IMG/VR virus record: IMGVR_UViG_3300020060_000009
Length of the DNA stretch: 64,000 nt
Reading direction: 5' to 3' (one strand)
Source of the DNA: a virus
Taxonomy: Duplodnaviria > Heunggongvirae > Uroviricota > Caudoviricetes
The notes beneath the pieces are model-generated. The model was given only the letters and a program-made list of their open reading frames with translations, was not told the DNA's origin and made no database searches. The translations under genes were made by a program, and so were the position numbers. Below, piece by piece: positions 1 through 64,000 of the stretch (positions are counted from its first letter, which is position 1; each line of letters opens with the position of its first letter).

Positions 1-197
1 TATCTTTACTAAGATATTTTAATTCACCTTGGCTTGCTTCAAACTCTGTAATAGGCGCTGTTGGCAATTTATTTGGGTTATTTACTTGCATTTGATTCAA
101 TCCGTTTCAGGCCCATTCGTTTACCATGTCTGGTTCCGACAAGAGCATTGTTTATTTTTATTGATAATCTCTGTGATAATGTCATAACTATTATAAC

Positions 198-494
198 TCA
201 TTTCTGTTTATTGAGCAACTCGTAAATAAGGACTGCTATACCACTAAGTATAAGAGTATACATAAGGAAAGTCAAGATACTTGTAGCGAGAAAAATTGCA
301 AATATACTAGCAACCCATATGGAGAGACAATAAAAGCAACTAACAAGATCGTACAGCCCACCCATACGTTTCTGACGCTGAGCTAATTTTGCTCTAAATC
401 TTACAAAGATGTCCAATGGGCCACGTTCAGACCACAACATGCGAGTTAATCGCCAAACAGCAACTCCTAATAGTACTAGAAGCCAAGAATCCAT
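198..494 (-). CDS. small integral membrane protein (DUF1360-like)
   Basis: 98-aa ORF with 3 predicted hydrophobic helices. No motif recognised beyond membrane topology. Confidence 0.4.
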   Translation of the reverse strand: MDSWLLVLLGVAVWRLTRMLWSERGPLDIFVRFRAKLAQRQKRMGGLYDLVSCFYCLSIWVASIFAIFLATSILTFLMYTLILSGIAVLIYELLNKQK

Positions 495-597
495 CTAATA
501 AGTTTTACCACTATTGATAGGAATATAGCAGCAATCCCGATGACGAACATGCCACCAGCAATCCTAACAGATAGTGGGTAATCTTGGTTATTTTTCA

Positions 598-993
598 TTA
601 CACTTCTTCCATTGGGATTGCAGCATCTTCTTCTGTTTCATCTGGGTGTTCTTCAATATATTTTAAGCGATCTTCATGACTTGTAATCGCATTTTTGTAA
701 ACATTGATTCGTCCTTGGTGAAACATTTTTTCTGTTTCTACAGGATTAACATTCTTTAGTAGACCTTCAAGAACAGCTTTACACTCTTCAAAAGAATAAA
801 AAGACATAGCAATAGGCTGGATCTCTTTTTTTAGTCCATTAATCATAAACCCGTATTTTACTTTTCTTGGTTCTAAGCTAGACGAACTGATTTGAACCGT
901 ATAATCTAAGGTATTGTCTTTAAACGCTAAACGAATAACTTTGCGGACTATCTTTTCTAGTTCCTGTACATTTTCTGTTTGTGTTTTTGTCAT
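598..993 (-). CDS. hypothetical protein
   Basis: 131-aa ORF, acidic C-terminus. Tightly packed with neighbouring minus-strand ORFs. Confidence 0.45.
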   Translation of the reverse strand: MTKTQTENVQELEKIVRKVIRLAFKDNTLDYTVQISSSSLEPRKVKYGFMINGLKKEIQPIAMSFYSFEECKAVLEGLLKNVNPVETEKMFHQGRINVYKNAITSHEDRLKYIEEHPDETEEDAAIPMEEV

Positions 994-1304
994 TATTTTA
1001 TTTGTCCTCTTAGTTTCTTTTGAGCATGATTTGATTTTGTGTAGTACGGTGGAGTTGTTGGACGCTGGCGACGAGCTGCACGATTCTTTGTGACCATGTT
1101 ACCCTCATTATCAAAGTAAGTAGTCACATCGCTAGAAAGTGTTACTCCTGGTTTCTTTGGTTTCGGGCCTTGACCAGGAAGACCACGGATTCTATTCGCC
1201 CAATATTGCTGCTTTTCAGGGGAGAGTTTTTTAACAGACTCTTCATCTATAAAAGTTGGTGGAACATATTTACGTTCTATTTTTTGTTTTGTTGTAGGGA
1301 CCAT
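993..1304 (-). CDS. hypothetical basic protein
   Basis: 103-aa Lys/Arg-rich ORF; start overlaps the stop of the upstream gene (ATGA-type coupling). Confidence 0.45.
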   Translation of the reverse strand: MVPTTKQKIERKYVPPTFIDEESVKKLSPEKQQYWANRIRGLPGQGPKPKKPGVTLSSDVTTYFDNEGNMVTKNRAARRQRPTTPPYYTKSNHAQKKLRGQIK

Positions 1305-1311
1305 ATACTAA

Positions 1312-2319
1312 TTATACCTGTTTTTTCTTCTTGTTGTCAAGTATTATATCTGTACGTTCGTTGGAGAATTTTAATCGCGCACAGACACCTATATTCACAT
1401 ACTTTGATATTTTAATACGTGAACTATCAGATTCATTAACGTGTGGTAGACCGTTCCAACTAAGTAGGTGTTTCCAAGCAAAGTCTGGATTACCATTCCT
1501 GCGATCACCCTCAAAGAGTAAAATATCTTTTAACGATGGGTATATTTTCAACACAGATTCTACCTCTGGTAAAATTCTTATAAGAACCCCCATCTTTTGG
1601 AGACTTGTCATGCCCTTTTCTACAGACTCTGATATAAGCAGCTTATCAAGTTCCTGTACCCAACGCTCAACAGATACATCGTAGATACGATCTGCGAGTT
1701 GCCTTGCCTTACCGATGAAATTGGGGTCAATTTCAAAATTATAACGAGCTGCAAAACGTGCCGCGCGAAGTATGCGAAGAGGGTCTTCTTGAATACGATC
1801 TTTAGGAAGCCCTACAGTTACAATTTGCTTGCTGTGGATATGAAGCTTGCCTCCGTATGGGTCATAGATAGTCCCATCTGGACGAAGTACCATCGCGTTC
1901 ATAGTGAAGTCACGACGAGCAAGGTCTTCGTCTAATGAAGCAACAAACTCTACTTCTGGCTTGCGAGACTTGCTTGTGTATACCTCAGAACGGAAAGTTG
2001 TTACTTCAACGTATTCGTAATCAGTGGCGACTACTTCACCAGTTTCATCTGATATGTTCACTGGGACCTTAAAACCAATAGTACCGAACTTCTTGCCAAT
2101 ACCATAAGACTTGCGCCCAGCCTTTTTAACGGCTGCTTCGATATCGTCTGGGAGCATAGGAGTAGTAAAGTCATAATCTTTTGGTTCATTACCCATAACA
2201 ATATCACGAACGGAACCACCAACAAGATAGACATCTTCTGTGCCAAGAATTTCAATTACTTGTTTTTGTATTGCTAATGCTTTTTCCATATTAATCTCTC
2301 TGTTCGCCTCTAAGGTCAC
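1312..2319 (-). CDS. cca: tRNA nucleotidyltransferase (CCA-adding enzyme, class II Pol-beta family)
   Basis: N-terminal motif GGSVRD...DYDF, which is the class II nucleotidyltransferase GGxVRD/DxD signature. RILRAARFAARY matches the head/neck region of CCA enzymes. Consistent with many phage tRNAs, some lacking an encoded CCA. Confidence 0.8.
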   Translation of the reverse strand: MTLEANREINMEKALAIQKQVIEILGTEDVYLVGGSVRDIVMGNEPKDYDFTTPMLPDDIEAAVKKAGRKSYGIGKKFGTIGFKVPVNISDETGEVVATDYEYVEVTTFRSEVYTSKSRKPEVEFVASLDEDLARRDFTMNAMVLRPDGTIYDPYGGKLHIHSKQIVTVGLPKDRIQEDPLRILRAARFAARYNFEIDPNFIGKARQLADRIYDVSVERWVQELDKLLISESVEKGMTSLQKMGVLIRILPEVESVLKIYPSLKDILLFEGDRRNGNPDFAWKHLLSWNGLPHVNESDSSRIKISKYVNIGVCARLKFSNERTDIILDNKKKKQV

Positions 2320-2626
2320 CTAATTTAATCTCTTCGCCTTTATACTCAAGATACACGGTAGTGACGTCAGAATAATAACCGTTTTGAACTGAACGCGCTT
2401 GACACCACTTAGGCATACCGTCTTTAGATGTTAGAGCAAAGCCATCTTCTTTGAGCGTTATTTTTTTAGCAAATTGCTTAGCTGTCATGTCTGGAAATTC
2501 TTGACCAACTTCAAATTGTTCAAAGTCTAGATAATTAGATGCGCAACAGTCTTCATCACCAACACCTTTAACAACTAAGCCATTATCAAACTCTAATAAA
2601 TCTTCTTCTGATTTTAATAATTTCAT
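2291..2626 (-). CDS. hypothetical protein
   Basis: 111-aa ORF in the operon. Confidence 0.4.
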   Translation of the reverse strand: MKLLKSEEDLLEFDNGLVVKGVGDEDCCASNYLDFEQFEVGQEFPDMTAKQFAKKITLKEDGFALTSKDGMPKWCQARSVQNGYYSDVTTVYLEYKGEEIKLGDLRGEQRD

Positions 2627-3312
2627 TTTCCCATCCTTATGCTATACAGCAATTCATCAATCTTTTTCCAATTAGGCTCGTCCGGAAGGATTGATTTAAT
2701 ATCTTCCATCTTTCTATCTTCAATAATGAAGGCGTCAACAACCGTTTCTGGTGTCTGTTCTCCCATCTTGAATAACCATTCTCGCTGCTCAGGAGTCACT
2801 CTAACGGTTAATTCGCCTGTTTCGAGAAGCTGTCTACATTGTAGCAGTAAACGGAAGCAATGTCTAGTGTGTTTTGCAAAACGGTTTTTAAGAGCACTAT
2901 CGTACCCCTCTTTACCCTCTTCCTGCCTCCTACTCAAGTCCATAGCTTGACCAAGAGCATAACCTCGATATGCGTTCGTGACTGCCGGAGTTGATAGAAA
3001 GATTTTGCGGTTATCTACTAACAATTTGCCAATAGGATTAAGCACAGTATAACTTTCAAGCCACAATAGTTCAGACACAGTTGGATTACCCCCACCAGCG
3101 AGCTTCATAAATTTACCAACTTCGTGATAAACTTCGTCTGGATTAGTGTTCTGTATGGTAGTTTTTTGTGGATTAAAATTGATACCTAGAACCGTGCTAG
3201 TAGGTAGTAAATATATACCTTTAACATCGGTATCACTAGACTCAGTTGCAAGCCCGTATGCTCTTGAGCCTACGACTCCCTCAAGTATAATTCGGTTTGG
3301 CTTTTTGTTCAT
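2623..3312 (-). CDS. predicted nucleotidyltransferase (GSxAYG...DxD minimal NTase fold)
   Basis: N-terminus VVGSRAYGLATESSDTDVKGIY resembles the Nuc-transf_2-type motif hGS.ayG..t..SD.D. Lies next to the CCA enzyme. Confidence 0.5.
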   Translation of the reverse strand: MNKKPNRIILEGVVGSRAYGLATESSDTDVKGIYLLPTSTVLGINFNPQKTTIQNTNPDEVYHEVGKFMKLAGGGNPTVSELLWLESYTVLNPIGKLLVDNRKIFLSTPAVTNAYRGYALGQAMDLSRRQEEGKEGYDSALKNRFAKHTRHCFRLLLQCRQLLETGELTVRVTPEQREWLFKMGEQTPETVVDAFIIEDRKMEDIKSILPDEPNWKKIDELLYSIRMGK

Positions 3313-3901
3313 TTTCTAACCTTTTGTTTTCCCAGCGTTTTTTCGCTGCATCAGACATTCTCTTTTTCCATTCGTCTGACATCGTACGCCCTTTTAGCGC
3401 TTTACTCAACGATGCGCTTCTTTTTTTGTTGTAGTCTTCTTCTCTATATTTGGCTTTCATTTTTTCAGAAAAGTTCTCTTGCCAAACTGGGTCTTGCCAT
3501 CTTCGTTTTAGGGCAAGTGATATATTAGCTCTATGTTCATCTGATATTTTTCTGCCCGTTAGTGTTTTACTGATCTGCGATTTTTGGTTTTCAGTTCGAA
3601 ACCCATTTCTTCCACCAAGAGTACCGTTATAGCCGTCTGGATGTATACTATTATGCGCCACAATCTCAGATATTTCAAGAGCATTTAATTCATTTACGAG
3701 ACTTTCACTGTCTTCGGCTTCGACTATATGCAAAACTACATGTTCAAAGTTTTTCCAACCATATTTTTTTATTGCCGAGCCGAATATAGTCGCAGGAGCA
3801 TATCCGTGACCAGAATCCCAACGCCTCTTTAATGTCCCTAACGTCTGCCCTATGTACGATTTACCCGAAGGTGATGTGTGTTTATAAATATAACCAATCA
3901 T
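3281..3901 (-). CDS. GIY-YIG homing endonuclease with NUMOD3 repeats
   Basis: N-terminus IGYIYKHTSPSGKSYIGQT (GIY...YIG) and a conserved Arg/Glu/Asn region. Repeated ISDEHRANIS / MSDEWKKRMS segments are NUMOD3-like DNA-binding repeats. Confidence 0.75.
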   Translation of the reverse strand: MIGYIYKHTSPSGKSYIGQTLGTLKRRWDSGHGYAPATIFGSAIKKYGWKNFEHVVLHIVEAEDSESLVNELNALEISEIVAHNSIHPDGYNGTLGGRNGFRTENQKSQISKTLTGRKISDEHRANISLALKRRWQDPVWQENFSEKMKAKYREEDYNKKRSASLSKALKGRTMSDEWKKRMSDAAKKRWENKRLENEQKAKPNYT

Positions 3902-4111
3902 ATATTATCAATTATAAACTAATCGCCTTCTAGGATAATGTTATTTGGTTTCATAGTTCTTCTTCCAGTGCTATACATATCAACGCACGACGCGCTAGGA
4001 TGCCTCTATATATAAGAGTGCCTTCAACATCTCCGATGGTTTCCGCACTCGCTATTCGTGACTCCCAAAAAGCAACTTCTTCTTCTGTATGTGGCTTTGG
4101 GGCATCTTCGT

Positions 4112-4363
4112 TCATAAGTTCACCTTGTACTCGACTACTTTTATTGTTTCTGGGTCAGGTTTTGGATGAAATTGCATCGCGGAAGACAATGCCTTCTTGG
4201 GAGATAGATATGCCTGCACCCCACGCTTCACATATTTAGGCTTACCGTTGTGGCCAAGCGGATGCCAAAACTCCCCTGTAGATTTATCAATTAGAACGTA
4301 TATTGGCTTCACGCTGTCCCTGCTCCCCTTCTCCGACGTATGGCTTACGTCGCTTGCCGTCAT
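4112..4363 (-). CDS. hypothetical protein (internal start of ORF 4112..4492)
   Basis: C-terminal 84 aa from an internal Met looks protein-like (lysine-rich). The N-terminal part of the long ORF overlaps 4287..4577. Confidence 0.25.
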   Translation of the reverse strand: MTASDVSHTSEKGSRDSVKPIYVLIDKSTGEFWHPLGHNGKPKYVKRGVQAYLSPKKALSSAMQFHPKPDPETIKVVEYKVNL

Positions 4364-4577
4364 CTTGTTTTGCCTCTGCCACTTTAATGGCTTCTGCCAA
4401 ACCTTTTCTAGAACTCCTAAGAGCGTTAAAACGTTCTTTTTCTTCTTCTGTAATAATAGGAGCATTATTAATAGCCACCTGTACAGCTCCAAGCAATGCT
4501 CTCAGCTCATGTACGCCAACTGCAATGACATATTGTATCTTATTCTGTGGCGAATATTCTTCGTGCCTATATCTCAT
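4287..4577 (-). CDS. hypothetical protein
   Basis: 96-aa ORF. Overlaps an alternative ORF at 4112..4492, so only one of the two long frames is likely real. Confidence 0.3.
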   Translation of the reverse strand: MRYRHEEYSPQNKIQYVIAVGVHELRALLGAVQVAINNAPIITEEEKERFNALRSSRKGLAEAIKVAEAKQDDGKRRKPYVGEGEQGQREANIRSN

Positions 4578-4855
4578 ATCTTTATGTTCATTTCTTGTAA
4601 TTTTTCTATAAAATCATCATAAATAGTTTCGTAGTCATCTGTCTCATAACGACTAGCTAACTTTACTAGACGGCTGCTAATAGCGCTACCAACACGACCA
4701 CGAATACTGACATTGCCATCAGGTAAGCAAGTTCCAGAAAGAATTGTATTTTTTGTTGGGTCCACTACAATAGCAATTCTAATAGTGTAATTAGACTGTG
4801 GTGAATAAGCCACTAAATCACCCTTACCCAGTGTAGAGCCAAGAGCGTCTTTCAT
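4574..4855 (-). CDS. hypothetical protein
   Basis: 93-aa ORF; stop overlaps the upstream start. Confidence 0.45.
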   Translation of the reverse strand: MKDALGSTLGKGDLVAYSPQSNYTIRIAIVVDPTKNTILSGTCLPDGNVSIRGRVGSAISSRLVKLASRYETDDYETIYDDFIEKLQEMNIKI

Positions 4856-5820
4856 TACTTTATCTCCTTCACGTAACGACCCTTAATTCTGTCTTCTTCA
4901 CTGTAATAATTACCATACTCACGCTTAGCCTTAAACAATGTGTCAAGTAGCTTACCGTCGGTGTCTTTAAGTTTTAACTGACCCGACTTTGTTCGCGCTG
5001 GAGGCGTTCCTGTGGAGAATGAAATGTAAGTACGATCTTTCAATTCTTCTTTTAAAAATGTTTCAAGGTCTTCTGGCAAACCATTCTTGTGGGTGTAAGT
5101 GCTTAGGCTAATCCATGCTGTCATTTTAACTGGCTTTTCTAGTTTACGATATTTTGTTGCCTTACGTGAACCCCAGCGATAACTGCTGTAACTCTCTTCG
5201 ACTTCATAAGTCTCCAGAGTATCCCATACTTCGCCAAGACAAATATCAGTCTGGGTAAGAGTAGAATAAACACCTCCTATTTCCCAGTTCTTAGTCTTTT
5301 TAGCCTTTTTGAGGTCTGACTTTTGTTTCATGTCAGCTATTGCTTCTTTATAGGCTTCCATGTTTTCATGAATAAACCCAGGAACACCGCCCTTACGAAC
5401 GAACATAACTTTCTCTCTTATCACGCCCATGTCGATATGGCTATTGCGTATAAGATCAACAAGCAAAGCATCGTTCACGCCGATAATAAACTTTATGCCA
5501 TCTTTCTCAACTTCACAAGCTAAGAACGACAAACGGCCACCCTGTGATGAACCCCCAGCAGACTTAAGGATTTTTACAGTGAAGCCACCATTGTCGAATG
5601 TCTTAACGTCAGGCTCATATATTTTGGTATATTCTTTCTTAGCATAGTCATAGTTACGATCACGCGCCCAGTCCTTAGCAGATTCTAGACCTCTTTTATC
5701 ACCATGTTCTACAACGTATCCTGTAAATGTCCAAGTACTAGGCGATGTCTTTATTGCGACATCTATCTTGTCCATCATTTTCCAGCCATTATATGACATT
5801 ATAGATTCTCCAAAACCCAA
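4855..5820 (-). CDS. hypothetical protein (321 aa)
   Basis: Long ORF with no recognisable catalytic motif. Confidence 0.5.
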   Translation of the reverse strand: MGFGESIMSYNGWKMMDKIDVAIKTSPSTWTFTGYVVEHGDKRGLESAKDWARDRNYDYAKKEYTKIYEPDVKTFDNGGFTVKILKSAGGSSQGGRLSFLACEVEKDGIKFIIGVNDALLVDLIRNSHIDMGVIREKVMFVRKGGVPGFIHENMEAYKEAIADMKQKSDLKKAKKTKNWEIGGVYSTLTQTDICLGEVWDTLETYEVEESYSSYRWGSRKATKYRKLEKPVKMTAWISLSTYTHKNGLPEDLETFLKEELKDRTYISFSTGTPPARTKSGQLKLKDTDGKLLDTLFKAKREYGNYYSEEDRIKGRYVKEIK

Positions 5821-6119
5821 CCTGCAACAAGTTCTTCAGCTCGATCACGACCATCGTAACGATTATCATAAGTCTTTTTAGCCAATGCTTTTAATTCTTC
5901 AAGATCAAGAATCCAACCATCATAATCACCGTCCCAACAAGAACAACCATTAGAATCAATCCAAGTATACTCACCATCTCTTACAAATAGTGAGGATGTC
6001 TCTTCTTCATAGTCTTCACTTGTATCATGAGAAACTAAAAGTTGTCCAAACTTCTCAGCCATCTCTTCTTCTCGACTCATTTTAGAGTCCCAATTGTGTC
6101 TATATGTTACTGGTTTCAT
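5799..6119 (-). CDS. hypothetical protein
   Basis: 106-aa acidic ORF. Confidence 0.45.
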   Translation of the reverse strand: MKPVTYRHNWDSKMSREEEMAEKFGQLLVSHDTSEDYEEETSSLFVRDGEYTWIDSNGCSCWDGDYDGWILDLEELKALAKKTYDNRYDGRDRAEELVAGWVLENL

Positions 6120-6331
6120 ATATTATTCTTAAACCCTCTGACGCCCAATTGATCTTTTGGGACAATCACGTCTTCGTATACTTTAACTATTTTTAACCAA
6201 GCATCTTCATTTTTAAGCTTGACTTGATTACCCTGCTTTATCAAGTCATCCTGTTCAACCCAAGTTGTCATCTGGCGACCAGTAGTAATAGACTCTAGGT
6301 CAATCTGGACCATTAAAGGAGAACTACTCAT
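6116..6331 (-). CDS. hypothetical protein
   Basis: 71-aa ORF, translationally coupled. Confidence 0.4.
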   Translation of the reverse strand: MSSSPLMVQIDLESITTGRQMTTWVEQDDLIKQGNQVKLKNEDAWLKIVKVYEDVIVPKDQLGVRGFKNNI

Positions 6332-6738
6332 TAGTTTTGATTACCTTGTTCTCTACTGGCGCGAGTCACCCACTGAATAACTTCAATAGTTTTAGGTTCT
6401 ACTTCAAGAATTGGACCATCCCATTCGCTAGAGTCCCAGCTATCGTAAAGACCAGTCTTTAAGAAGTAACGCATGTCGCTTCCCCAACCAACAGTCATAA
6501 CACAACGCATGTTGTGGTCGCCACCCTCTTCACCGTCGAAGAACTCTTTACATTTTAGTGTTACTTCTTGGTCATTCCCTATCTTTTTAAAAGTAATAGG
6601 AAATGTTCCTTCTCGCCAAAATTCAAACTCGTCTGTAAAAGGAAGCTTAATAGGGAGATCAGGAAACATTTTTTCAATCAAAATAGCTTCGTTAATAGCT
6701 GCCTGTAGTTGATCGACTGTAAATGTTGTCTTACTCAT
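6331..6738 (-). CDS. hypothetical protein
   Basis: 135-aa ORF. Confidence 0.45.
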   Translation of the reverse strand: MSKTTFTVDQLQAAINEAILIEKMFPDLPIKLPFTDEFEFWREGTFPITFKKIGNDQEVTLKCKEFFDGEEGGDHNMRCVMTVGWGSDMRYFLKTGLYDSWDSSEWDGPILEVEPKTIEVIQWVTRASREQGNQN

Positions 6739-6837
6739 TACTTTCCCCTTTTGCTAATTTAGCCTTTTTACAATCTCCACGCTTATGAACAATTCCGCAG
6801 TAAACGTGCCTATATTTACGATTTACATTACTAGCCA

Positions 6838-7161
6838 TTAGATTCTCTCATATTCTGTGCGTTGCACTTTTGCTGCCTTCACCTCATATAGTTCTCCATC
6901 AAGTTCTCCACCATCGTAAGAAGCGTACCAACCTTCCTTGCGAAAGAATTGATCGCCGACCTTAAACACTACCCAAAACTCGTCACCAGAACCTTCACCA
7001 CCGTACTCATCAACAAACTTTAAAGTTCCAAAACCTGTAACTTCTATATCTTCTTGTTCGCCTTTTAGATCGTAGTAAACACCACCACCATAAGTTGATT
7101 CATAACCAGCTTCTTCAAATTCACTTATTTTCTCTTCTACTTCTTTTGCTGTAAAACTCAT
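6838..7161 (-). CDS. hypothetical protein
   Basis: 107-aa acidic ORF. Confidence 0.45.
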   Translation of the reverse strand: MSFTAKEVEEKISEFEEAGYESTYGGGVYYDLKGEQEDIEVTGFGTLKFVDEYGGEGSGDEFWVVFKVGDQFFRKEGWYASYDGGELDGELYEVKAAKVQRTEYERI

Positions 7162-7170
7162 ATATACCCT

Positions 7171-7938
7171 TTATAATTTTATTAGTTTATTACTATTATC
7201 TTTATGAACTTGTACATAATTAACATCCGGCGACCATAGCGCTGCGAGATTCTCGACAATAAATAATGCGAACCAACCTCTAGTAAGCGATGTAACTGTT
7301 CTGCGGAGTGCCCATGCGTAAGCTCTACGAGGGCTATAGGTATAGTTGGACGGAATTACCAAACGCTCCAAAGCTGTAGCATATACCTCTTCTCTTACAC
7401 ATTTAAGCTTATCCTCAAATGGCATAGCCTCCCATTTTGATTTATCTACTTTTACTTCTTCGTCATCTGCTAATATTCTTTCGTAAAGTGGAGTGTCATA
7501 GTAAGCAACAGAAGCATGGATAGAATCGTGAACATAAATTCTGACAACCTTATCATTAAAGAACTCACCTGCCATCTGATTAAGATTAGCTTTTTTATTA
7601 CCGTGAATTTCTAGCCATATCTTATAAAGCACTTTATAAAGAGGCCCTATAAGCTTTGCGCCATTCTCTTGCATTAACATAATATCTCTGGCGTGTTTTT
7701 CCCATGTGCCGTTGCGCAAATCCCAAAATATATGAGACACCTTAATGGAATAAAGTTCATCTAAACTAGCAGTTCTATCAACATCACTAAAATATTCCTT
7801 TAATGACTCGTGACTAAAAGGGTCATTACCACCCTTTTTAGGTTTCATGACTTCATCAGTGAAATAATCAACGTCCTGCGGAGTGCGACCAATATCAATA
7901 TGCTGTACTAGAGCAGTTGAGCCCACCAAGATTTTCAC
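7171..7938 (-). CDS. hypothetical protein (255 aa)
   Basis: ORF with a possible DVDYF Asp pair, but no secure family assignment. Confidence 0.45.
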   Translation of the reverse strand: MKILVGSTALVQHIDIGRTPQDVDYFTDEVMKPKKGGNDPFSHESLKEYFSDVDRTASLDELYSIKVSHIFWDLRNGTWEKHARDIMLMQENGAKLIGPLYKVLYKIWLEIHGNKKANLNQMAGEFFNDKVVRIYVHDSIHASVAYYDTPLYERILADDEEVKVDKSKWEAMPFEDKLKCVREEVYATALERLVIPSNYTYSPRRAYAWALRRTVTSLTRGWFALFIVENLAALWSPDVNYVQVHKDNSNKLIKL

Positions 7939-8483
7939 GAAACAAAGTCTCTGTATCCACGCATTAACAATCTCTTTAAGAAATTAGGGCGCTTAGTCTT
8001 GGGGACAGGTGTTACTTGGCTCTTAACTAACCCAACTGTATACTCGATTCTTTTAAGAGTCTGTAGCTCTTGAGAATCTGGCTTATAAGGTGAAACAGTG
8101 TTACAGTCATCGTAATCATCGTTGTCTTCATAGCCAAATAAGTTAAACGGAGCAAATATCTCTCGTTTCTGCTCGTCACTTGCATCAAACGGGACAACCG
8201 CCAATGCTGTAATAGAATAAGCGCTAATCTCATTTACACCCTCGTCAATGTAATATTGTGAATAAATACGAGCACTTTTTAAATATTCATGTAAGTTTCT
8301 GATTTGTTCAGAGTTTTCTGCTTCCAGAACTACCACAGTTCTCCTGTAGTTGTCCGCAAATTGATTACTACCAGCAACACCTTGCAACATCATAGCTGCA
8401 TGAACAGCTTGAGCTGCTGCTTTACCCGCACTCATATTAAGTTCTTTGTTCAGTACAACGTATAGTATTGGATTTTCTCTCAT
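7935..8483 (-). CDS. pth2: peptidyl-tRNA hydrolase, PTH2 family
   Basis: ILYVVLNKELNMSAGKAAAQAVHAAM aligns to the PTH2 signature ([25 protein letters not shown] in human PTRH2). The following beta-strand region is also conserved. Carries a C-terminal ~60-aa acidic extension. Confidence 0.75.
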   Translation of the reverse strand: MRENPILYVVLNKELNMSAGKAAAQAVHAAMMLQGVAGSNQFADNYRRTVVVLEAENSEQIRNLHEYLKSARIYSQYYIDEGVNEISAYSITALAVVPFDASDEQKREIFAPFNLFGYEDNDDYDDCNTVSPYKPDSQELQTLKRIEYTVGLVKSQVTPVPKTKRPNFLKRLLMRGYRDFVS

Positions 8484-8537
8484 ACTACTATTGTACGAGC
8501 TTGTGGTTAAAAAAGCAATACCTTTTTTAGATTTTCG

Positions 8538-9335
8538 TTAAACTAATCCCCATCGTGCAAGCTGTTCAAAACCTCCGAGGTGTTCTATATATTGTCTAGC
8601 AATCCCCACTATTTCCGAGTATTCCTTGCCATCAATCTTCTCGTCACCAATTGCACAATGAAGTTCAACAACTTCACCTGTCTCTTGCGCTTTAAGATGT
8701 GCATAAATATTCACAGCTACATCCGCTTTAGATAAGTCTTTACCGTGTAGACCACCACCCGTAACAGCTTCACCCATATCAGAGCCTAGTTTGCGATTTG
8801 TAGCACCAGTGTCGGCATCTAGCCCACCTGTCCAATAACCGAGTGGGTTAATGACAAGATCATGCTTATACAGCTTAGACAAAAATTCGTTTAAAACAAA
8901 TGTAGAAGCATAAGACTGACAAACGATTAACCTATTGCCAGCTAAAATATACTTACCATCTGTTGGGAAATTATCGTAGATTGTTTTAGCAATATCAGAT
9001 AAATCAGAAATATCTTTTTTAATAGGGACACCCTTAAAGATACCATTATCTCCAGCACGAGTTTCATCCTCTTGGTTCTTAGCTAACTCTACATCTTGAG
9101 GAACCTCAATATATTCAACTGTCAGATTACCAGCAATACGATTAACTATATCTTTGACAATCCAAGTGTCAATATTCACCGATGTCTCGCCAATGATATA
9201 CACCTTACCATGTCCAATGAGAACCTCGAATGCGCATCTTGGTTCATCCTCTATCTCATAAGCATAATCAACTAATGCGCCAGCAATACGATCTGCAACT
9301 TTATCTGGGTGTGATGGGTTTACTTTTTCTATCAT
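8538..9335 (-). CDS. metK: compact S-adenosylmethionine synthetase (MetK/MAT-like, ~266 aa)
   Basis: PSHPDKVADRIAGALVD matches the MetK N-terminal SEGHPDKxxDQISDAxLD motif. RAGDNGIFKG matches GAGDQGLMFG. TGGGLHGKDLSKADVAVNIYAH matches [23 protein letters not shown]. About 100 aa shorter than bacterial MetK. Start taken at the internal Met preceded by an AGGA ribosome-binding site. Confidence 0.7.
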   Translation of the reverse strand: MIEKVNPSHPDKVADRIAGALVDYAYEIEDEPRCAFEVLIGHGKVYIIGETSVNIDTWIVKDIVNRIAGNLTVEYIEVPQDVELAKNQEDETRAGDNGIFKGVPIKKDISDLSDIAKTIYDNFPTDGKYILAGNRLIVCQSYASTFVLNEFLSKLYKHDLVINPLGYWTGGLDADTGATNRKLGSDMGEAVTGGGLHGKDLSKADVAVNIYAHLKAQETGEVVELHCAIGDEKIDGKEYSEIVGIARQYIEHLGGFEQLARWGLV

Positions 9336-9345
9336 ATATTCCTCT

Positions 9346-10248
9346 CTAAAAACTATAATTAGGGTCGCCAAGTTGTGCAACATTTATTCCGTATACATCA
9401 CGAAGCATATTCGCTACTGCTACACGGTCATCGAACCATAAGAGGACATTGTATTTGCCAACAATATATTTCTCTATCATATCTGCTTTGACTAATGTGT
9501 CCTTAACTTGGTTGCCACGTTCATCTACATGTTCACTTCCACGCATATAGAGTTCATCGTATTCAATATCATTCTTCTCTAACCAAGCTTCTGTCTCTGG
9601 GCGACATACTTCATCACGGCCACTAAATATGAATAACTTTGCATGATTGATTAAAGTAACACCATCTAACATATGTGCGACACCTAAGTTGATATCATCG
9701 TTGCCAACTTTGTGCCACTCATAAGGAGAACGGTCTTTTGGGCCTAGCGTAAGAGTGCCGTCTAAGTCTGACACTACTACAAAAGGCAGTTCTGGGTCAT
9801 ATTTCAAGAAGGTGGGTAGCTTTTTAACAAAGCTATGGAACATCCCACGAATTACCTGTTCTCCTACCGAGTTATCTCTTGCTTTGTCACGTTCAATTAG
9901 TTCAGCGAGCGGGACATCGAGGAAATCCTTCTGCTCAACAGTAGCGCTAAATTCTCGCGCGATTGCGGAGAGTCCAGTGACATGTTTTGGATTGAGATTT
10001 GTATCGGAGCTAACAACATTTTTTCCTTGTGAAAGGGATTGACGAATGAGCCTATTTCTTTCTTTGAGAACAATCGACTCATCTCCTCTTTTGTGATTAT
10101 ATATCCCGTCTCGAAACAGACGTCCATCTCTTCTGATGTCATCTTTTTCAACACGAACCCACCCTTTTTCAACGAGTTCTTTGGCATAAGTGGTCTTTCC
10201 GCTTGCGGGCAACCCGCGCAGAATAAGAACTTTTAGTTTTTTTGTCAT
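9346..10248 (-). CDS. pnk: polynucleotide 5'-kinase/3'-phosphatase (T4 Pnk-like)
   Basis: N-terminal P-loop GLPASGKTT (kinase domain). C-terminal HAD motif VVVSDLDGTL (DxDGT) typical of the T4 Pnkp phosphatase domain. Confidence 0.8.
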   Translation of the reverse strand: MTKKLKVLILRGLPASGKTTYAKELVEKGWVRVEKDDIRRDGRLFRDGIYNHKRGDESIVLKERNRLIRQSLSQGKNVVSSDTNLNPKHVTGLSAIAREFSATVEQKDFLDVPLAELIERDKARDNSVGEQVIRGMFHSFVKKLPTFLKYDPELPFVVVSDLDGTLTLGPKDRSPYEWHKVGNDDINLGVAHMLDGVTLINHAKLFIFSGRDEVCRPETEAWLEKNDIEYDELYMRGSEHVDERGNQVKDTLVKADMIEKYIVGKYNVLLWFDDRVAVANMLRDVYGINVAQLGDPNYSF

Positions 10249-10254
10249 TTTTGT

Positions 10255-11538
10255 TTATACTTTTCCTTCTTCTTCCATGTCTAGAGTTCCCTCTGCCATG
10301 TTTTGGTTATCGTAACCCACGAAGGTAGCGCTCTTAGCTTTAAGAGTAAAGGGAGCAATTCCTTCTGCGCGGATTACCACGCCCTCATCACAAGGGCTAT
10401 CTTTATCTAGTGGGACAGCTCCTGGGAAGCCATCTTCTTTGTAACGGTGCATTTCTTCATGTCCAGCAAAGTCAATCCAGTCTTCTGGTTTAAACTCTTT
10501 GTACTTACCGCGCCATAGTAGTGGGACTACTTTCAGTTCACGGTCACGACAGAACTCTGCGATCTGGTCATAAGTCAGGTCGGCAACAACACCCTCTGGG
10601 TTAATCATTCCTACACGGTAAACGTATAAGTCTGCAACTCCCTGTGGAATCTGGTATGTGTACTTGCTCTGTAGTGGAGCACCCTCTGCTGTCCAGCCAA
10701 TAAGCTCACCATAGACCAAGTAGCCCTGTGGAATTTTGCCCATAAGCTTCTCACCTTCTGTGGACCAGATATCTGTGTCATAGAAGTGAACGTGGCTTGG
10801 ATTATTCTTGTCCTTAATAACACGGCGTGAACCGTAAACGTAGTCATACTCTTTTTCTTGGACAACTGCACCAATCTTCTTGGCAACTTTGTCCTTCCAT
10901 GTCATCTTGCGCTGCACGATAGTATTTGCAATACGAATAGATGTTCCGTGTAGTTTCTGTGTAACAGTAACATCTGCATTTTCAGGAATAACATGTGAGT
11001 TTTTGAAGTAGTTATCTGTGTCATAATGCTGTGGCAAGAACTTCTCATCAACACGGCTAAAGATTTTCTTGTTCTTCTCTAGTATTGTTTGTGCGCGAGT
11101 TGCCTTACGAATAAACTTCTTACAAATTTCATGGTCGCCAATGCGGTCAAACGTATCACCCTCAACGAATAATGAAGTATCTAACTTCTTAATGTAAGAG
11201 AGCGCACTTAGCTTGACCACAAGGGCATCCGAGCGATGACCACGCAGTTTAAGAGAGCGGATGTGTCGGTTATCTTCAAGATATCCAGACTCAGCCTGAT
11301 TCTCGTTCTTATCGTTGTGACGGTATAAGTTATTCTTGTAAGCAAATTCCTCTGAAAGCTGCGTACCTGCGGTAAATACCAATGCGAGGTCTCCGTAGTC
11401 AGAGGTCTTTGCTACAAGTGCTTGGCTTCCCAAAACTTGAAGTCCTACAAGGTTGTCTAAACCTTCTAGAGCCACAGGCTTTGGCAAGCGCACTATCACA
11501 CCTGCGTAGTCACTGTTTTCTGGTTCTAATAGTTTCAT
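10255..11538 (-). CDS. rnl: RNA ligase (Rnl2-like nucleotidyltransferase)
   Basis: Motif I QKLHGTSIR matches the KxHGxN covalent nucleotidyltransferase motif of T4 Rnl2-type ligases. Adjacent to pnk, the classic tRNA-repair pair. Confidence 0.65.
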   Translation of the reverse strand: MKLLEPENSDYAGVIVRLPKPVALEGLDNLVGLQVLGSQALVAKTSDYGDLALVFTAGTQLSEEFAYKNNLYRHNDKNENQAESGYLEDNRHIRSLKLRGHRSDALVVKLSALSYIKKLDTSLFVEGDTFDRIGDHEICKKFIRKATRAQTILEKNKKIFSRVDEKFLPQHYDTDNYFKNSHVIPENADVTVTQKLHGTSIRIANTIVQRKMTWKDKVAKKIGAVVQEKEYDYVYGSRRVIKDKNNPSHVHFYDTDIWSTEGEKLMGKIPQGYLVYGELIGWTAEGAPLQSKYTYQIPQGVADLYVYRVGMINPEGVVADLTYDQIAEFCRDRELKVVPLLWRGKYKEFKPEDWIDFAGHEEMHRYKEDGFPGAVPLDKDSPCDEGVVIRAEGIAPFTLKAKSATFVGYDNQNMAEGTLDMEEEGKV

Positions 11539-11603
11539 TTTGTTTTTCTCTCTTTGTTTCTGTTACTATTTTACGACACTAAAATAAAAAAAGCAATAGC
11601 ATT

Positions 11604-12383
11604 TTATAAACCAGCATGCCAAACATTACTACGGCCTAAGGGAGTTAAGTTAATCACCATAGAATCATTAGTAGCTTCAACCCATAATGTTTTGCCGTTC
11701 TTCTCTGTTAGATGAGTGACAGGTACGAACCAATCTATATAATTTTTCCAACCTAATTGCCTAAATTCTATTGCCATATTTACATCAGGACCGAGTCCAT
11801 TGCTTGAACCAAATTTGTGCATCTTATATAAATCAGCTCTGATTAAAGCACAATACAATCCACAGGCATCCACCTCTTCTACCTCGGTTGTCCCTACTTT
11901 GTTTTTCATAGATGTTATCTTTCGAGGATTATCTATATTATCAACTTTCCATGCGCCAACATATGGTGTTCCCCACCGTCCTAGTTCAACACCAGTAACA
12001 ACACCAACTGCTGGATAATTTTGGACATCGTTAACAAGCCAAGATAAAGCATTTTCAGGTAAAATTCCATCATCTTCAATTGAGAATATCCACTCAATAT
12101 CTTCTCCAATCAAACTTTTAATCTGATTATGAATTGAGCTAATTCTAGCCCTGCGTTGTGGGATTGTAACGGCTGAATCACCCCAGTTATTTGACCTAAC
12201 GCATAGTACGTCATTTAGGGGCAATGACGCAAGTTTATTATGAACTTTGATATATAAGTCATTCGAGCCGTCAACGACCACTAGAAGCGCTGTACGCTCC
12301 TCGTATGACTGGTTTAATAGTGATTCAAGTACAAGATCAAGGTAGGTCAGGCGACTTACTGGCAGTATTGTTAATATTTTCAT
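11604..12383 (-). CDS. family 2 glycosyltransferase
   Basis: VVVDGSND and a DxD-like EDDG. Overall GT-A fold pattern. Confidence 0.6.
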   Translation of the reverse strand: MKILTILPVSRLTYLDLVLESLLNQSYEERTALLVVVDGSNDLYIKVHNKLASLPLNDVLCVRSNNWGDSAVTIPQRRARISSIHNQIKSLIGEDIEWIFSIEDDGILPENALSWLVNDVQNYPAVGVVTGVELGRWGTPYVGAWKVDNIDNPRKITSMKNKVGTTEVEEVDACGLYCALIRADLYKMHKFGSSNGLGPDVNMAIEFRQLGWKNYIDWFVPVTHLTEKNGKTLWVEATNDSMVINLTPLGRSNVWHAGL

Positions 12384-12567
12384 TTTGTATTTTTAGTATT
12401 TCATTGTATTGTTTTAATATATCTTTTGATTCACGAACAGCTTTATCCCATTCACGATTTGGTGATTTGGCGCTAATAGCCTTGATATAAAGAGGCTCTG
12501 ACAAAACAGCGCGTAATAGCACAGCTAGTTTCGCATCAATTATTTCTAATCTCTCTTCTACTGTCAT
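12337..12567 (-). CDS. hypothetical small protein
   Basis: 76-aa ORF overlapping the neighbouring gene ends. Confidence 0.3.
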   Translation of the reverse strand: MTVEERLEIIDAKLAVLLRAVLSEPLYIKAISAKSPNREWDKAVRESKDILKQYNEILKIQNENINNTASKSPDLP

Positions 12568-13265
12568 TTTGTTTTAATTTTCTTAAATTTTTTGCCATTA
12601 ACTATCTCGAGCATTGTGTGGTCACCATAAGGCGTTCCATCCGCATAGGTAGAGAATGTATCAATACACCAAATATCCTTTGCAACTTCCCAACAAGTTT
12701 CACTAGGAGTATGACCAAACACCTGGGGAATTTGCGCATAACTTCCCCAACTTGGACGAACCCATAGAGGAGAATGATCTTGCCATAGATCATCCATCTC
12801 GTTAGTACCATTCCAGCCGTGTGCTATACCAGCATGTGAAAAAGTTACACCATCCTCTTCTAGAGTAATAGGTAGGCCAAGTAACCAGTCTTTTAGGTAT
12901 TTATACGCTGGCGCATTGATAGAAAGTTGTGTTACGGCGTTATAACCACTTTGTAGACTTGGAGTTTTGTTGACGTATATAAAATCATGGTTACCAAGAA
13001 CAAGCTTTACTTTGTCTTCGTTAGCTTGTTGCAACATAAAAAGTCTATGCCATGTATCAATGGATTCAAGACCGTCTTTACCAAAGTCGTCAGCATAATC
13101 TCCAACAAAAATAACACGATCATACTTAGGAAGCAGTTTTTCAACTCTATCTATTACAAATTGTTTCGTATGCACATCACCGACTGCTAATATTTTCATC
13201 TTGTTCCTTAATAAGTTTTTGTTCTTGATATTCGTTATATCTTCTTGCACCCTCTTCTGCATCAC
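12564..13265 (-). CDS. calcineurin-like metallophosphoesterase
   Basis: Motifs GDVH, GDYADD and GNHD in order, the classic Ser/Thr phosphatase / phosphoesterase signature. Confidence 0.75.
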   Translation of the reverse strand: MMQKRVQEDITNIKNKNLLRNKMKILAVGDVHTKQFVIDRVEKLLPKYDRVIFVGDYADDFGKDGLESIDTWHRLFMLQQANEDKVKLVLGNHDFIYVNKTPSLQSGYNAVTQLSINAPAYKYLKDWLLGLPITLEEDGVTFSHAGIAHGWNGTNEMDDLWQDHSPLWVRPSWGSYAQIPQVFGHTPSETCWEVAKDIWCIDTFSTYADGTPYGDHTMLEIVNGKKFKKIKTK

Positions 13266-13419
13266 CCTTGATTTTTTCTCTAGACTCGATTATTAAATCA
13301 ATAATCTTATTATTTTCGTCAACAGAAACTTGAGCTATTTCGTTACGTTGAAACAGAGAACGACTTTCCCCATCTACCATGTAAAAAGCATCTGTAGTCA
13401 TGTAACTACGCAAGGTCAT
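13177..13419 (-). CDS. hypothetical small protein
   Basis: 80-aa ORF. Confidence 0.3.
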   Translation of the reverse strand: MTLRSYMTTDAFYMVDGESRSLFQRNEIAQVSVDENNKIIDLIIESREKIKGDAEEGARRYNEYQEQKLIKEQDENISSR

Positions 13420-14440
13420 TGATCAGTTTCTCCCATTTTCCCTCAAGCTCATAATTAGAGAACTCTTCGTACCCTATATTATATGCTATCTTCTTCTCTG
13501 CTTGCAAGTCCTTTTTTGCTAAAAAGTCTAATCTCTGCCCTAAAGTAGCGTGGTTAACAGTGTAAAGATCAATTAAAGTTCTCGTCATAAACTTACCTGT
13601 TTCCGTAGCGGGGGTTAACCAATGTTGAGGTAATATTTTATCATTGGGCGAAATATCGGTCATAAGAACGGGCATTCCGGCACAGAGCGCTTCTGTCATT
13701 GGCAAACATTGTCCACCGTATCGTCTAGGAAGAATCATGGCATCAAAATCACGATACAATTCCACTTCATTTTCTGGACTTGATGTGTCAATTGTAATTC
13801 TTGGATCGTTATAAGTATTTACAACACCACCAACTTGTGTCTTAATTACTAATTCAAAGTCTTCACCACTATAGCGCATAGCTCTAATGAGGTCTTCTGT
13901 CCCATTACGATCATTTACTGCTTGTCTCCCCATGATATGCAAGAAGCGTTTTCTGCCCGTGCGTTTTAGGTTATGTTCTCTGACTTCTTTAAAGTCATCA
14001 ACAAACACAGGCGTGGGGAGATATTCGACACTGCCCCATAATGAACGTGCATCTGCTAAATGCCATCTACTAGGAGAAATAAGTTTATCGGGTAAAGTTA
14101 GTTCAGGTTGACGAAGATAATCAGCGAACTCCCAGTTGTATTGGTTGATTGTTTTGACTCCCATATGCTTTGCAAGGTCTACAAATCTAGTATTGTAAAA
14201 AATCTCACAAGTGATAACAATATCTATACCGCGAAGCCACTCTATAACCTGCTGGTTAGTCGGGAATCCGTTTATCTCCGTGACACTATATGTAGCATAG
14301 GTATCTGGATATTGTTTATTGCCGTTAAAAAATGAGCTGTTAATAAGCATAATCTCGTCTGGGCGAATCATCCGTGCTAAGTTGCGAGTCTGATTGCCCA
14401 AGCCAGTTCTATCACTTCGTGCTATTAGTCCAATTCTCAT
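13406..14440 (-). CDS. putative glycosyltransferase (GT-B like)
   Basis: 344 aa with a Rossmann-like N-terminus and an E-x7-E-like C-terminal region. Weak assignment; sits in a glycosylation cluster. Confidence 0.45.
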   Translation of the reverse strand: MRIGLIARSDRTGLGNQTRNLARMIRPDEIMLINSSFFNGNKQYPDTYATYSVTEINGFPTNQQVIEWLRGIDIVITCEIFYNTRFVDLAKHMGVKTINQYNWEFADYLRQPELTLPDKLISPSRWHLADARSLWGSVEYLPTPVFVDDFKEVREHNLKRTGRKRFLHIMGRQAVNDRNGTEDLIRAMRYSGEDFELVIKTQVGGVVNTYNDPRITIDTSSPENEVELYRDFDAMILPRRYGGQCLPMTEALCAGMPVLMTDISPNDKILPQHWLTPATETGKFMTRTLIDLYTVNHATLGQRLDFLAKKDLQAEKKIAYNIGYEEFSNYELEGKWEKLINDLA

Positions 14441-14646
14441 CTTATGCGCTCCACTTTAGATATATCTACAAATATATGCAGTTTCATCCAACAATCAAGT
14501 CTACTCGGAGGTTTAACCCTTGTAGGATTTGCAATTGGCATAAACCCAGGTATCTCAACAATTTTTCTTTTGCCACAACCAATGCAAACCACAATGCGTT
14601 CAACTCGATTAACGTTTTGTTTTCTCACTTGATATTTAGCTCTCAT
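14437..14646 (-). CDS. small Cys-containing protein
   Basis: 69-aa ORF with CIGCGKRK. Confidence 0.3.
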   Translation of the reverse strand: MRAKYQVRKQNVNRVERIVVCIGCGKRKIVEIPGFMPIANPTRVKPPSRLDCWMKLHIFVDISKVERIR

Positions 14647-15203
14647 TTTGTCGCCTCAAATACGAGGCTCTCTTTTGGCCGTGTATCATATTCACTACTT
14701 TCCAGTTGTACTACTTTCCGGAACCCCGCTTCTTCCAATACTTTCGCCATTCTTGCTGGTGTATATAGAGAATCCCTTGTGCTGTAGCCAGAGATAGCGA
14801 AACAAAGCTTATCGTCAATAGAACCCTCATCAATCGGTATGTCTTCACTTCGCCCCTCCTCATAAGATTTAAATACTTTTAGCAAATCCATATCAATCAC
14901 AACCAGCTTTGCTCCTGGCTTTAATGTTCTGTGGATGTTAATTAGCGCTTTATGCACAAGATAGTCGTTCATTGTACATAGCACATGGTTAATAACACCG
15001 CCGTCGAAACGCTCGATGTATTTATCTTCTGGTGTTTGTGTCATGTCCCAGTAATGGAAACTATCATTGCCAATGCTGCCATTGACAAAGATAGAATCAA
15101 AGTTATACCACTTCTCTTCCTCAGTACTTTCTTTTAAATCTGGTCCAGAACCGTAGTTAGCAAATTTAAACGGAAACATTTTTGCCCCACATGTTTGTAG
15201 CAA
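14643..15203 (-). CDS. class I SAM-dependent methyltransferase (putative)
   Basis: Rossmann-like core HVLCTMNDYLVHKALINIHRTLKPGAKLVV resembles the Methyltransf_11 C-terminal motifs. Confidence 0.45.
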   Translation of the reverse strand: MLQTCGAKMFPFKFANYGSGPDLKESTEEEKWYNFDSIFVNGSIGNDSFHYWDMTQTPEDKYIERFDGGVINHVLCTMNDYLVHKALINIHRTLKPGAKLVVIDMDLLKVFKSYEEGRSEDIPIDEGSIDDKLCFAISGYSTRDSLYTPARMAKVLEEAGFRKVVQLESSEYDTRPKESLVFEATK

Positions 15204-15648
15204 TCAGTTGTGCTCTTTTTTCATTTGCTATCTTTATAGCATGTTTTTTGTTTTTAGCCAAAACATCTATCCCCATAACCCATTCACCATTGTGCAATTT
15301 ATCTTCGTCTTTACCATGTGACCATCTTTCTCCGGTGTGGAAATGAGGGTATTCATGCTTAATAAAATTTGGTGTATCTAAATCCCATGAATATCTATCG
15401 CTACCGTGTTCATACACATCAAAGTCAGCAGGGTTTTGAGGCAATTCGCCGTTTTCAAACATATTAACATAAAAAATCTTATAACCATTTTGAATATAAC
15501 TTGGTGCTTCTGGATTAAGCGGATATTCTTCTACTCTTCTCTCGTAGAAAGCACCAGCAAAAAGTTCCGCCTTTTTTTCATCAGTAAATACACCAACTAT
15601 ATGATAGTCAGAGTAATCACCTTCCGTCACTACATAAGCATTATTCAT
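15166..15648 (-). CDS. hypothetical protein
   Basis: 160-aa ORF. Confidence 0.4.
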   Translation of the reverse strand: MNNAYVVTEGDYSDYHIVGVFTDEKKAELFAGAFYERRVEEYPLNPEAPSYIQNGYKIFYVNMFENGELPQNPADFDVYEHGSDRYSWDLDTPNFIKHEYPHFHTGERWSHGKDEDKLHNGEWVMGIDVLAKNKKHAIKIANEKRAQLIATNMWGKNVSV

Positions 15649-16286
15649 ATTTTATAAAACCTTTCCGGTACATACATTAAATATGGGTCTAAAATACCTG
15701 TCCCTATTTGTGAGCTGTAACACATAAGCGCTCTTATCTTATCTGCCATACGAGATTTCTCTTGAATTGTACGGGCTGGCTTGTATGCAATACCTAATTC
15801 TTTTAACCTAGTTGGAACAAGCTCTGGTTCTGTGACACGAATTGGCAAGTCCTCCCATAGCATGACTGGCAAGTCGGTCTCTAAGCTAAGAACTGCGTCG
15901 CTTACCCTTAAATGGTCTGGGTGCCCTAACCCAAGTGGGGCATAAATTCCTTCATATTCTCCACCATCTACAATTCTTTGCAGCACTTCTGCTATCTCTG
16001 ATTGTGTCACATCTTCGCCGTATTGTCCATCAGGAAAATCTAGGTCTACATTTGTCGCGCTTAATAAGGCAGTGGCAGCATCATTCTCTCGGCGACGTTC
16101 TGAAACTGCATCTTGGGCATTTTTGAACCCGCACTTTAAATCGTAAGGGGTTACTACAGTCTCCGAAGCATCTGGATATCCACCGAAAACGGTAACAACA
16201 GTAGTATCAGGGCGTTCTGCCATGAATTGACCAGCGCTAAGGATAGCGTCATCGAAGTGGGGGCTAATTATGAGTAACTTATTCAC
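15645..16286 (-). CDS. PIG-L / LmbE family N-acetylglucosaminyl deacetylase
   Basis: ISPHFDDAILSAG near the N-terminus and GHPDH, the PIG-L zinc-binding motifs. Confidence 0.7.
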   Translation of the reverse strand: MNKLLIISPHFDDAILSAGQFMAERPDTTVVTVFGGYPDASETVVTPYDLKCGFKNAQDAVSERRRENDAATALLSATNVDLDFPDGQYGEDVTQSEIAEVLQRIVDGGEYEGIYAPLGLGHPDHLRVSDAVLSLETDLPVMLWEDLPIRVTEPELVPTRLKELGIAYKPARTIQEKSRMADKIRALMCYSSQIGTGILDPYLMYVPERFYKI

Positions 16287-16388
16287 TTTCTACCTCTGCC
16301 AAAACAAAATATGATGGCGTCTCTGTTTCGCCTAACGGGATTGGTGGTTTAATGATCTCCCATTTGCTTCCATCATCAGCTGTAATTA

Positions 16389-17939
16389 TCATATCTTTTC
16401 CATCCAGAATCTAATATTATGGTTTTCCAACTCCTCACTTTTTACACTAAACTTACATTTACTATAAAAACCAGTTGTCTTTCCGTAGTGCTTTGTCGGG
16501 TCAAAGAAGTCCATAGACTGAATATCAAACCCTCTTACATGTGTCGGGTCAATCCATAAGAACTCTGCTTTCCAGCCTGGAGTCTGTATATACAATATCC
16601 CACCTGGCTTCAAAATACGATGACATTCTTCCAGAAACTTAATAACGCCATGATCTTCGCCGATATAAGGAGGAAGATGCTCAATAACATCAACTGCTTT
16701 GATCTCGCTAGCAGAATTGTCTTCAAATGGATAAGGAAATTTCATCAAATTATGGACAACATCTATGTTCGGCAAGTCGATCATATCCACATTAATCCAA
16801 CCCGGAAATGCGTCTTCACCTGCCCCTAAGTTTATTCTTAAATCTGGCTTAATTTCTATTGCTGTTGAATCTTTATCAATTGGTTTAATAGGTGACAATG
16901 GTTTGCCTTTCATTTCTTGTGTTGCTGTTATTGTTGTCGCTTTGTCAGAAACCTCAAAAACGTCGCCTGTGTGGGACTTTGGATCACCAAACGCCCCTTC
17001 GTCGTCTAAAGTATCTAAGAGGGCTTGTAGGCGCTTAGAATACGTCTGAGAGGACTTTACGAACTCGTGTCCTGCCTTGCGAATTGCTTCACGCTCTTCA
17101 TCATGCTCTAAATAGTAATTTATCTTCTCATCAAGCTCTTCAAAATTTCCGTATTCATAAAAGACTGCATTTACATTTTCTTGAAAAAGATCAGCCACAC
17201 CTTCAATCCGAGGATATATAGTGAAAGCACCGCGACCAATACTTTCAAAGAGACGATCTGACGTATAGTTTTTGTGTTTGAATCCAATATTGACAGAGTC
17301 ACCAACAGCGATTTTAGAGTTTGCATAAAGTTGATTAAGCTCTGTACCCCTGACTGTTCGTTGTGGATGTCCAAACTTTTTATATCTTTCTCCATACTTA
17401 TCCTCCAAATGTTTTACTAACTCGTAACGATAAGCCCATTCTTTGTGGCCGTATTCTGCACCTCCACCAACAAAGATGACATCTCCGCTTAATGAAGCAT
17501 CATTGTTTGGAGGGAGCATGATACACTCTTGTTCAAACACGCCGGGAAGAAGCCAGTAATGATTAATTCCTTTACTGTCGAAGAAAGCTTGTGATTCAGG
17601 ATCGCCATCTGCACTAAATACATATTCAGTTCTCCAAAACGGATCGCTCTCAATACCAGATTGTCTAGAAAGGCCAACATAAAGATCAAGGTGATAAGAA
17701 GCTGTTGGAATACCTCGCTCCTTTAATATCGCAAGATCAGCAAGTGTTACCATTTTGCCCCAAGTACGTGTATATAGAAATAGATCGGTGTCCTCTGGCA
17801 CTCTTTGAAGCCAAGATGGGTCATGATGAGCAAGTTCTTGGATGCGAACAACTTCATGACCCATGCTCTCAAGGGTCTTAGCGATATGGTTTTCTGTAGT
17901 GAAGTCTACACTATAATTTCCAACGTATGTTATTTTCAT
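16389..17939 (-). CDS. bifunctional glycosyltransferase / SAM-dependent methyltransferase (predicted)
   Basis: 516 aa. N-terminal 300 aa are GT-like. C-terminal VDVIEHLPP...ILKPGGILYIQTP is a Methyltransf_11/23 signature. Confidence 0.55.
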   Translation of the reverse strand: MKITYVGNYSVDFTTENHIAKTLESMGHEVVRIQELAHHDPSWLQRVPEDTDLFLYTRTWGKMVTLADLAILKERGIPTASYHLDLYVGLSRQSGIESDPFWRTEYVFSADGDPESQAFFDSKGINHYWLLPGVFEQECIMLPPNNDASLSGDVIFVGGGAEYGHKEWAYRYELVKHLEDKYGERYKKFGHPQRTVRGTELNQLYANSKIAVGDSVNIGFKHKNYTSDRLFESIGRGAFTIYPRIEGVADLFQENVNAVFYEYGNFEELDEKINYYLEHDEEREAIRKAGHEFVKSSQTYSKRLQALLDTLDDEGAFGDPKSHTGDVFEVSDKATTITATQEMKGKPLSPIKPIDKDSTAIEIKPDLRINLGAGEDAFPGWINVDMIDLPNIDVVHNLMKFPYPFEDNSASEIKAVDVIEHLPPYIGEDHGVIKFLEECHRILKPGGILYIQTPGWKAEFLWIDPTHVRGFDIQSMDFFDPTKHYGKTTGFYSKCKFSVKSEELENHNIRFWMEKI

Positions 17940-18196
17940 TTTTTTGTCCTTTTATTTACTGCGCGATATGCTGGTATAACACCAAGTCCTATCAGCTCTG
18001 CTGTATGTATAACGCCATCTTCGTCTGGAAAATCAGATATATAAGCCGGACTCAGTACCCAAATATTATCGCTATTTGGTCCACTCATCTCAAGGTTTTC
18101 TTCATATTCTTTCTTGAACTTTGGAGTAAATGTAACATAACCAATTATTTCTTTATCATTAAAGTCTTTTGTTATAGGAATTTCAAACACGTTCAC
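17936..18196 (-). CDS. hypothetical protein
   Basis: 86-aa ORF. Confidence 0.4.
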   Translation of the reverse strand: MNVFEIPITKDFNDKEIIGYVTFTPKFKKEYEENLEMSGPNSDNIWVLSPAYISDFPDEDGVIHTAELIGLGVIPAYRAVNKRTKK

Positions 18197-18557
18197 CGCC
18201 TAAATCTGTAGTATCGCTTTTTCTTGGTACTTTAAAAGCCAAGATACCATTGGAATTTAATAGATCACAAACATCCTGTCGGTCATCGAAGAACATCTCA
18301 ATGCCTAGCTCTTGACATTTAGCAAGCTTAAGCTCTGGGGACTCACGAGACTTCCTAAACACTACTTCGTGTACCTTATTTGAGGGAAAGTTAGGCCATT
18401 TACTCTTTACGTCAGCAGCGATTGTACCCACTCTTGTCTTACCAATAGCACTGATAACATGCACTTCATGGCCAGTCTCAACTAATCCATCAGCAATCAT
18501 CCACATCTCATCTGGATAGTGGCTAATAACCTGCCAATAATCAAATCCAACTACCAT
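18183..18557 (-). CDS. hypothetical protein
   Basis: 124-aa ORF. Confidence 0.4.
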   Translation of the reverse strand: MVVGFDYWQVISHYPDEMWMIADGLVETGHEVHVISAIGKTRVGTIAADVKSKWPNFPSNKVHEVVFRKSRESPELKLAKCQELGIEMFFDDRQDVCDLLNSNGILAFKVPRKSDTTDLGGERV

Positions 18558-18775
18558 TAGTAATCATCCCCTTTCTTTACCCATAATGAAATAAGCCAAC
18601 CGATACCAGAAAGGATAAGAATAACTACTAAGAAAAATAATCCAATAATAAACAAAGGAGGGACAGCTATACAAATTGCGAGTCCTATTAGACCCATGAT
18701 AACGTAAGTACAGAACATTACACGCTGTTCTTGCGTTCTTGTGTATTTTTTCCACAATGTCTTAATATTTGTCAT
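18557..18775 (-). CDS. small membrane protein
   Basis: 72 aa with two hydrophobic helices. Confidence 0.45.
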   Translation of the reverse strand: MTNIKTLWKKYTRTQEQRVMFCTYVIMGLIGLAICIAVPPLFIIGLFFLVVILILSGIGWLISLWVKKGDDY

Positions 18776-19035
18776 TTTTCAAATCTCCAATTACCATATT
18801 TCATTCTATTATCCAAAACTATTCTTATCCCAAATACCGTAGAGTTAGGGTCAAAAGGTCTATCTTTTGTTTTATCAACTTCTACATTTTCCAAATCTGC
18901 TGTTGCCATATCATAAAAGTCATTAAATGTCTTTTGAGAAAGTTTTAGCCTAGAGGGAGGAACCTGTATATCATCTATTGCGCGGATAAGATTAGCGAAT
19001 GTAATTGGCTCTGTGTTCATTATTCTGTTATCCAA
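18772..19035 (-). CDS. hypothetical protein
   Basis: 87-aa ORF. Confidence 0.4.
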   Translation of the reverse strand: MDNRIMNTEPITFANLIRAIDDIQVPPSRLKLSQKTFNDFYDMATADLENVEVDKTKDRPFDPNSTVFGIRIVLDNRMKYGNWRFEK

Positions 19036-19280
19036 TCTGGCTTCCTTGTTCCTGTGCCAATAAGTTTACATTTCTGCGCTAAATCCATCTGATCTACAAC
19101 ATTGTCATATTGATTCTCTTTTGAGGCAAGGATTCTCTTCTTAAACTCTGCTAAGCTCGAACGACTAGGGCTATTGTAAATGTTGTAAGAGATATATTGA
19201 GAACCTCCGACATTCACGACTACCGATGTATCACTTAGGTAATAAGTTATCCTGCCTCTTTTAACAACTTTGTGTTCCAT
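19020..19280 (-). CDS. hypothetical protein
   Basis: 86-aa ORF. Confidence 0.4.
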   Translation of the reverse strand: MEHKVVKRGRITYYLSDTSVVVNVGGSQYISYNIYNSPSRSSLAEFKKRILASKENQYDNVVDQMDLAQKCKLIGTGTRKPDWITE

Positions 19281-20164
19281 TATACGAACGCTGGCGGTAT
19301 ATCGCCATCCTTCTTCTTAATCGCGCTACGCTCACTAAACCAACCATAACATCCCTCAACATTACACTGATAACGCTGGTAGCGACCAGTCTTGGTTGCT
19401 CGAGTACCCTCTTCATGGTAATCAGATTGTAGACAATAAGGACAAGCAAGCTCAAGATTAGCAATCCTAAGTAAGCTAACTGGTGAACGATACCAAGGAA
19501 ATAACACCCTAAAGTCATCAATCGTCAATTTAACATCTTGGTTATTATAAATCGCCATCTTTTTAGCAGCTTTTAGACCAGCAGCGCCACCACAGATAAT
19601 ATCCCACCATAAATCAGCATGGGTTGTTTCTGTTTTACGTCCTTTACCTAAGAAGTCACTCAAGTAATTGAGAGAGTAGCTAGGAAGACGCATAATCTGT
19701 TTCGCAATCAATTTAGTATCGAGCTGTTGGTGGGGAACAACTGGTTTAAGTTTATGCTTAATAAAGAACATATTTGCCATCTTGTCATCGAATTGTTTCG
19801 AGTTATGACCAAGGGTTATATCTGTTTTTGTAAATAATTGATACAATTCTTTAACAAGTAATGTGTCATCTTTCGGGTCCCAGGAATACGTTTCCATTTG
19901 AGCGATTGTACGACAATGAACTTTTGGTTCATATTTAGGGTCCGATAATCTACTTGGGTCAACCCATGCATAAGAAAAGGAAAGCAAAATTGGTTGTTCA
20001 ATCACTTTATGAATATTGGTCTCCCAAACCCCGTAACTATAACCAAGTAAACCTGTACACTCTATATCATAGGCCAAGAGATTTGGTTCTCGTACCTGTA
20101 AGGTATCAATCCCACGCTCGCTGTCTTTTTCACTCATTTTTGTATTTAACCCCTTTTCCCACAT
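19280..20164 (-). CDS. DEDD-family 3'-5' exonuclease with C-terminal zinc ribbon
   Basis: AYDIECTG matches the Exo I motif of DnaQ-like exonucleases. C-terminal CPYC...C..C is a Zn-ribbon. Confidence 0.65.
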   Translation of the reverse strand: MWEKGLNTKMSEKDSERGIDTLQVREPNLLAYDIECTGLLGYSYGVWETNIHKVIEQPILLSFSYAWVDPSRLSDPKYEPKVHCRTIAQMETYSWDPKDDTLLVKELYQLFTKTDITLGHNSKQFDDKMANMFFIKHKLKPVVPHQQLDTKLIAKQIMRLPSYSLNYLSDFLGKGRKTETTHADLWWDIICGGAAGLKAAKKMAIYNNQDVKLTIDDFRVLFPWYRSPVSLLRIANLELACPYCLQSDYHEEGTRATKTGRYQRYQCNVEGCYGWFSERSAIKKKDGDIPPAFV

Positions 20165-20181
20165 TATATCGCACTTTTAAT

Positions 20182-20340
20182 TAAAACGCAAGCGTTTTCT
20201 TTTTATTCTTATTCTTATTTATATTCTTATTCTTATCTATGCTTGATAACCCTTACGCTAACCTCTGTTAATTTACACAGTTGGGTAAGGGTTTAAAAAC
20301 GCCTAACCCTTACGCTATCGTGAGCTAACTACGACGTAGT
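20182..20340. repeat. iteron/palindrome cluster (putative replication origin)
   Basis: Perfect palindrome aaaacgc-aa-gcgtttt. 14-bp direct repeat attcttattcttat x2. 13-bp repeat taacccttacgcta x2 with an inverted partial copy ttgggtaagggtt between them. Palindrome actacgacgtagt. AT-rich and located between divergent operons, upstream of the replication genes. Confidence 0.5.
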
Positions 20341-20424
20341 TGTGGTATAACCCACACACTATCGCTATGCTACACCGCTTTCGCTTATATGTCAACCAAT
20401 TATATGAAAAATCTTTCAAAATAA

Positions 20425-20456
20425 GCTTGTGTTTACGTTGGAAAAGGCGCATAATT
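20425..20456 (+). promoter_or_regulatory. conserved phage promoter (TTGTGT-N17-CATAAT)
   Basis: gcTTGTGTttacgttggaaaaggcgCATAATtc, upstream of the replication operon. Confidence 0.6.
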
Positions 20457-20496
20457 CAAAACACAAGGGGAATCGAAAAACGAGGGTATAACAAAC

Positions 20497-21168
20497 ATGA
20501 ACACATCAATTATTAAAAAGGACTTTTGGAAGTCCGACGAGTATGTAGTATTGCATTTAGATACAAAAATGGTGTATCTTTATTTGCTATCTTGTCCAGA
20601 TAAAGGCTATTTAAATGTTTTTAAATTAAATAAACATCTTGCAACTCTTTGTACGGGTGTATCTAGCAATTCTATAGAAGCTGGGCTTGAACAACTACAA
20701 AAGATGGGCTATATTGATCTATTTAATGGATATGTGGGCTTGTTAAAGGGTCATGTTACAGCAGTTGGTGGACGCTACGGAGGCGAGAATAAAGACAAAG
20801 AACTAGCATCATTACCAGTTGATATTCGTGAGCATTTTGGCTTAGATGATGAGTCTATAATAGATATAGAACCTACTAAAAGAGTAGTTAAAAAAACTGG
20901 CCCACCACCAGAGACAATTAAAAGTATAATCGCTAAACAACCAGAGGCTTTACGCGAGACTCTTCAAGACTTCGTAGAAGACCGTATTGAGCGTAAGAAA
21001 GCCCCAACTACCCGTGCCGTCAAGGGTTGGGTTAAAAAGCTAGAAGATATGTACCCCAAGAACCCAGCTAAACAAGCAATGTGCTTGCAACAATCTATTG
21101 ATCGTGGTTGGATGGGATTATTTGAAGTTAAGATGGATAGTACTACAGGAGGGGGAGAATTTATGTAA
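20497..21168 (+). CDS. replication initiation / replisome organiser protein
   Basis: N-terminal region resembles the phage replisome-organiser / DnaD-like domain. First gene after the origin-like repeats, followed by a helicase. Confidence 0.5.
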   Translation: MNTSIIKKDFWKSDEYVVLHLDTKMVYLYLLSCPDKGYLNVFKLNKHLATLCTGVSSNSIEAGLEQLQKMGYIDLFNGYVGLLKGHVTAVGGRYGGENKDKELASLPVDIREHFGLDDESIIDIEPTKRVVKKTGPPPETIKSIIAKQPEALRETLQDFVEDRIERKKAPTTRAVKGWVKKLEDMYPKNPAKQAMCLQQSIDRGWMGLFEVKMDSTTGGGEFM

Positions 21169-21473
21169 TGACAAGTCTCGTTACTCCAGAATACTGGAAG
21201 ATGTGGCTTGGTGATATGCCGATGCCAGAAGATGCTACTACAGATATGATGTGGGCAGCTCATGATGCAATGCAAGAGTTTGAGGCAAGGGATGAAGACA
21301 TACGAATGATTAATTGGTATGAAGAATCTAAGAAACACTATGTAAAAAAACGTGAGTTCTGGCTTCCACGCACAAATGAACCAGATTATGTTGATAAATT
21401 AAGAATTTACGATAACATATTGGAACAAATTGATGAAGGAATTGAATTTTTAAGGGAGCAATTAAATGGCTGA
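21168..21473 (+). CDS. hypothetical protein (possible helicase loader)
   Basis: 101-aa acidic ORF between the initiator and the helicase, translationally coupled. Confidence 0.4.
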   Translation: MTSLVTPEYWKMWLGDMPMPEDATTDMMWAAHDAMQEFEARDEDIRMINWYEESKKHYVKKREFWLPRTNEPDYVDKLRIYDNILEQIDEGIEFLREQLNG

Positions 21474-22398
21474 GAAAAAAGACTGGAAACAAAAAGCTGT
21501 AAATCGAATTGTTGAGCAGTTCGCCGATATGGATGAGCCTCAACAAGCTAAAGTCATGGATGCTATTAAGTATAACTACGCGCTCCAAGCAGCTAAAGAA
21601 GTCGGTATGACCAAGACTGTTACGTTTGGTGATATGTATGCAACAGCTATCGAGCGCCAAAAACACTTCAATAAGTTCGAGGGCTTTGGTTGCGGTCTCC
21701 CTTACTTCGACCGTGCCACCATGGGCTTTCGTGGTGGTGAGCTGATAATCATTGCAGCGCCTTCTAACTTCGGTAAAACGATGGTAGCTATGAATATTGT
21801 TGCGCAGCTAGCAGCAAATACTCTTAAAAAGGTCGTTATGATTACTATGGAAATGACACCCGCTGAGGTGAGTACTCGTTTGTTCAACATGGTGGATAAA
21901 GCAGATCATGACACACTAAAAGAAAACTTCATTATCCAAACGGAATTAACAGTTAGTGCCGAACACGTAAAAGCGATTGTCAAAAAACATAAACCTGATA
22001 TTCTTTTAATCGACCACTTAGGATTCTTAGCTAAACAAGAACCAGGGACAGAAGAGCGTCAACAGATTGACACAGCTATGGCTAAGATTAAGCGCCTTGC
22101 GATCAATGAGAATATCCCCATCATTATGATTAGTCATGTTAGCAAGACACGTTCTGGCTCAAGTGGCGAGGCGACTGTGTCAGACCTAAAGGGCAGTTCA
22201 GCAATCGAACAAGACTCTGATATTGTCTTCATGATTAACAAGCCAAAAAACCAAAACTTTATGGACCAAGGCATTATAGAGATTGTTTTGAAACTAGAAA
22301 AACATCGTACAAAGTCTCCGAGAGGATTATTTCATCAGAAAGTTTTAATCCAGGTGAAAGGTGTTCGGACTGATGGAAAATACACCGTGTATAATTAA
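21466..22398 (+). CDS. DnaB-like replicative helicase (RecA-fold C-terminal domain only)
   Basis: Walker A IIAAPSNFGKT and a Walker B hydrophobic stretch ILLIDHLGF. 310 aa. Confidence 0.7.
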   Translation: MAEKKDWKQKAVNRIVEQFADMDEPQQAKVMDAIKYNYALQAAKEVGMTKTVTFGDMYATAIERQKHFNKFEGFGCGLPYFDRATMGFRGGELIIIAAPSNFGKTMVAMNIVAQLAANTLKKVVMITMEMTPAEVSTRLFNMVDKADHDTLKENFIIQTELTVSAEHVKAIVKKHKPDILLIDHLGFLAKQEPGTEERQQIDTAMAKIKRLAINENIPIIMISHVSKTRSGSSGEATVSDLKGSSAIEQDSDIVFMINKPKNQNFMDQGIIEIVLKLEKHRTKSPRGLFHQKVLIQVKGVRTDGKYTVYN

Positions 22399-22606
22399 AA
22401 ACATAACCCTCATAGAGGTGACAAATGGAGTTCGCTATACTGGGCCAATAGATATGGAGGGCATGATACTTCACAGTGTTCAGGGTGAAGCGACAACACA
22501 TAGTAATGAACGCAAATATTTTTGCAACAACTGCCTAAAAACATTTAATGGTTCAGAAACATTTGACGAATGTAAAAACCATCTTGGTACATTTCCACTT
22601 GACTGA
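22361..22606 (+). CDS. small zinc-finger protein
   Basis: FCNNCLKTF...ECKNH, a C2HC-like pattern. Confidence 0.35.
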   Translation: MFGLMENTPCIIKNITLIEVTNGVRYTGPIDMEGMILHSVQGEATTHSNERKYFCNNCLKTFNGSETFDECKNHLGTFPLD

Positions 22607-22677
22607 TTAAAATATTATGCTCATACTTAGAGTATGAAACAACCCCAACGAAAAACGCAAAAGTTTATAATTAAAAT

Positions 22678-23319
22678 ATGGAAACAAAAATAGGAATATA
22701 TCAAATAAAAAGAGATGGCACGGTCTTGTACATTGGTCAGTCTAGAAACATAAAAAATAGATGGCTCCAACATAAATATGAACTTAAAAGAAATAAACAT
22801 TGCAATACTTATCTACAATGAATGTACAATAAATATAACGACTTAGAGTTTTCAGTTTTAGAAGATAATATACCCGTCGAAGGGTTGACACCAAAAGAGA
22901 TATTTTATATCAACAAGCTAAAACCTCTTTGTAATATTGCTATACCGAACGGAGACGACAGCTGGACATACACGGAAGATAGAAACAGAAAAGTATCTGT
23001 AGGCAATCTTGGAAAGAAAAAGTCCGCAGAACATGCTCTGCATATAAGTGAAGCAAGAAAAGGTATGAAGCTATCCTATCCCGTGTGGAACAAGGGCAAT
23101 GGTGAATATATGTCGGGAGAAAAAAACTCTTTTTATGGCAAACATCACACACTAGAAGACAGGAAAAGAATATCTGAAACTAAGTCGAAAAGTAAAGTGG
23201 ACATTAAAAAGTTAATTCAATTCAGAAATAGCGGGATGAGCTATGCTGCCGTAGGGAGAGTACTTGGTGTCTCAAGAACCTTTGTAAACAGAAAATATAA
23301 ATTATGGACGGAAAAATAA
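22678..23319 (+). pseudogene. GIY-YIG homing endonuclease interrupted by an in-frame TGA (22819-22821)
   Basis: ATG at 22678 opens ...GIYQIKRDGTVLYIGQSRNIKNRWLQHKYELKRNKHCNTYLQ, then TGA. In the same frame the next ORF continues MYNKYNDLEFSVLE...NKLKPLCN, the rest of the GIY-YIG domain. NUMOD3-like repeats and a C-terminal HTH follow. The frame was checked as (22822-22678) mod 3 = 0. Confidence 0.6.
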
Positions 23320-23681
23320 AAATGAAATTAACGGCCACAGGGACTGTTCCCTCAAAAAAGAATAGTCGTATCAACACAAGAAGTGGGCGAAGTTTTCCAA
23401 GTAAAAGATTCTCATCCTGGGAAGCTCTCGCTCTGCCGGAACTTAAAAAACAATTCAAAGGGTTACGAGTAACAGGTTATCCCATATCAATAACGATGGT
23501 GTTCTTTAATGGAGACCTTCGTCGTCACGATCTCGATAATCAATGCAGCTCTATATTAGACACATTAGTAAAGGCTGGTGTGATAGAAGATGATAATCAG
23601 AAGTTTGTAGATGGTATTCAACTACAGTATGGTGGTCTAGATAGAACGAACCCTCGTTGTGAGATTTTCCTTGACGAATAA
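23304..23681 (+). CDS. rusA: RusA-family Holliday junction resolvase
   Basis: DLRRHDLDNQCSSILDTLVKAGVIEDDNQ aligns to the E. coli RusA catalytic region [29 protein letters not shown]. Confidence 0.75.
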   Translation: MDGKIKMKLTATGTVPSKKNSRINTRSGRSFPSKRFSSWEALALPELKKQFKGLRVTGYPISITMVFFNGDLRRHDLDNQCSSILDTLVKAGVIEDDNQKFVDGIQLQYGGLDRTNPRCEIFLDE

Positions 23682-23718
23682 GCTTGTGCTTTTTTTGATA
23701 TAGGAGCATAATTAAAAT

Positions 23719-24180
23719 ATGAGCGTACTAAGAGATTTTCACGAACAGCATTTACATATCGTAAAGAGATATTGGCCTCGTGAAATTTTTAATCCATTTA
23801 ACTGGATAAGAACTATCAAGTGGCGACATCAACGAGCAGAGAGAGGATGGAGTGATAGAGATACCTGGGGCGGAGGAGAATATATTGCAGGAATAAGTGC
23901 AGGAATCCTTAACTACCTACAAAGCGAAAAGGGCCATGTTGATTGGGATGAATATTTTAATTTTAATTATCCCGAGAATCTCGGATATACATCTCTCAAT
24001 GAAGTTGCACAGGATATTGATAATTATTTAGCATGGGAAGAAGATTCTTTTAGTGACCCTATATATTCTATGTTAAAAGATGAGAATGAAACTCGATGGG
24101 CAATTGAATTTCAACTTTATGAAGATTATAGAAACGCAATGCACTTTGTTGCCGAAAATATAGGACAACTTTGGGACTAA
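23719..24180 (+). CDS. hypothetical protein
   Basis: 153-aa Trp-rich ORF. Confidence 0.45.
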   Translation: MSVLRDFHEQHLHIVKRYWPREIFNPFNWIRTIKWRHQRAERGWSDRDTWGGGEYIAGISAGILNYLQSEKGHVDWDEYFNFNYPENLGYTSLNEVAQDIDNYLAWEEDSFSDPIYSMLKDENETRWAIEFQLYEDYRNAMHFVAENIGQLWD

Positions 24181-24207
24181 AAAAGAGTTAGTTTCCTAAC
24201 TCTTTAA
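24181..24207 (+). terminator. rho-independent terminator
   Basis: aaagagttag-tttc-ctaactcttt hairpin followed by an AT/T-rich tail, directly after the stop of 23719..24180. Confidence 0.55.
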
Positions 24208-24492
24208 TAATTTCATGACCAGCGATTGACATAACCGAGTTAACGGCAGTCTGCTTTGATATCTTCCCCTGCTGGCCATACACAGTTACGAAGTGCAACT
24301 TATATTTGGAAGACTCTCTTACAGACCTCTGTGTCTATTATACTATTTTGCGGAAACGTCCGTCAGTGGAAACGGCTGATAGAATCCTTATACCATCCTG
24401 CGCGAGGAGCCACTATAACCTGCCAATTCAGGCAGCTAGGAAGTCGGTTTAATCTTCTAAGCCTTGCCCTTATTCTTTATCAAATTAAAATA

Positions 24493-24844
24493 TGGTGGAG
24501 ATGGGGGGAATCGCACCCCCGTGCCAAAAATCCACAATTAGCTTTCTATTACAAGTTTATCCAGTTTCTACTGGCAAAAGACAGTGTGACACCACCACTT
24601 ATTTTTATAGTTCAAATAAGAAACTTGTGCATTGCGTTCGGTATGCTCGTAGTCTTCATTATTGGCCGAAGACCGCCATTCTCTCGATTAAACCAGTGAG
24701 AAAGCTGGTGCTGGAACAAATGCTTGTTTAAACATTGCTACAGCGGATTTGAATGCGTTTGCATTTAGGTTTTGTTGTCTTTGACGCGGACAGGCGACTT
24801 GCTTACTAACTGTTAAAAATTCAAGGTCGAATCTAAGTCATCCC
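24493..24844 (-). ncRNA. ssrA: tmRNA (ssrA), phage-encoded
   Basis: 5' end GGGGATGACTTAGATTCGAC (E. coli has GGGGCUGAUUCUGGAUUCGAC). 3' end GGGGGTGCGATTCCCCCCATCTCCACCA, i.e. T-arm plus an acceptor that pairs with the 5' GGGGATG, plus CCA. About 352 nt. A candidate tag ORF ANAFKSAVAMFKQAFVPAPAFSLV* is only tentative. The overlapping ORFs 24256..24699 and 24492..24731 are therefore spurious. Confidence 0.75.
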
Positions 24845-24887
24845 CATAAATCTATTATACACCAGAGGTAAAATAATTGCAACATAA

Positions 24888-24920
24888 AAAGCTTGTGTTT
24901 TTTTGAAAAAAGGAGCATAA
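24888..24920 (+). promoter_or_regulatory. conserved phage promoter (TTGTGT-N17-CATAAT)
   Basis: aagcTTGTGTttttttgaaaaaaggagCATAATtaaa. Confidence 0.6.
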
Positions 24921-24960
24921 TTAAATTTGATAATAAAGAACACAATAAAAGGGAGCATTA

Positions 24961-25059
24961 AATGGTAATTTATGCAGATTCAAAAAGAGAACATCTACTA
25001 GCAGCAGTACTATCAATCGTCACAGCGATTGCAGTTGTTATATTAATTTTAGTCAAATA
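24961..25059 (+). CDS. small hydrophobic peptide (32 aa)
   Basis: MVIYADSKREHLLAAVLSIVTAIAVVILILVK preceded by AAGGAG. Not in the supplied track because it is shorter than 60 aa. Confidence 0.35.
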
Positions 25060-25072
25060 ATAAGGAGAAATA

Positions 25073-25654
25073 ATGGTTCCAACTCAAACTCCGTGGTATG
25101 CTACGAAGAAAGCTATTAATGGGTACATTATTGGCGGTGCTGTAATCGTAGGATTGCTAATCCTATTTACAATAATTGGTTCTTTGAACAACACATATGT
25201 TTCCAAAGACCAGAATGTACAAACTAGTGAGAGCAACATCAGCAAAGAAAGCCAGCGTCGTGTTGATTTATTCAACAACTTAGTAGATGCAGTGGAATCA
25301 GCGAAGACATTTGAGCAAAATACTCAAACAAGAATTGCTGAGGCTCGATCACAGGGTAATAAAGGGCAAGTTGATGAAGCAATGCTAACAATTAATGCAG
25401 TTGCTGAGGCTTACCCAGAGATCAAGAGTACTAAGTTGTATGAACAGACCATGATTGAATTTAGTATTACCGAGAATCGCCTAGCTTCATACCGAGAACA
25501 GTACAATAATGATGTTCGTGATTTTAATGGTTATGTTCAGGGATTCCCTCAGTCTATGTTCTTGCCTTTTGTTGGTAAAGACACAGCGCCTAAAAAATAT
25601 CTAGACTATAAGGTTAACGACGCAGAGGCTCGTGACCTTTTCAAAAAGGATTAA
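25073..25654 (+). CDS. lemA: LemA family membrane protein
   Basis: N-terminal TM helix plus the LemA pattern RRVDLFNNLVDAVESAK...AEAYPEIKST...YNNDVRDFNGYVQGFPQSMF. Strong AAGGAG ribosome-binding site. Confidence 0.7.
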   Translation: MVPTQTPWYATKKAINGYIIGGAVIVGLLILFTIIGSLNNTYVSKDQNVQTSESNISKESQRRVDLFNNLVDAVESAKTFEQNTQTRIAEARSQGNKGQVDEAMLTINAVAEAYPEIKSTKLYEQTMIEFSITENRLASYREQYNNDVRDFNGYVQGFPQSMFLPFVGKDTAPKKYLDYKVNDAEARDLFKKD

Positions 25655-25656
25655 TT

Positions 25657-26385
25657 ATGTATATAGGAAGACCTCCTTTTGTAGAACAGCTAAACGATAT
25701 TAGTTTCTGGTTCCCAATTCTCAGTAAGATTGGAATGAGGACACCAGAAACTAAGTTGTTCTATGTATCAAATGAAGTTGGACATATTGTAGATGGAAAA
25801 GAAACCGATGAGTTTAAACAACTCGTAAAAGATATCACATCTACAAAAGAATCATTTGGAAGGACGGCCTTCCTACGTACAGGACAAACAAGCAACAAAC
25901 ACGACTGGAAGCATACTTGTTACTTGAGTGAGAACTCTGATGTTAAGAAACATCTAGCTGCGCTAATAGAGTTTAGTATGATGGTTGATCTACCATATAA
26001 CACGTTTGCAGTTAGGAAGATGATAGATACTGTTCCTCTTACTACTGCGTTTAAAGATATGCCAATTGCTCGTGAATTAAGAATTTTTGTTAAAGAGGGT
26101 AAACTTATTTGCGCACATCCTTATTGGCCAGAAGAAGCATTTAGAGGTGGGCAACATCCAAATAACGAAGTGACCGAGGAACAAATTAGACAATTACAAG
26201 TTATGCCAAAAATGACAGAAATTACACAAATGGCAGAATATGTAAGTAGTAGTTTCCAAGGATCATGGAGTGTTGATTTTCTAGAAGACAAAGACGGTAA
26301 TTGGTGGTTAACAGATATGGCGCTTGCTTCTACAGGTTACCACTGGCCCAACTGCGAGAATAAAGATAAATTTGGCGACAATTAA
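25657..26385 (+). CDS. ATP-grasp fold protein (putative)
   Basis: ELRIFVKEGKLICAHPYWP and surrounding strands resemble the ATP-grasp central/C-terminal domain. Weak. Confidence 0.4.
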   Translation: MYIGRPPFVEQLNDISFWFPILSKIGMRTPETKLFYVSNEVGHIVDGKETDEFKQLVKDITSTKESFGRTAFLRTGQTSNKHDWKHTCYLSENSDVKKHLAALIEFSMMVDLPYNTFAVRKMIDTVPLTTAFKDMPIARELRIFVKEGKLICAHPYWPEEAFRGGQHPNNEVTEEQIRQLQVMPKMTEITQMAEYVSSSFQGSWSVDFLEDKDGNWWLTDMALASTGYHWPNCENKDKFGDN

Positions 26386-26387
26386 TA

Positions 26388-27197
26388 ATGAACGATCTAC
26401 ATCGCGTCGGTATTATTTTCACCGCACTTGTAGTCGTTGTATTAGGTGTTTTGGGTATTAAAAACTTAGCGGAAGACTCGGGCTACAAAAACCAAGTCCG
26501 TTATACGACTGCTATTCGCGCAGAAGATAAAGATCGTTTTAACTACGCCGTTGACTCTCAACAGGGAAACTTGTTGGTTCACGGCGTTTTTAAAGCAGAA
26601 GATAAAAACCTAGTTAAGTTCCCAGAAATGACAAAAGCATTCACATTTGTGGAACGTGTAAAAGAACATTACACTAGACATGAGAGTTGTTCTACTGATA
26701 GCGATGGACATGAAAGTTGTACAACCTATTACACATGGGATGCTGTAGACTGGGAACACCAATCATCACCAGAATTGACATTATATGATCGACAATATCC
26801 TGCTGGGTTATTTAAGATGGATGATTTTAGTGATCGCCAAAGCTGCGAAGGCATCACCAAAGCCAATGCTCAAACAGGTTGGTTTAGTTCTAAAGATGGT
26901 TGTGATAACGGAGAATATTATTTAGATAGTAATGATCGTTACGTTTATAATGTTGTTCCTCAGAGCTTCTCTGCCACCTTTATTGCCAATAGCCTTCATG
27001 GTGGTTTAAAGCCTGTTGAGGGCAATCGTATTACTCTACAAAATAAATCTATAGACCAAACCATGAAAGAAGTAGGACAATACAAAGTGTGGGCATTCTG
27101 GATAGCATTTGTGTTTATCGTCTTACTGGTAATCGGCGCTTGTGTCGGAGCCTACTATTGGGTAATGGAGGATGGGGAATGGAGTCTACACAGATGA
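26388..27197 (+). CDS. Cys-rich bitopic membrane protein
   Basis: TM helices at the N- and C-termini. Multiple Cys in the central (likely extracytoplasmic) domain. Confidence 0.45.
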   Translation: MNDLHRVGIIFTALVVVVLGVLGIKNLAEDSGYKNQVRYTTAIRAEDKDRFNYAVDSQQGNLLVHGVFKAEDKNLVKFPEMTKAFTFVERVKEHYTRHESCSTDSDGHESCTTYYTWDAVDWEHQSSPELTLYDRQYPAGLFKMDDFSDRQSCEGITKANAQTGWFSSKDGCDNGEYYLDSNDRYVYNVVPQSFSATFIANSLHGGLKPVEGNRITLQNKSIDQTMKEVGQYKVWAFWIAFVFIVLLVIGACVGAYYWVMEDGEWSLHR

Positions 27198-27328
27198 CCA
27201 CAAGAACTGTAACAGTTAACGGACAAAGTGTAACTATTTATTATTATGAATTATTCGTTGATCTTTTAAAGGAATGGAAGGCCAAAGGGATGTCACGAGA
27301 AGACATAGAGGAGTTGATATTGTCATAA
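27195..27328 (+). CDS. small protein (44 aa)
   Basis: MTTRTVTVNGQSVTIYYYELFVDLLKEWKAKGMSREDIEELILS, translationally coupled (ATGA). Confidence 0.3.
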
Positions 27329-27488
27329 TGTACAAAATATATTTTATTATTACCCATCTCTACTTTAAACTATTGTACCCCATGAGAAAACTAGAGCAAC
27401 ATGCAAGTGGGCTGCGAAACGAATCTGTATTCCACAGAAAATATGGTAAAGGTAAAGATTGTAAATTGGTAAATTGTAGGTGTAAGAT

Positions 27489-27785
27489 ATGAATTATATT
27501 GACGAGGTAAAAGAAGAATTAGCAAAGCACATAACCGTTGGTAAGGGGCTTATGAATGTATATGCTCTACTTGTTTTAGTTAAAGGTGAAGAAACGACGC
27601 TAGAGGACGTTCACGACGCTTGGAGTGTTAATATAAACCAAACGTGGAACTTTGCCCAGAACGGTAATCATCGCTCTCTAATCGCGTTTAATGAGCTTGC
27701 TAAAGAGATACAAGAAAAAGACCGTGCTTATGTCGAAGCTATACACGAAACTGCTCGTATTCTGAGAACCAAAAAGAGCCTGTAG
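27489..27785 (+). CDS. hypothetical protein
   Basis: 98-aa ORF. Confidence 0.45.
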   Translation: MNYIDEVKEELAKHITVGKGLMNVYALLVLVKGEETTLEDVHDAWSVNINQTWNFAQNGNHRSLIAFNELAKEIQEKDRAYVEAIHETARILRTKKSL

Positions 27786-27933
27786 GGAGTGTCTGGCGCT
27801 AACCAGTCTTGCCTCAGGCTCGAAACGACTTTCCTGTGACGCCGTATATAAACGCATATACCACAGCTCGTTCTCTTTATACTCTTATTATAGTCTTGCT
27901 AAATTGCTATGTCAAGAGTTTTTTATAATTTCA

Positions 27934-28006
27934 TGGCTCCCTCGCTAGGACTCGCACCCAGATAACAGCCTTCAAAGGGCTGCGTCCTACTTTAGACGAC
28001 GTGGGA
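27934..28006 (-). tRNA. tRNA-Gln (anticodon UUG)
   Basis: Anticodon stem CAGCC/GGCTG with loop CTTTGAA. T-arm CTGGG-TGCGAGT-CCTAG. CCA encoded. Confidence 0.6.
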
Positions 28007-28011
28007 ATATT

Positions 28012-28098
28012 TGGCGGTGACAGTAGGATTCGAACCTACGGGGCTTTTGGCCCACAGCTTTAGCAAAGCTGCTCGATAAACCACTCTGACATATCACC
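28012..28098 (-). tRNA. tRNA-Ser (anticodon GCU), type II
   Basis: T-loop GGTTCGAATCC, long variable arm, anticodon loop TTGCTAA. CCA encoded. Confidence 0.65.
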
Positions 28099-28103
28099 GT
28101 ATT

Positions 28104-28180
28104 TGGCTGGAAAGGTAGGGGTCGAACCTACGAATTTTCTGGTTCAGAGCCAGGTGCCTTGCCTACTTGGCCACTTTCCA
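28104..28180 (-). tRNA. tRNA-Gln (anticodon CUG)
   Basis: Anticodon loop CTCTGAA flanked by CTGG/CCAG. T-loop GGTTCGACCCC. CCA encoded. Confidence 0.6.
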
Positions 28181-28621
28181 TTATTTAAATAAGTTATTAG
28201 CGACTACTACAATAATTGATATTATCGCAACTGCTGCTGCAATCGCACCGTATATTCTACCTACTGTTAGCTGGGAGCCTTTAGCCTTACCATCAGATAT
28301 ATTAATTCTGTCTGTAAGATCGCTTAACTTGCCTTCTAATGCTTTATGCTGAACAGTATATTCCTGCCTTGGCATTAAAGTACTAGATTGGTCTGCTAGT
28401 TGAGCTCTGAACTCATTAACGCTCTCAAATCGTTTCTCAGTAGAAACTTCTGCTTTATTAATAGCTTCTTTTGTTGCAGCTAAAGCAGCAGCTACTGCTT
28501 TCTCTTGCGATACAAGCGCAGCATCTATAGCTTTTTGATTATCTTCAAACCGTTGAGCGACATACTCTTTTAGAGTATCTACTGTCCAACCACTTTCATT
28601 TTTTTGTGTTTCACCTGACAT
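28181..28621 (-). CDS. coiled-coil protein with C-terminal membrane anchor
   Basis: 146 aa with a long Ala/Glu/Lys-rich helical region, then GAIAAAVAIISIIVVV TM. Embedded in the tRNA array. Confidence 0.45.
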   Translation of the reverse strand: MSGETQKNESGWTVDTLKEYVAQRFEDNQKAIDAALVSQEKAVAAALAATKEAINKAEVSTEKRFESVNEFRAQLADQSSTLMPRQEYTVQHKALEGKLSDLTDRINISDGKAKGSQLTVGRIYGAIAAAVAIISIIVVVANNLFK

Positions 28622-28651
28622 ATATACTCTAAGTATATAGGAAAGCTAATT

Positions 28652-28730
28652 TGGGGTGTAGAACGAGAATCGGACTCGCATCTCCTCCTTCACAGGGAGG
28701 CGCTTGCAACCAGTAAGCTACCTACAACAT
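28652..28730 (-). tRNA. tRNA-His (anticodon GUG)
   Basis: Anticodon stem CCTCC/GGAGG with loop CTGTGAA. Extra 5' G(-1) opposite C73, typical of tRNA-His. T-loop TCCGATT. Confidence 0.55.
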
Positions 28731-28733
28731 ATA

Positions 28734-28826
<93 letters not shown>

Positions 28827-28845
28827 TTTGGTGTGCCAGGTGGGA

Positions 28846-29241
28846 CTAATAACCAGTTTTTAAGTAAATTTCTCTACGTTTTTCTGGTGTATAAGCCTTT
28901 CTTCGACACGCTGATTTTGCGTCTCGGCAAGGCTGGCAATGACAACCTCTGTTGTACATTCCAATCTGACCATGATCTGCTAATATTTTCCTTGATGCTG
29001 CGACATTACAAGGCAGGTGGCTATAACCTATATTCTCCAAGTCAAAAAATAATTTGATTGGGTCTTCGCTATCTAACCAAGGTTCCATATGCTCTATAGA
29101 AAATGTTTCTCTATCTAGTGGCTTTTTACACCTGTAGCATACATGACCAGCTTTAACGGCAAAGTCGAATAATAAGTCTTTTAACAGCCGACCATTAGCT
29201 GTGCTAGGATTCATTCCTAGCTGTTCTTTCTTTTTGTCCAT
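28846..29241 (-). CDS. HNH homing endonuclease
   Basis: CYRCKKP...HMEP...N...H motif with flanking Cys pairs (CHCQPC). Lies between tRNA genes. Confidence 0.65.
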   Translation of the reverse strand: MDKKKEQLGMNPSTANGRLLKDLLFDFAVKAGHVCYRCKKPLDRETFSIEHMEPWLDSEDPIKLFFDLENIGYSHLPCNVAASRKILADHGQIGMYNRGCHCQPCRDAKSACRRKAYTPEKRREIYLKTGY

Positions 29242-29319
29242 AACAATCCTCGGATGTTTATTTTGGTTATTAATTTAATTATAACCTTTTCCGATTCTTG
29301 TCAAGGAAATGGTGGCCTC

Positions 29320-29396
29320 AGATGGACTCGAACCATCAGTCCCGAAGGATGGGAGGTTTAAGCTCCCTGCGTGAACCGTTTCGCCATGAAGCCATA
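29320..29396 (-). tRNA. tRNA-Leu (anticodon UAA), type II
   Basis: Anticodon stem GGGAG/CTCCC with plus-strand loop gtttaag. Long variable arm. CCA encoded. Confidence 0.6.
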
Positions 29397-29483
29397 TGGT
29401 GGGTCGTGAGAGACTCGAACTCTCAAGCCCTTGCGGGCAATAGGTTCTAAACCTATCGTGTATACCATTCCACCAACAACCCG
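29397..29483 (-). tRNA. tRNA-Leu (anticodon UAG), type II
   Basis: Acceptor GGGTTGT/ACGACCC. Anticodon stem ATAGG/CCTAT with loop TTTAGAA. Variable arm GCCCGCAAGGGC. T-loop TTCGAGT. Confidence 0.6.
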
Positions 29484-29572
29484 TGTGGTGCGCTTAGCTG
29501 GACTCGAACCAGCATGAGCTCTCGCTCGGACGCTTTTGAAGCGCCTGGGTCTACCTCTTCCCCCATAAACAC
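29484..29572 (-). tRNA. tRNA-Leu (anticodon CAA), type II
   Basis: Anticodon stem GGCGC/GCGTC with loop TTCAAAA. Variable arm GAGCGAGAGCTC. D-loop AGGTAGAC. Confidence 0.55.
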
Positions 29573-29624
29573 ATGTTTGTTAAAGACTCTTGACCATTTT
29601 ACCTGGCATATTTTCTCTTTCTTT

Positions 29625-29698
29625 TGGAGCGCCATACTGGAATCTAACCAGTTTAAACCGCTTTGCAGGCGGACGCGTGGACATTCCGCCAATGACGC
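29625..29698 (-). tRNA. tRNA-Cys (anticodon GCA)
   Basis: Acceptor GCGTCAT/ATGGCGC. Anticodon loop CTGCAAA. T-loop TTAGATT. Confidence 0.6.
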
Positions 29699-29782
29699 AT
29701 ATTTTATCTTGATTCCTCCGCTTATCCTTTAGGGATAGCTTGCTGATGTTTCATTGGGCGCAAGACGCGCGGAAGTTATTTT

Positions 29783-29860
29783 GGTGGCATCGGAAGGTTT
29801 CGCGCCCTCGACCCCCTGTGCTTCAAACAGGTGCTCTAACTATCTGAGCTACAATGCCAT
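29783..29860 (-). tRNA. tRNA-Phe (anticodon GAA) with atypical T-loop
   Basis: Acceptor GGCATTG/CGATGCC. Anticodon stem CCTGT/ACAGG with loop TTGAAGC. T-loop reads CGCGAAA instead of the canonical TTCGAAT. Confidence 0.5.
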
Positions 29861-29865
29861 AATTT

Positions 29866-29942
29866 GGTCGGGATAGTAGGAGTCGAACCTACCGCTTGAG
29901 ACGTCCAAGGTCCCCGTCACGCCTCGCAACTTCACCCCGATA
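29866..29942 (-). tRNA. tRNA-Pro (anticodon UGG)
   Basis: Anticodon stem GGGAC/GTCTC with loop CTTGGAC. T-arm GTAGGTTCGACTCCTAC. Confidence 0.55.
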
Positions 29943-29944
29943 TT

Positions 29945-30030
29945 TATTTGAACTTAGTCGAGATCGTCGGACTTGGACCGACATCGCCAGTCCCCGTGAC
30001 TGGTGTTCTTCTTAAACTATCTCTCGTTAT
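29945..30030 (-). tRNA. tRNA-like element, probable pseudo-tRNA
   Basis: T-arm-like GTCGG-TCCAAGT-CCGAC and a 5-bp anticodon-like stem CCAGT/ACTGG with loop CACGGGG (no U33). No encoded CCA, and two acceptor mismatches. Confidence 0.3.
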
Positions 30031-30031
30031 T

Positions 30032-30108
30032 TGGCTCCCAGTGTTGGAATCGAACCAACCGCCTTGACGTTAACAGCGTCCTGCACTACCGATGTGCTGA
30101 CTGGGAAT
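30032..30108 (-). tRNA. tRNA-Asn (anticodon GUU)
   Basis: Plus-strand T-arm gttggaatcgaaccaac and anticodon stem gacg/cgtc with loop ttaacag. Confidence 0.6.
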
Positions 30109-30204
30109 ATTTAGACACCCCGTGGAACTTGACATCCACATCTTCATCTATGTTACTTTGCTAGCGTTCACATAGGGTTGTTTTCTTTAAACTATGGGGC
30201 ATAT

Positions 30205-30282
30205 TTGGCGGACTGTACGAGACTCGGACTCGTTTCATCTCCGTGACAGGGAGACGTGTTACCCATATACTAACAATCCATA
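30205..30282 (-). tRNA. tRNA-Asp (anticodon GUC)
   Basis: Acceptor GGATTGT/ACAGTCC. Anticodon stem TCTCC/GGAGA with loop CTGTCAC. Confidence 0.6.
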
Positions 30283-30285
30283 TTT

Positions 30286-30362
30286 GGCAGGGAATGTAAG
30301 AATCTAACTCACGCCAAGAGGTTTGGAAGCTCTTGTGCTAACATTACACCAATCCCCTATAT
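30286..30362 (-). tRNA. tRNA-Trp (anticodon CCA)
   Basis: Anticodon loop TTCCAAA. T-loop GTTAGATTC. Acceptor AGGGGAT/ATTCCCT. A C-C mismatch closes the anticodon stem. Confidence 0.5.
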
Positions 30363-30363
30363 T

Positions 30364-30466
30364 TGGTGGAGGACTTTTCGTGGTATCCCCCGTTGAATGT
30401 GACATTTACAGTACACAAGGAACTGTAAACCGTTACTGTCTAGAACAGCACCAAAGTCCGAAGACT
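30364..30466 (-). ncRNA. tRNA-like structured RNA with 3' CCACCA
   Basis: 5' GGACTTT pairs with 3' AAAGTCC-T-CCACCA. Internal 8-bp hairpin TTTACAGT...ACTGTAAA with a 9-nt loop. About 100 nt, no canonical T-arm. Confidence 0.3.
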
Positions 30467-30829
30467 TTATATACATAACCTCGCAGACGGCTAGCTAATC
30501 CAACGTCTGTGACACATTGCAGCCATAGCCTGCTGTGCCTACATGTACATGACCACTCGCTACCCATCCCAGTTTCAGCACGATCAGGGTTTCACTCCCG
30601 CAACCGTCGTACATACTGGGCCAAAGCCTTGTCCGTCGTGTACTTGTATATCTATTATATCTAATTGTTAAATAAAAAGCGACCCTACATTTTTGTGGGT
30701 CGCTCGGAGATATTTTTGTTTTTCTATACTACAGTGAAAAACCTACAGCCCGAGCGCCACTAAAACTATCTGAATTATTCCAGAGTTGCGGTAGTTGATG
30801 CTGACACGATAAGTTCTTCATACTTTTAA

Positions 30830-30872
30830 TTATACACCATTATGAAAATAAACACAAGCGTTTTATTTAGTT
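30830..30872 (-). promoter_or_regulatory. conserved phage promoter on the minus strand driving tRNA array 1
   Basis: Reverse complement reads cgcTTGTGTttattttcataatggtgTATAATtaaaag (TTGTGT-N17-TATAAT), oriented towards the tRNA genes at 30466 down to 27934. Confidence 0.55.
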
Positions 30873-31070
30873 TTGTGCTTTTTCAGCTTCATCTGCTCCT
30901 GCTGATGTCTCTTCATTCGCGTAAACAGAACATAATAACGTGTAAAATAGAAGTATTTTTTCATCTGTTAAAAAGTAAAGTGCAATAGCAACAGGATAAT
31001 TCGCTCGCCAGAACCATTTTTTATAGAAGTGTTCTCTCTTCTGATATTTCTTATAAAATTTTCTAAACAT
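30867..31070 (-). CDS. small membrane protein (questionable)
   Basis: 67-aa ORF with one hydrophobic segment; its 3' end overlaps the promoter element. Confidence 0.25.
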   Translation of the reverse strand: MFRKFYKKYQKREHFYKKWFWRANYPVAIALYFLTDEKILLFYTLLCSVYANEETSAGADEAEKAQN

Positions 31071-31163
31071 GTTTATAGTATACTTGGTCGAGCCAGCGGG
31101 GGATGATCCCGTATCTCCATCTTGAGAGGATGGTGTCCTAACCGATTAGACGAAAGCTCGATA

Positions 31164-31250
31164 TGGTACTGAGGGAGGGATTCGAACCCCCGAAGTCCGA
31201 AGACATCTGGTTTACAGCCAGCTTACTTTAACCACTTGCATACCTCAGCA
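31164..31250 (-). tRNA. tRNA-Tyr (anticodon GUA), type II
   Basis: T-arm GGGGGTTCGAATCCCTCCC, long variable arm. Plus-strand anticodon stem ctgg/ccag with loop tttacag. Confidence 0.6.
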
Positions 31251-31253
31251 TAT

Positions 31254-31327
31254 TTGGTGAACCACGCGAGACTCGAACTCGCTTCTACTCCTTGAAGGGG
31301 AATCGACTTAACCCATGGTCGAGTGGT
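31254..31327 (-). tRNA. tRNA-Glu (anticodon UUC), position 33 = C
   Basis: Acceptor GGACCAC/GTGGTTC. Anticodon stem ATTCC/GGAGT with loop CCTTCAA. T-arm GCGAGTTCGAGTCTCGC. Confidence 0.5.
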
Positions 31328-31486
31328 CCAGATATTAAAAAAATCGCCTATGGGCGACTACAATTTTATGACAAAAGAAGAAGCCCTGTTATAGGTTAGA
31401 TTCTTCCTCGTAATATGTATTACTGTTTATCATATTATCTATTATAGCGTATTCAATTAAATAACACAATAGCTAAAATAAAGCTT

Positions 31487-31518
31487 GTGTTTTTAACCAC
31501 ATAGGCGCATAATTATAA
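31487..31518 (+). promoter_or_regulatory. conserved phage promoter (TTGTGT-N17-CATAAT)
   Basis: aagcTTGTGTttttaaccacataggcgCATAATtat, upstream of 31543. Confidence 0.6.
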
Positions 31519-31542
31519 GTATAAGCGAATAGAAGGGTAGAA

Positions 31543-32694
31543 ATGGCAAAAGAAAAAGCGTTAAATATGATCAGTTATCATAGTAAACTAGTGGGTGTAA
31601 CATTTGAGGGTCGTCAGGACGTCATTAAGCAATTAAAAGGTAATGAAGAACTGCGTTTCAGGCGCGAACCAGAGAACGCATACGATGCGAACGCGGTTGC
31701 TGTAGATGTATTAGTTTATACAGGTGATATCCCTAATCAAAGTTCGCTCGAAGAATGGATACCAATTGGCTATATTGCTCGTGATAAAAACTCTGATCTT
31801 GCAAAACTTCTTACAGATGGTAAACACGCAACTATAAAAATGAGTGAAATTACTGGCGGTGGCGAAGCAAGCAGCTACGGCGTTAACGTTTATATCGAAT
31901 ACGAACGAGAACGCAAATTAGAGCGTTCAGAATATGCAGTATTAGTTAAAGATTTTTTTGGCAATGAAATATTCTACGACCCTATCCTACATGAATACAC
32001 AAATCCTCTAGGAGAAGTTTATCTGTCTGGTAGTGCTTTTGCTGCCGAGCCTGAGTTTGATTCAGAGTTCTGGGCTAATGACGCAATCGAACGTTACGGT
32101 CTACCACCAGAACACAAGCAACGCATTCTTGATATGTGGAAGACAAATGGTGAGGCTTCTCGAAGCTACGGAACAGCAATCCACGCTGCAATCGAACTCT
32201 ATGGTCAATATCACGATATTGCAGATATCATAGATATGGATAAGAAAACTGGTAAACGTAAAAAGGTAGACGCTAAAACAGAAAAACATTCAGCACTCTC
32301 AAAGCTTCCTTACTTAAAAGAAGTAACATTAAATTTCTTCACAGAAGAACGTCTTAAAGAAGTTGCTTTCTATGAAGTCCTCATTGTAGATCACAAGAAC
32401 AAACGTGCTGGCCGTATTGACCGTTTGGTGATTCTTGAAGATGGACGATTTGAAATTCGTGATATGAAAACAAACTTCAAACTTGCACCAAAAGACTTAC
32501 GTGGTTATGCAAAACAGTTAAGCTTCTATGCAGATCTTGTAGTAGCTAATGGTGGTATATTGGGCGATAACCCAACTATGATTCACCATCTAAAGGATAC
32601 GCAATGGGAAGATATCAAACTAGAAAAGATTGATACTCTCGAAAAGTTTGAAGCGCCAGAATTAAATAATAATAAAAGCCTGAGTAAACAGTAA
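31543..32694 (+). CDS. HIRAN-domain protein with C-terminal PD-(D/E)xK-like nuclease region
   Basis: N-terminus VGVTFEGRQDVIKQLKGNEELRFRREPENAYDANAVAV is the HIRAN signature. C-terminal RIDRLVILEDGRFEIRDMK resembles a D...E.K restriction-like core. Confidence 0.55.
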   Translation: MAKEKALNMISYHSKLVGVTFEGRQDVIKQLKGNEELRFRREPENAYDANAVAVDVLVYTGDIPNQSSLEEWIPIGYIARDKNSDLAKLLTDGKHATIKMSEITGGGEASSYGVNVYIEYERERKLERSEYAVLVKDFFGNEIFYDPILHEYTNPLGEVYLSGSAFAAEPEFDSEFWANDAIERYGLPPEHKQRILDMWKTNGEASRSYGTAIHAAIELYGQYHDIADIIDMDKKTGKRKKVDAKTEKHSALSKLPYLKEVTLNFFTEERLKEVAFYEVLIVDHKNKRAGRIDRLVILEDGRFEIRDMKTNFKLAPKDLRGYAKQLSFYADLVVANGGILGDNPTMIHHLKDTQWEDIKLEKIDTLEKFEAPELNNNKSLSKQ

Positions 32695-33008
32695 TGAGTT
32701 TAAGTAACCCAAACAGCACATTTGAGGTTATGCTTCCGGCAAAGTATGATGAACTGACTTCTTTGCAGCGTAGAGCTGTAAGGGAGCAGTACTCTCGTCT
32801 GCAACATTGGAACTGTTTCTTTTGTAAGGCTTCGTTATTCGGTAAGCCTATTCAGAAAGTTATGGATGCAGAAATAAATTGGGCATTATTCCCAGAAAAC
32901 TTTACAAAATATCCAGTTCATTTACAACATGATCACGATACAGGATTGACCGAAGGTGCTGTTCATGCACTATGTAACGCTTATATGTGGCAATACCACA
33001 GGAGGTAA
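32694..33008 (+). CDS. endonuclease VII-like (HNH/His-Cys box) protein
   Basis: CFFCKASL...LQHDHDTGLTEGAVHALCNAY matches the T4 endo VII family core C..C...HxDHDHxTGxxRGLLCxxCN. Confidence 0.65.
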   Translation: MSLSNPNSTFEVMLPAKYDELTSLQRRAVREQYSRLQHWNCFFCKASLFGKPIQKVMDAEINWALFPENFTKYPVHLQHDHDTGLTEGAVHALCNAYMWQYHRR

Positions 33009-33014
33009 AAACAG

Positions 33015-33545
33015 ATGCAGACGATAACCGTCTGTACAGATGCAGGACATAAGAACGCTTGGAAGGACTCAGTATCAATTTGGGCGACGTACATACGAAC
33101 ACCGTCTGAAACTATACATGCTTCCGGAATAATCAAACAAAAAACCAAAGGAAGTTCTCATGCAGAACTATATGCTGTTGCTAATGCGCTTTATATCCTT
33201 AGTAAAAAATATGATTTGAGCAAATACAAATTAATCTTATATTCTGACAATCTGTACGCACTTCAAAACCACAGAGAAGGTACTCTAAAGAAGCGAAAAG
33301 CAGACAACATGAAGGTCTATAATAAATGGATTAAACCACATGTTGATAACGCTTGTGAATTTGAAACTCGACATGTTAAAGGTCACTTACCGAGATCACA
33401 ATGGGGAGCTAACCCAACAAGATTCTATATGCAGTGGTGGTGTGACAATGAAGTACACCGAATAATGAAAATAGGAGTGCAAATAGTATATGAAAAATGG
33501 AAACAAAAAAGGCTTGTGTTATTAGCGAAAAAAGAGCATAATTAA
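33015..33545 (+). CDS. rnh: RNase H
   Basis: ITVCTDAG, SSHAELYAVANALYIL and LILYSDNLYA give the D-E-D catalytic pattern in RNase HI order. The C-terminal residues are encoded by the downstream promoter sequence. Confidence 0.65.
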   Translation: MQTITVCTDAGHKNAWKDSVSIWATYIRTPSETIHASGIIKQKTKGSSHAELYAVANALYILSKKYDLSKYKLILYSDNLYALQNHREGTLKKRKADNMKVYNKWIKPHVDNACEFETRHVKGHLPRSQWGANPTRFYMQWWCDNEVHRIMKIGVQIVYEKWKQKRLVLLAKKEHN

Positions 33546-33546
33546 A
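33514..33546 (+). promoter_or_regulatory. conserved phage promoter (TTGTGT-N17-CATAAT)
   Basis: ggcTTGTGTtattagcgaaaaaagagCATAATtaaa, overlapping the 3' end of rnh. Confidence 0.55.
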
Positions 33547-33578
33547 GCATAAGAGAAAAGGCCTAAAAAGGGGATAAA

Positions 33579-34613
33579 ATGTCAAAAGTAGAAAACATTA
33601 TTAACCACATTGTATTAGTGCTTGATGCGTCAGATTCAATGACACATCTTGCAAAGGATGTAATCAAAGTAGCAGATAACCAGATTGAGTATTTGGCTCG
33701 TCGCTCTAAAGAACTCGACCAAGAAACTCGCGTTACTGTCTATTCGTTTAATACTACTTATACTCAACCTAGCAGTTATCGCTACAGCCACACTCCACAA
33801 ATTGAATGCCTTGTCTATGACAAAGACGTTCTTCGTGTGCCAAGTATTGCTGAAGTGTACAAGACTGATGGTGCTACTCCACTTATTGACGCTACTATAC
33901 TAGCTCTTGATGATTTAGCTCTTACCCCAGAGAAATATGGCGAACACTCATTCCTCGTCTACGTTCTTACCGATGGCGAGGAGAATGTCTCTAGCGCTAC
34001 TCCAGCATCTTTGAGCGCTCGTATAAATAACTTACCTGATAACTGGACACTGGCTACATTCGTACCTAACCAGGTCGGTGTTATGGAAGCAAAGCGTTTC
34101 GGGTTCCCTAAAGACAATATCGCCGTTTGGGATGCTACTAGCACCGCTGGTGTTCAAGAGATGGGTAAGCAAATCCGTGAAACTACAGAACGCTTTATGC
34201 AAGCTCGTTCTACTGGTAGCCGTGGAATCCGTAATCTATTTGCACTTGAAGACGTTAAGAGTGCTGACCTTTCTAAACTTACTGCTCTCCACTTTGGTCA
34301 GTTCCGCTTATTCGATGTTACTGAAAAGCAGCGTATTGATGAATTTGTAGAAGGTACTACAGGACGTGCCTATAAATTGGGCGAAGCTTATTACCAACTC
34401 TCTAAACCAGAGATTATCCAACCGCAAAAACAAGTTGCAATTCTTAATAAGAAAGGTCTGTTCATCGGTGACGAGGCTCGTACTATCCTTGGTCTTGGTG
34501 ATGAACATGTAAAGGTTGGCCCAAACCACAACCCTGACTACACAATCTTTATTCAAAGTACAAGTAATAACCGTAACCTAATGCCAAACACTAAACTGTT
34601 GATCTTGAGTTAA
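33579..34613 (+). CDS. von Willebrand factor A (vWA) domain protein
   Basis: MIDAS motif LVLDASDSM, plus a downstream Thr and an Asp (LTDGEEN) at canonical spacing. Confidence 0.65.
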   Translation: MSKVENIINHIVLVLDASDSMTHLAKDVIKVADNQIEYLARRSKELDQETRVTVYSFNTTYTQPSSYRYSHTPQIECLVYDKDVLRVPSIAEVYKTDGATPLIDATILALDDLALTPEKYGEHSFLVYVLTDGEENVSSATPASLSARINNLPDNWTLATFVPNQVGVMEAKRFGFPKDNIAVWDATSTAGVQEMGKQIRETTERFMQARSTGSRGIRNLFALEDVKSADLSKLTALHFGQFRLFDVTEKQRIDEFVEGTTGRAYKLGEAYYQLSKPEIIQPQKQVAILNKKGLFIGDEARTILGLGDEHVKVGPNHNPDYTIFIQSTSNNRNLMPNTKLLILS

Positions 34614-34720
34614 TATGGTTGATTCAATTATGGTCATGATGCTCTACCAACCAGCGCAATTCTTCATAGGATTAGTGATAATTTCTGCTGTTTATTTCGG
34701 AATAATATGGTTGATAGAAA

Positions 34721-34957
34721 ATGTATGGTGGAAAGATGAGTAATCCAGTCTACAAAAATGAATTTGATAAACCTGTATTTGCAGTTAATAATGCTCATAT
34801 CAAGAAACTAGCTGACGGCGCTAGAAACACTCCTTATGGAAAGCAGTACTATGAGTTGCAATTGAATATGGAATATTTCATAATTTCAGAAGACATGTTA
34901 GAAACAATATCAACAATAACTAGAGCGCCAGAGGGTGTTTCTATCTCTATAGGATAA
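34721..34957 (+). CDS. hypothetical protein
   Basis: 78-aa ORF. Confidence 0.4.
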   Translation: MYGGKMSNPVYKNEFDKPVFAVNNAHIKKLADGARNTPYGKQYYELQLNMEYFIISEDMLETISTITRAPEGVSISIG

Positions 34958-34958
34958 T

Positions 34959-35150
34959 ATGAACCCAATATCAAAAACATTATTAGGTATAGTAGCTTTT
35001 GTAATATTTATGTTGCCCGCATTAGTTATACTGTGGCTTAACCTATTACAACGACTTTCTTTTGATGGTGGCGTGTGTTTTCTAGCGAGCGTGTTATTTG
35101 TTATTGGATGTATTTTTGAAGTGTTACTTATTGTTGAGGGAGATGAATAA
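34959..35150 (+). CDS. small membrane protein
   Basis: 63 aa with two TM helices. Confidence 0.4.
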   Translation: MNPISKTLLGIVAFVIFMLPALVILWLNLLQRLSFDGGVCFLASVLFVIGCIFEVLLIVEGDE

Positions 35151-35491
35151 TGAGCGAAATGAGACATTACAAAGGAAAACTAGTTAAATTACCAAGAAGA
35201 TTTGATCAAACGCTTGAAGAACAAGCTAAAGAGCTCGTCAATGAGAAGGTACTAGAGCAGTGGAATAAAACTTATTTAGATCAGCTCCTTGACGAAGGTG
35301 ACTACAAAGAATACATGGTTATTAATGGCGACCTTTACAAGACCAAAAACCTTACAGAGAAAAATGCAGATAATGGTCTTTTTAATGCTCGAAGAATCAA
35401 CGGAAATGATTATGAATTTGAAGTTCGTTTTTACGACGGGGGATGCAGCTTAAGCGAAGCAATAAACACTGCGTTAGGGGTGACAAAATGA
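35150..35491 (+). CDS. hypothetical protein
   Basis: 113-aa ORF. Confidence 0.45.
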   Translation: MSEMRHYKGKLVKLPRRFDQTLEEQAKELVNEKVLEQWNKTYLDQLLDEGDYKEYMVINGDLYKTKNLTEKNADNGLFNARRINGNDYEFEVRFYDGGCSLSEAINTALGVTK

Positions 35492-35805
35492 GTGTAACAA
35501 TTAACGGTGAAACTTACGAAGGCAACAATATAAAAGTTGTTAATGATAAAGTTTGGATTGATGGCAAGCGTGTAGATAATGCAGAACCTAATAATAAGGG
35601 CATTCTTCAAGTCAAAGTTACTGGTACGCTCCATAATCTTGAGGCAGATGGTTCTGTCACTTGCGACAATGTTACTGGCACTGTTAAAGCAGGTGGCTCA
35701 GTAGCTTGTGACGATGTAGGTGGAAATGTACAATCTGGTGGAAGTGTTAGCTGCGACAACGTTGGGGGTTCAGTTATGGCAGGTGGTTCTGTAAGTCACG
35801 GCTGA
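35487..35805 (+). CDS. beta-helix repeat protein (bactofilin-like repeats)
   Basis: Tandem degenerate repeats GSVTCDNVTG-TVKAGGSVACDDVGG-NVQSGGSVSCDNVGG-SVMAGGSVS. Start taken at the ATG at 35487 with a GGGGTGA ribosome-binding site. Confidence 0.4.
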
Positions 35806-35844
35806 GAGGCTCTGTATGAGCTTCAAAATTAAAAAGGTAAACAT

Positions 35845-36126
35845 GTGCAGGTATTAGATAAAGACAGCTCACAGGCGCTTAAAATGCCCTCTGCGGATGA
35901 AATAGACCACATAACACCCGAAGAGCGTAAAGCTTTAATGGGATTTTGTGAAAGTGATGAAGCATGGTGGAAATTTACACGAGATGGTAGCCCTGAATTG
36001 TGCCCAATATGTGGCCATAAGCCAAGCCAACAAATTGGGTTCCAAGTTATGACTCAACGAACATTTGACCCTGTCTTACATGGCAAAAAGAAACTGAAAA
36101 ATAAAGGTGGAAAACGCTTGCGCTAA
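35845..36126 (+). CDS. hypothetical protein with Cys/His cluster
   Basis: 93 aa; CPICGHKP suggests a zinc ribbon. Confidence 0.4.
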   Translation: MQVLDKDSSQALKMPSADEIDHITPEERKALMGFCESDEAWWKFTRDGSPELCPICGHKPSQQIGFQVMTQRTFDPVLHGKKKLKNKGGKRLR

Positions 36127-36197
36127 CTCGTTTCATTCTGTATAATAGTAGTAGAGGAATTAACCTCGTACAAACTAAAAAGAATGGGAGTAAGTCA

Positions 36198-36881
36198 ATG
36201 AGCTTATCAAACCAAACATCAACAGTCAGCCCTGCAAAACATTTTTTGCGAGTTAAGAGCGGAACCGTAAACTATTACGACAAGGAAGCACAGAAGAACA
36301 TCGACGTTCCACTACCTTTGTCATTCGTAGTTCTCGATCAGCTTGCAACAGTTAAGGGTTGGTCTGACAGTGACCAAAGTGGTTATTGGAGTAACGAGGT
36401 AAAATCAGCAGGACAAGATGTTCTAACCGTTCGTACATCGAAGGGCCAAAAAGCATCAGGTATCTGGAAGGAAATTAAAAGCGACCCAGCAGTGTCAGGT
36501 GCGAAGTTCAACGCTTCTGTCTACATTGCAGCACCAGGTCGTGAAGGTCTAGAAATTCAGAACATCGCATTTAGCGGTGCAAGTCTAAACGCTTGGATTG
36601 AATTTGTTAATGCAAATAAGGGCGTAACTCGCGGTAAGAACAAGGTGGTTATCACTGGGTTCAGCGATGAGAAAAAGGGTGCTGTGAAGTATCAAGTGCC
36701 TGTGTTTGCGGCTGAGGAGATCACTGAGTCTGAGCTAGGGGAAGCTATGGAACTGGATAAGGAGTTACAGACTTACTTGGACAGTTACTTTGCAAACCGT
36801 CGTTCAGAAGAGTTAGTAGCAGTTGCTACCGACGACGAAGAAGAGGGAAAGCCAGTTGACCTAAGCGAGATACCTTTTTAA
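36198..36881 (+). CDS. single-stranded DNA-binding protein, T7 gp2.5-like (putative)
   Basis: 227 aa with an acidic C-terminal tail TDDEEEGKPVDLSEIPF ending in Phe, as in gp2.5-family SSBs. The OB-fold region is not independently verified. Confidence 0.4.
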   Translation: MSLSNQTSTVSPAKHFLRVKSGTVNYYDKEAQKNIDVPLPLSFVVLDQLATVKGWSDSDQSGYWSNEVKSAGQDVLTVRTSKGQKASGIWKEIKSDPAVSGAKFNASVYIAAPGREGLEIQNIAFSGASLNAWIEFVNANKGVTRGKNKVVITGFSDEKKGAVKYQVPVFAAEEITESELGEAMELDKELQTYLDSYFANRRSEELVAVATDDEEEGKPVDLSEIPF

Positions 36882-36890
36882 GGAATCGCT

Positions 36891-37040
36891 ATGGGACAGG
36901 TTCTAATTATAGCCCTGTTGGTCGCAGTTATAGCTTTGGGAGGTCTCGCCATCTCCCAAAGCAAGACCATTGAAAAATACGAAAATGAGCTTATTAAAAA
37001 AGCCGGAAAGAACAAGAATGGGCCAAAGCAGTCAAAGTAA
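36891..37040 (+). CDS. small membrane protein (49 aa)
   Basis: MGQVLIIALLVAVIALGGLAIS...; overlaps the start region of the next gene. Confidence 0.3.
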   Translation: MGQVLIIALLVAVIALGGLAISQSKTIEKYENELIKKAGKNKNGPKQSK

Positions 37041-37830
37041 TTTAGTTCGGAAAATCGTAAAATGGAGCGCTATTGGTGTATTAGCACTATTGCTAATCAT
37101 CACATTTACAAGCGCCACTCGTAATATTGATACTGGTAAGATCGGTGTTGTTACACAATATGGTCGCGTTACTGGTCGTGAACTTGACGAAGGTTTTAAC
37201 TGGGTTCTGCCTTGGGGTGTGAACAATGTTACAGTCTACGATGTTAAGACGCAAAAAGTAGAAGCCCAAGCAGGTGCAGCTACCAAGGACTTGCAGGATG
37301 TGAACGCGACAATTGTCCTGACATATAGTCTTAATCAGGGTAAAGTAAAAGAAGTTCACCAAGCTGTTGGTAAAAACTTCCAAGCTATTGAAATTGACCC
37401 ACAGGTACAAGAAGCATTTAAGGCTGTTTCAGCAAACTACACCGCTAGTGAATTGATTACTAGTCGTGCAGAAGTAAAAGCAGCAGTTGTAAAGAACCTA
37501 AAAGAACGTGTAGAAAAGAATGGCCGTTATAATATCCAAGATGTAGCCATCACAGACTTTAAGTTTAGCGCAGCATTTAATGCAGCTATCGAAGCAGTGC
37601 AGATTGCAAACCAGCAAGTTGCACAGAAGCGTCAAGAACTCGAATCGGTAAGAGTTGAAGCAGAAAAAACAATTGCACAAGCTAATGCAGCAGCCGAAGC
37701 TCAACGTGCGCAGCAAGCTTCCTTGACACCAGAACTCTTGCAAAAACAAGCTATAGAAAAATGGGACGGTAAACTACCAGTTTACTCGACGGGTGGAAAC
37801 ACATTCTTCAACATCCCTACAGGAAAATAA
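37017..37830 (+). CDS. SPFH/band-7 (prohibitin/HflKC-like) domain membrane protein
   Basis: N-terminal TM, then GKIGVVTQYGRVTGRELDEGFNWVLPWG...VYDVKTQK, the characteristic PHB-domain start. Long Ala/Gln-rich coiled-coil C-terminus. Confidence 0.65.
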
Positions 37831-37834
37831 GCAT

Positions 37835-38203
37835 ATGCTTCTAATTACTGCCTTAACAGGTATGTTGGAAGCAAGAAACAGCCTTCAAAAAACGGAGGCT
37901 ATTTCTAACCCTACATACATATCCGAACAAACACAAACACTTGCGCAGTATACAGGTGCAGTTGAGGAAGTCCTCGCCGAAGATGAAGCTGACCTCATAA
38001 TGAAAGAATCTAAAAGATTCAAGACTTATATGGAAGAAAAGAAGTCAGCCAACATGGCAACCAACTTACTTAAATATGATTTTACAGAAGAAAAAGCCGA
38101 GATAGTTAAACTAACTCGACTCTGTAATAGTAGTTGGAAGATTATCAGTGTGGCTCAAAGCAGGGTGAAGCACTTAATTGCCGAAGCAACTAATCAGATT
38201 TAA
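37835..38203 (+). CDS. hypothetical protein
   Basis: ORF from the ATG at 37835 (MLLITALTGMLEAR...). Confidence 0.4.
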   Translation: MLLITALTGMLEARNSLQKTEAISNPTYISEQTQTLAQYTGAVEEVLAEDEADLIMKESKRFKTYMEEKKSANMATNLLKYDFTEEKAEIVKLTRLCNSSWKIISVAQSRVKHLIAEATNQI

Positions 38204-38529
38204 ACCCAATCAGCAGGAACACCGTCGTCGGCTTCGGAGGCTTCTCTTTCTATTAACTCATCAAATGCTTCACGATCACAGTCTGCCACCTCTTGTAGGT
38301 TTATGTGTGCAGGGTAACCATTTTCTTCCATGAAACCAGTGACCTCTTCAAAAGCCGGATGAACGCTAAAGAGATAAGTACCTTTGCTTTCTTCTTCATC
38401 AGCGAAAAATACGTGATCGTATAAAGCTAGTTCACCCATGTGTCTGAACATTGATGTATTGTGACGAGTTGCTTCAAACTCTCCATCGGGCATCTGTATC
38501 GTAAATTTAGGTTCATTTTCTATTGCCAT
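38200..38529 (-). CDS. hypothetical acidic protein
   Basis: 109-aa ORF, convergent with the upstream gene. Confidence 0.45.
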   Translation of the reverse strand: MAIENEPKFTIQMPDGEFEATRHNTSMFRHMGELALYDHVFFADEEESKGTYLFSVHPAFEEVTGFMEENGYPAHINLQEVADCDREAFDELIEREASEADDGVPADWV

Positions 38530-38569
38530 ACCCTAAGTATACAACTCAGGAGCAATAAATGCAAGCCTA

Positions 38570-38827
38570 TTATACTTTACGTTTTTGGACAGCGTTCAAT
38601 ATAGCGCAGAACACGATAGCTCCAGCTAATGACCACAGTAATCCGGATAGATCAAATGCTAGAAAAGCTTGTTTACCACCACCGATAGCGTAACTAACGA
38701 GGTTACCTAGAAAAGCACCAACGATACCGATTAAGGTACTAATCAAGAACCCTGAATCGCGTCCGGTAATGCGTTGTGCTATCCAGCCTACAAGCGCACC
38801 TAATAAAATTGCAATAATTAATGACAT
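38570..38827 (-). CDS. GlsB/YeaQ/YmgE family membrane protein (transglycosylase-associated)
   Basis: 85 aa; GALVGWIAQ...GIVGAFLG motif pattern of the PF04226 family with 3 TM helices. Confidence 0.65.
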   Translation of the reverse strand: MSLIIAILLGALVGWIAQRITGRDSGFLISTLIGIVGAFLGNLVSYAIGGGKQAFLAFDLSGLLWSLAGAIVFCAILNAVQKRKV

Positions 38828-38873
38828 ATATTTTCTCCTGTTATCTATATCTATTATAACAGTAATAATCTTA

Positions 38874-38951
38874 TGGTGGGTCTTCTGGGGATCGAACCCA
38901 GGACATTCTGCTTAAGAGGCAGATGCTCTAACCTGCTGAGCTAAAGACCCA
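38874..38951 (-). tRNA. tRNA-Lys (anticodon CUU)
   Basis: T-arm ctggggatcgaacccag. Plus-strand anticodon stem ctgc/gcag with loop ttaagag. Confidence 0.6.
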
Positions 38952-39237
38952 TATGTTTGCAAACACCTACTGTCCTAGTCGTTATTCCGCAGTTTACACA
39001 ATAAATGCGAATGAGTTTAAAAACTCGAGCTGGCATAAAAACTGCTATCATTTCATTGCAACAAAAGCAACGTGGACGGCCGTATTCGTTAAGGTATTTA
39101 TCTATGAACTCGTGATTTAGTAATCCAGCTCTTAAATGCTGTCGCACTGGTAAATCATTTGTTCTCTTTTTTATATCCATGTATTTATTATATATGGTGG
39201 AGTCGCAGGTAGTCGAAACCTGATATCTATCGTGCAA
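38941..39237 (-). CDS. hypothetical Cys-rich protein
   Basis: 98 aa; CFCC...CVNCG. Its 3' end abuts or overlaps tRNA-Lys. Confidence 0.3.
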   Translation of the reverse strand: MHDRYQVSTTCDSTIYNKYMDIKKRTNDLPVRQHLRAGLLNHEFIDKYLNEYGRPRCFCCNEMIAVFMPARVFKLIRIYCVNCGITTRTVGVCKHMGL

Positions 39238-39270
39238 GGATAGTGTAATAGCCGTTATACGACGACCCCA
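39195..39270 (-). tRNA. tRNA-Ala (anticodon UGC)
   Basis: Acceptor GGGGTCG/CGACTCC. Anticodon stem CTATC/GATAG with loop CTTGCAC. T-loop TTTCGACT. Confidence 0.55.
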
Positions 39271-39352
39271 TAAATGAAATGTACTAAGGGAAGTTTTCGT
39301 ATAACTTACAACGAGGCAATTCCTGCTGAGTTTGACCCCTTAATCATACTTA

Positions 39353-39430
39353 ATTGTCGCATAGCAGGATTTGAACCTGCGCCATGAACCCCTAAAATGG
39401 GGCTGCTCTACCGCTGAGCTATATGCGACA
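39353..39430 (-). tRNA. tRNA-Lys-like (anticodon UUU), no encoded CCA
   Basis: 8-bp acceptor GTCGCATA/TATGCGAC. T-arm GCAGGTTCAAATCCTGC. Anticodon region CCCC-ATTTTA-GGGG with an imperfect stem. The 3' end is followed by AATT, not CCA. Confidence 0.45.
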
Positions 39431-39434
39431 TATT

Positions 39435-39512
39435 TGGTGACTCACGAAGGATTCAAACCTTCAACCTTCACGTTCGTAGCGTGATGCTCTATTCGATTAA
39501 GCTAGCGAGCCA
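39435..39512 (-). tRNA. tRNA-Arg (anticodon ACG)
   Basis: T-arm gaaggattcaaaccttc. Plus-strand anticodon stem cacg/cgtg with loop ttcgtag. Confidence 0.6.
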
Positions 39513-39742
39513 TATAGTGCCAAGTTACTGATTACAGACAGAACTTGGGCTGTAAGAAACTGGAGCTAGACGGTGCTACCCCGTCAATGGCATTACTAGT
39601 AAGTCCATTTACATTCCATTTGCCCATATTTGGTGGACTGAGTTTATAGTCATCTGCCCGTAACGACTAAACAGTTTAACGACATATTCAGGTCAATTAT
39701 TTCTTGGTTGCGGAGCTGGGTAATGCTCCCAGTGTCTCCTCC

Positions 39743-40105
39743 TTATGAGAGAGGCGAGATAACTTTTTCTCCACTCCGCAGTATTTGTGCTTTGCCAAAG
39801 GTTTTTATATCTACGGTTAGCGTCTTAATAACATGGCAATTTGCACAGAGCATTTGTAGATTATCCTTTGTTATTTTACCTCTATACAGTTTTCGCCAAG
39901 TCTGATCACCACCAAAATCTTCTTTATTTTTTCTAAGTAGGGGCTTTATATGATCTATTTGAAATGCCAATATATTTTCACAGTAACCACATTTAGCGCA
40001 TCTGTTATTAAACATCTCTGATACTTTTTCTCGTATCATCAATTGTTCTTTTTGTTTCCAAAGACGTTCATATTCACGCTGTTTGTTTTTATCTTTATAT
40101 GGCAT
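39743..40105 (-). CDS. HNH endonuclease
   Basis: CAKCGYC...IDHIKP...N...LCANCH, the HNH core with zinc-coordinating Cys pairs. Inside the tRNA array. Confidence 0.7.
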   Translation of the reverse strand: MPYKDKNKQREYERLWKQKEQLMIREKVSEMFNNRCAKCGYCENILAFQIDHIKPLLRKNKEDFGGDQTWRKLYRGKITKDNLQMLCANCHVIKTLTVDIKTFGKAQILRSGEKVISPLS

Positions 40106-40150
40106 AATCTTATTTAATTATAACCTTTTTGTGTTTTGTCAATGTACGTT

Positions 40151-40226
40151 TGGTGGTTCATCAAGGAATCGGACCTTGTGCACTCGGTATGTAACACCGA
40201 TGCTCTACCAATGAGCTAATGAACCA
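40151..40226 (-). tRNA. tRNA-Val (anticodon UAC)
   Basis: T-arm caaggaatcggaccttg. Plus-strand anticodon stem tcggt/accga with loop atgtaac. Confidence 0.6.
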
Positions 40227-40320
40227 TATGGACTTTTTGATTAACTTCTGTGTCCAAAGAAGCCGAGGCGATTTTACTCTTTATTTTCTGTTCGCGCGAA
40301 CATATACCTCTGGGAGCATT

Positions 40321-40396
40321 TGGTCGTGCCAGAAGGGGTTGAACCTTCTTCGTCAAGATATAAGCTTGATGCTCTAACCGTTGAGCTATGGCACAG
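40321..40396 (-). tRNA. tRNA-Ile (anticodon UAU)
   Basis: T-arm agaaggggttgaaccttct. Plus-strand anticodon stem tcaag/cttga with loop atataag (codon AUA). Confidence 0.55.
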
Positions 40397-40401
40397 TATT
40401 T

Positions 40402-40472
40402 TGGTAGCCACGCTGGGAATTGAACCCAGTATTAAGGTTTAGAACGCCTGTTACTTATCCTAAGACGTAGCC
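40402..40472 (-). tRNA. short tRNA-like gene with defective anticodon arm
   Basis: 71 nt. Acceptor GGCTACG/CGTGGCT and T-arm CTGGGTTCAATTCCCAG are good, but the anticodon region has only a 3-bp AGG/CCT stem around CGTTCTAAA. Possible anticodons UCU or CUA cannot be decided. Confidence 0.35.
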
Positions 40473-40608
40473 GTATTTGATTCACCACTAGCAGAGTCGA
40501 TACAAACGCACAAAAGGTACAATTTTCCAATGCTCTCGTCGCTGCATACAGGTTACTCCTTATCCTGCGTGGGTCGCCGTTTTTTCGTGTGAATCTTGGT
40601 CGTGGTGC

Positions 40609-40684
40609 AGGGATTCGAACCCTGACGATCTGATTGGAAGTCAGACATGCTAATCCGTTAAACATCACATCACGATAATTTCAC
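40609..40684 (-). tRNA. tRNA-Gly (anticodon UCC)
   Basis: T-arm cagggattcgaaccctg. Plus-strand anticodon stem ctga/tcag with loop ttggaag. Confidence 0.6.
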
Positions 40685-40761
40685 GAGCTAGTCCATGTCA
40701 TGCTGGATACTATCAATGCCACTTCATGCAAAGTTGGGCGCTCTCATTACTAAATTGTTAA

Positions 40762-40857
40762 ATTGGAGTCTTTAACGGAATTGAACCGTTCTACTCGGAG
40801 CCTACCTAGGATGGCCAGCCGAGTGTGCTACCGTTACACTAATGCGACATATATGGA
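40762..40857 (-). tRNA. aberrant ~96-nt tRNA-like element
   Basis: Good 5' half (GTCGCAT-TA-GTGT-AACGGTA-GCAC) and T-arm AACGGTTCAATTCCGTT plus CCA, but the 3' acceptor AAAGACT does not pair with the 5' end. The anticodon region CTCGG...CCGAG encloses about 20 nt. Confidence 0.3.
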
Positions 40858-40930
40858 GCCGACTTTCGGACTTGAACCGAACACCTGGTACTTACAAGAT
40901 ACCTGCTCTACCTGATGAGCTAAATCGGCA
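40854..40930 (-). tRNA. tRNA-Thr (anticodon UGU)
   Basis: Acceptor GCCGATT/AGTCGGC. Anticodon stem GGTAT/GTACC with loop CTTGTAA. T-arm TTCGGTTCAAGTCCGAA. Confidence 0.55.
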
Positions 40931-40931
40931 C

Positions 40932-41008
40932 ATGGTTGGCAATCTAAGACTTGAACTTAGGACACCTACTGTATCGGAGTAGCGCTCTACCACTGAGCTA
41001 ATTGCCAT
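40932..41008 (-). tRNA. tRNA-Ile (anticodon GAU), position 33 = C
   Basis: Perfect anticodon stem CTACT/AGTAG with tRNA-sense loop CCGATAC. T-arm ctaagacttgaacttag. Confidence 0.5.
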
Positions 41009-41113
41009 TATTGGAGGCAGGAGGAGAATAAACTTCTTGTGAGTACTACACATCATCTCCCACGTCCTAGCTAAGTTCGATAGGGAGTCCTACCTTTTGA
41101 ATTGTTAAAATCT

Positions 41114-41190
41114 AATTTGGAGGGTCTGATGGGTGCTGCCCCCATGACATTTTGCTTAAAAGGCAAATGCTCTACTGTTGAGCTACAGAC
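41114..41190 (-). tRNA. tRNA-Lys (anticodon UUU)
   Basis: Plus-strand anticodon stem tttgc/gcaaa with loop ttaaaag. T-arm ATGGG-GGCAGCA-CCCAT (unusual T-loop, plus strand reads tgctgcc). CCA encoded. Confidence 0.5.
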
Positions 41191-41344
41191 CCCTACTAAA
41201 AAAGGGACTGATTTGTCCCCTATTATTTTTCATGCTATAAGCTAAAAATAATAGGGCTACAGTTTGGCCTTGCCTCCGCGAATGACCATAGCAGTAGCTT
41301 GCACAATTGGGGTTGTACGCTTCGTCATAACTGCTATTCTTTCA

Positions 41345-41395
41345 CTCATACTTCCATTATACATTATTTATAAAATAAACACAAGCCTTTTTATT
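41345..41395 (-). promoter_or_regulatory. conserved promoter on the minus strand driving tRNA array 2
   Basis: Reverse complement reads ggcTTGTGTttattttataaataatgTATAATggaag (TTGTGT-N17-TATAAT), directed towards the tRNAs at 41190 down to 38874. Confidence 0.55.
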
Positions 41396-41397
41396 TC

Positions 41398-41430
41398 GCT
41401 TGTGTTATTAATGCAAATAGCGCATAATTG
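41398..41430 (+). promoter_or_regulatory. conserved phage promoter (TTGTGT-N17-CATAAT), divergent partner
   Basis: tcgcTTGTGTtattaatgcaaatagcgCATAATtg, upstream of 41438. Confidence 0.55.
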
Positions 41431-41437
41431 ATAATAC

Positions 41438-41704
41438 ATGGAAGATATTAAAATAGGGGATATAGTTCAGGGCGCGACATCTTTTAAACAAAAGAAGTTT
41501 GGCTTTGGTATCGTAATTAGTGTTAAGCAATCGAGCATTACCCCAATAACCGCTATATTCCTTTCCGAATATCTTGACTTTAGGGTTCACGACTTTAAAG
41601 ATACTGGCTTGAAAAAAGCAACTGTAAGCAAAATATTACATAACCAACTTAATAAATTATCTTACAACTATTCACAACTACTGGAAGAATTAAAACGTGC
41701 GTGA
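41438..41704 (+). CDS. hypothetical protein
   Basis: 88-aa ORF. Confidence 0.45.
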   Translation: MEDIKIGDIVQGATSFKQKKFGFGIVISVKQSSITPITAIFLSEYLDFRVHDFKDTGLKKATVSKILHNQLNKLSYNYSQLLEELKRA

Positions 41705-41707
41705 AAA

Positions 41708-41740
41708 CGCTTGTGTTTTAAATAAAAAAAGAGCATAATT
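41708..41740 (+). promoter_or_regulatory. conserved phage promoter (TTGTGT-N17-CATAAT)
   Basis: aacgcTTGTGTtttaaataaaaaaagagCATAATtg. Confidence 0.55.
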
Positions 41741-41763
41741 GCGTTCAAGAAGGGGAAAACAAA

Positions 41764-41994
41764 ATGGTAGAAAACAATAAAGAACAAAAAGCAGAAGAGC
41801 AACCAATAGAATGGTCTCTGACAGAGCAAAAAGTTCCGCTTATGGACGTTAGTTCCAAGTTTCGCCTAAGTCGAACCTTCGGTAAGAAAGACCCGTGGAT
41901 TGTTCGAGCGGTGGGGACAACTGTTGATGCAGTCGTTACATTCTTCTTTGACGTATACACGGCAATAAAAATAATAATGAAGGAGGTAATGTAG
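41764..41994 (+). CDS. hypothetical protein
   Basis: 76-aa ORF after the promoter and a GAAGGGG ribosome-binding site. Confidence 0.45.
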   Translation: MVENNKEQKAEEQPIEWSLTEQKVPLMDVSSKFRLSRTFGKKDPWIVRAVGTTVDAVVTFFFDVYTAIKIIMKEVM

Positions 41995-42371
41995 TGTCAG
42001 GCGAAAATACCATGTACTTTGCGTACGATAATCTAGAAGGGGACGAATTTGGAGTTGGCTATTTGTCAACTAAGACCGACTGGGTTGATAGAACTAATAG
42101 TTGGGGAAGACAAGACGGCAATCGTCATGACTTTACAGAAAAATCTTGGGATAGTATATATCCTACTAATTTACGTGGCTGTGTTTTAGCAAAAGTTGAA
42201 TCAGATAACTCAGCGTTTTTAGTAACTTGGAAAGCCGATAATAAAGAAAATACCGTCAGAATTAGCAACAAAGGCGAATTTTCTTGGGAAAATAATTCAG
42301 CAAAAAGTTCATCAATTCCAAGGTGGATGAATCGACTTAAAAAAGCCATAAAAGAAAAGAATCTTGAATAA
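41994..42371 (+). CDS. hypothetical protein
   Basis: 125-aa ORF, translationally coupled. Confidence 0.45.
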   Translation: MSGENTMYFAYDNLEGDEFGVGYLSTKTDWVDRTNSWGRQDGNRHDFTEKSWDSIYPTNLRGCVLAKVESDNSAFLVTWKADNKENTVRISNKGEFSWENNSAKSSSIPRWMNRLKKAIKEKNLE

Positions 42372-42374
42372 AAC

Positions 42375-42407
42375 GCTTGTGTTTTTAGGAAAAAAAGAGC
42401 ATAATTG
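42375..42407 (+). promoter_or_regulatory. conserved phage promoter (TTGTGT-N17-CATAAT)
   Basis: aacgcTTGTGTttttaggaaaaaaagagCATAATtg. Confidence 0.55.
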
Positions 42408-42460
42408 TTTTCAGTGAACGACAAAAGAACGTCACAAATAAAAAGGAAGGCTCAAAAAGT

Positions 42461-42728
42461 CATGTCAAATAAAGATAAAAAAGTAACAGAAACAAAAGTA
42501 GAAACTACTAAGGCTAAAAGCTTAGAAGAAGAAAACAAAGGTATGAATAACGTCATCGTTCGTGGTATACTGGGCATAGTGTTGCTTGCAGTATTTGGAA
42601 GTATTCTGTTTAGCACTTGGGTAATTTGGACTGGGACAGATAATCCTATGTACAAAATATTCACAGGCCCCGCTGCATTGTTTGATGTATTCATCGCATT
42701 CGTAGCATTTTCTAAAATACTTAAATAG
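42461..42728 (+). CDS. small membrane protein
   Basis: Start MSNKDKK after AAAGGAAGG. Two TM helices at the C-terminus. The supplied ORF 42405..42728 probably starts here. Confidence 0.45.
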
Positions 42729-42786
42729 TAAAGGAACAAATTGTTGGCTAAACTTCCCTGAGTAATGTCTGATAAGCCAGCGGATT

Positions 42787-43482
42787 ATGCGTAAAGCACA
42801 AATCATAGTAGCTATAGTGGCAGTGTTAACCCTCGGTGGTTTTACATGGTTAGCCATTAATAGTGGGATTACAACTAAAAATCTTGACATCAAGACGATA
42901 AAGTTGCAATCGACAGAAGCCAAGTTAAAAGATGTCAACGTCCAAGTTGAACAACTCAAGACTCAATCTTCTAGAGATAAAGAAAAAGCAGAACAACTCG
43001 AAAAAGAAAAAAAAGAACTAGAAGCAAAGCTTGTAGCGAAAGCAGAAGCAAAAGCTAAACTAGAACTTGCAGCAGCTCAAGCAGAAGCAAAGCTCACCGC
43101 TACGCAAACTGTATCAGCTAAAGCAACTGCTTCGTTACCGTCCGGTTCACACAACGACTGGATGGCACAAGCAGGAATCGCTGCTAGTGATTATGGTTTT
43201 GTAGATTACATCGTTATGCATGAGGGCCATTATGAACCCTGTGTAGTAAACGGTGGAACGGTGGATTGTAGTTATGCAATACCTGTCGATCAAGGCGGAA
43301 AAGGTGGACAAAAAGCTTACGGTGTTTGTCAGGCACTCCCAGGAAGCAAAATGGCTTCTGCCGGAGCTGATTGGGCAACGAACCCTATCACACAGCTTAA
43401 ATGGTGTCATGGTTATGCGATAGGTCGCTATACCACATGGGCAAACGCCTACAACTTCTGGATAAATAATAGATGGTGGTAA
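42787..43482 (+). CDS. membrane-anchored peptidoglycan hydrolase (transglycosylase-like domain) with coiled-coil linker
   Basis: N-terminal TM, Ala/Lys/Glu coiled coil, then C-terminal WMAQAGIAASDYGFVDYIVMHEGHYEPC...AYGVCQALPG...W..GY..RYTTWANAYNFW, resembling lytic-transglycosylase-like cell-wall binding or hydrolase domains. Confidence 0.5.
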   Translation: MRKAQIIVAIVAVLTLGGFTWLAINSGITTKNLDIKTIKLQSTEAKLKDVNVQVEQLKTQSSRDKEKAEQLEKEKKELEAKLVAKAEAKAKLELAAAQAEAKLTATQTVSAKATASLPSGSHNDWMAQAGIAASDYGFVDYIVMHEGHYEPCVVNGGTVDCSYAIPVDQGGKGGQKAYGVCQALPGSKMASAGADWATNPITQLKWCHGYAIGRYTTWANAYNFWINNRWW

Positions 43483-43490
43483 CCACCCGT

Positions 43491-43520
43491 TAAAAGACCC
43501 CTTGCGAGAGGGTCTTTTTT
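43491..43520 (+). terminator. rho-independent terminator
   Basis: aaaagacccc-ttgcgag-agggtctttttt, a GC-rich hairpin plus T-run right after the stop at 43482. Confidence 0.7.
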
Positions 43521-43524
43521 CTTA

Positions 43525-43557
43525 TGCTTGTGTTTTATTGTCTAAAAGAGCATAATT
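43525..43557 (+). promoter_or_regulatory. conserved phage promoter (TTGTGT-N17-CATAAT)
   Basis: atgcTTGTGTtttattgtctaaaagagCATAATtc. Confidence 0.55.
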
Positions 43558-43588
43558 CTCCCCATAAGTAAAAGAGAAAGGCTTATCA

Positions 43589-44080
43589 ATGATCGCAAGT
43601 AAACTAATCATCAGTCAAGAAACTAGAGAAAAACTACTAAACCCTGTACTAACACCAATGAAGAAACGCGAACTACGTGAAGAACTCATTAAAGATAGTA
43701 TCCGAAAGGCAGTAGCTGGTTCTCGTACTAAACAAGAACTAGTTGCAGCAGCGGGATTTAACCCTGATGCCACATCGAATGATTATGCTAATGGCAACGG
43801 GCTTGTTAATAGTATGATCAAACGAGGCATTATCTCCCATAACCCTACTAGATCGTTTAGGAAAACTTGGACGGTGTGCGAAGATGTTAGAGTCACACCG
43901 ACTCCTAAGCAAGTAGCCGATGCTATTGTTCAACCTGAAAAAGAAATTATTGTTCAGACCAAGGAAAAGGTTCAAGTTAATAAAGGCACTTTAATTAACT
44001 TAGCTAAAGAATTTGCATGGAAGAATAATTCCGATAGTCTTCGTGACTTTATTATGTATACAGAAAATCGCTTAAAATAG
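43589..44080 (+). CDS. hypothetical protein
   Basis: 163-aa basic ORF. Confidence 0.45.
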   Translation: MIASKLIISQETREKLLNPVLTPMKKRELREELIKDSIRKAVAGSRTKQELVAAAGFNPDATSNDYANGNGLVNSMIKRGIISHNPTRSFRKTWTVCEDVRVTPTPKQVADAIVQPEKEIIVQTKEKVQVNKGTLINLAKEFAWKNNSDSLRDFIMYTENRLK

Positions 44081-44089
44081 GCTCTGTAC

Positions 44090-44503
44090 TCATTTTAGGA
44101 GTTCGTATATAGTTTCGTTAGAATAGCCACTATTGTGCAGGTCTATAATATGTTGCACCACGCCGACATTAGCAACTTTGTTTTTTATGTTCGTACCACG
44201 AGAACTCCACCTAAGATTTGAAGCCCTGTTGTCGTGTTTGATTCGATTAATGTGGTCTACCTCTGGTAGATTGTCAGGATTCGATAAGAATGTCTTAGCG
44301 ACTAGTCTATGTACTCTGAACGTAATAAGATTCCGATTAGTATCGTAGAGACTGTGTGTCTGGTATCCAGTGGATCTGTTATTCTTTTTTAATATTCTAT
44401 CAGTCTTTACGTTTCTGACATCCCCCATATTTGACACCTCATAATTTGGGAACCCGTCTATTTTGCGCCATTCTGTTTGTGTTTTCATTTTGTCCCTAAA
44501 CAA
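44090..44503 (-). CDS. HNH_3-type homing endonuclease (NUMOD4 + HNH)
   Basis: NYEVSNMGDVRN (NUMOD4-like) followed by GY...HRLVAKTF...VDHINRIKHDNRASNLRW, the HNH_3 pattern. Confidence 0.7.
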   Translation of the reverse strand: MFRDKMKTQTEWRKIDGFPNYEVSNMGDVRNVKTDRILKKNNRSTGYQTHSLYDTNRNLITFRVHRLVAKTFLSNPDNLPEVDHINRIKHDNRASNLRWSSRGTNIKNKVANVGVVQHIIDLHNSGYSNETIYELLK

Positions 44504-44533
44504 AAAACTCCACAGTTAGGGCTGTGGAGTTCT
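44490..44533 (-). terminator. rho-independent terminator (minus strand)
   Basis: 10-bp stem aactccacag/ctgtggagtt. On the minus strand it is followed by TTTTTTGTTT. Downstream of the vWA gene. Confidence 0.55.
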
Positions 44534-44753
44534 TATATATCTATTTTAGCAGACACCCTAACGTCTACTTTAAGTATAACCTTTATCGTTTTTGTCAAAT
44601 AAAATTACAATAATTGCTATTTTCGGCTTCTGTAACGCGACTTAGAACTCAAGACGCACATTTTCCCTACTTTATAACAAAAAGCCCTCACAGAGCCTTA
44701 GAAAAGGCCACAGAGGGCTTATTGGATTAGGTTGCAACGCCTAGCATGTTATA

Positions 44754-45542
44754 TTATTTAGTTTTTTCGTTTTCTTCCTGCTGTGTGCGAGTGAAGTACG
44801 AGTCGGTCGTCATAGTAGGCGATGCACTGTACGAACGAGTAGCACTTGAGAGGCTCACGACCATAGCCTTGATACCTGCTCCTGTAGTGTTGAAGTTACT
44901 CGTGTTTGAGGTTGAGAACCCATAGGCTGATGAAGTAGCGAACGCGTCTTGGTTTGCACCAAGGTACACGAATGTCCAGTTACCTTCATTTTCTTTTTGC
45001 TTTTTAAGTTCTTTCATATCTTTAGCGGTGAACTCTTTAGACATATTCTCACCACCATCTGTCAATACGACAAAGAGGTGTTTCTCGTCTTTACGAGACT
45101 TCACATCCTTCAACACGGTGCAGAACGCATCATGAAGCGGTGTGCCGCCGTCTGGAACGTAAGTCTCTCTAGTGAGTTCTGGCACATCATCAACATACAT
45201 TGAATCATGTATCTTGTTGAGACGGAGACTGCCATTTCTGTCGCTGTCAAAAGCTGTAAGGCTGAATTTATATTTGCCACCATCTTTCTTGAGAGAGTTT
45301 ACATACTCGTTGTATCCTTCGATAGTTGCATTGCGCGCGGACTCCATAGACCCCGAGCTGTCTAGCAATACGTGAACAACTGTCGTCAGCTTAGAGGCAT
45401 CTTCGCGTTTACCTTTATTGAAGATAATATCGCGCGCTTCATCTGCCGTAAGTACGTTTAGTTTTACCAACTCTGCAATCTCTGCACCCGTTGGTTGGTT
45501 TTTTAGTTTCCAAGTTAAATCTTTTGTCATCTTATTATTCAT
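44754..45542 (-). CDS. von Willebrand factor A (vWA) domain protein
   Basis: MIDAS VHVLLDSSGSM, VVLTDGGEN and a Thr at canonical spacing. Confidence 0.65.
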   Translation of the reverse strand: MNNKMTKDLTWKLKNQPTGAEIAELVKLNVLTADEARDIIFNKGKREDASKLTTVVHVLLDSSGSMESARNATIEGYNEYVNSLKKDGGKYKFSLTAFDSDRNGSLRLNKIHDSMYVDDVPELTRETYVPDGGTPLHDAFCTVLKDVKSRKDEKHLFVVLTDGGENMSKEFTAKDMKELKKQKENEGNWTFVYLGANQDAFATSSAYGFSTSNTSNFNTTGAGIKAMVVSLSSATRSYSASPTMTTDSYFTRTQQEENEKTK

Positions 45543-45875
45543 CTTTCGTTTTTAACACTATCATGTGAGGGAGTGCGTTTGTTTAACTTGGCGTTGCAAT
45601 CAAATTGTTAAGGATGAAACCGACTAAACCATTCAAGTAGTCTGCATTTCACTCTCCCTATTATAACAAAGAAACTCCCTAAGTGGAAGTCTCTTGTGTT
45701 TTGCCCGGCTGATAACTATTTTATTATAGCAATTATTGGCAACCTTCGCAAGCAGTTGCATCTGCTGGGTCAACAATGGCATCTAGGAATGTACGTTCTC
45801 TGTCGGGGTCGTTCTTAGCGTTCTCCATAGCTTCGTTGATTAGTCTTAGTTTTTCGTTTAGTTCTTCTGCTGACA

Positions 45876-46097
45876 TTAGATTAGCCCCATTAGTTTAGAA
45901 GGATTCCAGCCAACTACGACTGATTCCCCATTTGTTGTTATTGGTACGGACGACACGCCGGAAAGTTTGAATGCCTCTTCTTGCTTCTCTGGCTGTTCTT
46001 CTATGTTAATCGTTTCATATTCCACGCCTTTTTTATCTAGGAAGTGTTTTACCATTATGCAGTATGCACAATGTGTTGTAGTATAGATTTTTAGCAT
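45876..46097 (-). CDS. nrdH: glutaredoxin / NrdH-like redoxin
   Basis: 73 aa; CAYC active site in a KIYTTTHCAYCIMVKHFL context, and C-terminal VP...G...GW typical of glutaredoxin/NrdH. Confidence 0.7.
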   Translation of the reverse strand: MLKIYTTTHCAYCIMVKHFLDKKGVEYETINIEEQPEKQEEAFKLSGVSSVPITTNGESVVVGWNPSKLMGLI

Positions 46098-46228
46098 TAA
46101 ATCTCCTTATTTTAATGGGAAAAAAATATGTCTCTCGCCACTAAGACATATTTTTCTGTTAATTGTTCTATTCTAATTATACACTGTTATTATCACAAAA
46201 CATAGCTTAAAATTGCGCAACAATGGGC

Positions 46229-46260
46229 TTGTGTTTTTCGTTAAATGAGAGCATAATTAA
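46229..46260 (+). promoter_or_regulatory. conserved phage promoter (TTGTGT-N17-CATAAT)
   Basis: gggcTTGTGTttttcgttaaatgagagCATAATtaaa. Confidence 0.55.
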
Positions 46261-46288
46261 ATTATAAGTTAAGAAAGGCTTAGACAAT

Positions 46289-46456
46289 ATGAACGAACCA
46301 GTACATATCGACGAAAACGATAACGTGATCATAAATATTAGTCAAATCACGCCATCGTCAAATGTATTCACAAACTGTAAAGAATGCGGTTGTGAACTAT
46401 TTGGTGGCGAGCGTGAGGGGGAGGATGCGAATGGATACTGCGATACCTGCAACTAG
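46289..46456 (+). CDS. small zinc-ribbon protein (55 aa)
   Basis: MNEPVHIDEND...CKECGCELFGG...GYCDTCN. Not in the supplied track because it is shorter than 60 aa. Confidence 0.35.
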   Translation: MNEPVHIDENDNVIINISQITPSSNVFTNCKECGCELFGGEREGEDANGYCDTCN

Positions 46457-46838
46457 CACTTGGGATAAAGTGATGGCATTAAAGTCTAAAGACAAAAGGA
46501 ACAATGGGCTTACTAACAATTTAACAGATGAAGAGTTAGAGTGTGTCCTTGGAACTGTTGATTATTTCGGCGGGAATATTGGTATGACATACCACGATCT
46601 AAGTCGGAATGCTAAAGCAAATGTGAATGGTTCTATTGTACCTTTTGCACCTTGCTATCGTATATTCGACTGGCTCGGAATGTGTGTTATGGGCGACAGA
46701 ATCTCAAGTACCGATGCTACTAAGGTTCTTGTTTATTCGTTCTTGAAAGTTGATGGTGATATCGACAAATGGATTACCGATCTTCGAGAAGTAGATTATG
46801 ATATGGACGAAAGCTGGAAAGAGATTATTCTACGATGA
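46431..46838 (+). CDS. hypothetical protein
   Basis: ORF from an internal Met (MDTAIPATS...) of the supplied 46362..46838 frame; the N-terminal part overlaps the zinc-ribbon gene. Confidence 0.4.
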   Translation: MDTAIPATSTWDKVMALKSKDKRNNGLTNNLTDEELECVLGTVDYFGGNIGMTYHDLSRNAKANVNGSIVPFAPCYRIFDWLGMCVMGDRISSTDATKVLVYSFLKVDGDIDKWITDLREVDYDMDESWKEIILR

Positions 46839-47026
46839 AAGTACCGAAGCCTCAAGACCATGCCAAAACAGAAGACGAAGCTCGACAAGAAGCCATTAAC
46901 TGGCAACAATGGCAGAGTGATAAAAGCCTGAGCATGGGTGTCATCGCCCAATGGAATGCTTACTTCACTAAACTAGCAAAGAAATTTGACTTAACTGATG
47001 AGTTCAAGGAAAATGGGATTATATGA
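46835..47026 (+). CDS. hypothetical protein
   Basis: 63-aa ORF. Confidence 0.4.
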   Translation: MKVPKPQDHAKTEDEARQEAINWQQWQSDKSLSMGVIAQWNAYFTKLAKKFDLTDEFKENGII

Positions 47027-47268
47027 AAATATTTGTTTATAGAACATTTGATAGTGCAGGTGATATCATATGCCAGGGTGTAATTGACCATAGTGAAGAT
47101 GTATCTATCGAAGAAGTAACAACTCTAGACACAACATCAGACCGCGATCTTCATGACGTACAAGACTTTATCGAAAGACATTATCCCGAATATGATATGC
47201 ACTTTGAATGGCAGGAAATGCAAATTCTACCTAGATGGGAAATACCAGGGGAAATTAAAAGAAGCTAG
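47023..47268 (+). CDS. hypothetical acidic protein
   Basis: 81-aa ORF. Confidence 0.4.
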   Translation: MKIFVYRTFDSAGDIICQGVIDHSEDVSIEEVTTLDTTSDRDLHDVQDFIERHYPEYDMHFEWQEMQILPRWEIPGEIKRS

Positions 47269-47369
47269 TAACGCTAGCTTCTTAAAGATTTACTTTCTGT
47301 TGGGAGATACCCAAGCTGCTAAATCAAACAGTAGGGAGCCAAGCTTACTACGAATCTTACGAAACATAT

Positions 47370-47618
47370 TTAGCCTTTAGGAATTGTCTTAACAGCAAGC
47401 GAAGCTGAGTCACTGGATGTAACAGTAGCAGATACGATACTTGTTAGAATCGAGATTACACCAGCGCCAACAGCAACACCTAGAGCTTGTTGCCAGTTAA
47501 CCGTAAGTATGTCAAATACTTGATCGCCTACTACCATAAGAGCTAGTAGAGCTTGTGCAACAGTTTTAAGTGAGCGTTCGGCTGTATCAGCCCAGAACTT
47601 AGTTGTGAAAATTGTCAT
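47370..47618 (-). CDS. holin (putative)
   Basis: 82 aa with two or three TM segments, immediately upstream of the endolysin on the same strand. Confidence 0.5.
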   Translation of the reverse strand: MTIFTTKFWADTAERSLKTVAQALLALMVVGDQVFDILTVNWQQALGVAVGAGVISILTSIVSATVTSSDSASLAVKTIPKG

Positions 47619-47627
47619 ATTTTTTCC

Positions 47628-49259
47628 TTATTTTTTATTTGTTAATTTAGCAATGATATCGTTGATGAACTTACCAATAGCTACGAATATTGCCCATAGA
47701 GGACTTTTAGTTGGGTCATCTGGTTCAACTGGGTCTGTAGGAGTTGTTGACTCATCTTTATAACCACCACCTTCTACTTTATAGTATTCCTCAAGTGTTA
47801 GAACACCTGTGTTGCGCATATCTGTCGCAACAATTATCCCTACGTAACGCCAGTGCCAAGGTTCGCTCATGTAGCCTGTGATAGGCTCTTTTGGAGCTGT
47901 GTAACGAAGAATCCAACCATACTTGTAAGCATTGGCGGTTAACCAAGTAGAAGCAGCAGAAGTCGAGAAAGAATCCTCGATAGGCGAGAAGTCCATAGTT
48001 AACCCAGTTTGATGTTCGCTGAATCCTGGACGAGCAGAATAGCGATCAGCAGCCTCTTTCCCATCTTGCTTAACATAATTATTGTAAAGCGTTTCTTGCG
48101 TCTCGTAAGAACGATAACCAGAAGCAGGAGTTAAGGTTTGTTGTGTCTGCATCAACTTAAGACTATCAGCAGCTTCTTTGCGAAGTCTTTGTCCAGAGCC
48201 AACATCAACAAGATCAGCAGGGACATAACTTTTATCAAGCCCGTGCTTTTTATTAACAACCTTAGTCACCTCTTTATCTATTGTAGGGACTGGGTAAACG
48301 GGAGGCGTGACTACCGGAACCGTATCTACTGTCACTTCTTGAAGATCATGAGTGGTTTGGTCCGTGAAACCACCGGAGTGTGCCCAACCACCTGTGTATT
48401 TGCCACGGAACCAAACATCACTACCGTCAACAAGCGTACCGTGTGTCCAGGCATCAAAGTCTAGAACGTCGGCAGGGTTAAATGTCTTAATAACATTATC
48501 CGGTGCTGGGACAGGAGTTTTGCGATAGTTAATAACAGAGTTAGCAACTTCACGTTGATACCCAAGTAGAACTGGCTTAGTAGCTGGAGTTAGATCAGGA
48601 AGATCATGTGTTCCCTTATCGTCGAATGCACCGCTCCAAACATAGCCACCTGTATAACGCCCGACAAACCAAATATCATTACCGTCTACGCTTTCACCAT
48701 GTACAAATCCCTTGAAATCGTAAGCTAAGCCACCTACAAATGTTTGTAGTAGGTTACCTGACGAACTAGCTGCATCACGGTATTTGGCAGCATAACTCGC
48801 TACACGCTGGAAACCTTCGAGTGGAGCATCATCCCCAATAGTGAAGGGAGCGTTACCGTTAGGACGTAACCAACCTTGAACATAACTTGCATAAGCATTG
48901 AATACCCCTGTATAAACAGGAACTTGCATAAATGAATCTTGTTGATAAATTGTTATGTTTGGACCATTAATAGCCACAACTACACCAGTGTGCCCGAAAC
49001 CACCACCCATTTGTCCATTAGAAACAAATATATCTCCTAGGCGTGGAGCATTTCCTGCTGGAATTTTATCAAGATAAGTAGAAGACCAGAAGCGATATAT
49101 ATCTACAGCATTTCCCCAACCCGCGCTTTGAGTCCAAGAAACATCAGTAAGATATTCTACCCAACTTTTTGATACGTCAACACAATCATAACTTTGGTTA
49201 TCTAGGTCTATTTTTTTATTGTATACTTGGTTCATCCAAGCTTGTAGTGATTTTGCCAT
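47628..49259 (-). CDS. endolysin: N-terminal CHAP peptidase + C-terminal M15/VanY-like D-Ala-D-Ala carboxypeptidase domain
   Basis: N-terminus with a conserved Cys (YDCVDVSKSW) and His (GFGHTGVV) as in CHAP. Central repeated ~90-aa modules (HDLPDLT... / HDLQEVT...) look like cell-wall-binding repeats. C-terminus SGYRSYETQETLYNNY...PGFSEHQTGLTMDF...EPWHWRYVG is the VanY/M15B zinc peptidase motif set. Confidence 0.7.
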   Translation of the reverse strand: MAKSLQAWMNQVYNKKIDLDNQSYDCVDVSKSWVEYLTDVSWTQSAGWGNAVDIYRFWSSTYLDKIPAGNAPRLGDIFVSNGQMGGGFGHTGVVVAINGPNITIYQQDSFMQVPVYTGVFNAYASYVQGWLRPNGNAPFTIGDDAPLEGFQRVASYAAKYRDAASSSGNLLQTFVGGLAYDFKGFVHGESVDGNDIWFVGRYTGGYVWSGAFDDKGTHDLPDLTPATKPVLLGYQREVANSVINYRKTPVPAPDNVIKTFNPADVLDFDAWTHGTLVDGSDVWFRGKYTGGWAHSGGFTDQTTHDLQEVTVDTVPVVTPPVYPVPTIDKEVTKVVNKKHGLDKSYVPADLVDVGSGQRLRKEAADSLKLMQTQQTLTPASGYRSYETQETLYNNYVKQDGKEAADRYSARPGFSEHQTGLTMDFSPIEDSFSTSAASTWLTANAYKYGWILRYTAPKEPITGYMSEPWHWRYVGIIVATDMRNTGVLTLEEYYKVEGGGYKDESTTPTDPVEPDDPTKSPLWAIFVAIGKFINDIIAKLTNKK

Positions 49260-49280
49260 ATATTTTTTACCTTACTACTA

Positions 49281-49556
49281 TTATCTCATAGCCTCTACTT
49301 TTACTTTAGCTTCTTCGTTGCATCTGTCAATAGTCTCTTCTCCACGTTGTGCAGTCGGGACAAGTAGTAAACACTTAGTAGCAAGAGATTCTTGCAACAC
49401 TGTAAACGTTGTAGTCCTGCTAATTTCACGTTGTTTTTGGTTGTAATTTTGGTTACTAATCGTAACTGCAATCAAACTGAACTCACTAATCAAAATAAGT
49501 ATAATAAGTGGTATAACTACTGATGATAGATCTTCTTTGAGATTTATAAATTTCAT
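49281..49556 (-). CDS. small membrane protein
   Basis: 91 aa with a central TM helix. Confidence 0.4.
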   Translation of the reverse strand: MKFINLKEDLSSVVIPLIILILISEFSLIAVTISNQNYNQKQREISRTTTFTVLQESLATKCLLLVPTAQRGEETIDRCNEEAKVKVEAMR

Positions 49557-49569
49557 TTGTACCTCTCCT

Positions 49570-50097
49570 TTAAGGACAACTTTGTAGTGGTGAGAGATAA
49601 TACTCTACCTGCCAATTTTCATCACCTTCGTTGCGCCATTCCATACGGCGCTCTTCGGCGTTACAGCGTCTTTCTGTTTTCGGCCCCGGTTCACCCTTTT
49701 CTCCTGGTGGTCCTTGAGTTCCCTCAGCGCCGTCCTTGCCATCAGCACCGTTTGTGCCATTCTCACCATTTACGGCATCTTTACCGTTTGCTCCAATTGT
49801 ACCACTATCGCCCTTTAGCCCTTGTAAACCCGTAGCACCTGTATCGCCTTGTGGCCCACGACAGTTATTAGGGTCAGCAGCACAATATTGCGCAACAGCT
49901 AGGACAATTTTAGATTCATCGAGACTTAAATTATCAGTATTTATATGATACTTCTTTAGCTCTTCTTCTACACTCTTCTGGACAACGGAAGTAATATCTT
50001 GGGGGTGTGTAACATAGTAAAAAAGAATACCTACACTCGTCAAGAAGGCCAGCAGCAGCAATATTACCATGGAAATTAGTAGTTTTTCTTTTTTCAT
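49570..50097 (-). CDS. collagen-like repeat protein (probable fibre component)
   Basis: N-terminal TM/signal, then about 20 Gly-X-Y triplets: GPQGDTGATGLQGLKGDSGTIGANGKDAVNGENGTNGADGKDGAEGTQGPPGEKGEPGPK. Confidence 0.6.
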   Translation of the reverse strand: MKKEKLLISMVILLLLAFLTSVGILFYYVTHPQDITSVVQKSVEEELKKYHINTDNLSLDESKIVLAVAQYCAADPNNCRGPQGDTGATGLQGLKGDSGTIGANGKDAVNGENGTNGADGKDGAEGTQGPPGEKGEPGPKTERRCNAEERRMEWRNEGDENWQVEYYLSPLQSCP

Positions 50098-50099
50098 AT

Positions 50100-50477
50100 T
50101 TAAGTAGCCTTACCTGACAGTGTAATAAGAAACACAATTAGTTGTCCAACAACAGCAAACATAGTACCAACAATCAACCAGAGCGCTTTAGAAATATTCT
50201 TTTTAACGGGACTATACTCAAGGTGAATTTTTTTTATCTCGTCTTCTAATGAAGCGCGAGACTTTTTATCCAAAGCTAAAATATTGTCATTCATCTGTTG
50301 TGGGCTAACCTGAGTATCTGTTTTAAGAAGGAGGGCTTTTAAACTCTCCTTAATATCAGCAAATTCTGAGTTAGCTTGGCGCTCAAAGTTATCAAATTTA
50401 TCATTCAAAGCGTCTAGTTGGTACACCTTTGCAGGTTGTTCCGATTCTTCCTGTGTTTTCTTAGTCATTTTAGGCAT
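50100..50477 (-). CDS. membrane-anchored protein
   Basis: 125 aa with a C-terminal TM helix. Confidence 0.4.
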   Translation of the reverse strand: MPKMTKKTQEESEQPAKVYQLDALNDKFDNFERQANSEFADIKESLKALLLKTDTQVSPQQMNDNILALDKKSRASLEDEIKKIHLEYSPVKKNISKALWLIVGTMFAVVGQLIVFLITLSGKAT

Positions 50478-50478
50478 C

Positions 50479-50943
50479 TTAGTATTGTGTTGCTACAAAA
50501 TAAATTGGTTGTGTGCCAGATAACGTATCAATGTTGATCGTGAACTCCCCAGCAGTAGACATGCTGTTAAAGCTACCTTGGAGAACTTTAGTTATTACAC
50601 CACCAGATAGGTTATAGTGCAATAAACATTTATTATTAACTTGTTCAGTTTTTCCACCAAGAGCACTGCTTGCAAAAATAAGAGCCTTAGTAGTTTGCTG
50701 CGTAGGTGTCATCATTCCATTACTAGAGTGGCATATACCATCACTCCCCGTTGCGGATGGCCCATTCGAGAACTGGATAACATCTGCGAGCAGAGTGCCG
50801 TCATTAAAAAACACCGTTGTAGTGAAAGGTGGCGTACCGTTTGGTGTAAATGAACCGCGTTCTATCTTAGCCATTAGATTCCTCCACAAATTGCCAGTTA
50901 GTGTCACCATCAACTCGGATGATAGTAACTTTCTTGCCATCAC
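50479..50943 (-). CDS. hypothetical structural protein
   Basis: 154-aa ORF. Confidence 0.4.
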   Translation of the reverse strand: MMARKLLSSELMVTLTGNLWRNLMAKIERGSFTPNGTPPFTTTVFFNDGTLLADVIQFSNGPSATGSDGICHSSNGMMTPTQQTTKALIFASSALGGKTEQVNNKCLLHYNLSGGVITKVLQGSFNSMSTAGEFTINIDTLSGTQPIYFVATQY

Positions 50944-50983
50944 GCATTATTTTCTTTTTTTCTATCTTTGCCATACTGGCCTC

Positions 50984-51361
50984 CTAAATGTAGTTAGCTT
51001 TGCTAACAGGAACAAGTTGTACTGTTACTTGTCCGTACTTACATTGGTTAATTAATTTAATGTCGTGGTCAGCAGCATAGTATTGAGCGGTCTTTTGTGA
51101 ACTAGTTTGAGTGTCCCAATAGGTTACTGAAAAATAGTCATCGTTTAATGCTGAGGAAAGTGATTGAGCATGTGCAAAATCTAATATGGAAGTGACCACA
51201 CTAATGTTAGGATATATACCGATAAGTGTTGCCGATATGTTACCGTTCATATCCCTATTCGCATTTTTCCAGAGCTTGCTATATGTCAAAGTATAGTCAT
51301 TGATTTGACTGGTAGACAATGATACGCCATTGATGATAATTAAGGGGTTAGTTACGGCCAT
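50984..51361 (-). CDS. hypothetical structural protein
   Basis: 125-aa ORF. Confidence 0.4.
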   Translation of the reverse strand: MAVTNPLIIINGVSLSTSQINDYTLTYSKLWKNANRDMNGNISATLIGIYPNISVVTSILDFAHAQSLSSALNDDYFSVTYWDTQTSSQKTAQYYAADHDIKLINQCKYGQVTVQLVPVSKANYI

Positions 51362-51544
51362 TTTTTGTTTTTATCTCTGTGACTTATTATAACAGACTGG
51401 TCATTGTTCATCTGGTAGTTAAAGGGGCTCTTACTCCTCTGTTATGGTATAATTAAGGTAATAGATACCTGATTAAATATCTGGTTAAAATAAAAATAAT
51501 AGAAGAGTCTAAATAATCTTAAGACCTACTACGGAGAATAAAAA

Positions 51545-52114
51545 ATGGCATTACCAAACCCAGGAATGGACGCAGTACCGTTCACACCTCTTACTGCTGA
51601 ATTTCTAGATGACATGATAGAAAATATCGAGTTTACTTACAGCGGTCTATCAACTGGTAGCGGTATAGGGTCTGGGACTATTACTAATGCCAAACTATCT
51701 ACTACAGCAGGAGAACCAGGAGCTGCGTGGCAATCTTATACCCCAACATGGACTGCATCTAGTGTAAACCCTACACTTGGTAACGGGACACTCACAGGAG
51801 CCTACAATAAAGTAGGTAAAATGATAACTGCAAGGATATTTTTGCAGTATGGTAGCACAACATCTTCTGGAACAGGGGCATTCCGATGGTCTCTACCTGT
51901 GACGCCAAAATCTAGTACATTCTTTATGGGTTCAGGATGGGGTTTAAGAACTGGTTCAGCCTTTGAAGCTTGGCCCGTATCTAACATAGATACCTTTGGG
52001 GCTGTTCAAGCCTATATTCAACTTGTCAATACTGGTGGTGGAGTCTCTAGCAGTACTCAGAGCTGGACAAACGGCGATAAATTTGTCTTAGAGATAACTT
52101 ACGAATCAGTTTAA
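51545..52114 (+). CDS. Gly/Ser/Thr-rich protein (possible fibre or adhesin-like)
   Basis: 189 aa with low-complexity G/S/T stretches. Plus strand inside the late region. Confidence 0.4.
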   Translation: MALPNPGMDAVPFTPLTAEFLDDMIENIEFTYSGLSTGSGIGSGTITNAKLSTTAGEPGAAWQSYTPTWTASSVNPTLGNGTLTGAYNKVGKMITARIFLQYGSTTSSGTGAFRWSLPVTPKSSTFFMGSGWGLRTGSAFEAWPVSNIDTFGAVQAYIQLVNTGGGVSSSTQSWTNGDKFVLEITYESV

Positions 52115-52680
52115 GAGTTGCTATCCACGTAAGCAAAAGAACCAGTACTCTCTATTTCTTCTATCTGTTTACTTGTTACTTTTTGCAAAAGTGATTCAAA
52201 TAGTTCTTCTATTGAAGATTGATCGCTATTCGTTGTCCACACAAAGAAGGCAAATTTCTTGCCTTCTTTTTCATAGTTTTTACCATATGAGTAAAGAGGA
52301 CTAAGAGTGTTAGAACGGACTAGCGTTCCATTATTAAGATATGGATAACCTCCAGAAAATGTTCTAACATACATATCATCTCTTCTAAGCGCGTGGAAGA
52401 TACCAACTTTATCGTGTTCTGCATATTGTTTCATATACTCATTGTAACAAAATAAGATAAGTTTTGCAAGATTGGGCTTGTGTTTTTGATAAAAAAAGAG
52501 TATAATAGGTCTTATGAAAATGATTAATTCGAAATTTAGCAATATCCTACTATTAGTCCTTATCTCTATCTTAGGAGCTATTGCTATAGTAATAATTATA
52601 TTATCAGTCCATAAATTACAGGCCCCGGCAACCCCAGTAAATAATTCAATTCCAGAAACTAGTAACTGGGAAGACTGCAC
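52111..52680 (-). CDS. hypothetical protein
   Basis: 189-aa ORF; the first ~60 codons overlap a plus-strand promoter and gene, so the true start may be an internal Met. Confidence 0.35.
   Translation of the reverse strand: MQSSQLLVSGIELFTGVAGACNLWTDNIIITIAIAPKIEIRTNSRILLNFELIIFIRPIILFFYQKHKPNLAKLILFCYNEYMKQYAEHDKVGIFHALRRDDMYVRTFSGGYPYLNNGTLVRSNTLSPLYSYGKNYEKEGKKFAFFVWTTNSDQSSIEELFESLLQKVTSKQIEEIESTGSFAYVDSNS
52480..52511 (+). promoter_or_regulatory. conserved phage promoter (TTGTGT-N17-TATAAT)
   Basis: gggcTTGTGTttttgataaaaaaagagTATAATagg. Confidence 0.55.
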
Positions 52681-52852
52681 AAACGCTTCTGAAGTTGAGT
52701 ACAGATCTTATGTCCTGACTAAGGATTCTTATACTGAACCTGACGGGGATATTATGTATAAGCTTTCACCATCTGAGTGGGAAACTATAAATAAAAAACG
52801 CGCCGATCAGATAGACGCATGTTCAAAAAAGTATCCTGACCAAGTTCACTAA
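52514..52852 (+). CDS. secreted/lipoprotein-like small protein
   Basis: N-terminal signal-like hydrophobic segment. 112 aa. Confidence 0.45.
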   Translation: MKMINSKFSNILLLVLISILGAIAIVIIILSVHKLQAPATPVNNSIPETSNWEDCTNASEVEYRSYVLTKDSYTEPDGDIMYKLSPSEWETINKKRADQIDACSKKYPDQVH

Positions 52853-53331
52853 ACAAATGGTGGTCGCATAACTCTAACTTTAACATTTAAAGTAAAACCA
52901 CTAAGAGTTATAGTACCGAGAGTCTGGTTTGATCTACCAACATTGATTATCAAATTATTATTTGAATCAGAAGACGTGTTTATAATAAAAAGTTGATTCG
53001 CACTTGCGACTACTTTATTATCGTACCAAAGAAATTGTCCAGTAATAGGATGCCAGACGTCATCCTCTATCCCCCCAAGCTGAATTTGAAGACGATTTAA
53101 AGTGTCAGTTCTTTCTAGGGGTATAGCTATCCTTGTAGAAGTAGTACCTCCAGAGATCATGCTAATAGGTGCTATGACGTGTGAAGAGGCTAGAGTTTGA
53201 TTATTCCCTAACCCAGCAAATTGAGAAGCAAATTGTATTTTAGTAATATCAATCATCGCCGTAAGTCCTGACATAAAGTTTACCTGCAAATGCTGTAGCA
53301 CCTGCGCCAATCGAAACAACCGTATTAGCAT
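52849..53331 (-). CDS. minor tail/baseplate protein (putative)
   Basis: 160-aa ORF in the tail module. Confidence 0.35.
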   Translation of the reverse strand: MLIRLFRLAQVLQHLQVNFMSGLTAMIDITKIQFASQFAGLGNNQTLASSHVIAPISMISGGTTSTRIAIPLERTDTLNRLQIQLGGIEDDVWHPITGQFLWYDNKVVASANQLFIINTSSDSNNNLIINVGRSNQTLGTITLSGFTLNVKVRVMRPPFV

Positions 53332-53998
53332 CTGTAAGGTATATACCGGAGCTGCCGGAACCTGTCTCTGATTCGTTAGGCACAGTTACAGTGGAAAGAA
53401 AGCGCATTACGGTATCAAGCTCATATAGCGCTGCTGGGAGAACTCCATAGGTAGCATCTGTCTCAAGATACGCCATAGCTTGTGGAAAATATCCCAAATT
53501 ATGAGGGTCTCTATGTTTGGTTGTCCCACCAATTCCTAGAGAGATATTGGTTGTACTATCGTTGACAATTTTTAAATAGTTCTCTTCAGAATTAAATATA
53601 ATTTCCGCTATTGTTGGTTGTGGGTCTATTCTGCCCTGATCTGGTTTGGCAATTAGAGCAACTCTATAAAAGACATTAAAAGACACCGGAGAACTAGTCG
53701 TTGAATTTACTGCTGTAAGAGTTAATGACCCAGGAGTTGAACCCCCGTATACAGACACCTCACTCCCTAACACAACAATACTAGTATCATTGTTAAACTT
53801 AAACCATTTAATACCATCTATAGAAAATATACCCTGAAAGAATGTTGACTCTGGTATATTTGTAGTTATAACTTTATTTGTCGATTCGGGCGACCCCCCG
53901 AATGTAGGCGCATTAGCCGTGAAATTTCCGGCGTAAGACCCTATAATTTGATCAATGCCATAACTACTATGAAAATATAGTTTACGGAGATCAACCAT
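53249..53998 (-). CDS. minor tail/baseplate protein (putative)
   Basis: 249 aa, Gly/Thr-rich. Confidence 0.4.
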   Translation of the reverse strand: MVDLRKLYFHSSYGIDQIIGSYAGNFTANAPTFGGSPESTNKVITTNIPESTFFQGIFSIDGIKWFKFNNDTSIVVLGSEVSVYGGSTPGSLTLTAVNSTTSSPVSFNVFYRVALIAKPDQGRIDPQPTIAEIIFNSEENYLKIVNDSTTNISLGIGGTTKHRDPHNLGYFPQAMAYLETDATYGVLPAALYELDTVMRFLSTVTVPNESETGSGSSGIYLTDANTVVSIGAGATAFAGKLYVRTYGDD

Positions 53999-54252
53999 TA
54001 AAGCACCTCAAATACGTCGAATCCTGGCTTGCTAATAACAATTCCAACTGACCCGTCTGGTAAGAGGCCAATAACCATACGATAATTAGTCCCGTCGTGA
54101 AGAATAAGACGGTTATTTCCCTCTTCAAATCTAAGCTGCCCGCTAAGAACAGAGGTAGATTGTTGTCCTGTATATTTCTTCTTTACTTGTATCGCCATTA
54201 TGGTGCCAAAACATCTGTTCCATCCAATGTAGAAGTGTTTAACATAAACCAC
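53998..54252 (-). CDS. hypothetical tail protein
   Basis: 84-aa ORF. Confidence 0.35.
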   Translation of the reverse strand: MVYVKHFYIGWNRCFGTIMAIQVKKKYTGQQSTSVLSGQLRFEEGNNRLILHDGTNYRMVIGLLPDGSVGIVISKPGFDVFEVL

Positions 54253-55763
54253 TCTCTTGGGTTGTAACGCTTAGCTTTTATTATTTGATCAACTCCACCT
54301 GGGTTTATTGAATTGGATATTTTTATTATTTGGAATTGACCAGTTATCTTAGTTGTATCTACCCATATTATATCACCTAGTTGTAGCGCAGGATTACCTT
54401 TAACAGACATTTCGATAATACTATCAAACTGTGAATAGGCATCAATTACGGTATAAGCGAATGATTCACAGTTTGATTCAGAACCAAAAAGATCATTCTC
54501 AATTGGTAATAAATGCTCTCCGTACTCATCAATACTATCTTGATCGAAAGCTTCGTAGTTAATAGTATCAACGATTTTAGCTGGTTCACCATACACCTCA
54601 ATAGCATCTATATACACATCAAAAAGATTGACATTTGTGAAAGTCAAAGTTAAAGTATTAATAGAAATAGACGAATCAGTGACGGATGTACCTGTTATAA
54701 CAGGAGTGCCACCAACCGTTGTAGTCGTAAACCATGAGTCCCCTGATAAGTATCCTAAAGCTGGTTCGCTATACCCAGCAAGTGGGTCTGTAAGTTTTAT
54801 CTGGTATAATCCAGTGCTTCCAGCAGGAATAACAACAGGCTGTGAAAGAGTAGGGCTAGATAATTCACCAGAACCAGCATGGATAGGCTGGAACTGTTGT
54901 ACAGATCTTATATTAGATGTTATTTTTACTCTGTTAATAATTTCAGTATCGCCAGTAGTAGAAATAGTAGAAATGTTTGATTCATTGAATGTAAAAACTG
55001 GGCCATCTACAGGGACAAGACGCTGATCAAATCTAATAACTCCCTGCTCGTCAATCCATAGTTGTCCACCCTCTGCTTGCATAATATCTCTAAACGCATC
55101 AGCAGCACTTTTCCCCTCTTCTAAGAATAGAAACGGGATAACATTTCTTCCGCGCGCGAGAACATATTGGTAAGACTCAATACCAAACTGTTGTAATAAA
55201 GCAGCAAGAGCTTCATCAGTTCTGACATTAGACATAGCGACTGATTCAGAAAGTTCAAGTTTAAAGATTTCATTCAGGTAATCAAGAGATTCGAACTTAG
55301 CAGTTCTTGCAGACTGGTCTAACTCTGGCTTATCTTGGGTTAGACCAACAAACTGTTGCAGCAAAGGCTCATTTTCATATCCAGCAAATAGTTTAGTCGG
55401 CCTACCGGGGATCAAGTATTGGTTAATTGGGCTATTAGTATGGGAAGAGAAATAATTATCAAAGTTATTAAGAACAACACTGGCTGTCGATGACTGCACA
55501 GAGAATGGAAAATCTATTTCTCTGCTCCACTCAAGTGAAATAACTCTATCTGTATAGGCAGTGTAAGAATAAAAGTCCCAGAATTGAATTGGATTATCTC
55601 CAACGGGCGAAAGTACATCTGTTCCATCTAAAGTTGAAGAATCTAGCGTAAAAAATGTTCGAGAATCATCAAATTCCTTATCAAAAGACATAGCAAGAGA
55701 CCATCTGTGTTTACGGATGCCAGCTTGAGACTTTTGATGGAATGATGGTGATACGGCTTGCAT
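54198..55763 (-). CDS. tail-associated protein (Tal-like) / receptor-binding component (putative)
   Basis: 521-aa ORF downstream of the tape measure and distal tail gene. Confidence 0.4.
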   Translation of the reverse strand: MQAVSPSFHQKSQAGIRKHRWSLAMSFDKEFDDSRTFFTLDSSTLDGTDVLSPVGDNPIQFWDFYSYTAYTDRVISLEWSREIDFPFSVQSSTASVVLNNFDNYFSSHTNSPINQYLIPGRPTKLFAGYENEPLLQQFVGLTQDKPELDQSARTAKFESLDYLNEIFKLELSESVAMSNVRTDEALAALLQQFGIESYQYVLARGRNVIPFLFLEEGKSAADAFRDIMQAEGGQLWIDEQGVIRFDQRLVPVDGPVFTFNESNISTISTTGDTEIINRVKITSNIRSVQQFQPIHAGSGELSSPTLSQPVVIPAGSTGLYQIKLTDPLAGYSEPALGYLSGDSWFTTTTVGGTPVITGTSVTDSSISINTLTLTFTNVNLFDVYIDAIEVYGEPAKIVDTINYEAFDQDSIDEYGEHLLPIENDLFGSESNCESFAYTVIDAYSQFDSIIEMSVKGNPALQLGDIIWVDTTKITGQFQIIKISNSINPGGVDQIIKAKRYNPREWFMLNTSTLDGTDVLAP

Positions 55764-56158
55764 TATGAGACGAAGTACCCTGTGGTTGATTGTATTGTTT
55801 CTCGCAGGATGAGTTGTACGTTCTCTACCAACCCAGATTCGTCTGTAATATTTTGGTCATTTAGACTAGCTTTAACAACTACAGAACTTACTCCTAAATC
55901 TACTATGGTTACATCTGGAAACTCCAGATTTGTAAATTGACGATTATAGAAACCTCTTAATGCAGCATAATCTACCGCATTCATGTATCCAAAGTTAATT
56001 GTCCAGCTGCGTTTAGTGTTCAATAGATCAACATAGATATTAAGATCTAATGTTGTCACTTCAGAAGAAGCCTCGATTACCTGTTCAGATAATGGGGTGT
56101 TGGGAGCAGGAGAAGTCCAAGTAGTTGTGCTATCATGTAGTCTTATTTCATATGCCAT
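55763..56158 (-). CDS. distal tail protein (putative)
   Basis: 131-aa ORF immediately after the tape measure gene. Confidence 0.4.
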   Translation of the reverse strand: MAYEIRLHDSTTTWTSPAPNTPLSEQVIEASSEVTTLDLNIYVDLLNTKRSWTINFGYMNAVDYAALRGFYNRQFTNLEFPDVTIVDLGVSSVVVKASLNDQNITDESGLVENVQLILRETIQSTTGYFVS

Positions 56159-59100
56159 TAGAATGTTCCCCTTAATCCTTTAGCGCGGAGTGAATTTTCT
56201 AGTTGTTTACCAATCATTTCCGCTAGTTTTCTCTTTTCTTGTTCACTTGTAGCCAATACACCAGACATATTAATTTCTATGCGAGTAGTTGGTTGATCTT
56301 TAATATTTGTAACAGGAATCATGTCTGGGCCAGCGTTACTTACACCTGTATTATTGCCACCATTAATCTTTGAAGCAAGCTTATCAATCCACTCAGTATT
56401 ATTCTCTAATGGCATAACTGCTTCTGCACCATTTTCGCCGATCTGAGCAAAGGTAGGAGATGTTACAACACCACCTGTAGCAAGACGAGGGAGGTTTACT
56501 TTAGGCAATTTACCAAGCTTTACACCTGGAATCTTGTTAATAAGATCAAGTGCCCCATTAATCAAATCAATAACTGTATTTACGATGCCGGAAACATAGT
56601 TTAAAACCGCATTTACAACGACCTTAAATGCTCCACCAATTGCATCACCAATAGTTGCGCCAATTGACCCGAATATATTAACAATCGAATCCCAAACCCC
56701 ACGGAAGAAGTTTCCTACAGCACCAAATGCACTCTTAATGCTTTCCCAGGCTTTATTGAATATATCACCGAAGAAGCCAGCTACAACACTGAACACATTA
56801 GTAATACCGTTCCAAACATCTTGGAAGAACTGAACTGTAGCGCCAAAGGCATTAGCTATCCCCTCGGCAGCAAATTTAAATATAGCGATATAAGTATCCA
56901 CATAGAACTTGATGACAACACCTATCCCTGCGAATATATCTGAGAAAAATTTACCAATTCCAGCTAGAGCATCGCCAATAAATTTTCCAATGCCTACAAA
57001 TAATTCTTTAATGAAATTGCCAAATCCAGATACTACATCTGTAATAGCTTTCCACACTGCATCCCAGTTTTTAAAGAGTAAAATGGCAATCGCAATAATA
57101 GCAGCAATTGCAACAACAATAAGCGTTAGAGGAAGTGTTGCTAGCCCTATTGAAACTGCACCTGTAACGAATAGAGCAATAATAATACCAAGAATAACCG
57201 CGAATGCAATAAAGAATGGGACTGGATTAGAATTGATAAATTTGCCAATAGCATCGAATGGGTTAGGGAATCCCTCATCGAATTTACCTTGTAGATTCTC
57301 AAATTGTTTTGTCATATCTCCAAGTGTTTTGTCAAAGTCTTCTGTGTTAATCTCGGGAGTGACAACACCACCACCTGCACCAAGGCCACCTAAGTCAGCA
57401 GCAGGAAGACCAGGAAGCCCAGCAATCCCAGCACCAGCAGCAGAGTTATCAGTTAAGACATTCATCTTATCAAATGAAGCCAGATTACCAGTAGCAGCTT
57501 CTGTGGCAGTGCCTACTTGATTAAGTTGGTCTGTAAGGTTACCTAAGCCTCCTGTAGCAGCTTTGTTGCCACTTGAACCTACATTCTTCAATGATTTCTG
57601 TAGAGCGCTTAGAGATCCCCCTAGGCCAGTTGAAGCAGTTTGTGTTTCCTTTGCTTTACTAGAGAATACTCCAAGCATACCAAGAATAATAAGCACCCCA
57701 ACAGCAGCAGCAAGTAACGGTACTAATGCAGCCTGTAGAAACAAAGCGCCACGGGCAGCGAAGCTTAGACTTGTGCCAGCAGCCAGAGAAGCCTCTGCCA
57801 TACCGATCATTGTGACCGCAGCCATATTAGTTGTGAAAGCCAATATCTCTTGAGAACCAGCGGTCGCTATTGAAGCAGAACCTTGGCGGATAAGAGCTTG
57901 TGCAGCAGCATTACTCGCAATAGTTAGTACATAGGATAGGCCAATATAAGTGGCAATCGCAACTCCGATAATAATAAATGCGCTACCAAGTGGCCCACGG
58001 ATAATTGAACCAAGTATTACTAGCCCACCAGCGACAAGCAAGGCAATAGAAGCAACTGCTCCTAGAGCACCTACCATAACAATCGCCTGTTCAATGAAGT
58101 TGAATATTGTAACTGCTAGCACACGAACAGCTAGGTATAATTGAGAGAAGTAACTTACAACAGGGCGAATCACCAAAGCAGATGCTAAGAAGTTAACAAT
58201 CATTTGTTGTACTACAGGGTTTAGGCTGGAAATAACTTGCAAGATAGAAAAGAATGAGCTCAAAGCTTCACCAACTACATTTGCAACCGTCTTAATCGTA
58301 AGAGCTGTGAACTGAAATAGAGCTGCAAGTTGAGCTTGACCTTTTGCGCTGTTTACCCAGGCGGTCATTTGATTTACAATTCCTGTAATTGTTGCAATAA
58401 GAGATGTACCACTAGCCACAGATGTACGGAATACTGATGTCAAAAAGCTGAATACTGATCCAACAAGACTGCCGATTTGTTGCAATGCCACAATACCTTG
58501 CTGGATTGCCAAGTTAAGAGAAGCTTGGCCTCTTGCACTACTTAGATATGCAGCACCTGCATTTGTTAGATCAACTATAAATTGAGATAGTAATTGAACA
58601 TATGGAGCTGTAATAGTGTATAAGTTACTAAATATAGTTAGAAGAGGGGCAAGCGCACCGGATAATGTGTCTACAGTACGAGCAGTATCATTAAAGATTT
58701 GACCTAATAAACCACTAAAAGCAGGGCTGCCTGCGAGTTCAGCAGCTTGATTAAAGGCGCGATTCATGCTTTGTCCGATTATCTGAAAACCTGCATTAAC
58801 TGTAGGGAGAACATTAGCACCCAATTGTAGAAGCGTATCGCCAATTCCGGCTAATAATGCTTGCTGAGTATTGAGTTTAATGCTATTTAAAGCTTTATTA
58901 AGGCCACCAATAGCGAATGCGACTGATGTTGCTGCGGGGCCAAGGTTCTGTAGTGATTCTTGGAATGCTTTACCATCATTCTTGCCAATAGCTTTGAAAG
59001 CTTCGCCAAGACCAGATACACCAGTCTTAAAGGCTGTTGAAGCAGCTATACCCTGCGCGAGAACAGGCACAAGAACCGAAATAGAGCTTCCGGCAGCAGC

Positions 59101-59397
59101 CAAAGCCCCGGATAGCTCTAAAAACGCCCCTGAAAGCGCTGTTACACCAACAATTGCTGTTGTTGTATTAAATGCTTGGAATGCAACACCAAAGTTACGG
59201 ATTGACGAAGCAGCAGTTTGCGCATTAGCACGTATATCTTTGAAGTTATTTTCAGAGCTCTTAGATGTCTTAGAAAGAGAACGATTAATTCTTGTACCAG
59301 CAGCATCTGCTTGTGCAGCAGCGGAAACCATACCTCTAGAAAAGCCAGAGGTATCAGCGTCGATAATATATTTTACTGTTTCGCCTTTGCCTGCCAT
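56158..59397 (-). CDS. tail tape measure protein
   Basis: 1079 aa. Extensive Ala/Gly/Leu low-complexity, multiple TM-like hydrophobic stretches and a long predicted helical character. Located between the chaperone pair and distal tail genes. Confidence 0.8.
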   Translation of the reverse strand: MAGKGETVKYIIDADTSGFSRGMVSAAAQADAAGTRINRSLSKTSKSSENNFKDIRANAQTAASSIRNFGVAFQAFNTTTAIVGVTALSGAFLELSGALAAAGSSISVLVPVLAQGIAASTAFKTGVSGLGEAFKAIGKNDGKAFQESLQNLGPAATSVAFAIGGLNKALNSIKLNTQQALLAGIGDTLLQLGANVLPTVNAGFQIIGQSMNRAFNQAAELAGSPAFSGLLGQIFNDTARTVDTLSGALAPLLTIFSNLYTITAPYVQLLSQFIVDLTNAGAAYLSSARGQASLNLAIQQGIVALQQIGSLVGSVFSFLTSVFRTSVASGTSLIATITGIVNQMTAWVNSAKGQAQLAALFQFTALTIKTVANVVGEALSSFFSILQVISSLNPVVQQMIVNFLASALVIRPVVSYFSQLYLAVRVLAVTIFNFIEQAIVMVGALGAVASIALLVAGGLVILGSIIRGPLGSAFIIIGVAIATYIGLSYVLTIASNAAAQALIRQGSASIATAGSQEILAFTTNMAAVTMIGMAEASLAAGTSLSFAARGALFLQAALVPLLAAAVGVLIILGMLGVFSSKAKETQTASTGLGGSLSALQKSLKNVGSSGNKAATGGLGNLTDQLNQVGTATEAATGNLASFDKMNVLTDNSAAGAGIAGLPGLPAADLGGLGAGGGVVTPEINTEDFDKTLGDMTKQFENLQGKFDEGFPNPFDAIGKFINSNPVPFFIAFAVILGIIIALFVTGAVSIGLATLPLTLIVVAIAAIIAIAILLFKNWDAVWKAITDVVSGFGNFIKELFVGIGKFIGDALAGIGKFFSDIFAGIGVVIKFYVDTYIAIFKFAAEGIANAFGATVQFFQDVWNGITNVFSVVAGFFGDIFNKAWESIKSAFGAVGNFFRGVWDSIVNIFGSIGATIGDAIGGAFKVVVNAVLNYVSGIVNTVIDLINGALDLINKIPGVKLGKLPKVNLPRLATGGVVTSPTFAQIGENGAEAVMPLENNTEWIDKLASKINGGNNTGVSNAGPDMIPVTNIKDQPTTRIEINMSGVLATSEQEKRKLAEMIGKQLENSLRAKGLRGTF

Positions 59398-59399
59398 TG

Positions 59400-59705
59400 T
59401 TATTTCTCGAGTATCTTTCTAAAATGTTCCATGAGTGATTTAACACCCTTACCGTCTTTACTATGAGGAGCAGATGCAATCATTGTCAGATTATATAAAT
59501 GTGCTGCTTCTATTTGACTTGCTGTTTGAAGTAAAAGTGCAACATCTCTATAAGGCATTGCCTCTACATCTTCAAGTTTGTACTGCGGAAAGTGATAACA
59601 CACAGTAGCATAGAGAATACGATTCTCGCCAAACGCTGGGTTAGTAGACTCAACCTTTGCTTGATGGACAGACTGAACTTCAACAGTTCTGCCTTCCGTT
59701 TCCAT
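59400..59705 (-). CDS. tail assembly chaperone, downstream frame (gpT-like)
   Basis: 101-aa ORF directly after 59710..60045, in a different frame, preceding the tape measure. Confidence 0.45.
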   Translation of the reverse strand: METEGRTVEVQSVHQAKVESTNPAFGENRILYATVCYHFPQYKLEDVEAMPYRDVALLLQTASQIEAAHLYNLTMIASAPHSKDGKGVKSLMEHFRKILEK

Positions 59706-59709
59706 GAAA

Positions 59710-60045
59710 CTATCCTAGATTGATTTCTTTAGACATCATGCTACGGAAGTCACGAACTACATTAATAGGTTGGTCTTCAAGGACTTCGCTAATAGTGTTT
59801 TCGTGTCCAACTGGTGTAACAAGTGCATTCATTTTTGCTTCGCTTGCATCGCTCTGCTTTTTGATGACTTTTTCATCAGCTTTTTCTTCTACAAGCTTTT
59901 GTAACTCTTGATTCATTTTACTGAGCTCGCGCATTTCGCGAGTAGTCGGGTAACGGAAAGAATAGACAAGGTCGCCTAGCGAAAATGTGAATGCTTTTTT
60001 AGTGTTATCTGTACCTAATTGATATTGTACTGGTGCGTTTTCCAT
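59710..60045 (-). CDS. tail assembly chaperone (gpG-like)
   Basis: 111 aa, acidic, between the major tail protein and the tape measure. Confidence 0.5.
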   Translation of the reverse strand: MENAPVQYQLGTDNTKKAFTFSLGDLVYSFRYPTTREMRELSKMNQELQKLVEEKADEKVIKKQSDASEAKMNALVTPVGHENTISEVLEDQPINVVRDFRSMMSKEINLG

Positions 60046-60203
60046 ATTAATTGTCTCCTGTGGACTTAATGGTTCTATATATGCTCTGTGAGCTGTTCTA
60101 AGCCGTTCTAAGGCGTGTTAGGCGCGAAGTAGGGAACTTGTCCCCCTCCGCTACCAAAGGCGCTTAAAATGGCTGTTTTTGCATGTTTATTTTTTAAGGG
60201 GTA

Positions 60204-60710
60204 CTAGCTGATTGAATCAGTTGAAGATGTGAACACCTGTACTGCTGCATCTTGGCTTGCTGGCTCACCAACGAACTTAACTGTGAACGTAAGAACTGTA
60301 GAGTCCTGTAGATCAATTGAGTCAATTGTTGAACGGGCATTTACTAGACGCACAACTGTAGCGTTTGTACCACAGCTAATGATGTCTAGGTTATTATAAA
60401 CAGGAGTAGTGTTACAGCTTGCTGCTACGATGTCAATCGCACCAGTTGAGTTAGCTACTATTTCACCTGTAGACATTGTTCCGCCTTGTGGAACAAAGTA
60501 CTGTGGGAGTACAACCGCTAGAGCAGCTACATCACTTCGTAGAAGTTGTAGCGATACAGAAGCTGAAATTGCACCCTCAATTGTAATTTTGTTACCGTCA
60601 ATAGTGGTGTAGTCGTTTGAGTCTACGCTGTAATCGAATGAGTAGTCTTGCACGTTTGATAGTGTGTTGCTTCCCCATTTTACAATGAATGGACCTTTTA
60701 ATGTTGCCAT
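60204..60710 (-). CDS. major tail protein (siphovirus-type)
   Basis: 168 aa. Ser/Thr/Val-rich beta-sandwich-like composition, upstream of the chaperone pair. No sheath gene. Confidence 0.55.
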   Translation of the reverse strand: MATLKGPFIVKWGSNTLSNVQDYSFDYSVDSNDYTTIDGNKITIEGAISASVSLQLLRSDVAALAVVLPQYFVPQGGTMSTGEIVANSTGAIDIVAASCNTTPVYNNLDIISCGTNATVVRLVNARSTIDSIDLQDSTVLTFTVKFVGEPASQDAAVQVFTSSTDSIS

Positions 60711-60732
60711 TTTTATTTCCTTTTTCTTTTAT

Positions 60733-61134
60733 TTAACTAACATATATTTGAATCGCTACAACAAATGAACCTTGGCGACGATTTTCGGCATCTCTGTCGT
60801 TATCTTCTGGCATGGATGCTTCGATTGAATAGAGATCGAAACCATCTATTGCGAATATACCACGCGCATTCACTTGTTGGTTAAGAGCGAACAGATTATG
60901 CTCGACTACTTCACCGGATTTGTTTCGGTAGAATATCTGTGTGCTGAATTGCTGTATACTCTCCCGAGTAACATTCAACTGAGTGACATCTCCTCCTGCT
61001 GTGACAATCCAATAGGCATTATCAGGGGCGGTATCTGGTATTTGATTCAGATAGATATCTGTGCCAAACGTACCGTAACTGTTGTCTTCCATCCATTTAA
61101 TGAATGATTCTGAAACTGTCGTTGGAGTTATCAT
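60733..61134 (-). CDS. tail completion / tail terminator protein (putative)
   Basis: 133-aa ORF between the head-tail genes and the major tail protein. Confidence 0.4.
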   Translation of the reverse strand: MITPTTVSESFIKWMEDNSYGTFGTDIYLNQIPDTAPDNAYWIVTAGGDVTQLNVTRESIQQFSTQIFYRNKSGEVVEHNLFALNQQVNARGIFAIDGFDLYSIEASMPEDNDRDAENRRQGSFVVAIQIYVS

Positions 61135-61550
61135 ATCTTTTTACCGAAATACTTCTTAGAACTTGATGTTACTTTTTTTACAGATTCCTCTGCAAAGTGT
61201 GCCTTCGTACCTGGAGTTGTGTACCGCTTTACGGGGCCACTTGTATAACCACGCTCTTGATACCATGCATAGGGTCTTGCCCACTCGATTACACCTCTTA
61301 CTCTATCACCTAGACGAGATACGGATTTCTTCACATCTCCTCGTAAGTCACCTGTGAGCATAGGAGTAATTGGGCGAGAGGTTCTATGGATGTCCTCGAT
61401 CAACTGTCTCATTCCGGTTTGAGCTTGGAGTTGGACTTTAGCGGTTTTTCCTCTAAAGTCGAAGTTTCCTTGCTTCTTCACCTTGATTCTGATAGTTGGC
61501 ATCTTATGCTCCTGTTGGGTCGGCAGCCACTTGTAGGTTGACCAGCACAT
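61131..61550 (-). CDS. head-tail joining protein (putative)
   Basis: 139-aa basic ORF. Confidence 0.4.
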   Translation of the reverse strand: MCWSTYKWLPTQQEHKMPTIRIKVKKQGNFDFRGKTAKVQLQAQTGMRQLIEDIHRTSRPITPMLTGDLRGDVKKSVSRLGDRVRGVIEWARPYAWYQERGYTSGPVKRYTTPGTKAHFAEESVKKVTSSSKKYFGKKI

Positions 61551-61875
61551 TGTTTACTTCATTGGTTAGAAGCTTTCTCTGTGCGACCTCTACTGTAGTT
61601 ATTATATACCAGTGGTCAATTCCGAAGACGTTAGTCTTGAAATACAGACCCTGTAGCATATAGCCTAAACCTTTAATGAAAGCATTATTTACATCTAAGT
61701 ATGCATAGGCATCAGATTGCGTTAGCTCCTGGTTCGAGTCTTGCTCTTGTGAGAACGAGTCAAAGAAGGCGCAGGCAATTTCGTTTTCCTCTGTTATAGT
61801 AACATCACCATACCCATTTTTAGTGAGAGAGGTGATGTAGGCTATATCAGGAGTTTTTACTGGGCGATTAGACAT
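61504..61875 (-). CDS. head-tail adaptor (putative)
   Basis: 123-aa ORF. Confidence 0.4.
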   Translation of the reverse strand: MSNRPVKTPDIAYITSLTKNGYGDVTITEENEIACAFFDSFSQEQDSNQELTQSDAYAYLDVNNAFIKGLGYMLQGLYFKTNVFGIDHWYIITTVEVAQRKLLTNEVNNVLVNLQVAADPTGA

Positions 61876-62633
61876 TACGCAGGGTTCCTAGAGGCAGCAG
61901 TGCCATTTGGCCCAGCATATTGACTAAGGATTTTACTCCCTCCAACAGATTCATCAGGAGAAAGATCTTCACCTTTTCCTCCGCCAGAATTAGTTCTAGA
62001 CCAACTATGACCATTTACTGATTCAGATTTTATACTACCCGATACCGAGTAATTGTCGTCTGAATAATAAGTCACCATATCTGCCCAAAGGTAAGCAAGA
62101 TCACTTGGCATATTAGTGCAATCAAGCCAATCAGCATCAACTGCGACCATAAGCCCGTTTCCGCTTCCAACTTTTCTAACTAACCAACTATACCAGCCCC
62201 AATTGAACCAAGTGGTTGACTTCTGAATCCATTTGCTGAACTTTCGAGCATTCTTGCTAGTAAAGTCGTCCAAGTCCCAAATAGTAACGAACTCGTCATC
62301 ATTTTGGGCTTGTACCAATTTTACATGGTAGATATTACGAGCAGGGTCTGTCTTAATGTAAGGGTCAATATCGTTGTAGTAAAACAAGCGATAGTCGCCT
62401 TCTTGTTCGTCAGCCGGAAGAAGTGTTTCTTGAGTCACAGGGTAGTAAGGATACGCACCCTGAAATTGTACTTTTCCAAGTTCTTGTTTGTCAAGGTTCT
62501 TGTTTTGGGAGAGAGAGTAACCTAGCGCTGATTCTAGCAGGACGTTACTTCTACGAATGGTAGCGTTTACACGCACCTTATCCGCTTCGGCAACAGTTGT
62601 ACCTGTTAGTTCTTCATATTTAGCTAGGTCCAC
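61875..62633 (-). CDS. head-tail connector-associated / head completion protein (putative)
   Basis: 252-aa ORF immediately downstream of the capsid gene. Confidence 0.35.
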   Translation of the reverse strand: MDLAKYEELTGTTVAEADKVRVNATIRRSNVLLESALGYSLSQNKNLDKQELGKVQFQGAYPYYPVTQETLLPADEQEGDYRLFYYNDIDPYIKTDPARNIYHVKLVQAQNDDEFVTIWDLDDFTSKNARKFSKWIQKSTTWFNWGWYSWLVRKVGSGNGLMVAVDADWLDCTNMPSDLAYLWADMVTYYSDDNYSVSGSIKSESVNGHSWSRTNSGGGKGEDLSPDESVGGSKILSQYAGPNGTAASRNPA

Positions 62634-62709
62634 TCTAGTTCCCTTTTTGTTTTAGTTTCTATGTTGTACCCCTGCCCAGAAGACAGGGGTAAGTTCATGC
62701 TAATTTCGA

Positions 62710-63996
62710 CTAGGAAACAGCAACGCTTGCGATAGCAGCAATCAGACGGACGTCTCTTACTACACCACCACGTTTGAATGAACCACGAAGCACGATTTCG
62801 TTACGTTGGAAGGCTGAGTAAGTCTTACCACCGATTTCGTATGAAGCAGAACCATCAACGTCGTACTTTAGGCCACCAGACACACGACCTGTGAAGGTAG
62901 ATAGGTCACCGTAGAATACAGCAGTTGTGATAGTCACAGCTTGTCCGTAGACCATGAATGAACGTGTCTCAGTAGTGTTAATAGTAGGTAGGATGTCGTT
63001 AGGTACAACTACGAATGGAGTTCCGAAGATTGTTCCCTGTGATACTTCCTGTAGAACAGCAGCGTTGTTTGTAGAAACAGCCTGACCGATCAAGAAAGCC
63101 TTTGTCTTGTTGTTGAATACAAGAGTACCTGTGCTTGTTGCATCAGATGCAAGAGCTACAGTTTGTGCCCAACCTAGTAGACCATCAGATAGGTCCATTG
63201 TGTGAACTTGTCCGTTGCCGTTAACAGCTTGCTGTAGACGAGCTACAACTAGTTGTGCGCGCTTACGGTCATAGTCTGAACGGTAACCTTCTGCAACGTC
63301 AGCAAGGATATCAGCAGCAGCGTGTTGGATAACGTTGATAGAGATAGGTGTGATAGCAGCGATCTCTTCTAGTTTGTCCATGTGTGCGCCGTAACCAGGG
63401 ATGCTTACAGGCTTCAAACGAGCGTTAGTAGGTTGACCAAGAACTTCACCGTCAAGTGTGTCTGGAGATTCAACATCACCTAGAGCACCCATTGCAACTG
63501 ATTGCATGTCGATGTCAGAGTCACGTGTTAACCAACCAAACTCAAGAGAGCTAGTTTCTTTCCAAGTTGTGATATTCAATAGAGCAGTGTAGTCGTTACG
63601 CTTGTTAGCGATCTCTGTGTAAAGCTCAGGAGCAATAACGAAGTTACCTAGGTCTTCAAGAGTAAGGGAGTTTTTAACAATCTTAGCTTCTTTAAGAGCA
63701 TTTAGGTTCTTTACGTTGATTGCGTTAAGAGTTTTAGCACCTTCAACACTGTTCATACGTTCTACTAGTACAGCAGCATTTAACTGCATACCGAATAGTT
63801 CTTCTGCTGATAGTTCATCAAGTGCGTCGCTTTTAGCTTTTTCAGCTTCGGCAATAGCACGGAACTCAGGAGCTTGAGCAGATTTGTCAAGGGCGTTCTT
63901 AGCGTCAGCTTTAGCTGTTGCTAGTTCTTCTTGAATAGGCTTAAGAGCAGCAGCGATGGCATTAGCAATAACTTCTGCTTGTTCTTCTTTAGTCAT
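62710..63996 (-). CDS. major capsid protein (HK97-like with N-terminal scaffold-like coiled coil)
   Basis: 428 aa. The N-terminal ~110 aa are Ala/Glu/Lys-rich coiled coil, as in HK97-type delta domains. The remainder has mixed alpha/beta composition. Sits at the head of the structural operon. Confidence 0.55.
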   Translation of the reverse strand: MTKEEQAEVIANAIAAALKPIQEELATAKADAKNALDKSAQAPEFRAIAEAEKAKSDALDELSAEELFGMQLNAAVLVERMNSVEGAKTLNAINVKNLNALKEAKIVKNSLTLEDLGNFVIAPELYTEIANKRNDYTALLNITTWKETSSLEFGWLTRDSDIDMQSVAMGALGDVESPDTLDGEVLGQPTNARLKPVSIPGYGAHMDKLEEIAAITPISINVIQHAAADILADVAEGYRSDYDRKRAQLVVARLQQAVNGNGQVHTMDLSDGLLGWAQTVALASDATSTGTLVFNNKTKAFLIGQAVSTNNAAVLQEVSQGTIFGTPFVVVPNDILPTINTTETRSFMVYGQAVTITTAVFYGDLSTFTGRVSGGLKYDVDGSASYEIGGKTYSAFQRNEIVLRGSFKRGGVVRDVRLIAAIASVAVS

Positions 63997-64000
63997 TTGG

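Follow-up and report, generated by a model that had tools for sequence, protein, structure and literature searches.

Does an uncultured tailed phage encode its own tmRNA (ssrA), and what would such a molecule do during infection? The question is raised by a gap in a 64,000-nt stretch of viral DNA (Caudoviricetes; IMG/VR record IMGVR_UViG_3300020060_000009), here called the window, for which a first-pass annotation of the sequence had proposed a phage-borne tmRNA. Phage tmRNAs as such are no novelty, having been recognized from Bxz1 onward. Eight mycobacteriophages and Bacillus phage G are on record as carriers (PMC4131195), an ARAGORN survey found tmRNA in 402 of 18,146 phage genomes, with a frequency given as ~2.3% (PMC9004378), and tmRNA together with SmpB has been reported in huge phages (PMC7162821). 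We analyzed the candidate gene, its related loci, and the surrounding phage genome.

Identification of a full-length tmRNA gene

The first-pass annotation had named an Rfam covariance-model search and ARAGORN as the means of checking its proposal. With the Rfam tmRNA model RF00023, for which the gathering score is 47, the window scored 86.3 bits (E = 4.5e-32), and the match ran end to end, from model position 1 to 374. ARAGORN at default settings reported 26 tRNAs and no tmRNA in the window; at -ps80, it returned the same borders for the tmRNA region and put the tag at position 250, which is implausible. ARAGORN was thus set aside as confirmation, since the default run gives no match and the relaxed run chooses the wrong tag site.

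The gene is a one-piece, full-length tmRNA gene of 353 nt with an encoded CCA, located on the minus strand at positions 24493 to 24845. On that strand, its 5' end reads GGGGATGACTTAGATTCGAC and its 3' end GGGGGTGCGATTCCCCCCATCTCCACCA, with the first G at position 24845. Hence, the ~352-nt minus-strand gene previously placed at 24493 to 24844 was rightly called a tmRNA, and its 5' border was one base short. The complementary acceptor halves and encoded CCA described earlier can be read directly, as a 7-bp stem and an ACCA 3' end. The minimum free energy (MFE) fold of the 353-nt molecule was stabler than 100 of 100 dinucleotide shuffles (z = -2.3). The view that no protein gene fits the gap also stands: the two plus-strand open reading frames (ORFs) that overlap it, at 24256 to 24699 and 24492 to 24731, are artefacts. 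Gene callers left the tmRNA gap empty in contigs L006, L010, and L013, and the sole call, in L007, had no Pfam match.

Architecture of the tmRNA

The features of the tmRNA and of its surroundings are listed in Table 1. The two ends had been expected to form a tRNA-like domain, and the stems do form and covary. The acceptor stem, GGGGAUG/CAUCUCC (7 bp), is followed by the discriminator A and the encoded CCA. In the clade made up of the window and 11 related loci (described below), a tRNA-like domain with a 7-bp acceptor, a single-stranded ACCA, and a T arm with a 5-bp stem and a 7-nt loop was present in 12/12 members, as were the discriminator A and CCA. The alanine identity element G3:U70 was invariant in all 12 while adjacent pairs varied, and acceptor pairs 4 and 5 covaried.

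Table 1. Positions of the tmRNA parts, transcription signals, and translation-related genes in the window
Feature	Positions	Strand	Details and basis
Promoter, sigma-70 type	24854-24882	minus	TTGCAA (24882-24877), 17-nt spacer, TATAAT (24859-24854); 10/12 consensus matches
Acceptor stem, 5' strand	24839-24845	minus	GGGGAUG, carries G3 of G3:U70; 7 bp with 24497-24503
Helix 2, 5' strand	24797-24826	minus	RNA 20-49; pairs with 24524-24557 (RNA 289-322)
Pseudoknot 1 (PK1)	24776-24796	minus	RNA 50-70; S1 CGC/GCG, S2 UGUC/GACA; read from sequence
Tag frame	24688-24762	minus	resume codon GCA 24762-24760, 24 codons ANAFKSAVAMFKQAFVPAPAFSLV, stop UAA 24690-24688; Rfam alignment
Helix 5	24680-24703	minus	UUUCUC/GAGAGA, tag stop codon inside loop; compensatory changes in relatives
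Pseudoknot 2 (PK2), candidate	24652-24678	minus	S1 UGGC/GCCA, S2 GUCUUC/GAAGAC; read from sequence; S2 in MFE fold
Rest of 3' structured domain (PK3/PK4 region)	24558-24651	minus	hairpin CUUAUUU/AAAUAAG, GUGGUG, hairpin CCAG/CUGG, AUAAAC
Helix 2, 3' strand	24524-24557	minus	pairs with 24797-24826
T arm	24504-24520	minus	GGGGG[UGCGAUU]CCCCC; loop position 55 = G, usual U
Acceptor stem, 3' strand; ACCA	24497-24503; 24493-24496	minus	pairs with 24839-24845; ACCA single stranded
Terminator-like hairpin	24179-24205	minus	AAAGAGUUAG-GAAA-CUAACUCUUU and U run; read from sequence
tRNA array 1	27934-31329	minus	17 tRNAs; ARAGORN and Rfam; starts 3 kb from tmRNA
tRNA array 2	38874-41192	minus	11 tRNAs; ARAGORN and Rfam
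PTH2 peptidyl-tRNA hydrolase	7935-8483	minus	PF01981, E 3.1e-14, 53.6 bits; same call in L053
Polynucleotide kinase-phosphatase (PNKP); RNA ligase	9346-10248; 10255-11538	minus	PF13671, PF25109; phrog_968, E 1e-85
CCA-adding tRNA nucleotidyltransferase	1312-2319	minus	phrog_2244, E 2.7e-59; PF01743, PF12627 in L053
RlaP-family nucleotidyltransferase	2623-3312	minus	same block as PTH2, PNKP, RNA ligase, CCA-adding enzyme

U55 is almost universal in T loops, and U54-U55-C56 is highly conserved in tmRNA without being a defining feature. The T loop of the window, UGCGAUU, has no U54-U55-C56; position 55 is G in 11 of the 12 members, and UUC is found solely in L021. The D-loop analogue is GG in E. 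coli tmRNA and in Bxz1, and reads AG in the 11 G55 members. We speculate that the G55 T loop and the AG D-loop analogue form a linked tertiary change.

The long, interrupted helix 2 folded independently in 10/10 members tested (all but L042 and L047), its distal 6 bp covary, and mini-constructs of the tRNA-like domain plus helix 2 from these 10 members each adopted the same architecture. The stems of PK1 covary in L011, L015, L019, and L020 (CGCU/AGCG and ACGU/ACGU; UGUUC/GGACA and UGCUC/GGGCA), and in five relatives a plain hairpin stands at this position; tmRNA pseudoknots are known to be replaceable (PMC2481249). Compensatory changes relative to the window were likewise seen in helix 5 (UUCGC/GCGAA, UUCGC/GCGAG, and ACGC/GCGU in relatives), where a G-to-U change on the 5' strand accounts for Ser in place of Ala in the tag of the window. 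PK2 of the window is a clear H-type pseudoknot, PK1 and PK2 being the only ones of this kind in the window, and the form of the PK2 region is not conserved among relatives. The hairpins 3' of PK2 covary, and those of the PK3/PK4 region are matched in relatives by other sequences (AGCCUUU/AAAGGCU, CUUGCC/GGCAAG, and CUUCAU/AUGAAG); overall, the PK2-PK4 region varies from relative to relative, and posterior probabilities of the Rfam alignment are low in it.

These features closely follow those of bacterial one-piece tmRNAs (RF00023; E. coli SsrA), with which the molecule shares the tRNA-like domain with G3:U70 and CCA, helix 2, PK1, an A at -4 of GCA, a short tag frame without a start codon, a stop in the helix 5 loop, and a structured 3' domain. 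E. coli tmRNA is 363 nt long, compared to 353 nt here. In contrast to E. coli SsrA, whose tag has 10 residues ending in LAA, the window tmRNA is carried by a phage, has the T loop UGCGAUU and clear pseudoknots at PK1 and PK2 alone, and specifies a tag of 24 residues ending in SLV (ALV in relatives).

Related loci and selection on the gene

A protein search with the 153-aa neighbor of the tmRNA recovered 38 homologues of 39 to 100% identity; a search of IMG/VR for related loci with this protein gave no result. Nine homologue contigs showed the common order DnaB, RusA, 153-aa gene, ORF-free gap, and LemA, and a degenerate tag-end pattern in IMG/VR yielded two further members, L047 (72 bits with RF00023) and L042 (53.1 bits). 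In 11/11 related contigs, the tmRNA lies between the 153-aa gene and LemA, on the strand opposite to its neighbors. RF00023 scores for the other nine relatives were 87 bits (L021), 83.4 (L008), 68 (L010), 62.2 (L019), 61.4 (L020), 51 (L013), 49.9 (L015), 48.3 (L017), and 39.1 (L011). The L011 molecule (E = 1.7e-12) thus fell below the gathering score of 47 and the other ten relatives were at or above it, so that Rfam/Infernal recovered 11 of the 12 clade members, window included, at 47 bits or more. ARAGORN at default settings detected none of the 12. The related tmRNAs are 44 to 75% identical to the window copy. An exact 28-nt T-arm/acceptor pattern run against IMG/VR was of no use for finding relatives, its five contigs carrying unrelated permuted tmRNAs of beta-proteobacterial type. 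Megablast and blastn searches of the DNA against GenBank phages returned zero matches, as did tblastn with the tag peptide.

Because a full-length MAFFT alignment is unreliable in PK2-PK4, covariation was measured on three helices alone, using constructs of equal length that cover, for all 12 members, the acceptor stem, the distal part of helix 2, and the T stem (18 pairs). In this alignment, which was fitted to the structure and so is biased toward it, standard pairs filled 99.5% of cells, compared to 88.5% in column shuffles and 43 to 52% (~47%) with slid partners. Double-sided changes occurred in 6/18 pairs, and the covariation score was 0.351 versus 0.115, with 0/500 shuffles reaching 0.351. 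Given the slid-partner control and six T-stem variants, the covariation result is robust despite the fitted alignment. The covarying stems and the kept tag frame indicate that the tmRNA gene is under selection, and we take it to be functional on these comparative grounds. Altogether, the covariance-model score, the phage flanks, synteny in 11 contigs, covariation, and tag-frame conservation bear out the core of the first-pass annotation: positions 24493 to 24845 of the window are a tmRNA.

A conserved tag frame with an unusual ending

The candidate tag put forward earlier, ANAFKSAVAMFKQAFVPAPAFSLV*, proved to start at the GCA that Rfam aligns to the consensus resume codon; in the window, the A-rich linker ends in UAAAU directly before this GCA. 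An A at -4 and a GCA resume codon were found in 12/12 members, in agreement with the frame rule of E. coli tmRNA, in which A86 sets the tag frame and the resume codon, usually GCN, lies four nt after it and is used without a start codon or a Shine-Dalgarno sequence (PMC2481249). The tag frame is open in all 12 members, with lengths of 20 to 32 codons, and stops occur in 22/24 alternative frames. Length differences among the members are whole codons. In the close group, changes at the three codon positions numbered 52/38/80, the third position being the most frequent.

The (Y)ALAA ending recognized by ClpXP is typical of tmRNA tags and not defining, Bxz1 being an exception. It is not present in the window, whose tag ends in FSLV, so that the C-terminus is atypical, as had been suspected. 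Tags end in PA(F/Y)(A/S)LV in 9/12 members and in AFATA, LAFTA, or SYATA in the remaining three; LAA was found in 0/12. A narrow tag-ending pattern searched in 185,579 species genomes gave 14 chance matches and no tmRNA, and hence no host-type counterpart. CCA and CUG within the tag-end motif can pair as CCAG/CUGG, and no synonymous-site variation was seen there; part of the tag-end conservation may therefore act at the RNA level. An amphipathic-helix character of the tag was considered and dropped, since hydrophobic moments were not significantly above those of shuffles (fractions, 0.04 to 0.55).

The ending invites comparison with other phage tmRNAs. Like the window tmRNA, those of Bxz1 and the cluster C mycobacteriophages are phage encoded, one piece, and neighbored by a large tRNA array in a phage genome of at least 100 kb, and the Bxz1 tag predicted by ARAGORN (ATDTDATVTDAEIEAFFAEEAAALV, 25 aa) resembles those of the clade in being long and ending in ALV. 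However, the Bxz1 molecule has a canonical UUCGAGU T loop, a length of 435 nt, and a high G+C content; its tag is strongly acidic (net charge, -7), whereas clade tags are mostly positive (-1 to +3); and it is found by ARAGORN, whereas the clade tmRNAs are not. Bxz1 is also listed as a myophage, while the phage of the window is siphovirus-like by inference from its tape measure protein. Shared ancestry with Bxz1 was rejected, as there was no nhmmer match and global identity was 44%, no higher than that between the window and L021. With no detectable homology and a canonical T loop in Bxz1, the likeness of the tag ends points to convergence or chance. Nor is a non-LAA ending general in viral tmRNAs, as the Wildcat tag ends in LVAA and the tags of permuted tmRNAs in IMG/VR end in ALAA or RIAA. 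The Melnitz and pelagiphage tmRNAs differ in being circularly permuted two-piece molecules. Wildcat, Melnitz, the pelagiphages, and the huge phages share with the window phage the presence of tmRNA in lytic phages with other translation genes; some huge phages also carry SmpB (PMC7162821), whereas none was found here among the ORFs checked. The first 50 kb of phage 949 contained no tmRNA.

Transcription signals and genomic context

The -10 box of the sigma-70-type promoter (Table 1) ends 8 nt upstream of G1, and a TTGAC(N)-17-TATAAT arrangement lies upstream of most relatives' tmRNAs. The terminator-like hairpin lies ~290 nt beyond the CCA end, directly against the stop codon of the 153-aa gene, which is convergent with the tmRNA gene; this hairpin may mark where the primary tmRNA transcript ends.

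On its left, the tmRNA is flanked by genes for a DnaB-type helicase, a homing endonuclease, RusA, and the 153-aa protein, and on its right by those for LemA and an ATP-grasp protein and by a tRNA array. Farther out are a 1,079-aa tape measure protein, tail proteins, an amidase endolysin, the RNA ligase, and the CCA-adding enzyme. The length of the tape measure protein suggests a siphovirus-like tail. The DnaB-type helicase is <30% identical to any GenBank phage homologue, and a 428-aa ORF at 62710 to 63996 had no match. The same phage was present in independent assemblies, including a 99,020-bp ENA contig. The best matches of the endolysin were ~32% identical amidases from phages of Gram-positive hosts, a weak hint of a Gram-positive host. 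The sigma-70-type promoters and the endolysin similarity are the sole hints as to the host.

The first-pass annotation had placed the tmRNA next to a PTH2 hydrolase and a tRNA array. The PTH2 gene is real and lies 16 kb off, and the nearer array is 3 kb away. The minus-strand block of PTH2, PNKP, RNA ligase, RlaP, and CCA-adding enzyme genes, together with ~28 tRNAs, provides the means to repair tRNAs and to maintain translation; the earlier proposal that the phage "actively manages stalled ribosomes" is an interpretation of this gene content. No SmpB was found among ORFs of at least 85 aa in positions 1 to 47 kb of the window or among precomputed Pfam hits for 10 kb leftward, a screen that covered 47 to 64 kb of the window in part, the data spanning all but ~25 kb of the ~99-kb genome. 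Dependence on host SmpB is likely.

Proposed function and alternative explanations

In the reading that we favor, with a probability of about 0.72, the gene encodes a functional one-piece tmRNA that would carry out ordinary trans-translation with host factors and thereby support phage protein synthesis. Transcription would start at a sigma-70-type promoter of the gene's own and run opposite to that of the neighboring protein genes, and the host alanyl-tRNA synthetase (AlaRS) would charge the RNA via G3:U70. With host SmpB and EF-Tu, the tmRNA would enter ribosomes stalled on broken or stop-less mRNAs; translation would resume at GCA, four nt past the conserved A, and the ribosome would append ANAFKSAVAMFKQAFVPAPAFSLV, stop at the UAA in the helix 5 loop, and be freed. 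The hydrophobic ...(A/S)LV end is most likely still a proteolysis mark, probably less efficient than ...LAA. Stalling could arise from host mRNA decay or from host nucleases that cut tRNA and mRNA. Acting alongside the ~28 tRNAs, PTH2, PNKP/RNA ligase, and CCA-adding enzyme, the tmRNA would keep translation going in infection. Against a functional tmRNA, we counted the G55 T loop, the non-LAA tag, the failure to find SmpB, the variable PK2-PK4 region, and rejection by ARAGORN.

The fate of the tagged product is uncertain, given a tag without an LAA end. The foremost alternative is a working tmRNA whose tag is not a conventional degron: the product might be handled by a protease other than ClpXP, be turned over slowly so as to spare host proteases, or be released without degradation. 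All 12 tags lack LAA, the C-terminal motif is conserved across tmRNAs of 44 to 75% identity, the ending pattern matched no tmRNA in the species genomes searched, and the unrelated Bxz1 tmRNA also specifies a 25-aa tag ending in ALV without detectable nucleotide homology. However, hydrophobic C-termini are the general rule among tmRNA degrons. ClpXP still degrades proteins whose tags end in AAV or ASV, albeit more slowly (PMC11003136), so that a C-terminal Val is compatible with proteolysis. Moreover, other viral tmRNAs have canonical or near-canonical endings (...LVAA in Wildcat and ...ALAA in permuted IMG/VR tmRNAs), the CCAG/CUGG pairing may explain part of the conservation at the RNA level, and the amphipathic-helix test was not significant. 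Weighing both sides, we consider an unconventional fate of the tag doubtful.

A related proposal, which we offer tentatively and hold to be rather improbable, is that long tags of 20 to 32 residues ending in ...ALV constitute a distinct phage class, represented in two lineages without detectable homology, the present clade and the Bxz1-type mycobacteriophages. If this were true, rescued polypeptides could be treated differently from those tagged by the host, for example, through slower turnover by ClpXP or through another protease, and ribosomes would be recycled without overloading the degradation pathway of the host or depending on it; in that case, the G in the T loop at position 55 could be a linked adaptation.

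Three further explanations are unlikely. First, the RNA might be a decoy that binds SmpB, AlaRS, or EF-Tu without tagging and inhibits host trans-translation, a role suggested for the tRNA-like-domain-only molecule of mycobacteriophage DS6A, such a molecule being a strong inhibitor of tmRNA (PMC4131195), and one that would suit the deviant T loop of the window tmRNA. Yet a decoy would not need a full mRNA-like domain, which is maintained here, and all 12 members retain the resume context, an open frame whose indels are whole codons, and a stop inside the loop of helix 5; we regard this explanation as very improbable. Second, the atypical T loop, the variable PK2-PK4 region, and the lack of recognition by ARAGORN might be read as marks of a decaying, functionless relic of a captured tmRNA, but the compensatory changes in four helices and the tag frame kept over deep divergence speak for purifying selection and make decay most improbable. 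Finally, ssrA is a common prophage integration site and its fragments occur in prophages (PMC9004378), but a host ssrA beside a prophage, an attP-type fragment, or an assembly chimera can hardly account for a gene that is full length with its own promoter (attachment-site fragments comprise the 3' part alone, with an integrase adjacent), lies between phage replication genes on one flank and LemA and tRNA arrays on the other, has the same layout in 12 independent contigs from different samples (81- to 99-kb contigs included), is accompanied by no integrase family in the Pfam scans, and is of a type that, judged by the tag-ending pattern, occurs in none of the bacterial species genomes searched.

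Significance

Phage-encoded tmRNAs are already documented (PMC4131195, PMC9004378, and PMC7162821); the tmRNA-bearing phage lineage described here is absent from GenBank. What is distinctive is the long non-LAA tag, the G55 T loop, the reduction of PK1 to a hairpin in some relatives, and the failure of ARAGORN to detect the gene. With this locus, the known tmRNAs gain a lineage that is well supported and deeply conserved, carried by a group of uncultured phages of ~85 to 100 kb with no close GenBank phage relative. Both Pharokka and published phage surveys use ARAGORN to detect tmRNA; as this program at default settings misses all 12 molecules, of which Rfam/Infernal finds 11, published frequencies of phage tmRNA, such as 2.3%, may be underestimates.

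While tmRNA biology is to be expected in a large, tRNA-rich phage, the clade-wide conservation, the Bxz1-like ending, and the ARAGORN blind spot are noteworthy. The conserved non-LAA tag, with an ending in common with Bxz1, poses a testable question about the fate of phage-rescued proteins. The presence of a tmRNA alongside genes for tRNA repair and maturation fits a phage strategy of shielding translation from host attack.

RNA genes and the spacer downstream of the tmRNA

All RNA genes, namely the tmRNA and about 28 tRNAs, are located on the minus strand, while the directly flanking protein genes lie on the plus strand. The tRNA genes are clustered in two arrays (see the table), and two of them were called by Rfam and missed by ARAGORN. 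Another was labeled "tRNA-???" with a two-base anticodon by ARAGORN; because its anticodon loop reads AUUUUAG, it is most simply a tRNA-Lys(UUU). In addition, there is a tRNA-Ile with the anticodon UAU, which could decode AUA codons directly and would need no lysidine modification to do so.

We found an ORF-free spacer of ~310 nt 3' of the tmRNA, which contains a promoter-like site and ends in a 10-bp hairpin followed by a U run. It had no match in Rfam and was only weakly conserved, in the related phage contig L008. The spacer represents either an extended trailer at the 3' end of the tmRNA precursor or a distinct small RNA of ~150 nt.

Features in and next to the window (window coordinates unless stated)
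Feature	Position	Strand	Detail
Tet/JBP-family dioxygenase	11525-12388 of L053		immediately left of the window
RNA-repair and tRNA-maintenance block	1312-11538	-	
Two glycosyltransferases	13406-14440, 16389-17939	-	one fused to a methyltransferase domain
47-aa ORF	22678-22821	+	GIY-YIG N-terminal motif
165-aa ORF	22822-23319	+	NUMOD3
Spacer	24179-24492	-	3' of the tmRNA
Promoter-like site	24366-24337	-	CTGACG-18-TATAAT
Hairpin and U run	24205-24179	-	end of the spacer
tRNA arrays	27934-31329, 38874-41192	-	
tRNAs called by Rfam but not ARAGORN	30288-30358, 41121-41192	-	
tRNA-???	39355-39429	-	
tRNA-Ile(UAU)	40321-40395	-	
344-aa protein	33579-34613	+	unknown function; phrog_26613, E 7e-113

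Protein-coding genes

The RNA-repair block encodes a CCA-adding enzyme, an RlaP-family nucleotidyltransferase, PTH2, a T4-type PNKP, and an RNA ligase, together with a protein carrying an S-adenosylmethionine synthetase N-terminal domain; it suggests a defense against tRNA-cutting host nucleases. The phage DNA is probably hypermodified, judging from the Tet/JBP-family dioxygenase, found on a contig of the same phage (L053), and the two glycosyltransferases. Between DnaB and RusA, the GIY-YIG and NUMOD3 ORFs share one frame, with a single in-frame TGA between them and an ATG immediately after it. Together, they constitute a homing endonuclease that is split, read through, or pseudogenized, and that is absent from the relatives L008, L010, and L013.

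Among the window proteins searched against GenBank phages, the closest match was that of the 344-aa protein, which shares 56% identity with mycobacteriophage Myrna gp18 and its Phabba homologue. This is far above DnaB and the endolysin (about 30%), and a 428-aa ORF had no match among these phages. The likeness to Myrna gp18 suggests that horizontal exchange has occurred between large tRNA-rich phages.

Detection of the tmRNA clade

Five viral contigs from IMG/VR (L001 to L005) carry permuted tmRNAs of the beta-proteobacterial type, in which the T arm and acceptor 3' end (28 nt) are identical to those of the window tmRNA, whereas the rest is unrelated. The tags of L001, L003, and L004 are canonical (ANDSNY...LAA or IAA); ARAGORN gave an atypical tag for L005 and reported no tmRNA in L002. 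As for the clade formed by the window tmRNA (24493-24845) and its 11 relatives, ARAGORN with default settings found none of the 12, whereas 11 scored at or above the gathering score with Rfam/Infernal. This whole tmRNA lineage would escape phage surveys based on ARAGORN.

Follow-up and report, generated by a model that had tools for sequence, protein, structure and literature searches.

A HIRAN domain joined to a RecB/Cas4-family nuclease in the replication region of a tailed phage

What might a HIRAN domain do on a nuclease? To our knowledge, HIRAN has been studied almost wholly in eukaryotic fork-remodelling translocases. The locus considered here lies in a stretch of 64,000 nucleotides of DNA from an uncultured tailed phage (IMG/VR record IMGVR_UViG_3300020060_000009; hereafter the window), where a first-pass annotation had read a HIRAN domain fused to a restriction-fold nuclease, with no helicase as its partner, and followed by genes for an endonuclease VII-like protein, an RNase H and a vWA protein. 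As a whole, that observation is confirmed. The functional question is then what the fusion protein works on, and with which of its neighbors.

ORF1 (31543..32694, + strand; 383 aa) was assigned from profile matches, structure prediction and fold search, and the Pfam matches and fold search agree that HIRAN is joined to a PD-(D/E)XK nuclease, not to a helicase. Both Pfam families score above their curated cut-offs: PF08797 (HIRAN) at 44.1 bits (cut-off 24.7, E=1.9e-11) and PF12705 at 36.1 bits (cut-off 22). ORF1 also matches phrog_298, “exonuclease” (E=4.6e-18). A search of PDB sequences with ORF1, ORF2 and ORF10 gave no significant match, and the ORF1 fold emerged only from structure prediction and fold search; an NCBIfam search found nothing. 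The N-terminal domain (about residues 9-121; 31567..31905, + strand) has the HIRAN fold and retains the conserved pocket segment, N45, Y47 and D48 aligning by profile to the NPYD segment of HLTF. Across 42 homologues N45 and D48 never vary, and position 47 almost always carries an aromatic residue (Y, F, H or W). We take these residues to be N91/Y93/D94 in HLTF numbering, and F21, the remaining member of the predicted 3′-OH end-binding pocket, presumably corresponds to HLTF Y72; outside the aligned “REPENxYD” segment, the equivalences are putative and come from motif inspection. By analogy with its relatives, the domain would bind free 3′-OH single-stranded DNA ends.

The C-terminal domain (about residues 133-366; 31939..32640, + strand) is a cysteine-free RecB/Cas4-family PD-(D/E)XK nuclease, its fold confirmed by predicted structure and fold search. 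The motifs are G210-T-A-x-H214...E218, D293, D307-x-K309 and Q325xxxY329, and H214, E218, D293, D307, K309, Q325 and Y329 are invariant or nearly so in 59 sequences. Since ORF1 has no cysteine, and hence no four-cysteine Fe-S cluster, it should not be called a Cas4. The protein ends in a low-confidence tail (32641..32691, + strand; pLDDT <50 at residues 372-383) that closes on ...SLS(K/R)Q and is found mostly where ORF2 follows, the two occurring together in 5 of 6 loci.

How unusual is such a protein? The first-pass annotation called the architecture uncommon in a phage, which holds for cultured phages (the HIRAN part has no detectable match in 50,697 records) but not for uncultured ones, where the fusion is common: about 42 close and about 12 distant HIRAN-nuclease fusion clusters were found, and the architecture is stable to about 30% identity. 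Megablast of the locus and tblastn of the capsid and HIRAN domain against the 50,697 phage records found no cultured relative, and therefore there is no annotated genome to lean on. No host or prophage relative was found in 185,579 genomes, IMG/VR yielded only 5 loci, and a literature search found no described HIRAN-RecB/Cas4 fusion. A search for HIRAN-only homologues returned chiefly gene fragments and said little on architectures; the exhaustive search of representatives was more useful. In one whole subclade of relatives, HIRAN is swapped for an unrelated domain of about 65 residues. We considered whether this might be a degenerate HIRAN and rejected the idea: the hhalign probability to HIRAN is only 0.04%, so the replacement is genuine, and HIRAN is thus not indispensable to the nuclease.

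Directly downstream, ORF2 (32694..33008, + strand; 104 aa; phrog_14729) starts within the ORF1 stop codon (TAATG). Its description as an endonuclease VII-type junction resolvase is not supported in that form. The Zn/beta-beta-alpha-Me scaffold appears to be kept, with C41, C44, H91 and C94 (CCHC), H79, H81 and N95 invariant and aligned to C23/C26/C58/C61, H41/H43 and N62 of T4 gp49. But the position aligned to D40, which we take to be the metal-ligand Asp of T4 endonuclease VII, is an invariant Gln78, and the alignment spans only gp49 residues 10-64 (104 aa against 157 aa), with no counterpart to the region beyond, which presumably includes that for dimerisation. The match to gp49 has an hhalign probability of 58%, PF02945 scores 19.7 bits (below the curated cut-off of 23.6), and a profile search of the PDB gave no match; the same phage also encodes a RusA resolvase. 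The close homologues of ORF2, from Schitoviridae (Littlefix, OLIVR1) and from similar 70-78 kb phages, are labelled “hypothetical.” A 104-aa downstream gene as a universal partner of the nuclease was also considered and rejected, the 104-aa neighbor in L006 and L007 and gp124 of mycobacteriophage Omega both being unrelated to ORF2.

The identification of the next gene as an RNase H is borne out by ORF3 (33015..33545, + strand), which matches phrog_531 (E=1e-12) and falls just under the cut-off for PF00075 (24.7 against 25.8 bits). Its DEDD(H) set (D9, E51, D/E78, H124, D144), which we map to E. coli RNase HI and take to be catalytic, persists in 7 homologues, the most distant at 26% identity, and the enzyme appears catalytically intact. 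A MIDAS-bearing vWA protein does follow: ORF4 (33579..34613, + strand; phrog_26613; PF00092 at 19.8 bits, below the cut-off of 23.8) has an intact DxSxS...T...D motif whose residues D16, S18, S20, T100 and D132 are fully conserved, also in Myrna gp18 and in a paralog within the window. A further C-terminal region of some 145 residues has no assigned fold.

For the transcriptional organization, a generic scan for sigma-70 promoters and terminators was of no help, returning chance level only. It was replaced by a phage-specific motif that came from a repeat search, CTTGTG-N18-CATAAT. The window holds 10 copies where 0.04 would be expected, and all of them lie on the + strand and share the same spacing. 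We regard this motif as a predicted phage promoter. One copy (31484..31513, + strand) precedes the ORF1 start by 30 nt. A second (repeat D5; 33513..33542, + strand), lying inside ORF3 at its 3′ end, precedes the ORF4 start by 36 nt. Together with the tight junctions, this predicts a transcription unit of ORF1-ORF2-ORF3, with ORF3 last, and places ORF4 in a separate predicted unit. The arrangement recurs in related loci, with a copy upstream of the nuclease gene in six (L005, L015, L016, L017, L019, L026) and after the RNase H gene in three (L014, L017, L029). In relatives, the genes for the nuclease, for RNase H and for ORF10 persist in synteny, as do SPFH and ORF12, and those for ORF2 and the vWA protein are frequently missing; HIRAN-bearing L005 has a different gene at the RNase H position. 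ORF2 and the vWA protein are thus optional cassettes, not obligate partners. In every long related locus ORF10 (36198..36881, + strand; 227 aa) is a neighbor of the nuclease; it has a beta-rich core, a long helix and an acidic tail with the SSB-like tip L(S/D)(E/D)IPF, features that suggest a possible partner that binds single-stranded DNA or mimics SSB. That it is a T7 gp2.5-like SSB is unsupported (hhalign probability 1.3%; a Foldseek search with a good model had no match below E=1e-3), leaving the IPF tail as the only clue.

The wider setting is a phage replication region, as the first-pass annotation had placed it, with an O-like initiator, a DnaB-like helicase, RusA and a polymerase-associated exonuclease nearby; ORF1 sits in this replication block, in a conserved predicted transcription unit with RNase H. 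The roughly 81 kb inspected of the 99-kb genome revealed neither a 5′ nuclease of FEN or Pol I type nor an annealase; no single-strand annealing protein (RecT/Red-beta/Erf/Sak) was recognised there or among the ORF1 neighbors.

Our preferred reading, which we rate a little better than even, is that ORF1 is a replication or recombination nuclease of the phage, targeted by its HIRAN domain, which captures a 3′-OH so that the 5′ strand is processed. The pocket would take hold of a free 3′-OH terminus, whether at a primer, a nascent-strand end, a double-strand break or a gap, and would thereby place the nuclease on the neighboring 5′-ended strand, which might then be threaded and degraded or clipped, on the model of the structural relatives AddA/AdnA, MGME1, Dna2, EXO5 and RecE. 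Two outcomes could follow. Either resection would run 5′ to 3′ and leave the 3′ strand intact for annealing and recombination-dependent replication, or 5′ flaps and remnants of primers would be removed jointly with the co-transcribed RNase H. The polarity, the substrate and the 3′-OH dependence in this scheme are taken from distant relatives, at 11-20% identity.

It is unlikely, in our estimate, that ORF1 (possibly with ORF2) instead serves host-DNA shut-off and nucleotide scavenging, using HIRAN to find host ends and forks with the phage DNA shielded by base hypermodification. T-even phages degrade host DNA, and a Tet_JBP dioxygenase gene just left of the window, together with glycosyltransferase and methyltransferase genes inside it, suggests modified phage DNA of the T-even kind; an apparently early or middle promoter in front of ORF1 would also fit. 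Nothing, however, indicates that ORF1 discriminates modified DNA; enzymes of the RecB/Cas4 family depend on DNA ends and do not make the first cuts; and the conserved partners, RNase H and a possible SSB-like protein, have typical replication functions.

Anti-defence, which we also consider unlikely, would have ORF1 destroy defence nucleic acids (the free-3′-end DNA of retrons, or guides and prespacers of Cas4-like pathways) or compete with RecBCD at phage ends. Phage Cas4-family proteins have been linked to the acquisition of CRISPR spacers (Hooton and Connerton 2015, cited in PMC6469090); some candidate defence loci include HIRAN proteins (PDC-M03B, E=1e-5; HipA-HIRAN operons, PMC11706625); and a swappable N-terminal domain is a trait often seen in conflict genes. 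Yet the PADLOC matches are weak and single-domain, no anti-defence markers were found among the neighbors, and the nuclease gene belongs to the syntenic core and not to a variable island, ORF2 and vWA being the variable genes. Context favours replication or recombination over anti-defence, with no signal of either defence or anti-defence. As for the first-pass suggestion that the four genes form one module, in its strongest form a single physical machine of nuclease, HNH partner, RNase H and vWA scaffold, the shared strand, the very short intergenic distances and the co-occurrence of the ORF1 tail with ORF2 (a hint of contact) speak for it. We find it barely credible, and synteny largely refutes it. 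The promoter motif recurs between ORF3 and ORF4, only 4 loci carry the vWA gene and only some HIRAN-bearing ones carry ORF2, vWA homologues (Myrna; Streptomyces, Synechococcus and Caulobacter phages) stand in unrelated contexts, and the Schitoviridae homologues of ORF2 lack such neighbors.

Returning to a replication or recombination nuclease, one further protein, P0384, broadens the picture. It combines DHHA1, RecJ_OB and the same type of HIRAN, and RecJ is a 5′-to-3′ single-stranded DNA exonuclease; because this RecJ-like fusion parallels ORF1, a 3′-end binder would have been joined to a 5′-to-3′ nuclease at least twice. Tentatively, and as something we think could well be wrong, the HIRAN-nuclease and RecJ-HIRAN fusions may be an unrecognised class of “3′-end-anchored 5′-strand nucleases,” in which the 3′ terminus is held and protected and the opposing 5′ strand or flap is trimmed to a defined point. 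If so, phages would own a single-polypeptide, helicase-independent enzyme for resection or flap processing, a counterpart of FEN1/Dna2/MGME1 logic. Its partners would be the co-transcribed RNase H and, perhaps, ORF10, whose SSB-like IPF tail could bring in host SSB-interacting proteins. Together, the stable and widespread ORF1 fusion, the RecJ-like fusion and the known pairing of unfused HIRAN and Cas4 genes in other phages yield a testable hypothesis, that prokaryotic HIRAN delivers 5′-strand nucleases to DNA 3′ termini. Small, cysteine-free and predicted with high confidence, ORF1 should lend itself to biochemistry and might serve as an end-specific nuclease tool. None of this overturns established views, and the component domains are each well known.

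Among known systems, the nuclease has a relative in the “RecB-like exonuclease” found in Gordonia phages and cluster J mycobacteriophages (for example Omega gp123), whose core is homologous (residues 134-364, 35% identical, E=1e-30). Like ORF1, it is phage-encoded with a small overlapping gene next downstream, but it has no HIRAN domain. The nuclease domains of MGME1, EXO5, Dna2, AddA/AdnA, RecE and Cas4 share only 11-20% identity with ORF1, which has no helicase partner domain and, having no cysteines, lacks the Fe-S cluster of Cas4, Dna2, EXO5 and AddB. On the HIRAN side, the comparators are the HLTF/Rad5 domain and bacterial lp_0118 (PDB 4s0n, 4xzg, 6l8o, 3k2y), and HLTF/Rad5 carry theirs on a SNF2 translocase and RING ligase that remodel forks, whereas ORF1 carries its own on a nuclease. 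A precedent for HIRAN with a restriction-fold nuclease is the eukaryotic fusion to VRR-Nuc that Iyer, Babu and Aravind reportedly described in 2006; it differs in that VRR-Nuc is not of the RecB/Cas4 family and the proteins are not from phages. FEN1, which combines a 3′-terminus pocket with 5′-flap threading to produce a precise nick, has an unrelated fold and is a functional analogy only, one that we offer as hypothesis. The exonuclease-annealase pairs of lambda Red and RecET differ in their adjacent annealing protein, none being recognised in the roughly 81 kb inspected here. In Stenotrophomonas phage DLP4 and PaMx28-like phages, HIRAN and Cas4 are encoded by separate genes of a single replication and repair module (PMC6469090), and the fusion thus links the two families; what DLP4 divides between two polypeptides, with a HIRAN that has no BLAST-detectable similarity to that of ORF1, is found here in one.

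The fusion of a HIRAN domain to a RecB/Cas4-family nuclease in ORF1 (31543-32694, plus strand, 383 residues) is a real, recurrent and previously uncharacterised architecture of well-known parts. Both domains are identified, with their motifs intact, and the gene sits in a conserved operon with an RNase H gene, within a replication block. In the HIRAN half (residues ~9-121), a profile aligns the family's REPENxYDxNAVAV with HLTF QRDPNNPYDKNAIKV, the segment that we take to form the 3'-OH pocket (N91, Y93 and D94) in HLTF-DNA structures; across the 42 fusion proteins, N45 and D48 never vary, and almost all have an aromatic residue at position 47. In the nuclease half (~133-366), G210-T-A-x-H214...E218, D293 (GRIDRL), D307-x-K309 (RDMKTN) and Q325-LSF-Y329 vary little or not at all and together make up the RecB-family signature. 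The first-pass annotation had described HIRAN joined to a restriction-like D...E.K region; the fusion stands, but the literal D...E.K does not.

A word-indexed search returned ~42 clusters (90% identity) with both Pfam domains, 62-78% identical to ORF1, together with a larger HIRAN-less sister group (~300 residues) sharing the nuclease core at 65-70% identity. Members of the latter (proteins P0043-P0120; loci L006, L007, L010, L012 and L021-L025) carry instead an N-terminal domain of ~65 residues (MxKVKYTLTAVVPVAQYANLQP...) to which no precomputed Pfam domain is assigned and which is ruled out as a HIRAN relative by hhalign (probability 0.04%). A rough, midpoint-rooted neighbour-joining tree built on the nuclease core places the proteins without HIRAN in essentially a single clade, surrounded by lineages that carry the domain; a single replacement of HIRAN is probable. 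With HMMER, an exhaustive scan over 1.84 billion representatives added about a dozen clusters matching ORF1 end to end at 28-52% identity, and since most of the ten distant clusters scanned keep both Pfam domains, the architecture is old and stable. The same type of HIRAN also occurs in other layouts: fused to a RecJ-like protein (P0384; DHHA1, RecJ_OB and HIRAN), as two copies with a cold-shock domain (P0339), in a four-fold tandem (P0298), with TPR repeats (P0394), and in a 716-residue protein with a weak LAGLIDADG match (P0259).

The contig to which the window belongs (ENA ERZ27268014 k141_673418) is from an uncultured phage and measures 99,020 bp, of which the window covers about two thirds. 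Among 50,697 phage records, neither the capsid protein (tblastn) nor the locus (megablast) had a match, and 185,579 genomes held no prophage relative of ORF1; groundwater, soil, freshwater and marine metagenomes supplied the related contigs, which measure 85-110 kb. ORF1 to ORF4 are flanked by two minus-strand tRNA arrays (27934-31329 and 38874-41007; 26 tRNA genes in total), and their plus-strand block also contains genes for an O-like initiator, a DnaB-like helicase and RusA. One tRNA call, at 39355-39429, is odd in having a 2-base "tt" anticodon, and a tRNA-repair kit is encoded on the minus strand: CCA-adding enzyme (1312-2319), polynucleotide kinase (9346-10248) and RNA ligase (10255-11538). 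Also on the minus strand, a 543-residue protein joining CHAP and VanY (D-Ala-D-Ala carboxypeptidase) domains (47628-49259) is likely a lysin.

All four reading frames of 31543-34613 were found exactly where the first-pass annotation had placed them, but its grouping of them as one module fails: a promoter-like motif precedes ORF4, and both ORF2 and the vWA gene are missing from many relatives. A repeat search found a 40-nt element upstream of ORF1 repeated upstream of ORF4 (repeat D5). The window holds 10 copies of its core, CTTGTG-N18-CATAAT (GCTTGTGTT...AG(N)GCATAAT), where 0.04 would be expected. All are on the plus strand with identical spacing, each a short distance ahead of a plus-strand gene, and they span 20.4 to 46.3 kb (20426, 23683, 24892, 31484, 33513, 41399, 41710, 42376, 43527 and 46228). 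This pattern suggests a phage promoter, one that would divide the replication and early block into transcription units. Copies at 31484 and 33513 precede ORF1 and ORF4, with none between; the ORF1 stop and ORF2 start overlap (TAATG), and GGAGG lies upstream of ORF3. In relatives, the motif is found upstream of the nuclease gene (L005, L015, L016, L017, L019 and L026) and also after the RNase H gene, with or without a vWA gene next (L014, L017 and L029). When all window proteins were compared by tblastn with 33 fetched loci, the nuclease core, ORF10, SPFH and ORF12 recurred in the long loci, most of which also have RNase H (identity 65-70% for close relatives, falling to 25-30% for distant ones); ORF2 was found in only some of the HIRAN-bearing loci and the vWA gene in only four.

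An RNase H at ORF3 (33015-33545, plus strand) is credible from its phrog_531 match (E=1e-12) and conserved D9/E51/D-or-E78/H124/D144, and the MIDAS residues of the vWA protein ORF4 (33579-34613, plus strand) are invariant. ORF4 is 56% identical to mycobacteriophage Myrna gp18, and further homologues, in Streptomyces, Synechococcus and Caulobacter phages, have unrelated surroundings; a 262-residue protein of this phage (44754-45542, minus strand; phrog_7371, E=5e-44) is paralogous to its vWA half, with MIDAS residues in common. ORF2 (32694-33008, plus strand), proposed as an endonuclease VII-type junction-resolving enzyme, best matches a family of unknown function (phrog_14729, E=1.6e-34), its endonuclease VII matches being weak. 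Alignment with T4 gp49 (hhalign probability 58%) pairs CxxC with C23/C26, HLQH(D/N)H with HLDHDH, and H91..C94-N95 with C58..C61-N62, which suggests that the zinc/beta-beta-alpha-Me scaffold and His/Asn core are kept. However, the position of gp49 D40, the metal ligand, is an invariant Gln, and ORF2 lacks anything past gp49 residue 64; junction resolution is thus not established. RusA is already encoded by this phage. ORF2 homologues (~50% identity, "hypothetical proteins") occur in phages that infect Pseudomonas, Rhizobium, Agrobacterium and Vibrio; Littlefix and OLIVR1 among them are assigned to the Schitoviridae. In OLIVR1 (L035, 4001-4273) the homologue lies opposite in strand to several tiny annotated ORFs, and so is probably unannotated; it stands beside a band-7 gene, and the window's SPFH/band-7 gene (36970-37830) is also near ORF2.

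ORF10 (36198-36881, plus strand, 227 residues, phrog_6706) adjoins the nuclease in all long related loci and ends, exactly or to within a few residues, in L(S/D)(E/D)IPF, a tip resembling that of bacterial SSB. Its confident AF2 model (pLDDT 82) matched nothing in the PDB below E=1e-3, PhiC31 RDF gp3 (TM 0.36) coming nearest, and hhalign was negative for T7 gp2.5; the fold of ORF10 may be a new one, SSB-like or SSB-mimicking. ORF10 and ORF2 both begin with MSLSN, and the ORF1 tail (32641-32691), which co-occurs with ORF2 in five of six loci, ends ...SLS(K/R)Q. The repeat search found no DNA repeat accounting for this likeness, which may reflect an interaction peptide or coincidence. Nearby ORF8 (35443-35805, plus strand, 120 residues, phrog_3163), kept at ~80% identity in relatives, contains three 45-nt tandem repeats (35655-35793) coding for GGSVxCD(N/D)VxG units.

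As to function, HIRAN would dock on a free 3'-OH terminus and bring the nuclease onto the adjacent 5'-ended strand. The nuclease half's nearest structural relatives are ssDNA-end-dependent nucleases threading a 5' strand or flap, and the independent RecJ-HIRAN fusion again couples a 3'-end binder to a 5'->3' nuclease. Two roles fit: 5'->3' resection, which would leave the 3' strand intact for use in annealing and recombination-dependent replication, and removal of 5' flaps and primer remnants, jointly with the co-transcribed RNase H. The ~81 kb inspected of the 99,020-bp contig showed no annealase and no 5' nuclease of the FEN or Pol I type. Degradation of host DNA is a live alternative, for which the phage's probable hypermodification of its own DNA would speak, but nothing specific favours it; hypermodification of cytosine is suggested by a Tet_JBP dioxygenase gene (L038 11525-12388, ~0.5-1.4 kb left of the window start) and two minus-strand glycosyltransferase genes (13406-14440 and 16389-17939), one fused to a methyltransferase domain. 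An anti-defence role is likewise live, with nothing specific in its favour. Overall, the first-pass interpretation is partly supported, and the observation behind it is confirmed.

No description of a HIRAN-RecB/Cas4 nuclease fusion was found in the searchable literature. Cultured phages show a detectable counterpart of the nuclease core alone, at ~35% identity: the homologous "RecB-like exonuclease" found in cluster J mycobacteriophages and Gordonia phages. The HIRAN part had no match in cultured phages. HIRAN has been reported in HipA or candidate defence operons (PMC11706625). In phage DLP4, a standalone HIRAN protein is encoded beside a separate Cas4 gene (PMC6469090), whereas ORF1 unites HIRAN and nuclease in one protein. 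Since ORF1 contains no cysteine, it lacks the Fe-S cluster present in true Cas4, Dna2, EXO5 and AddB.
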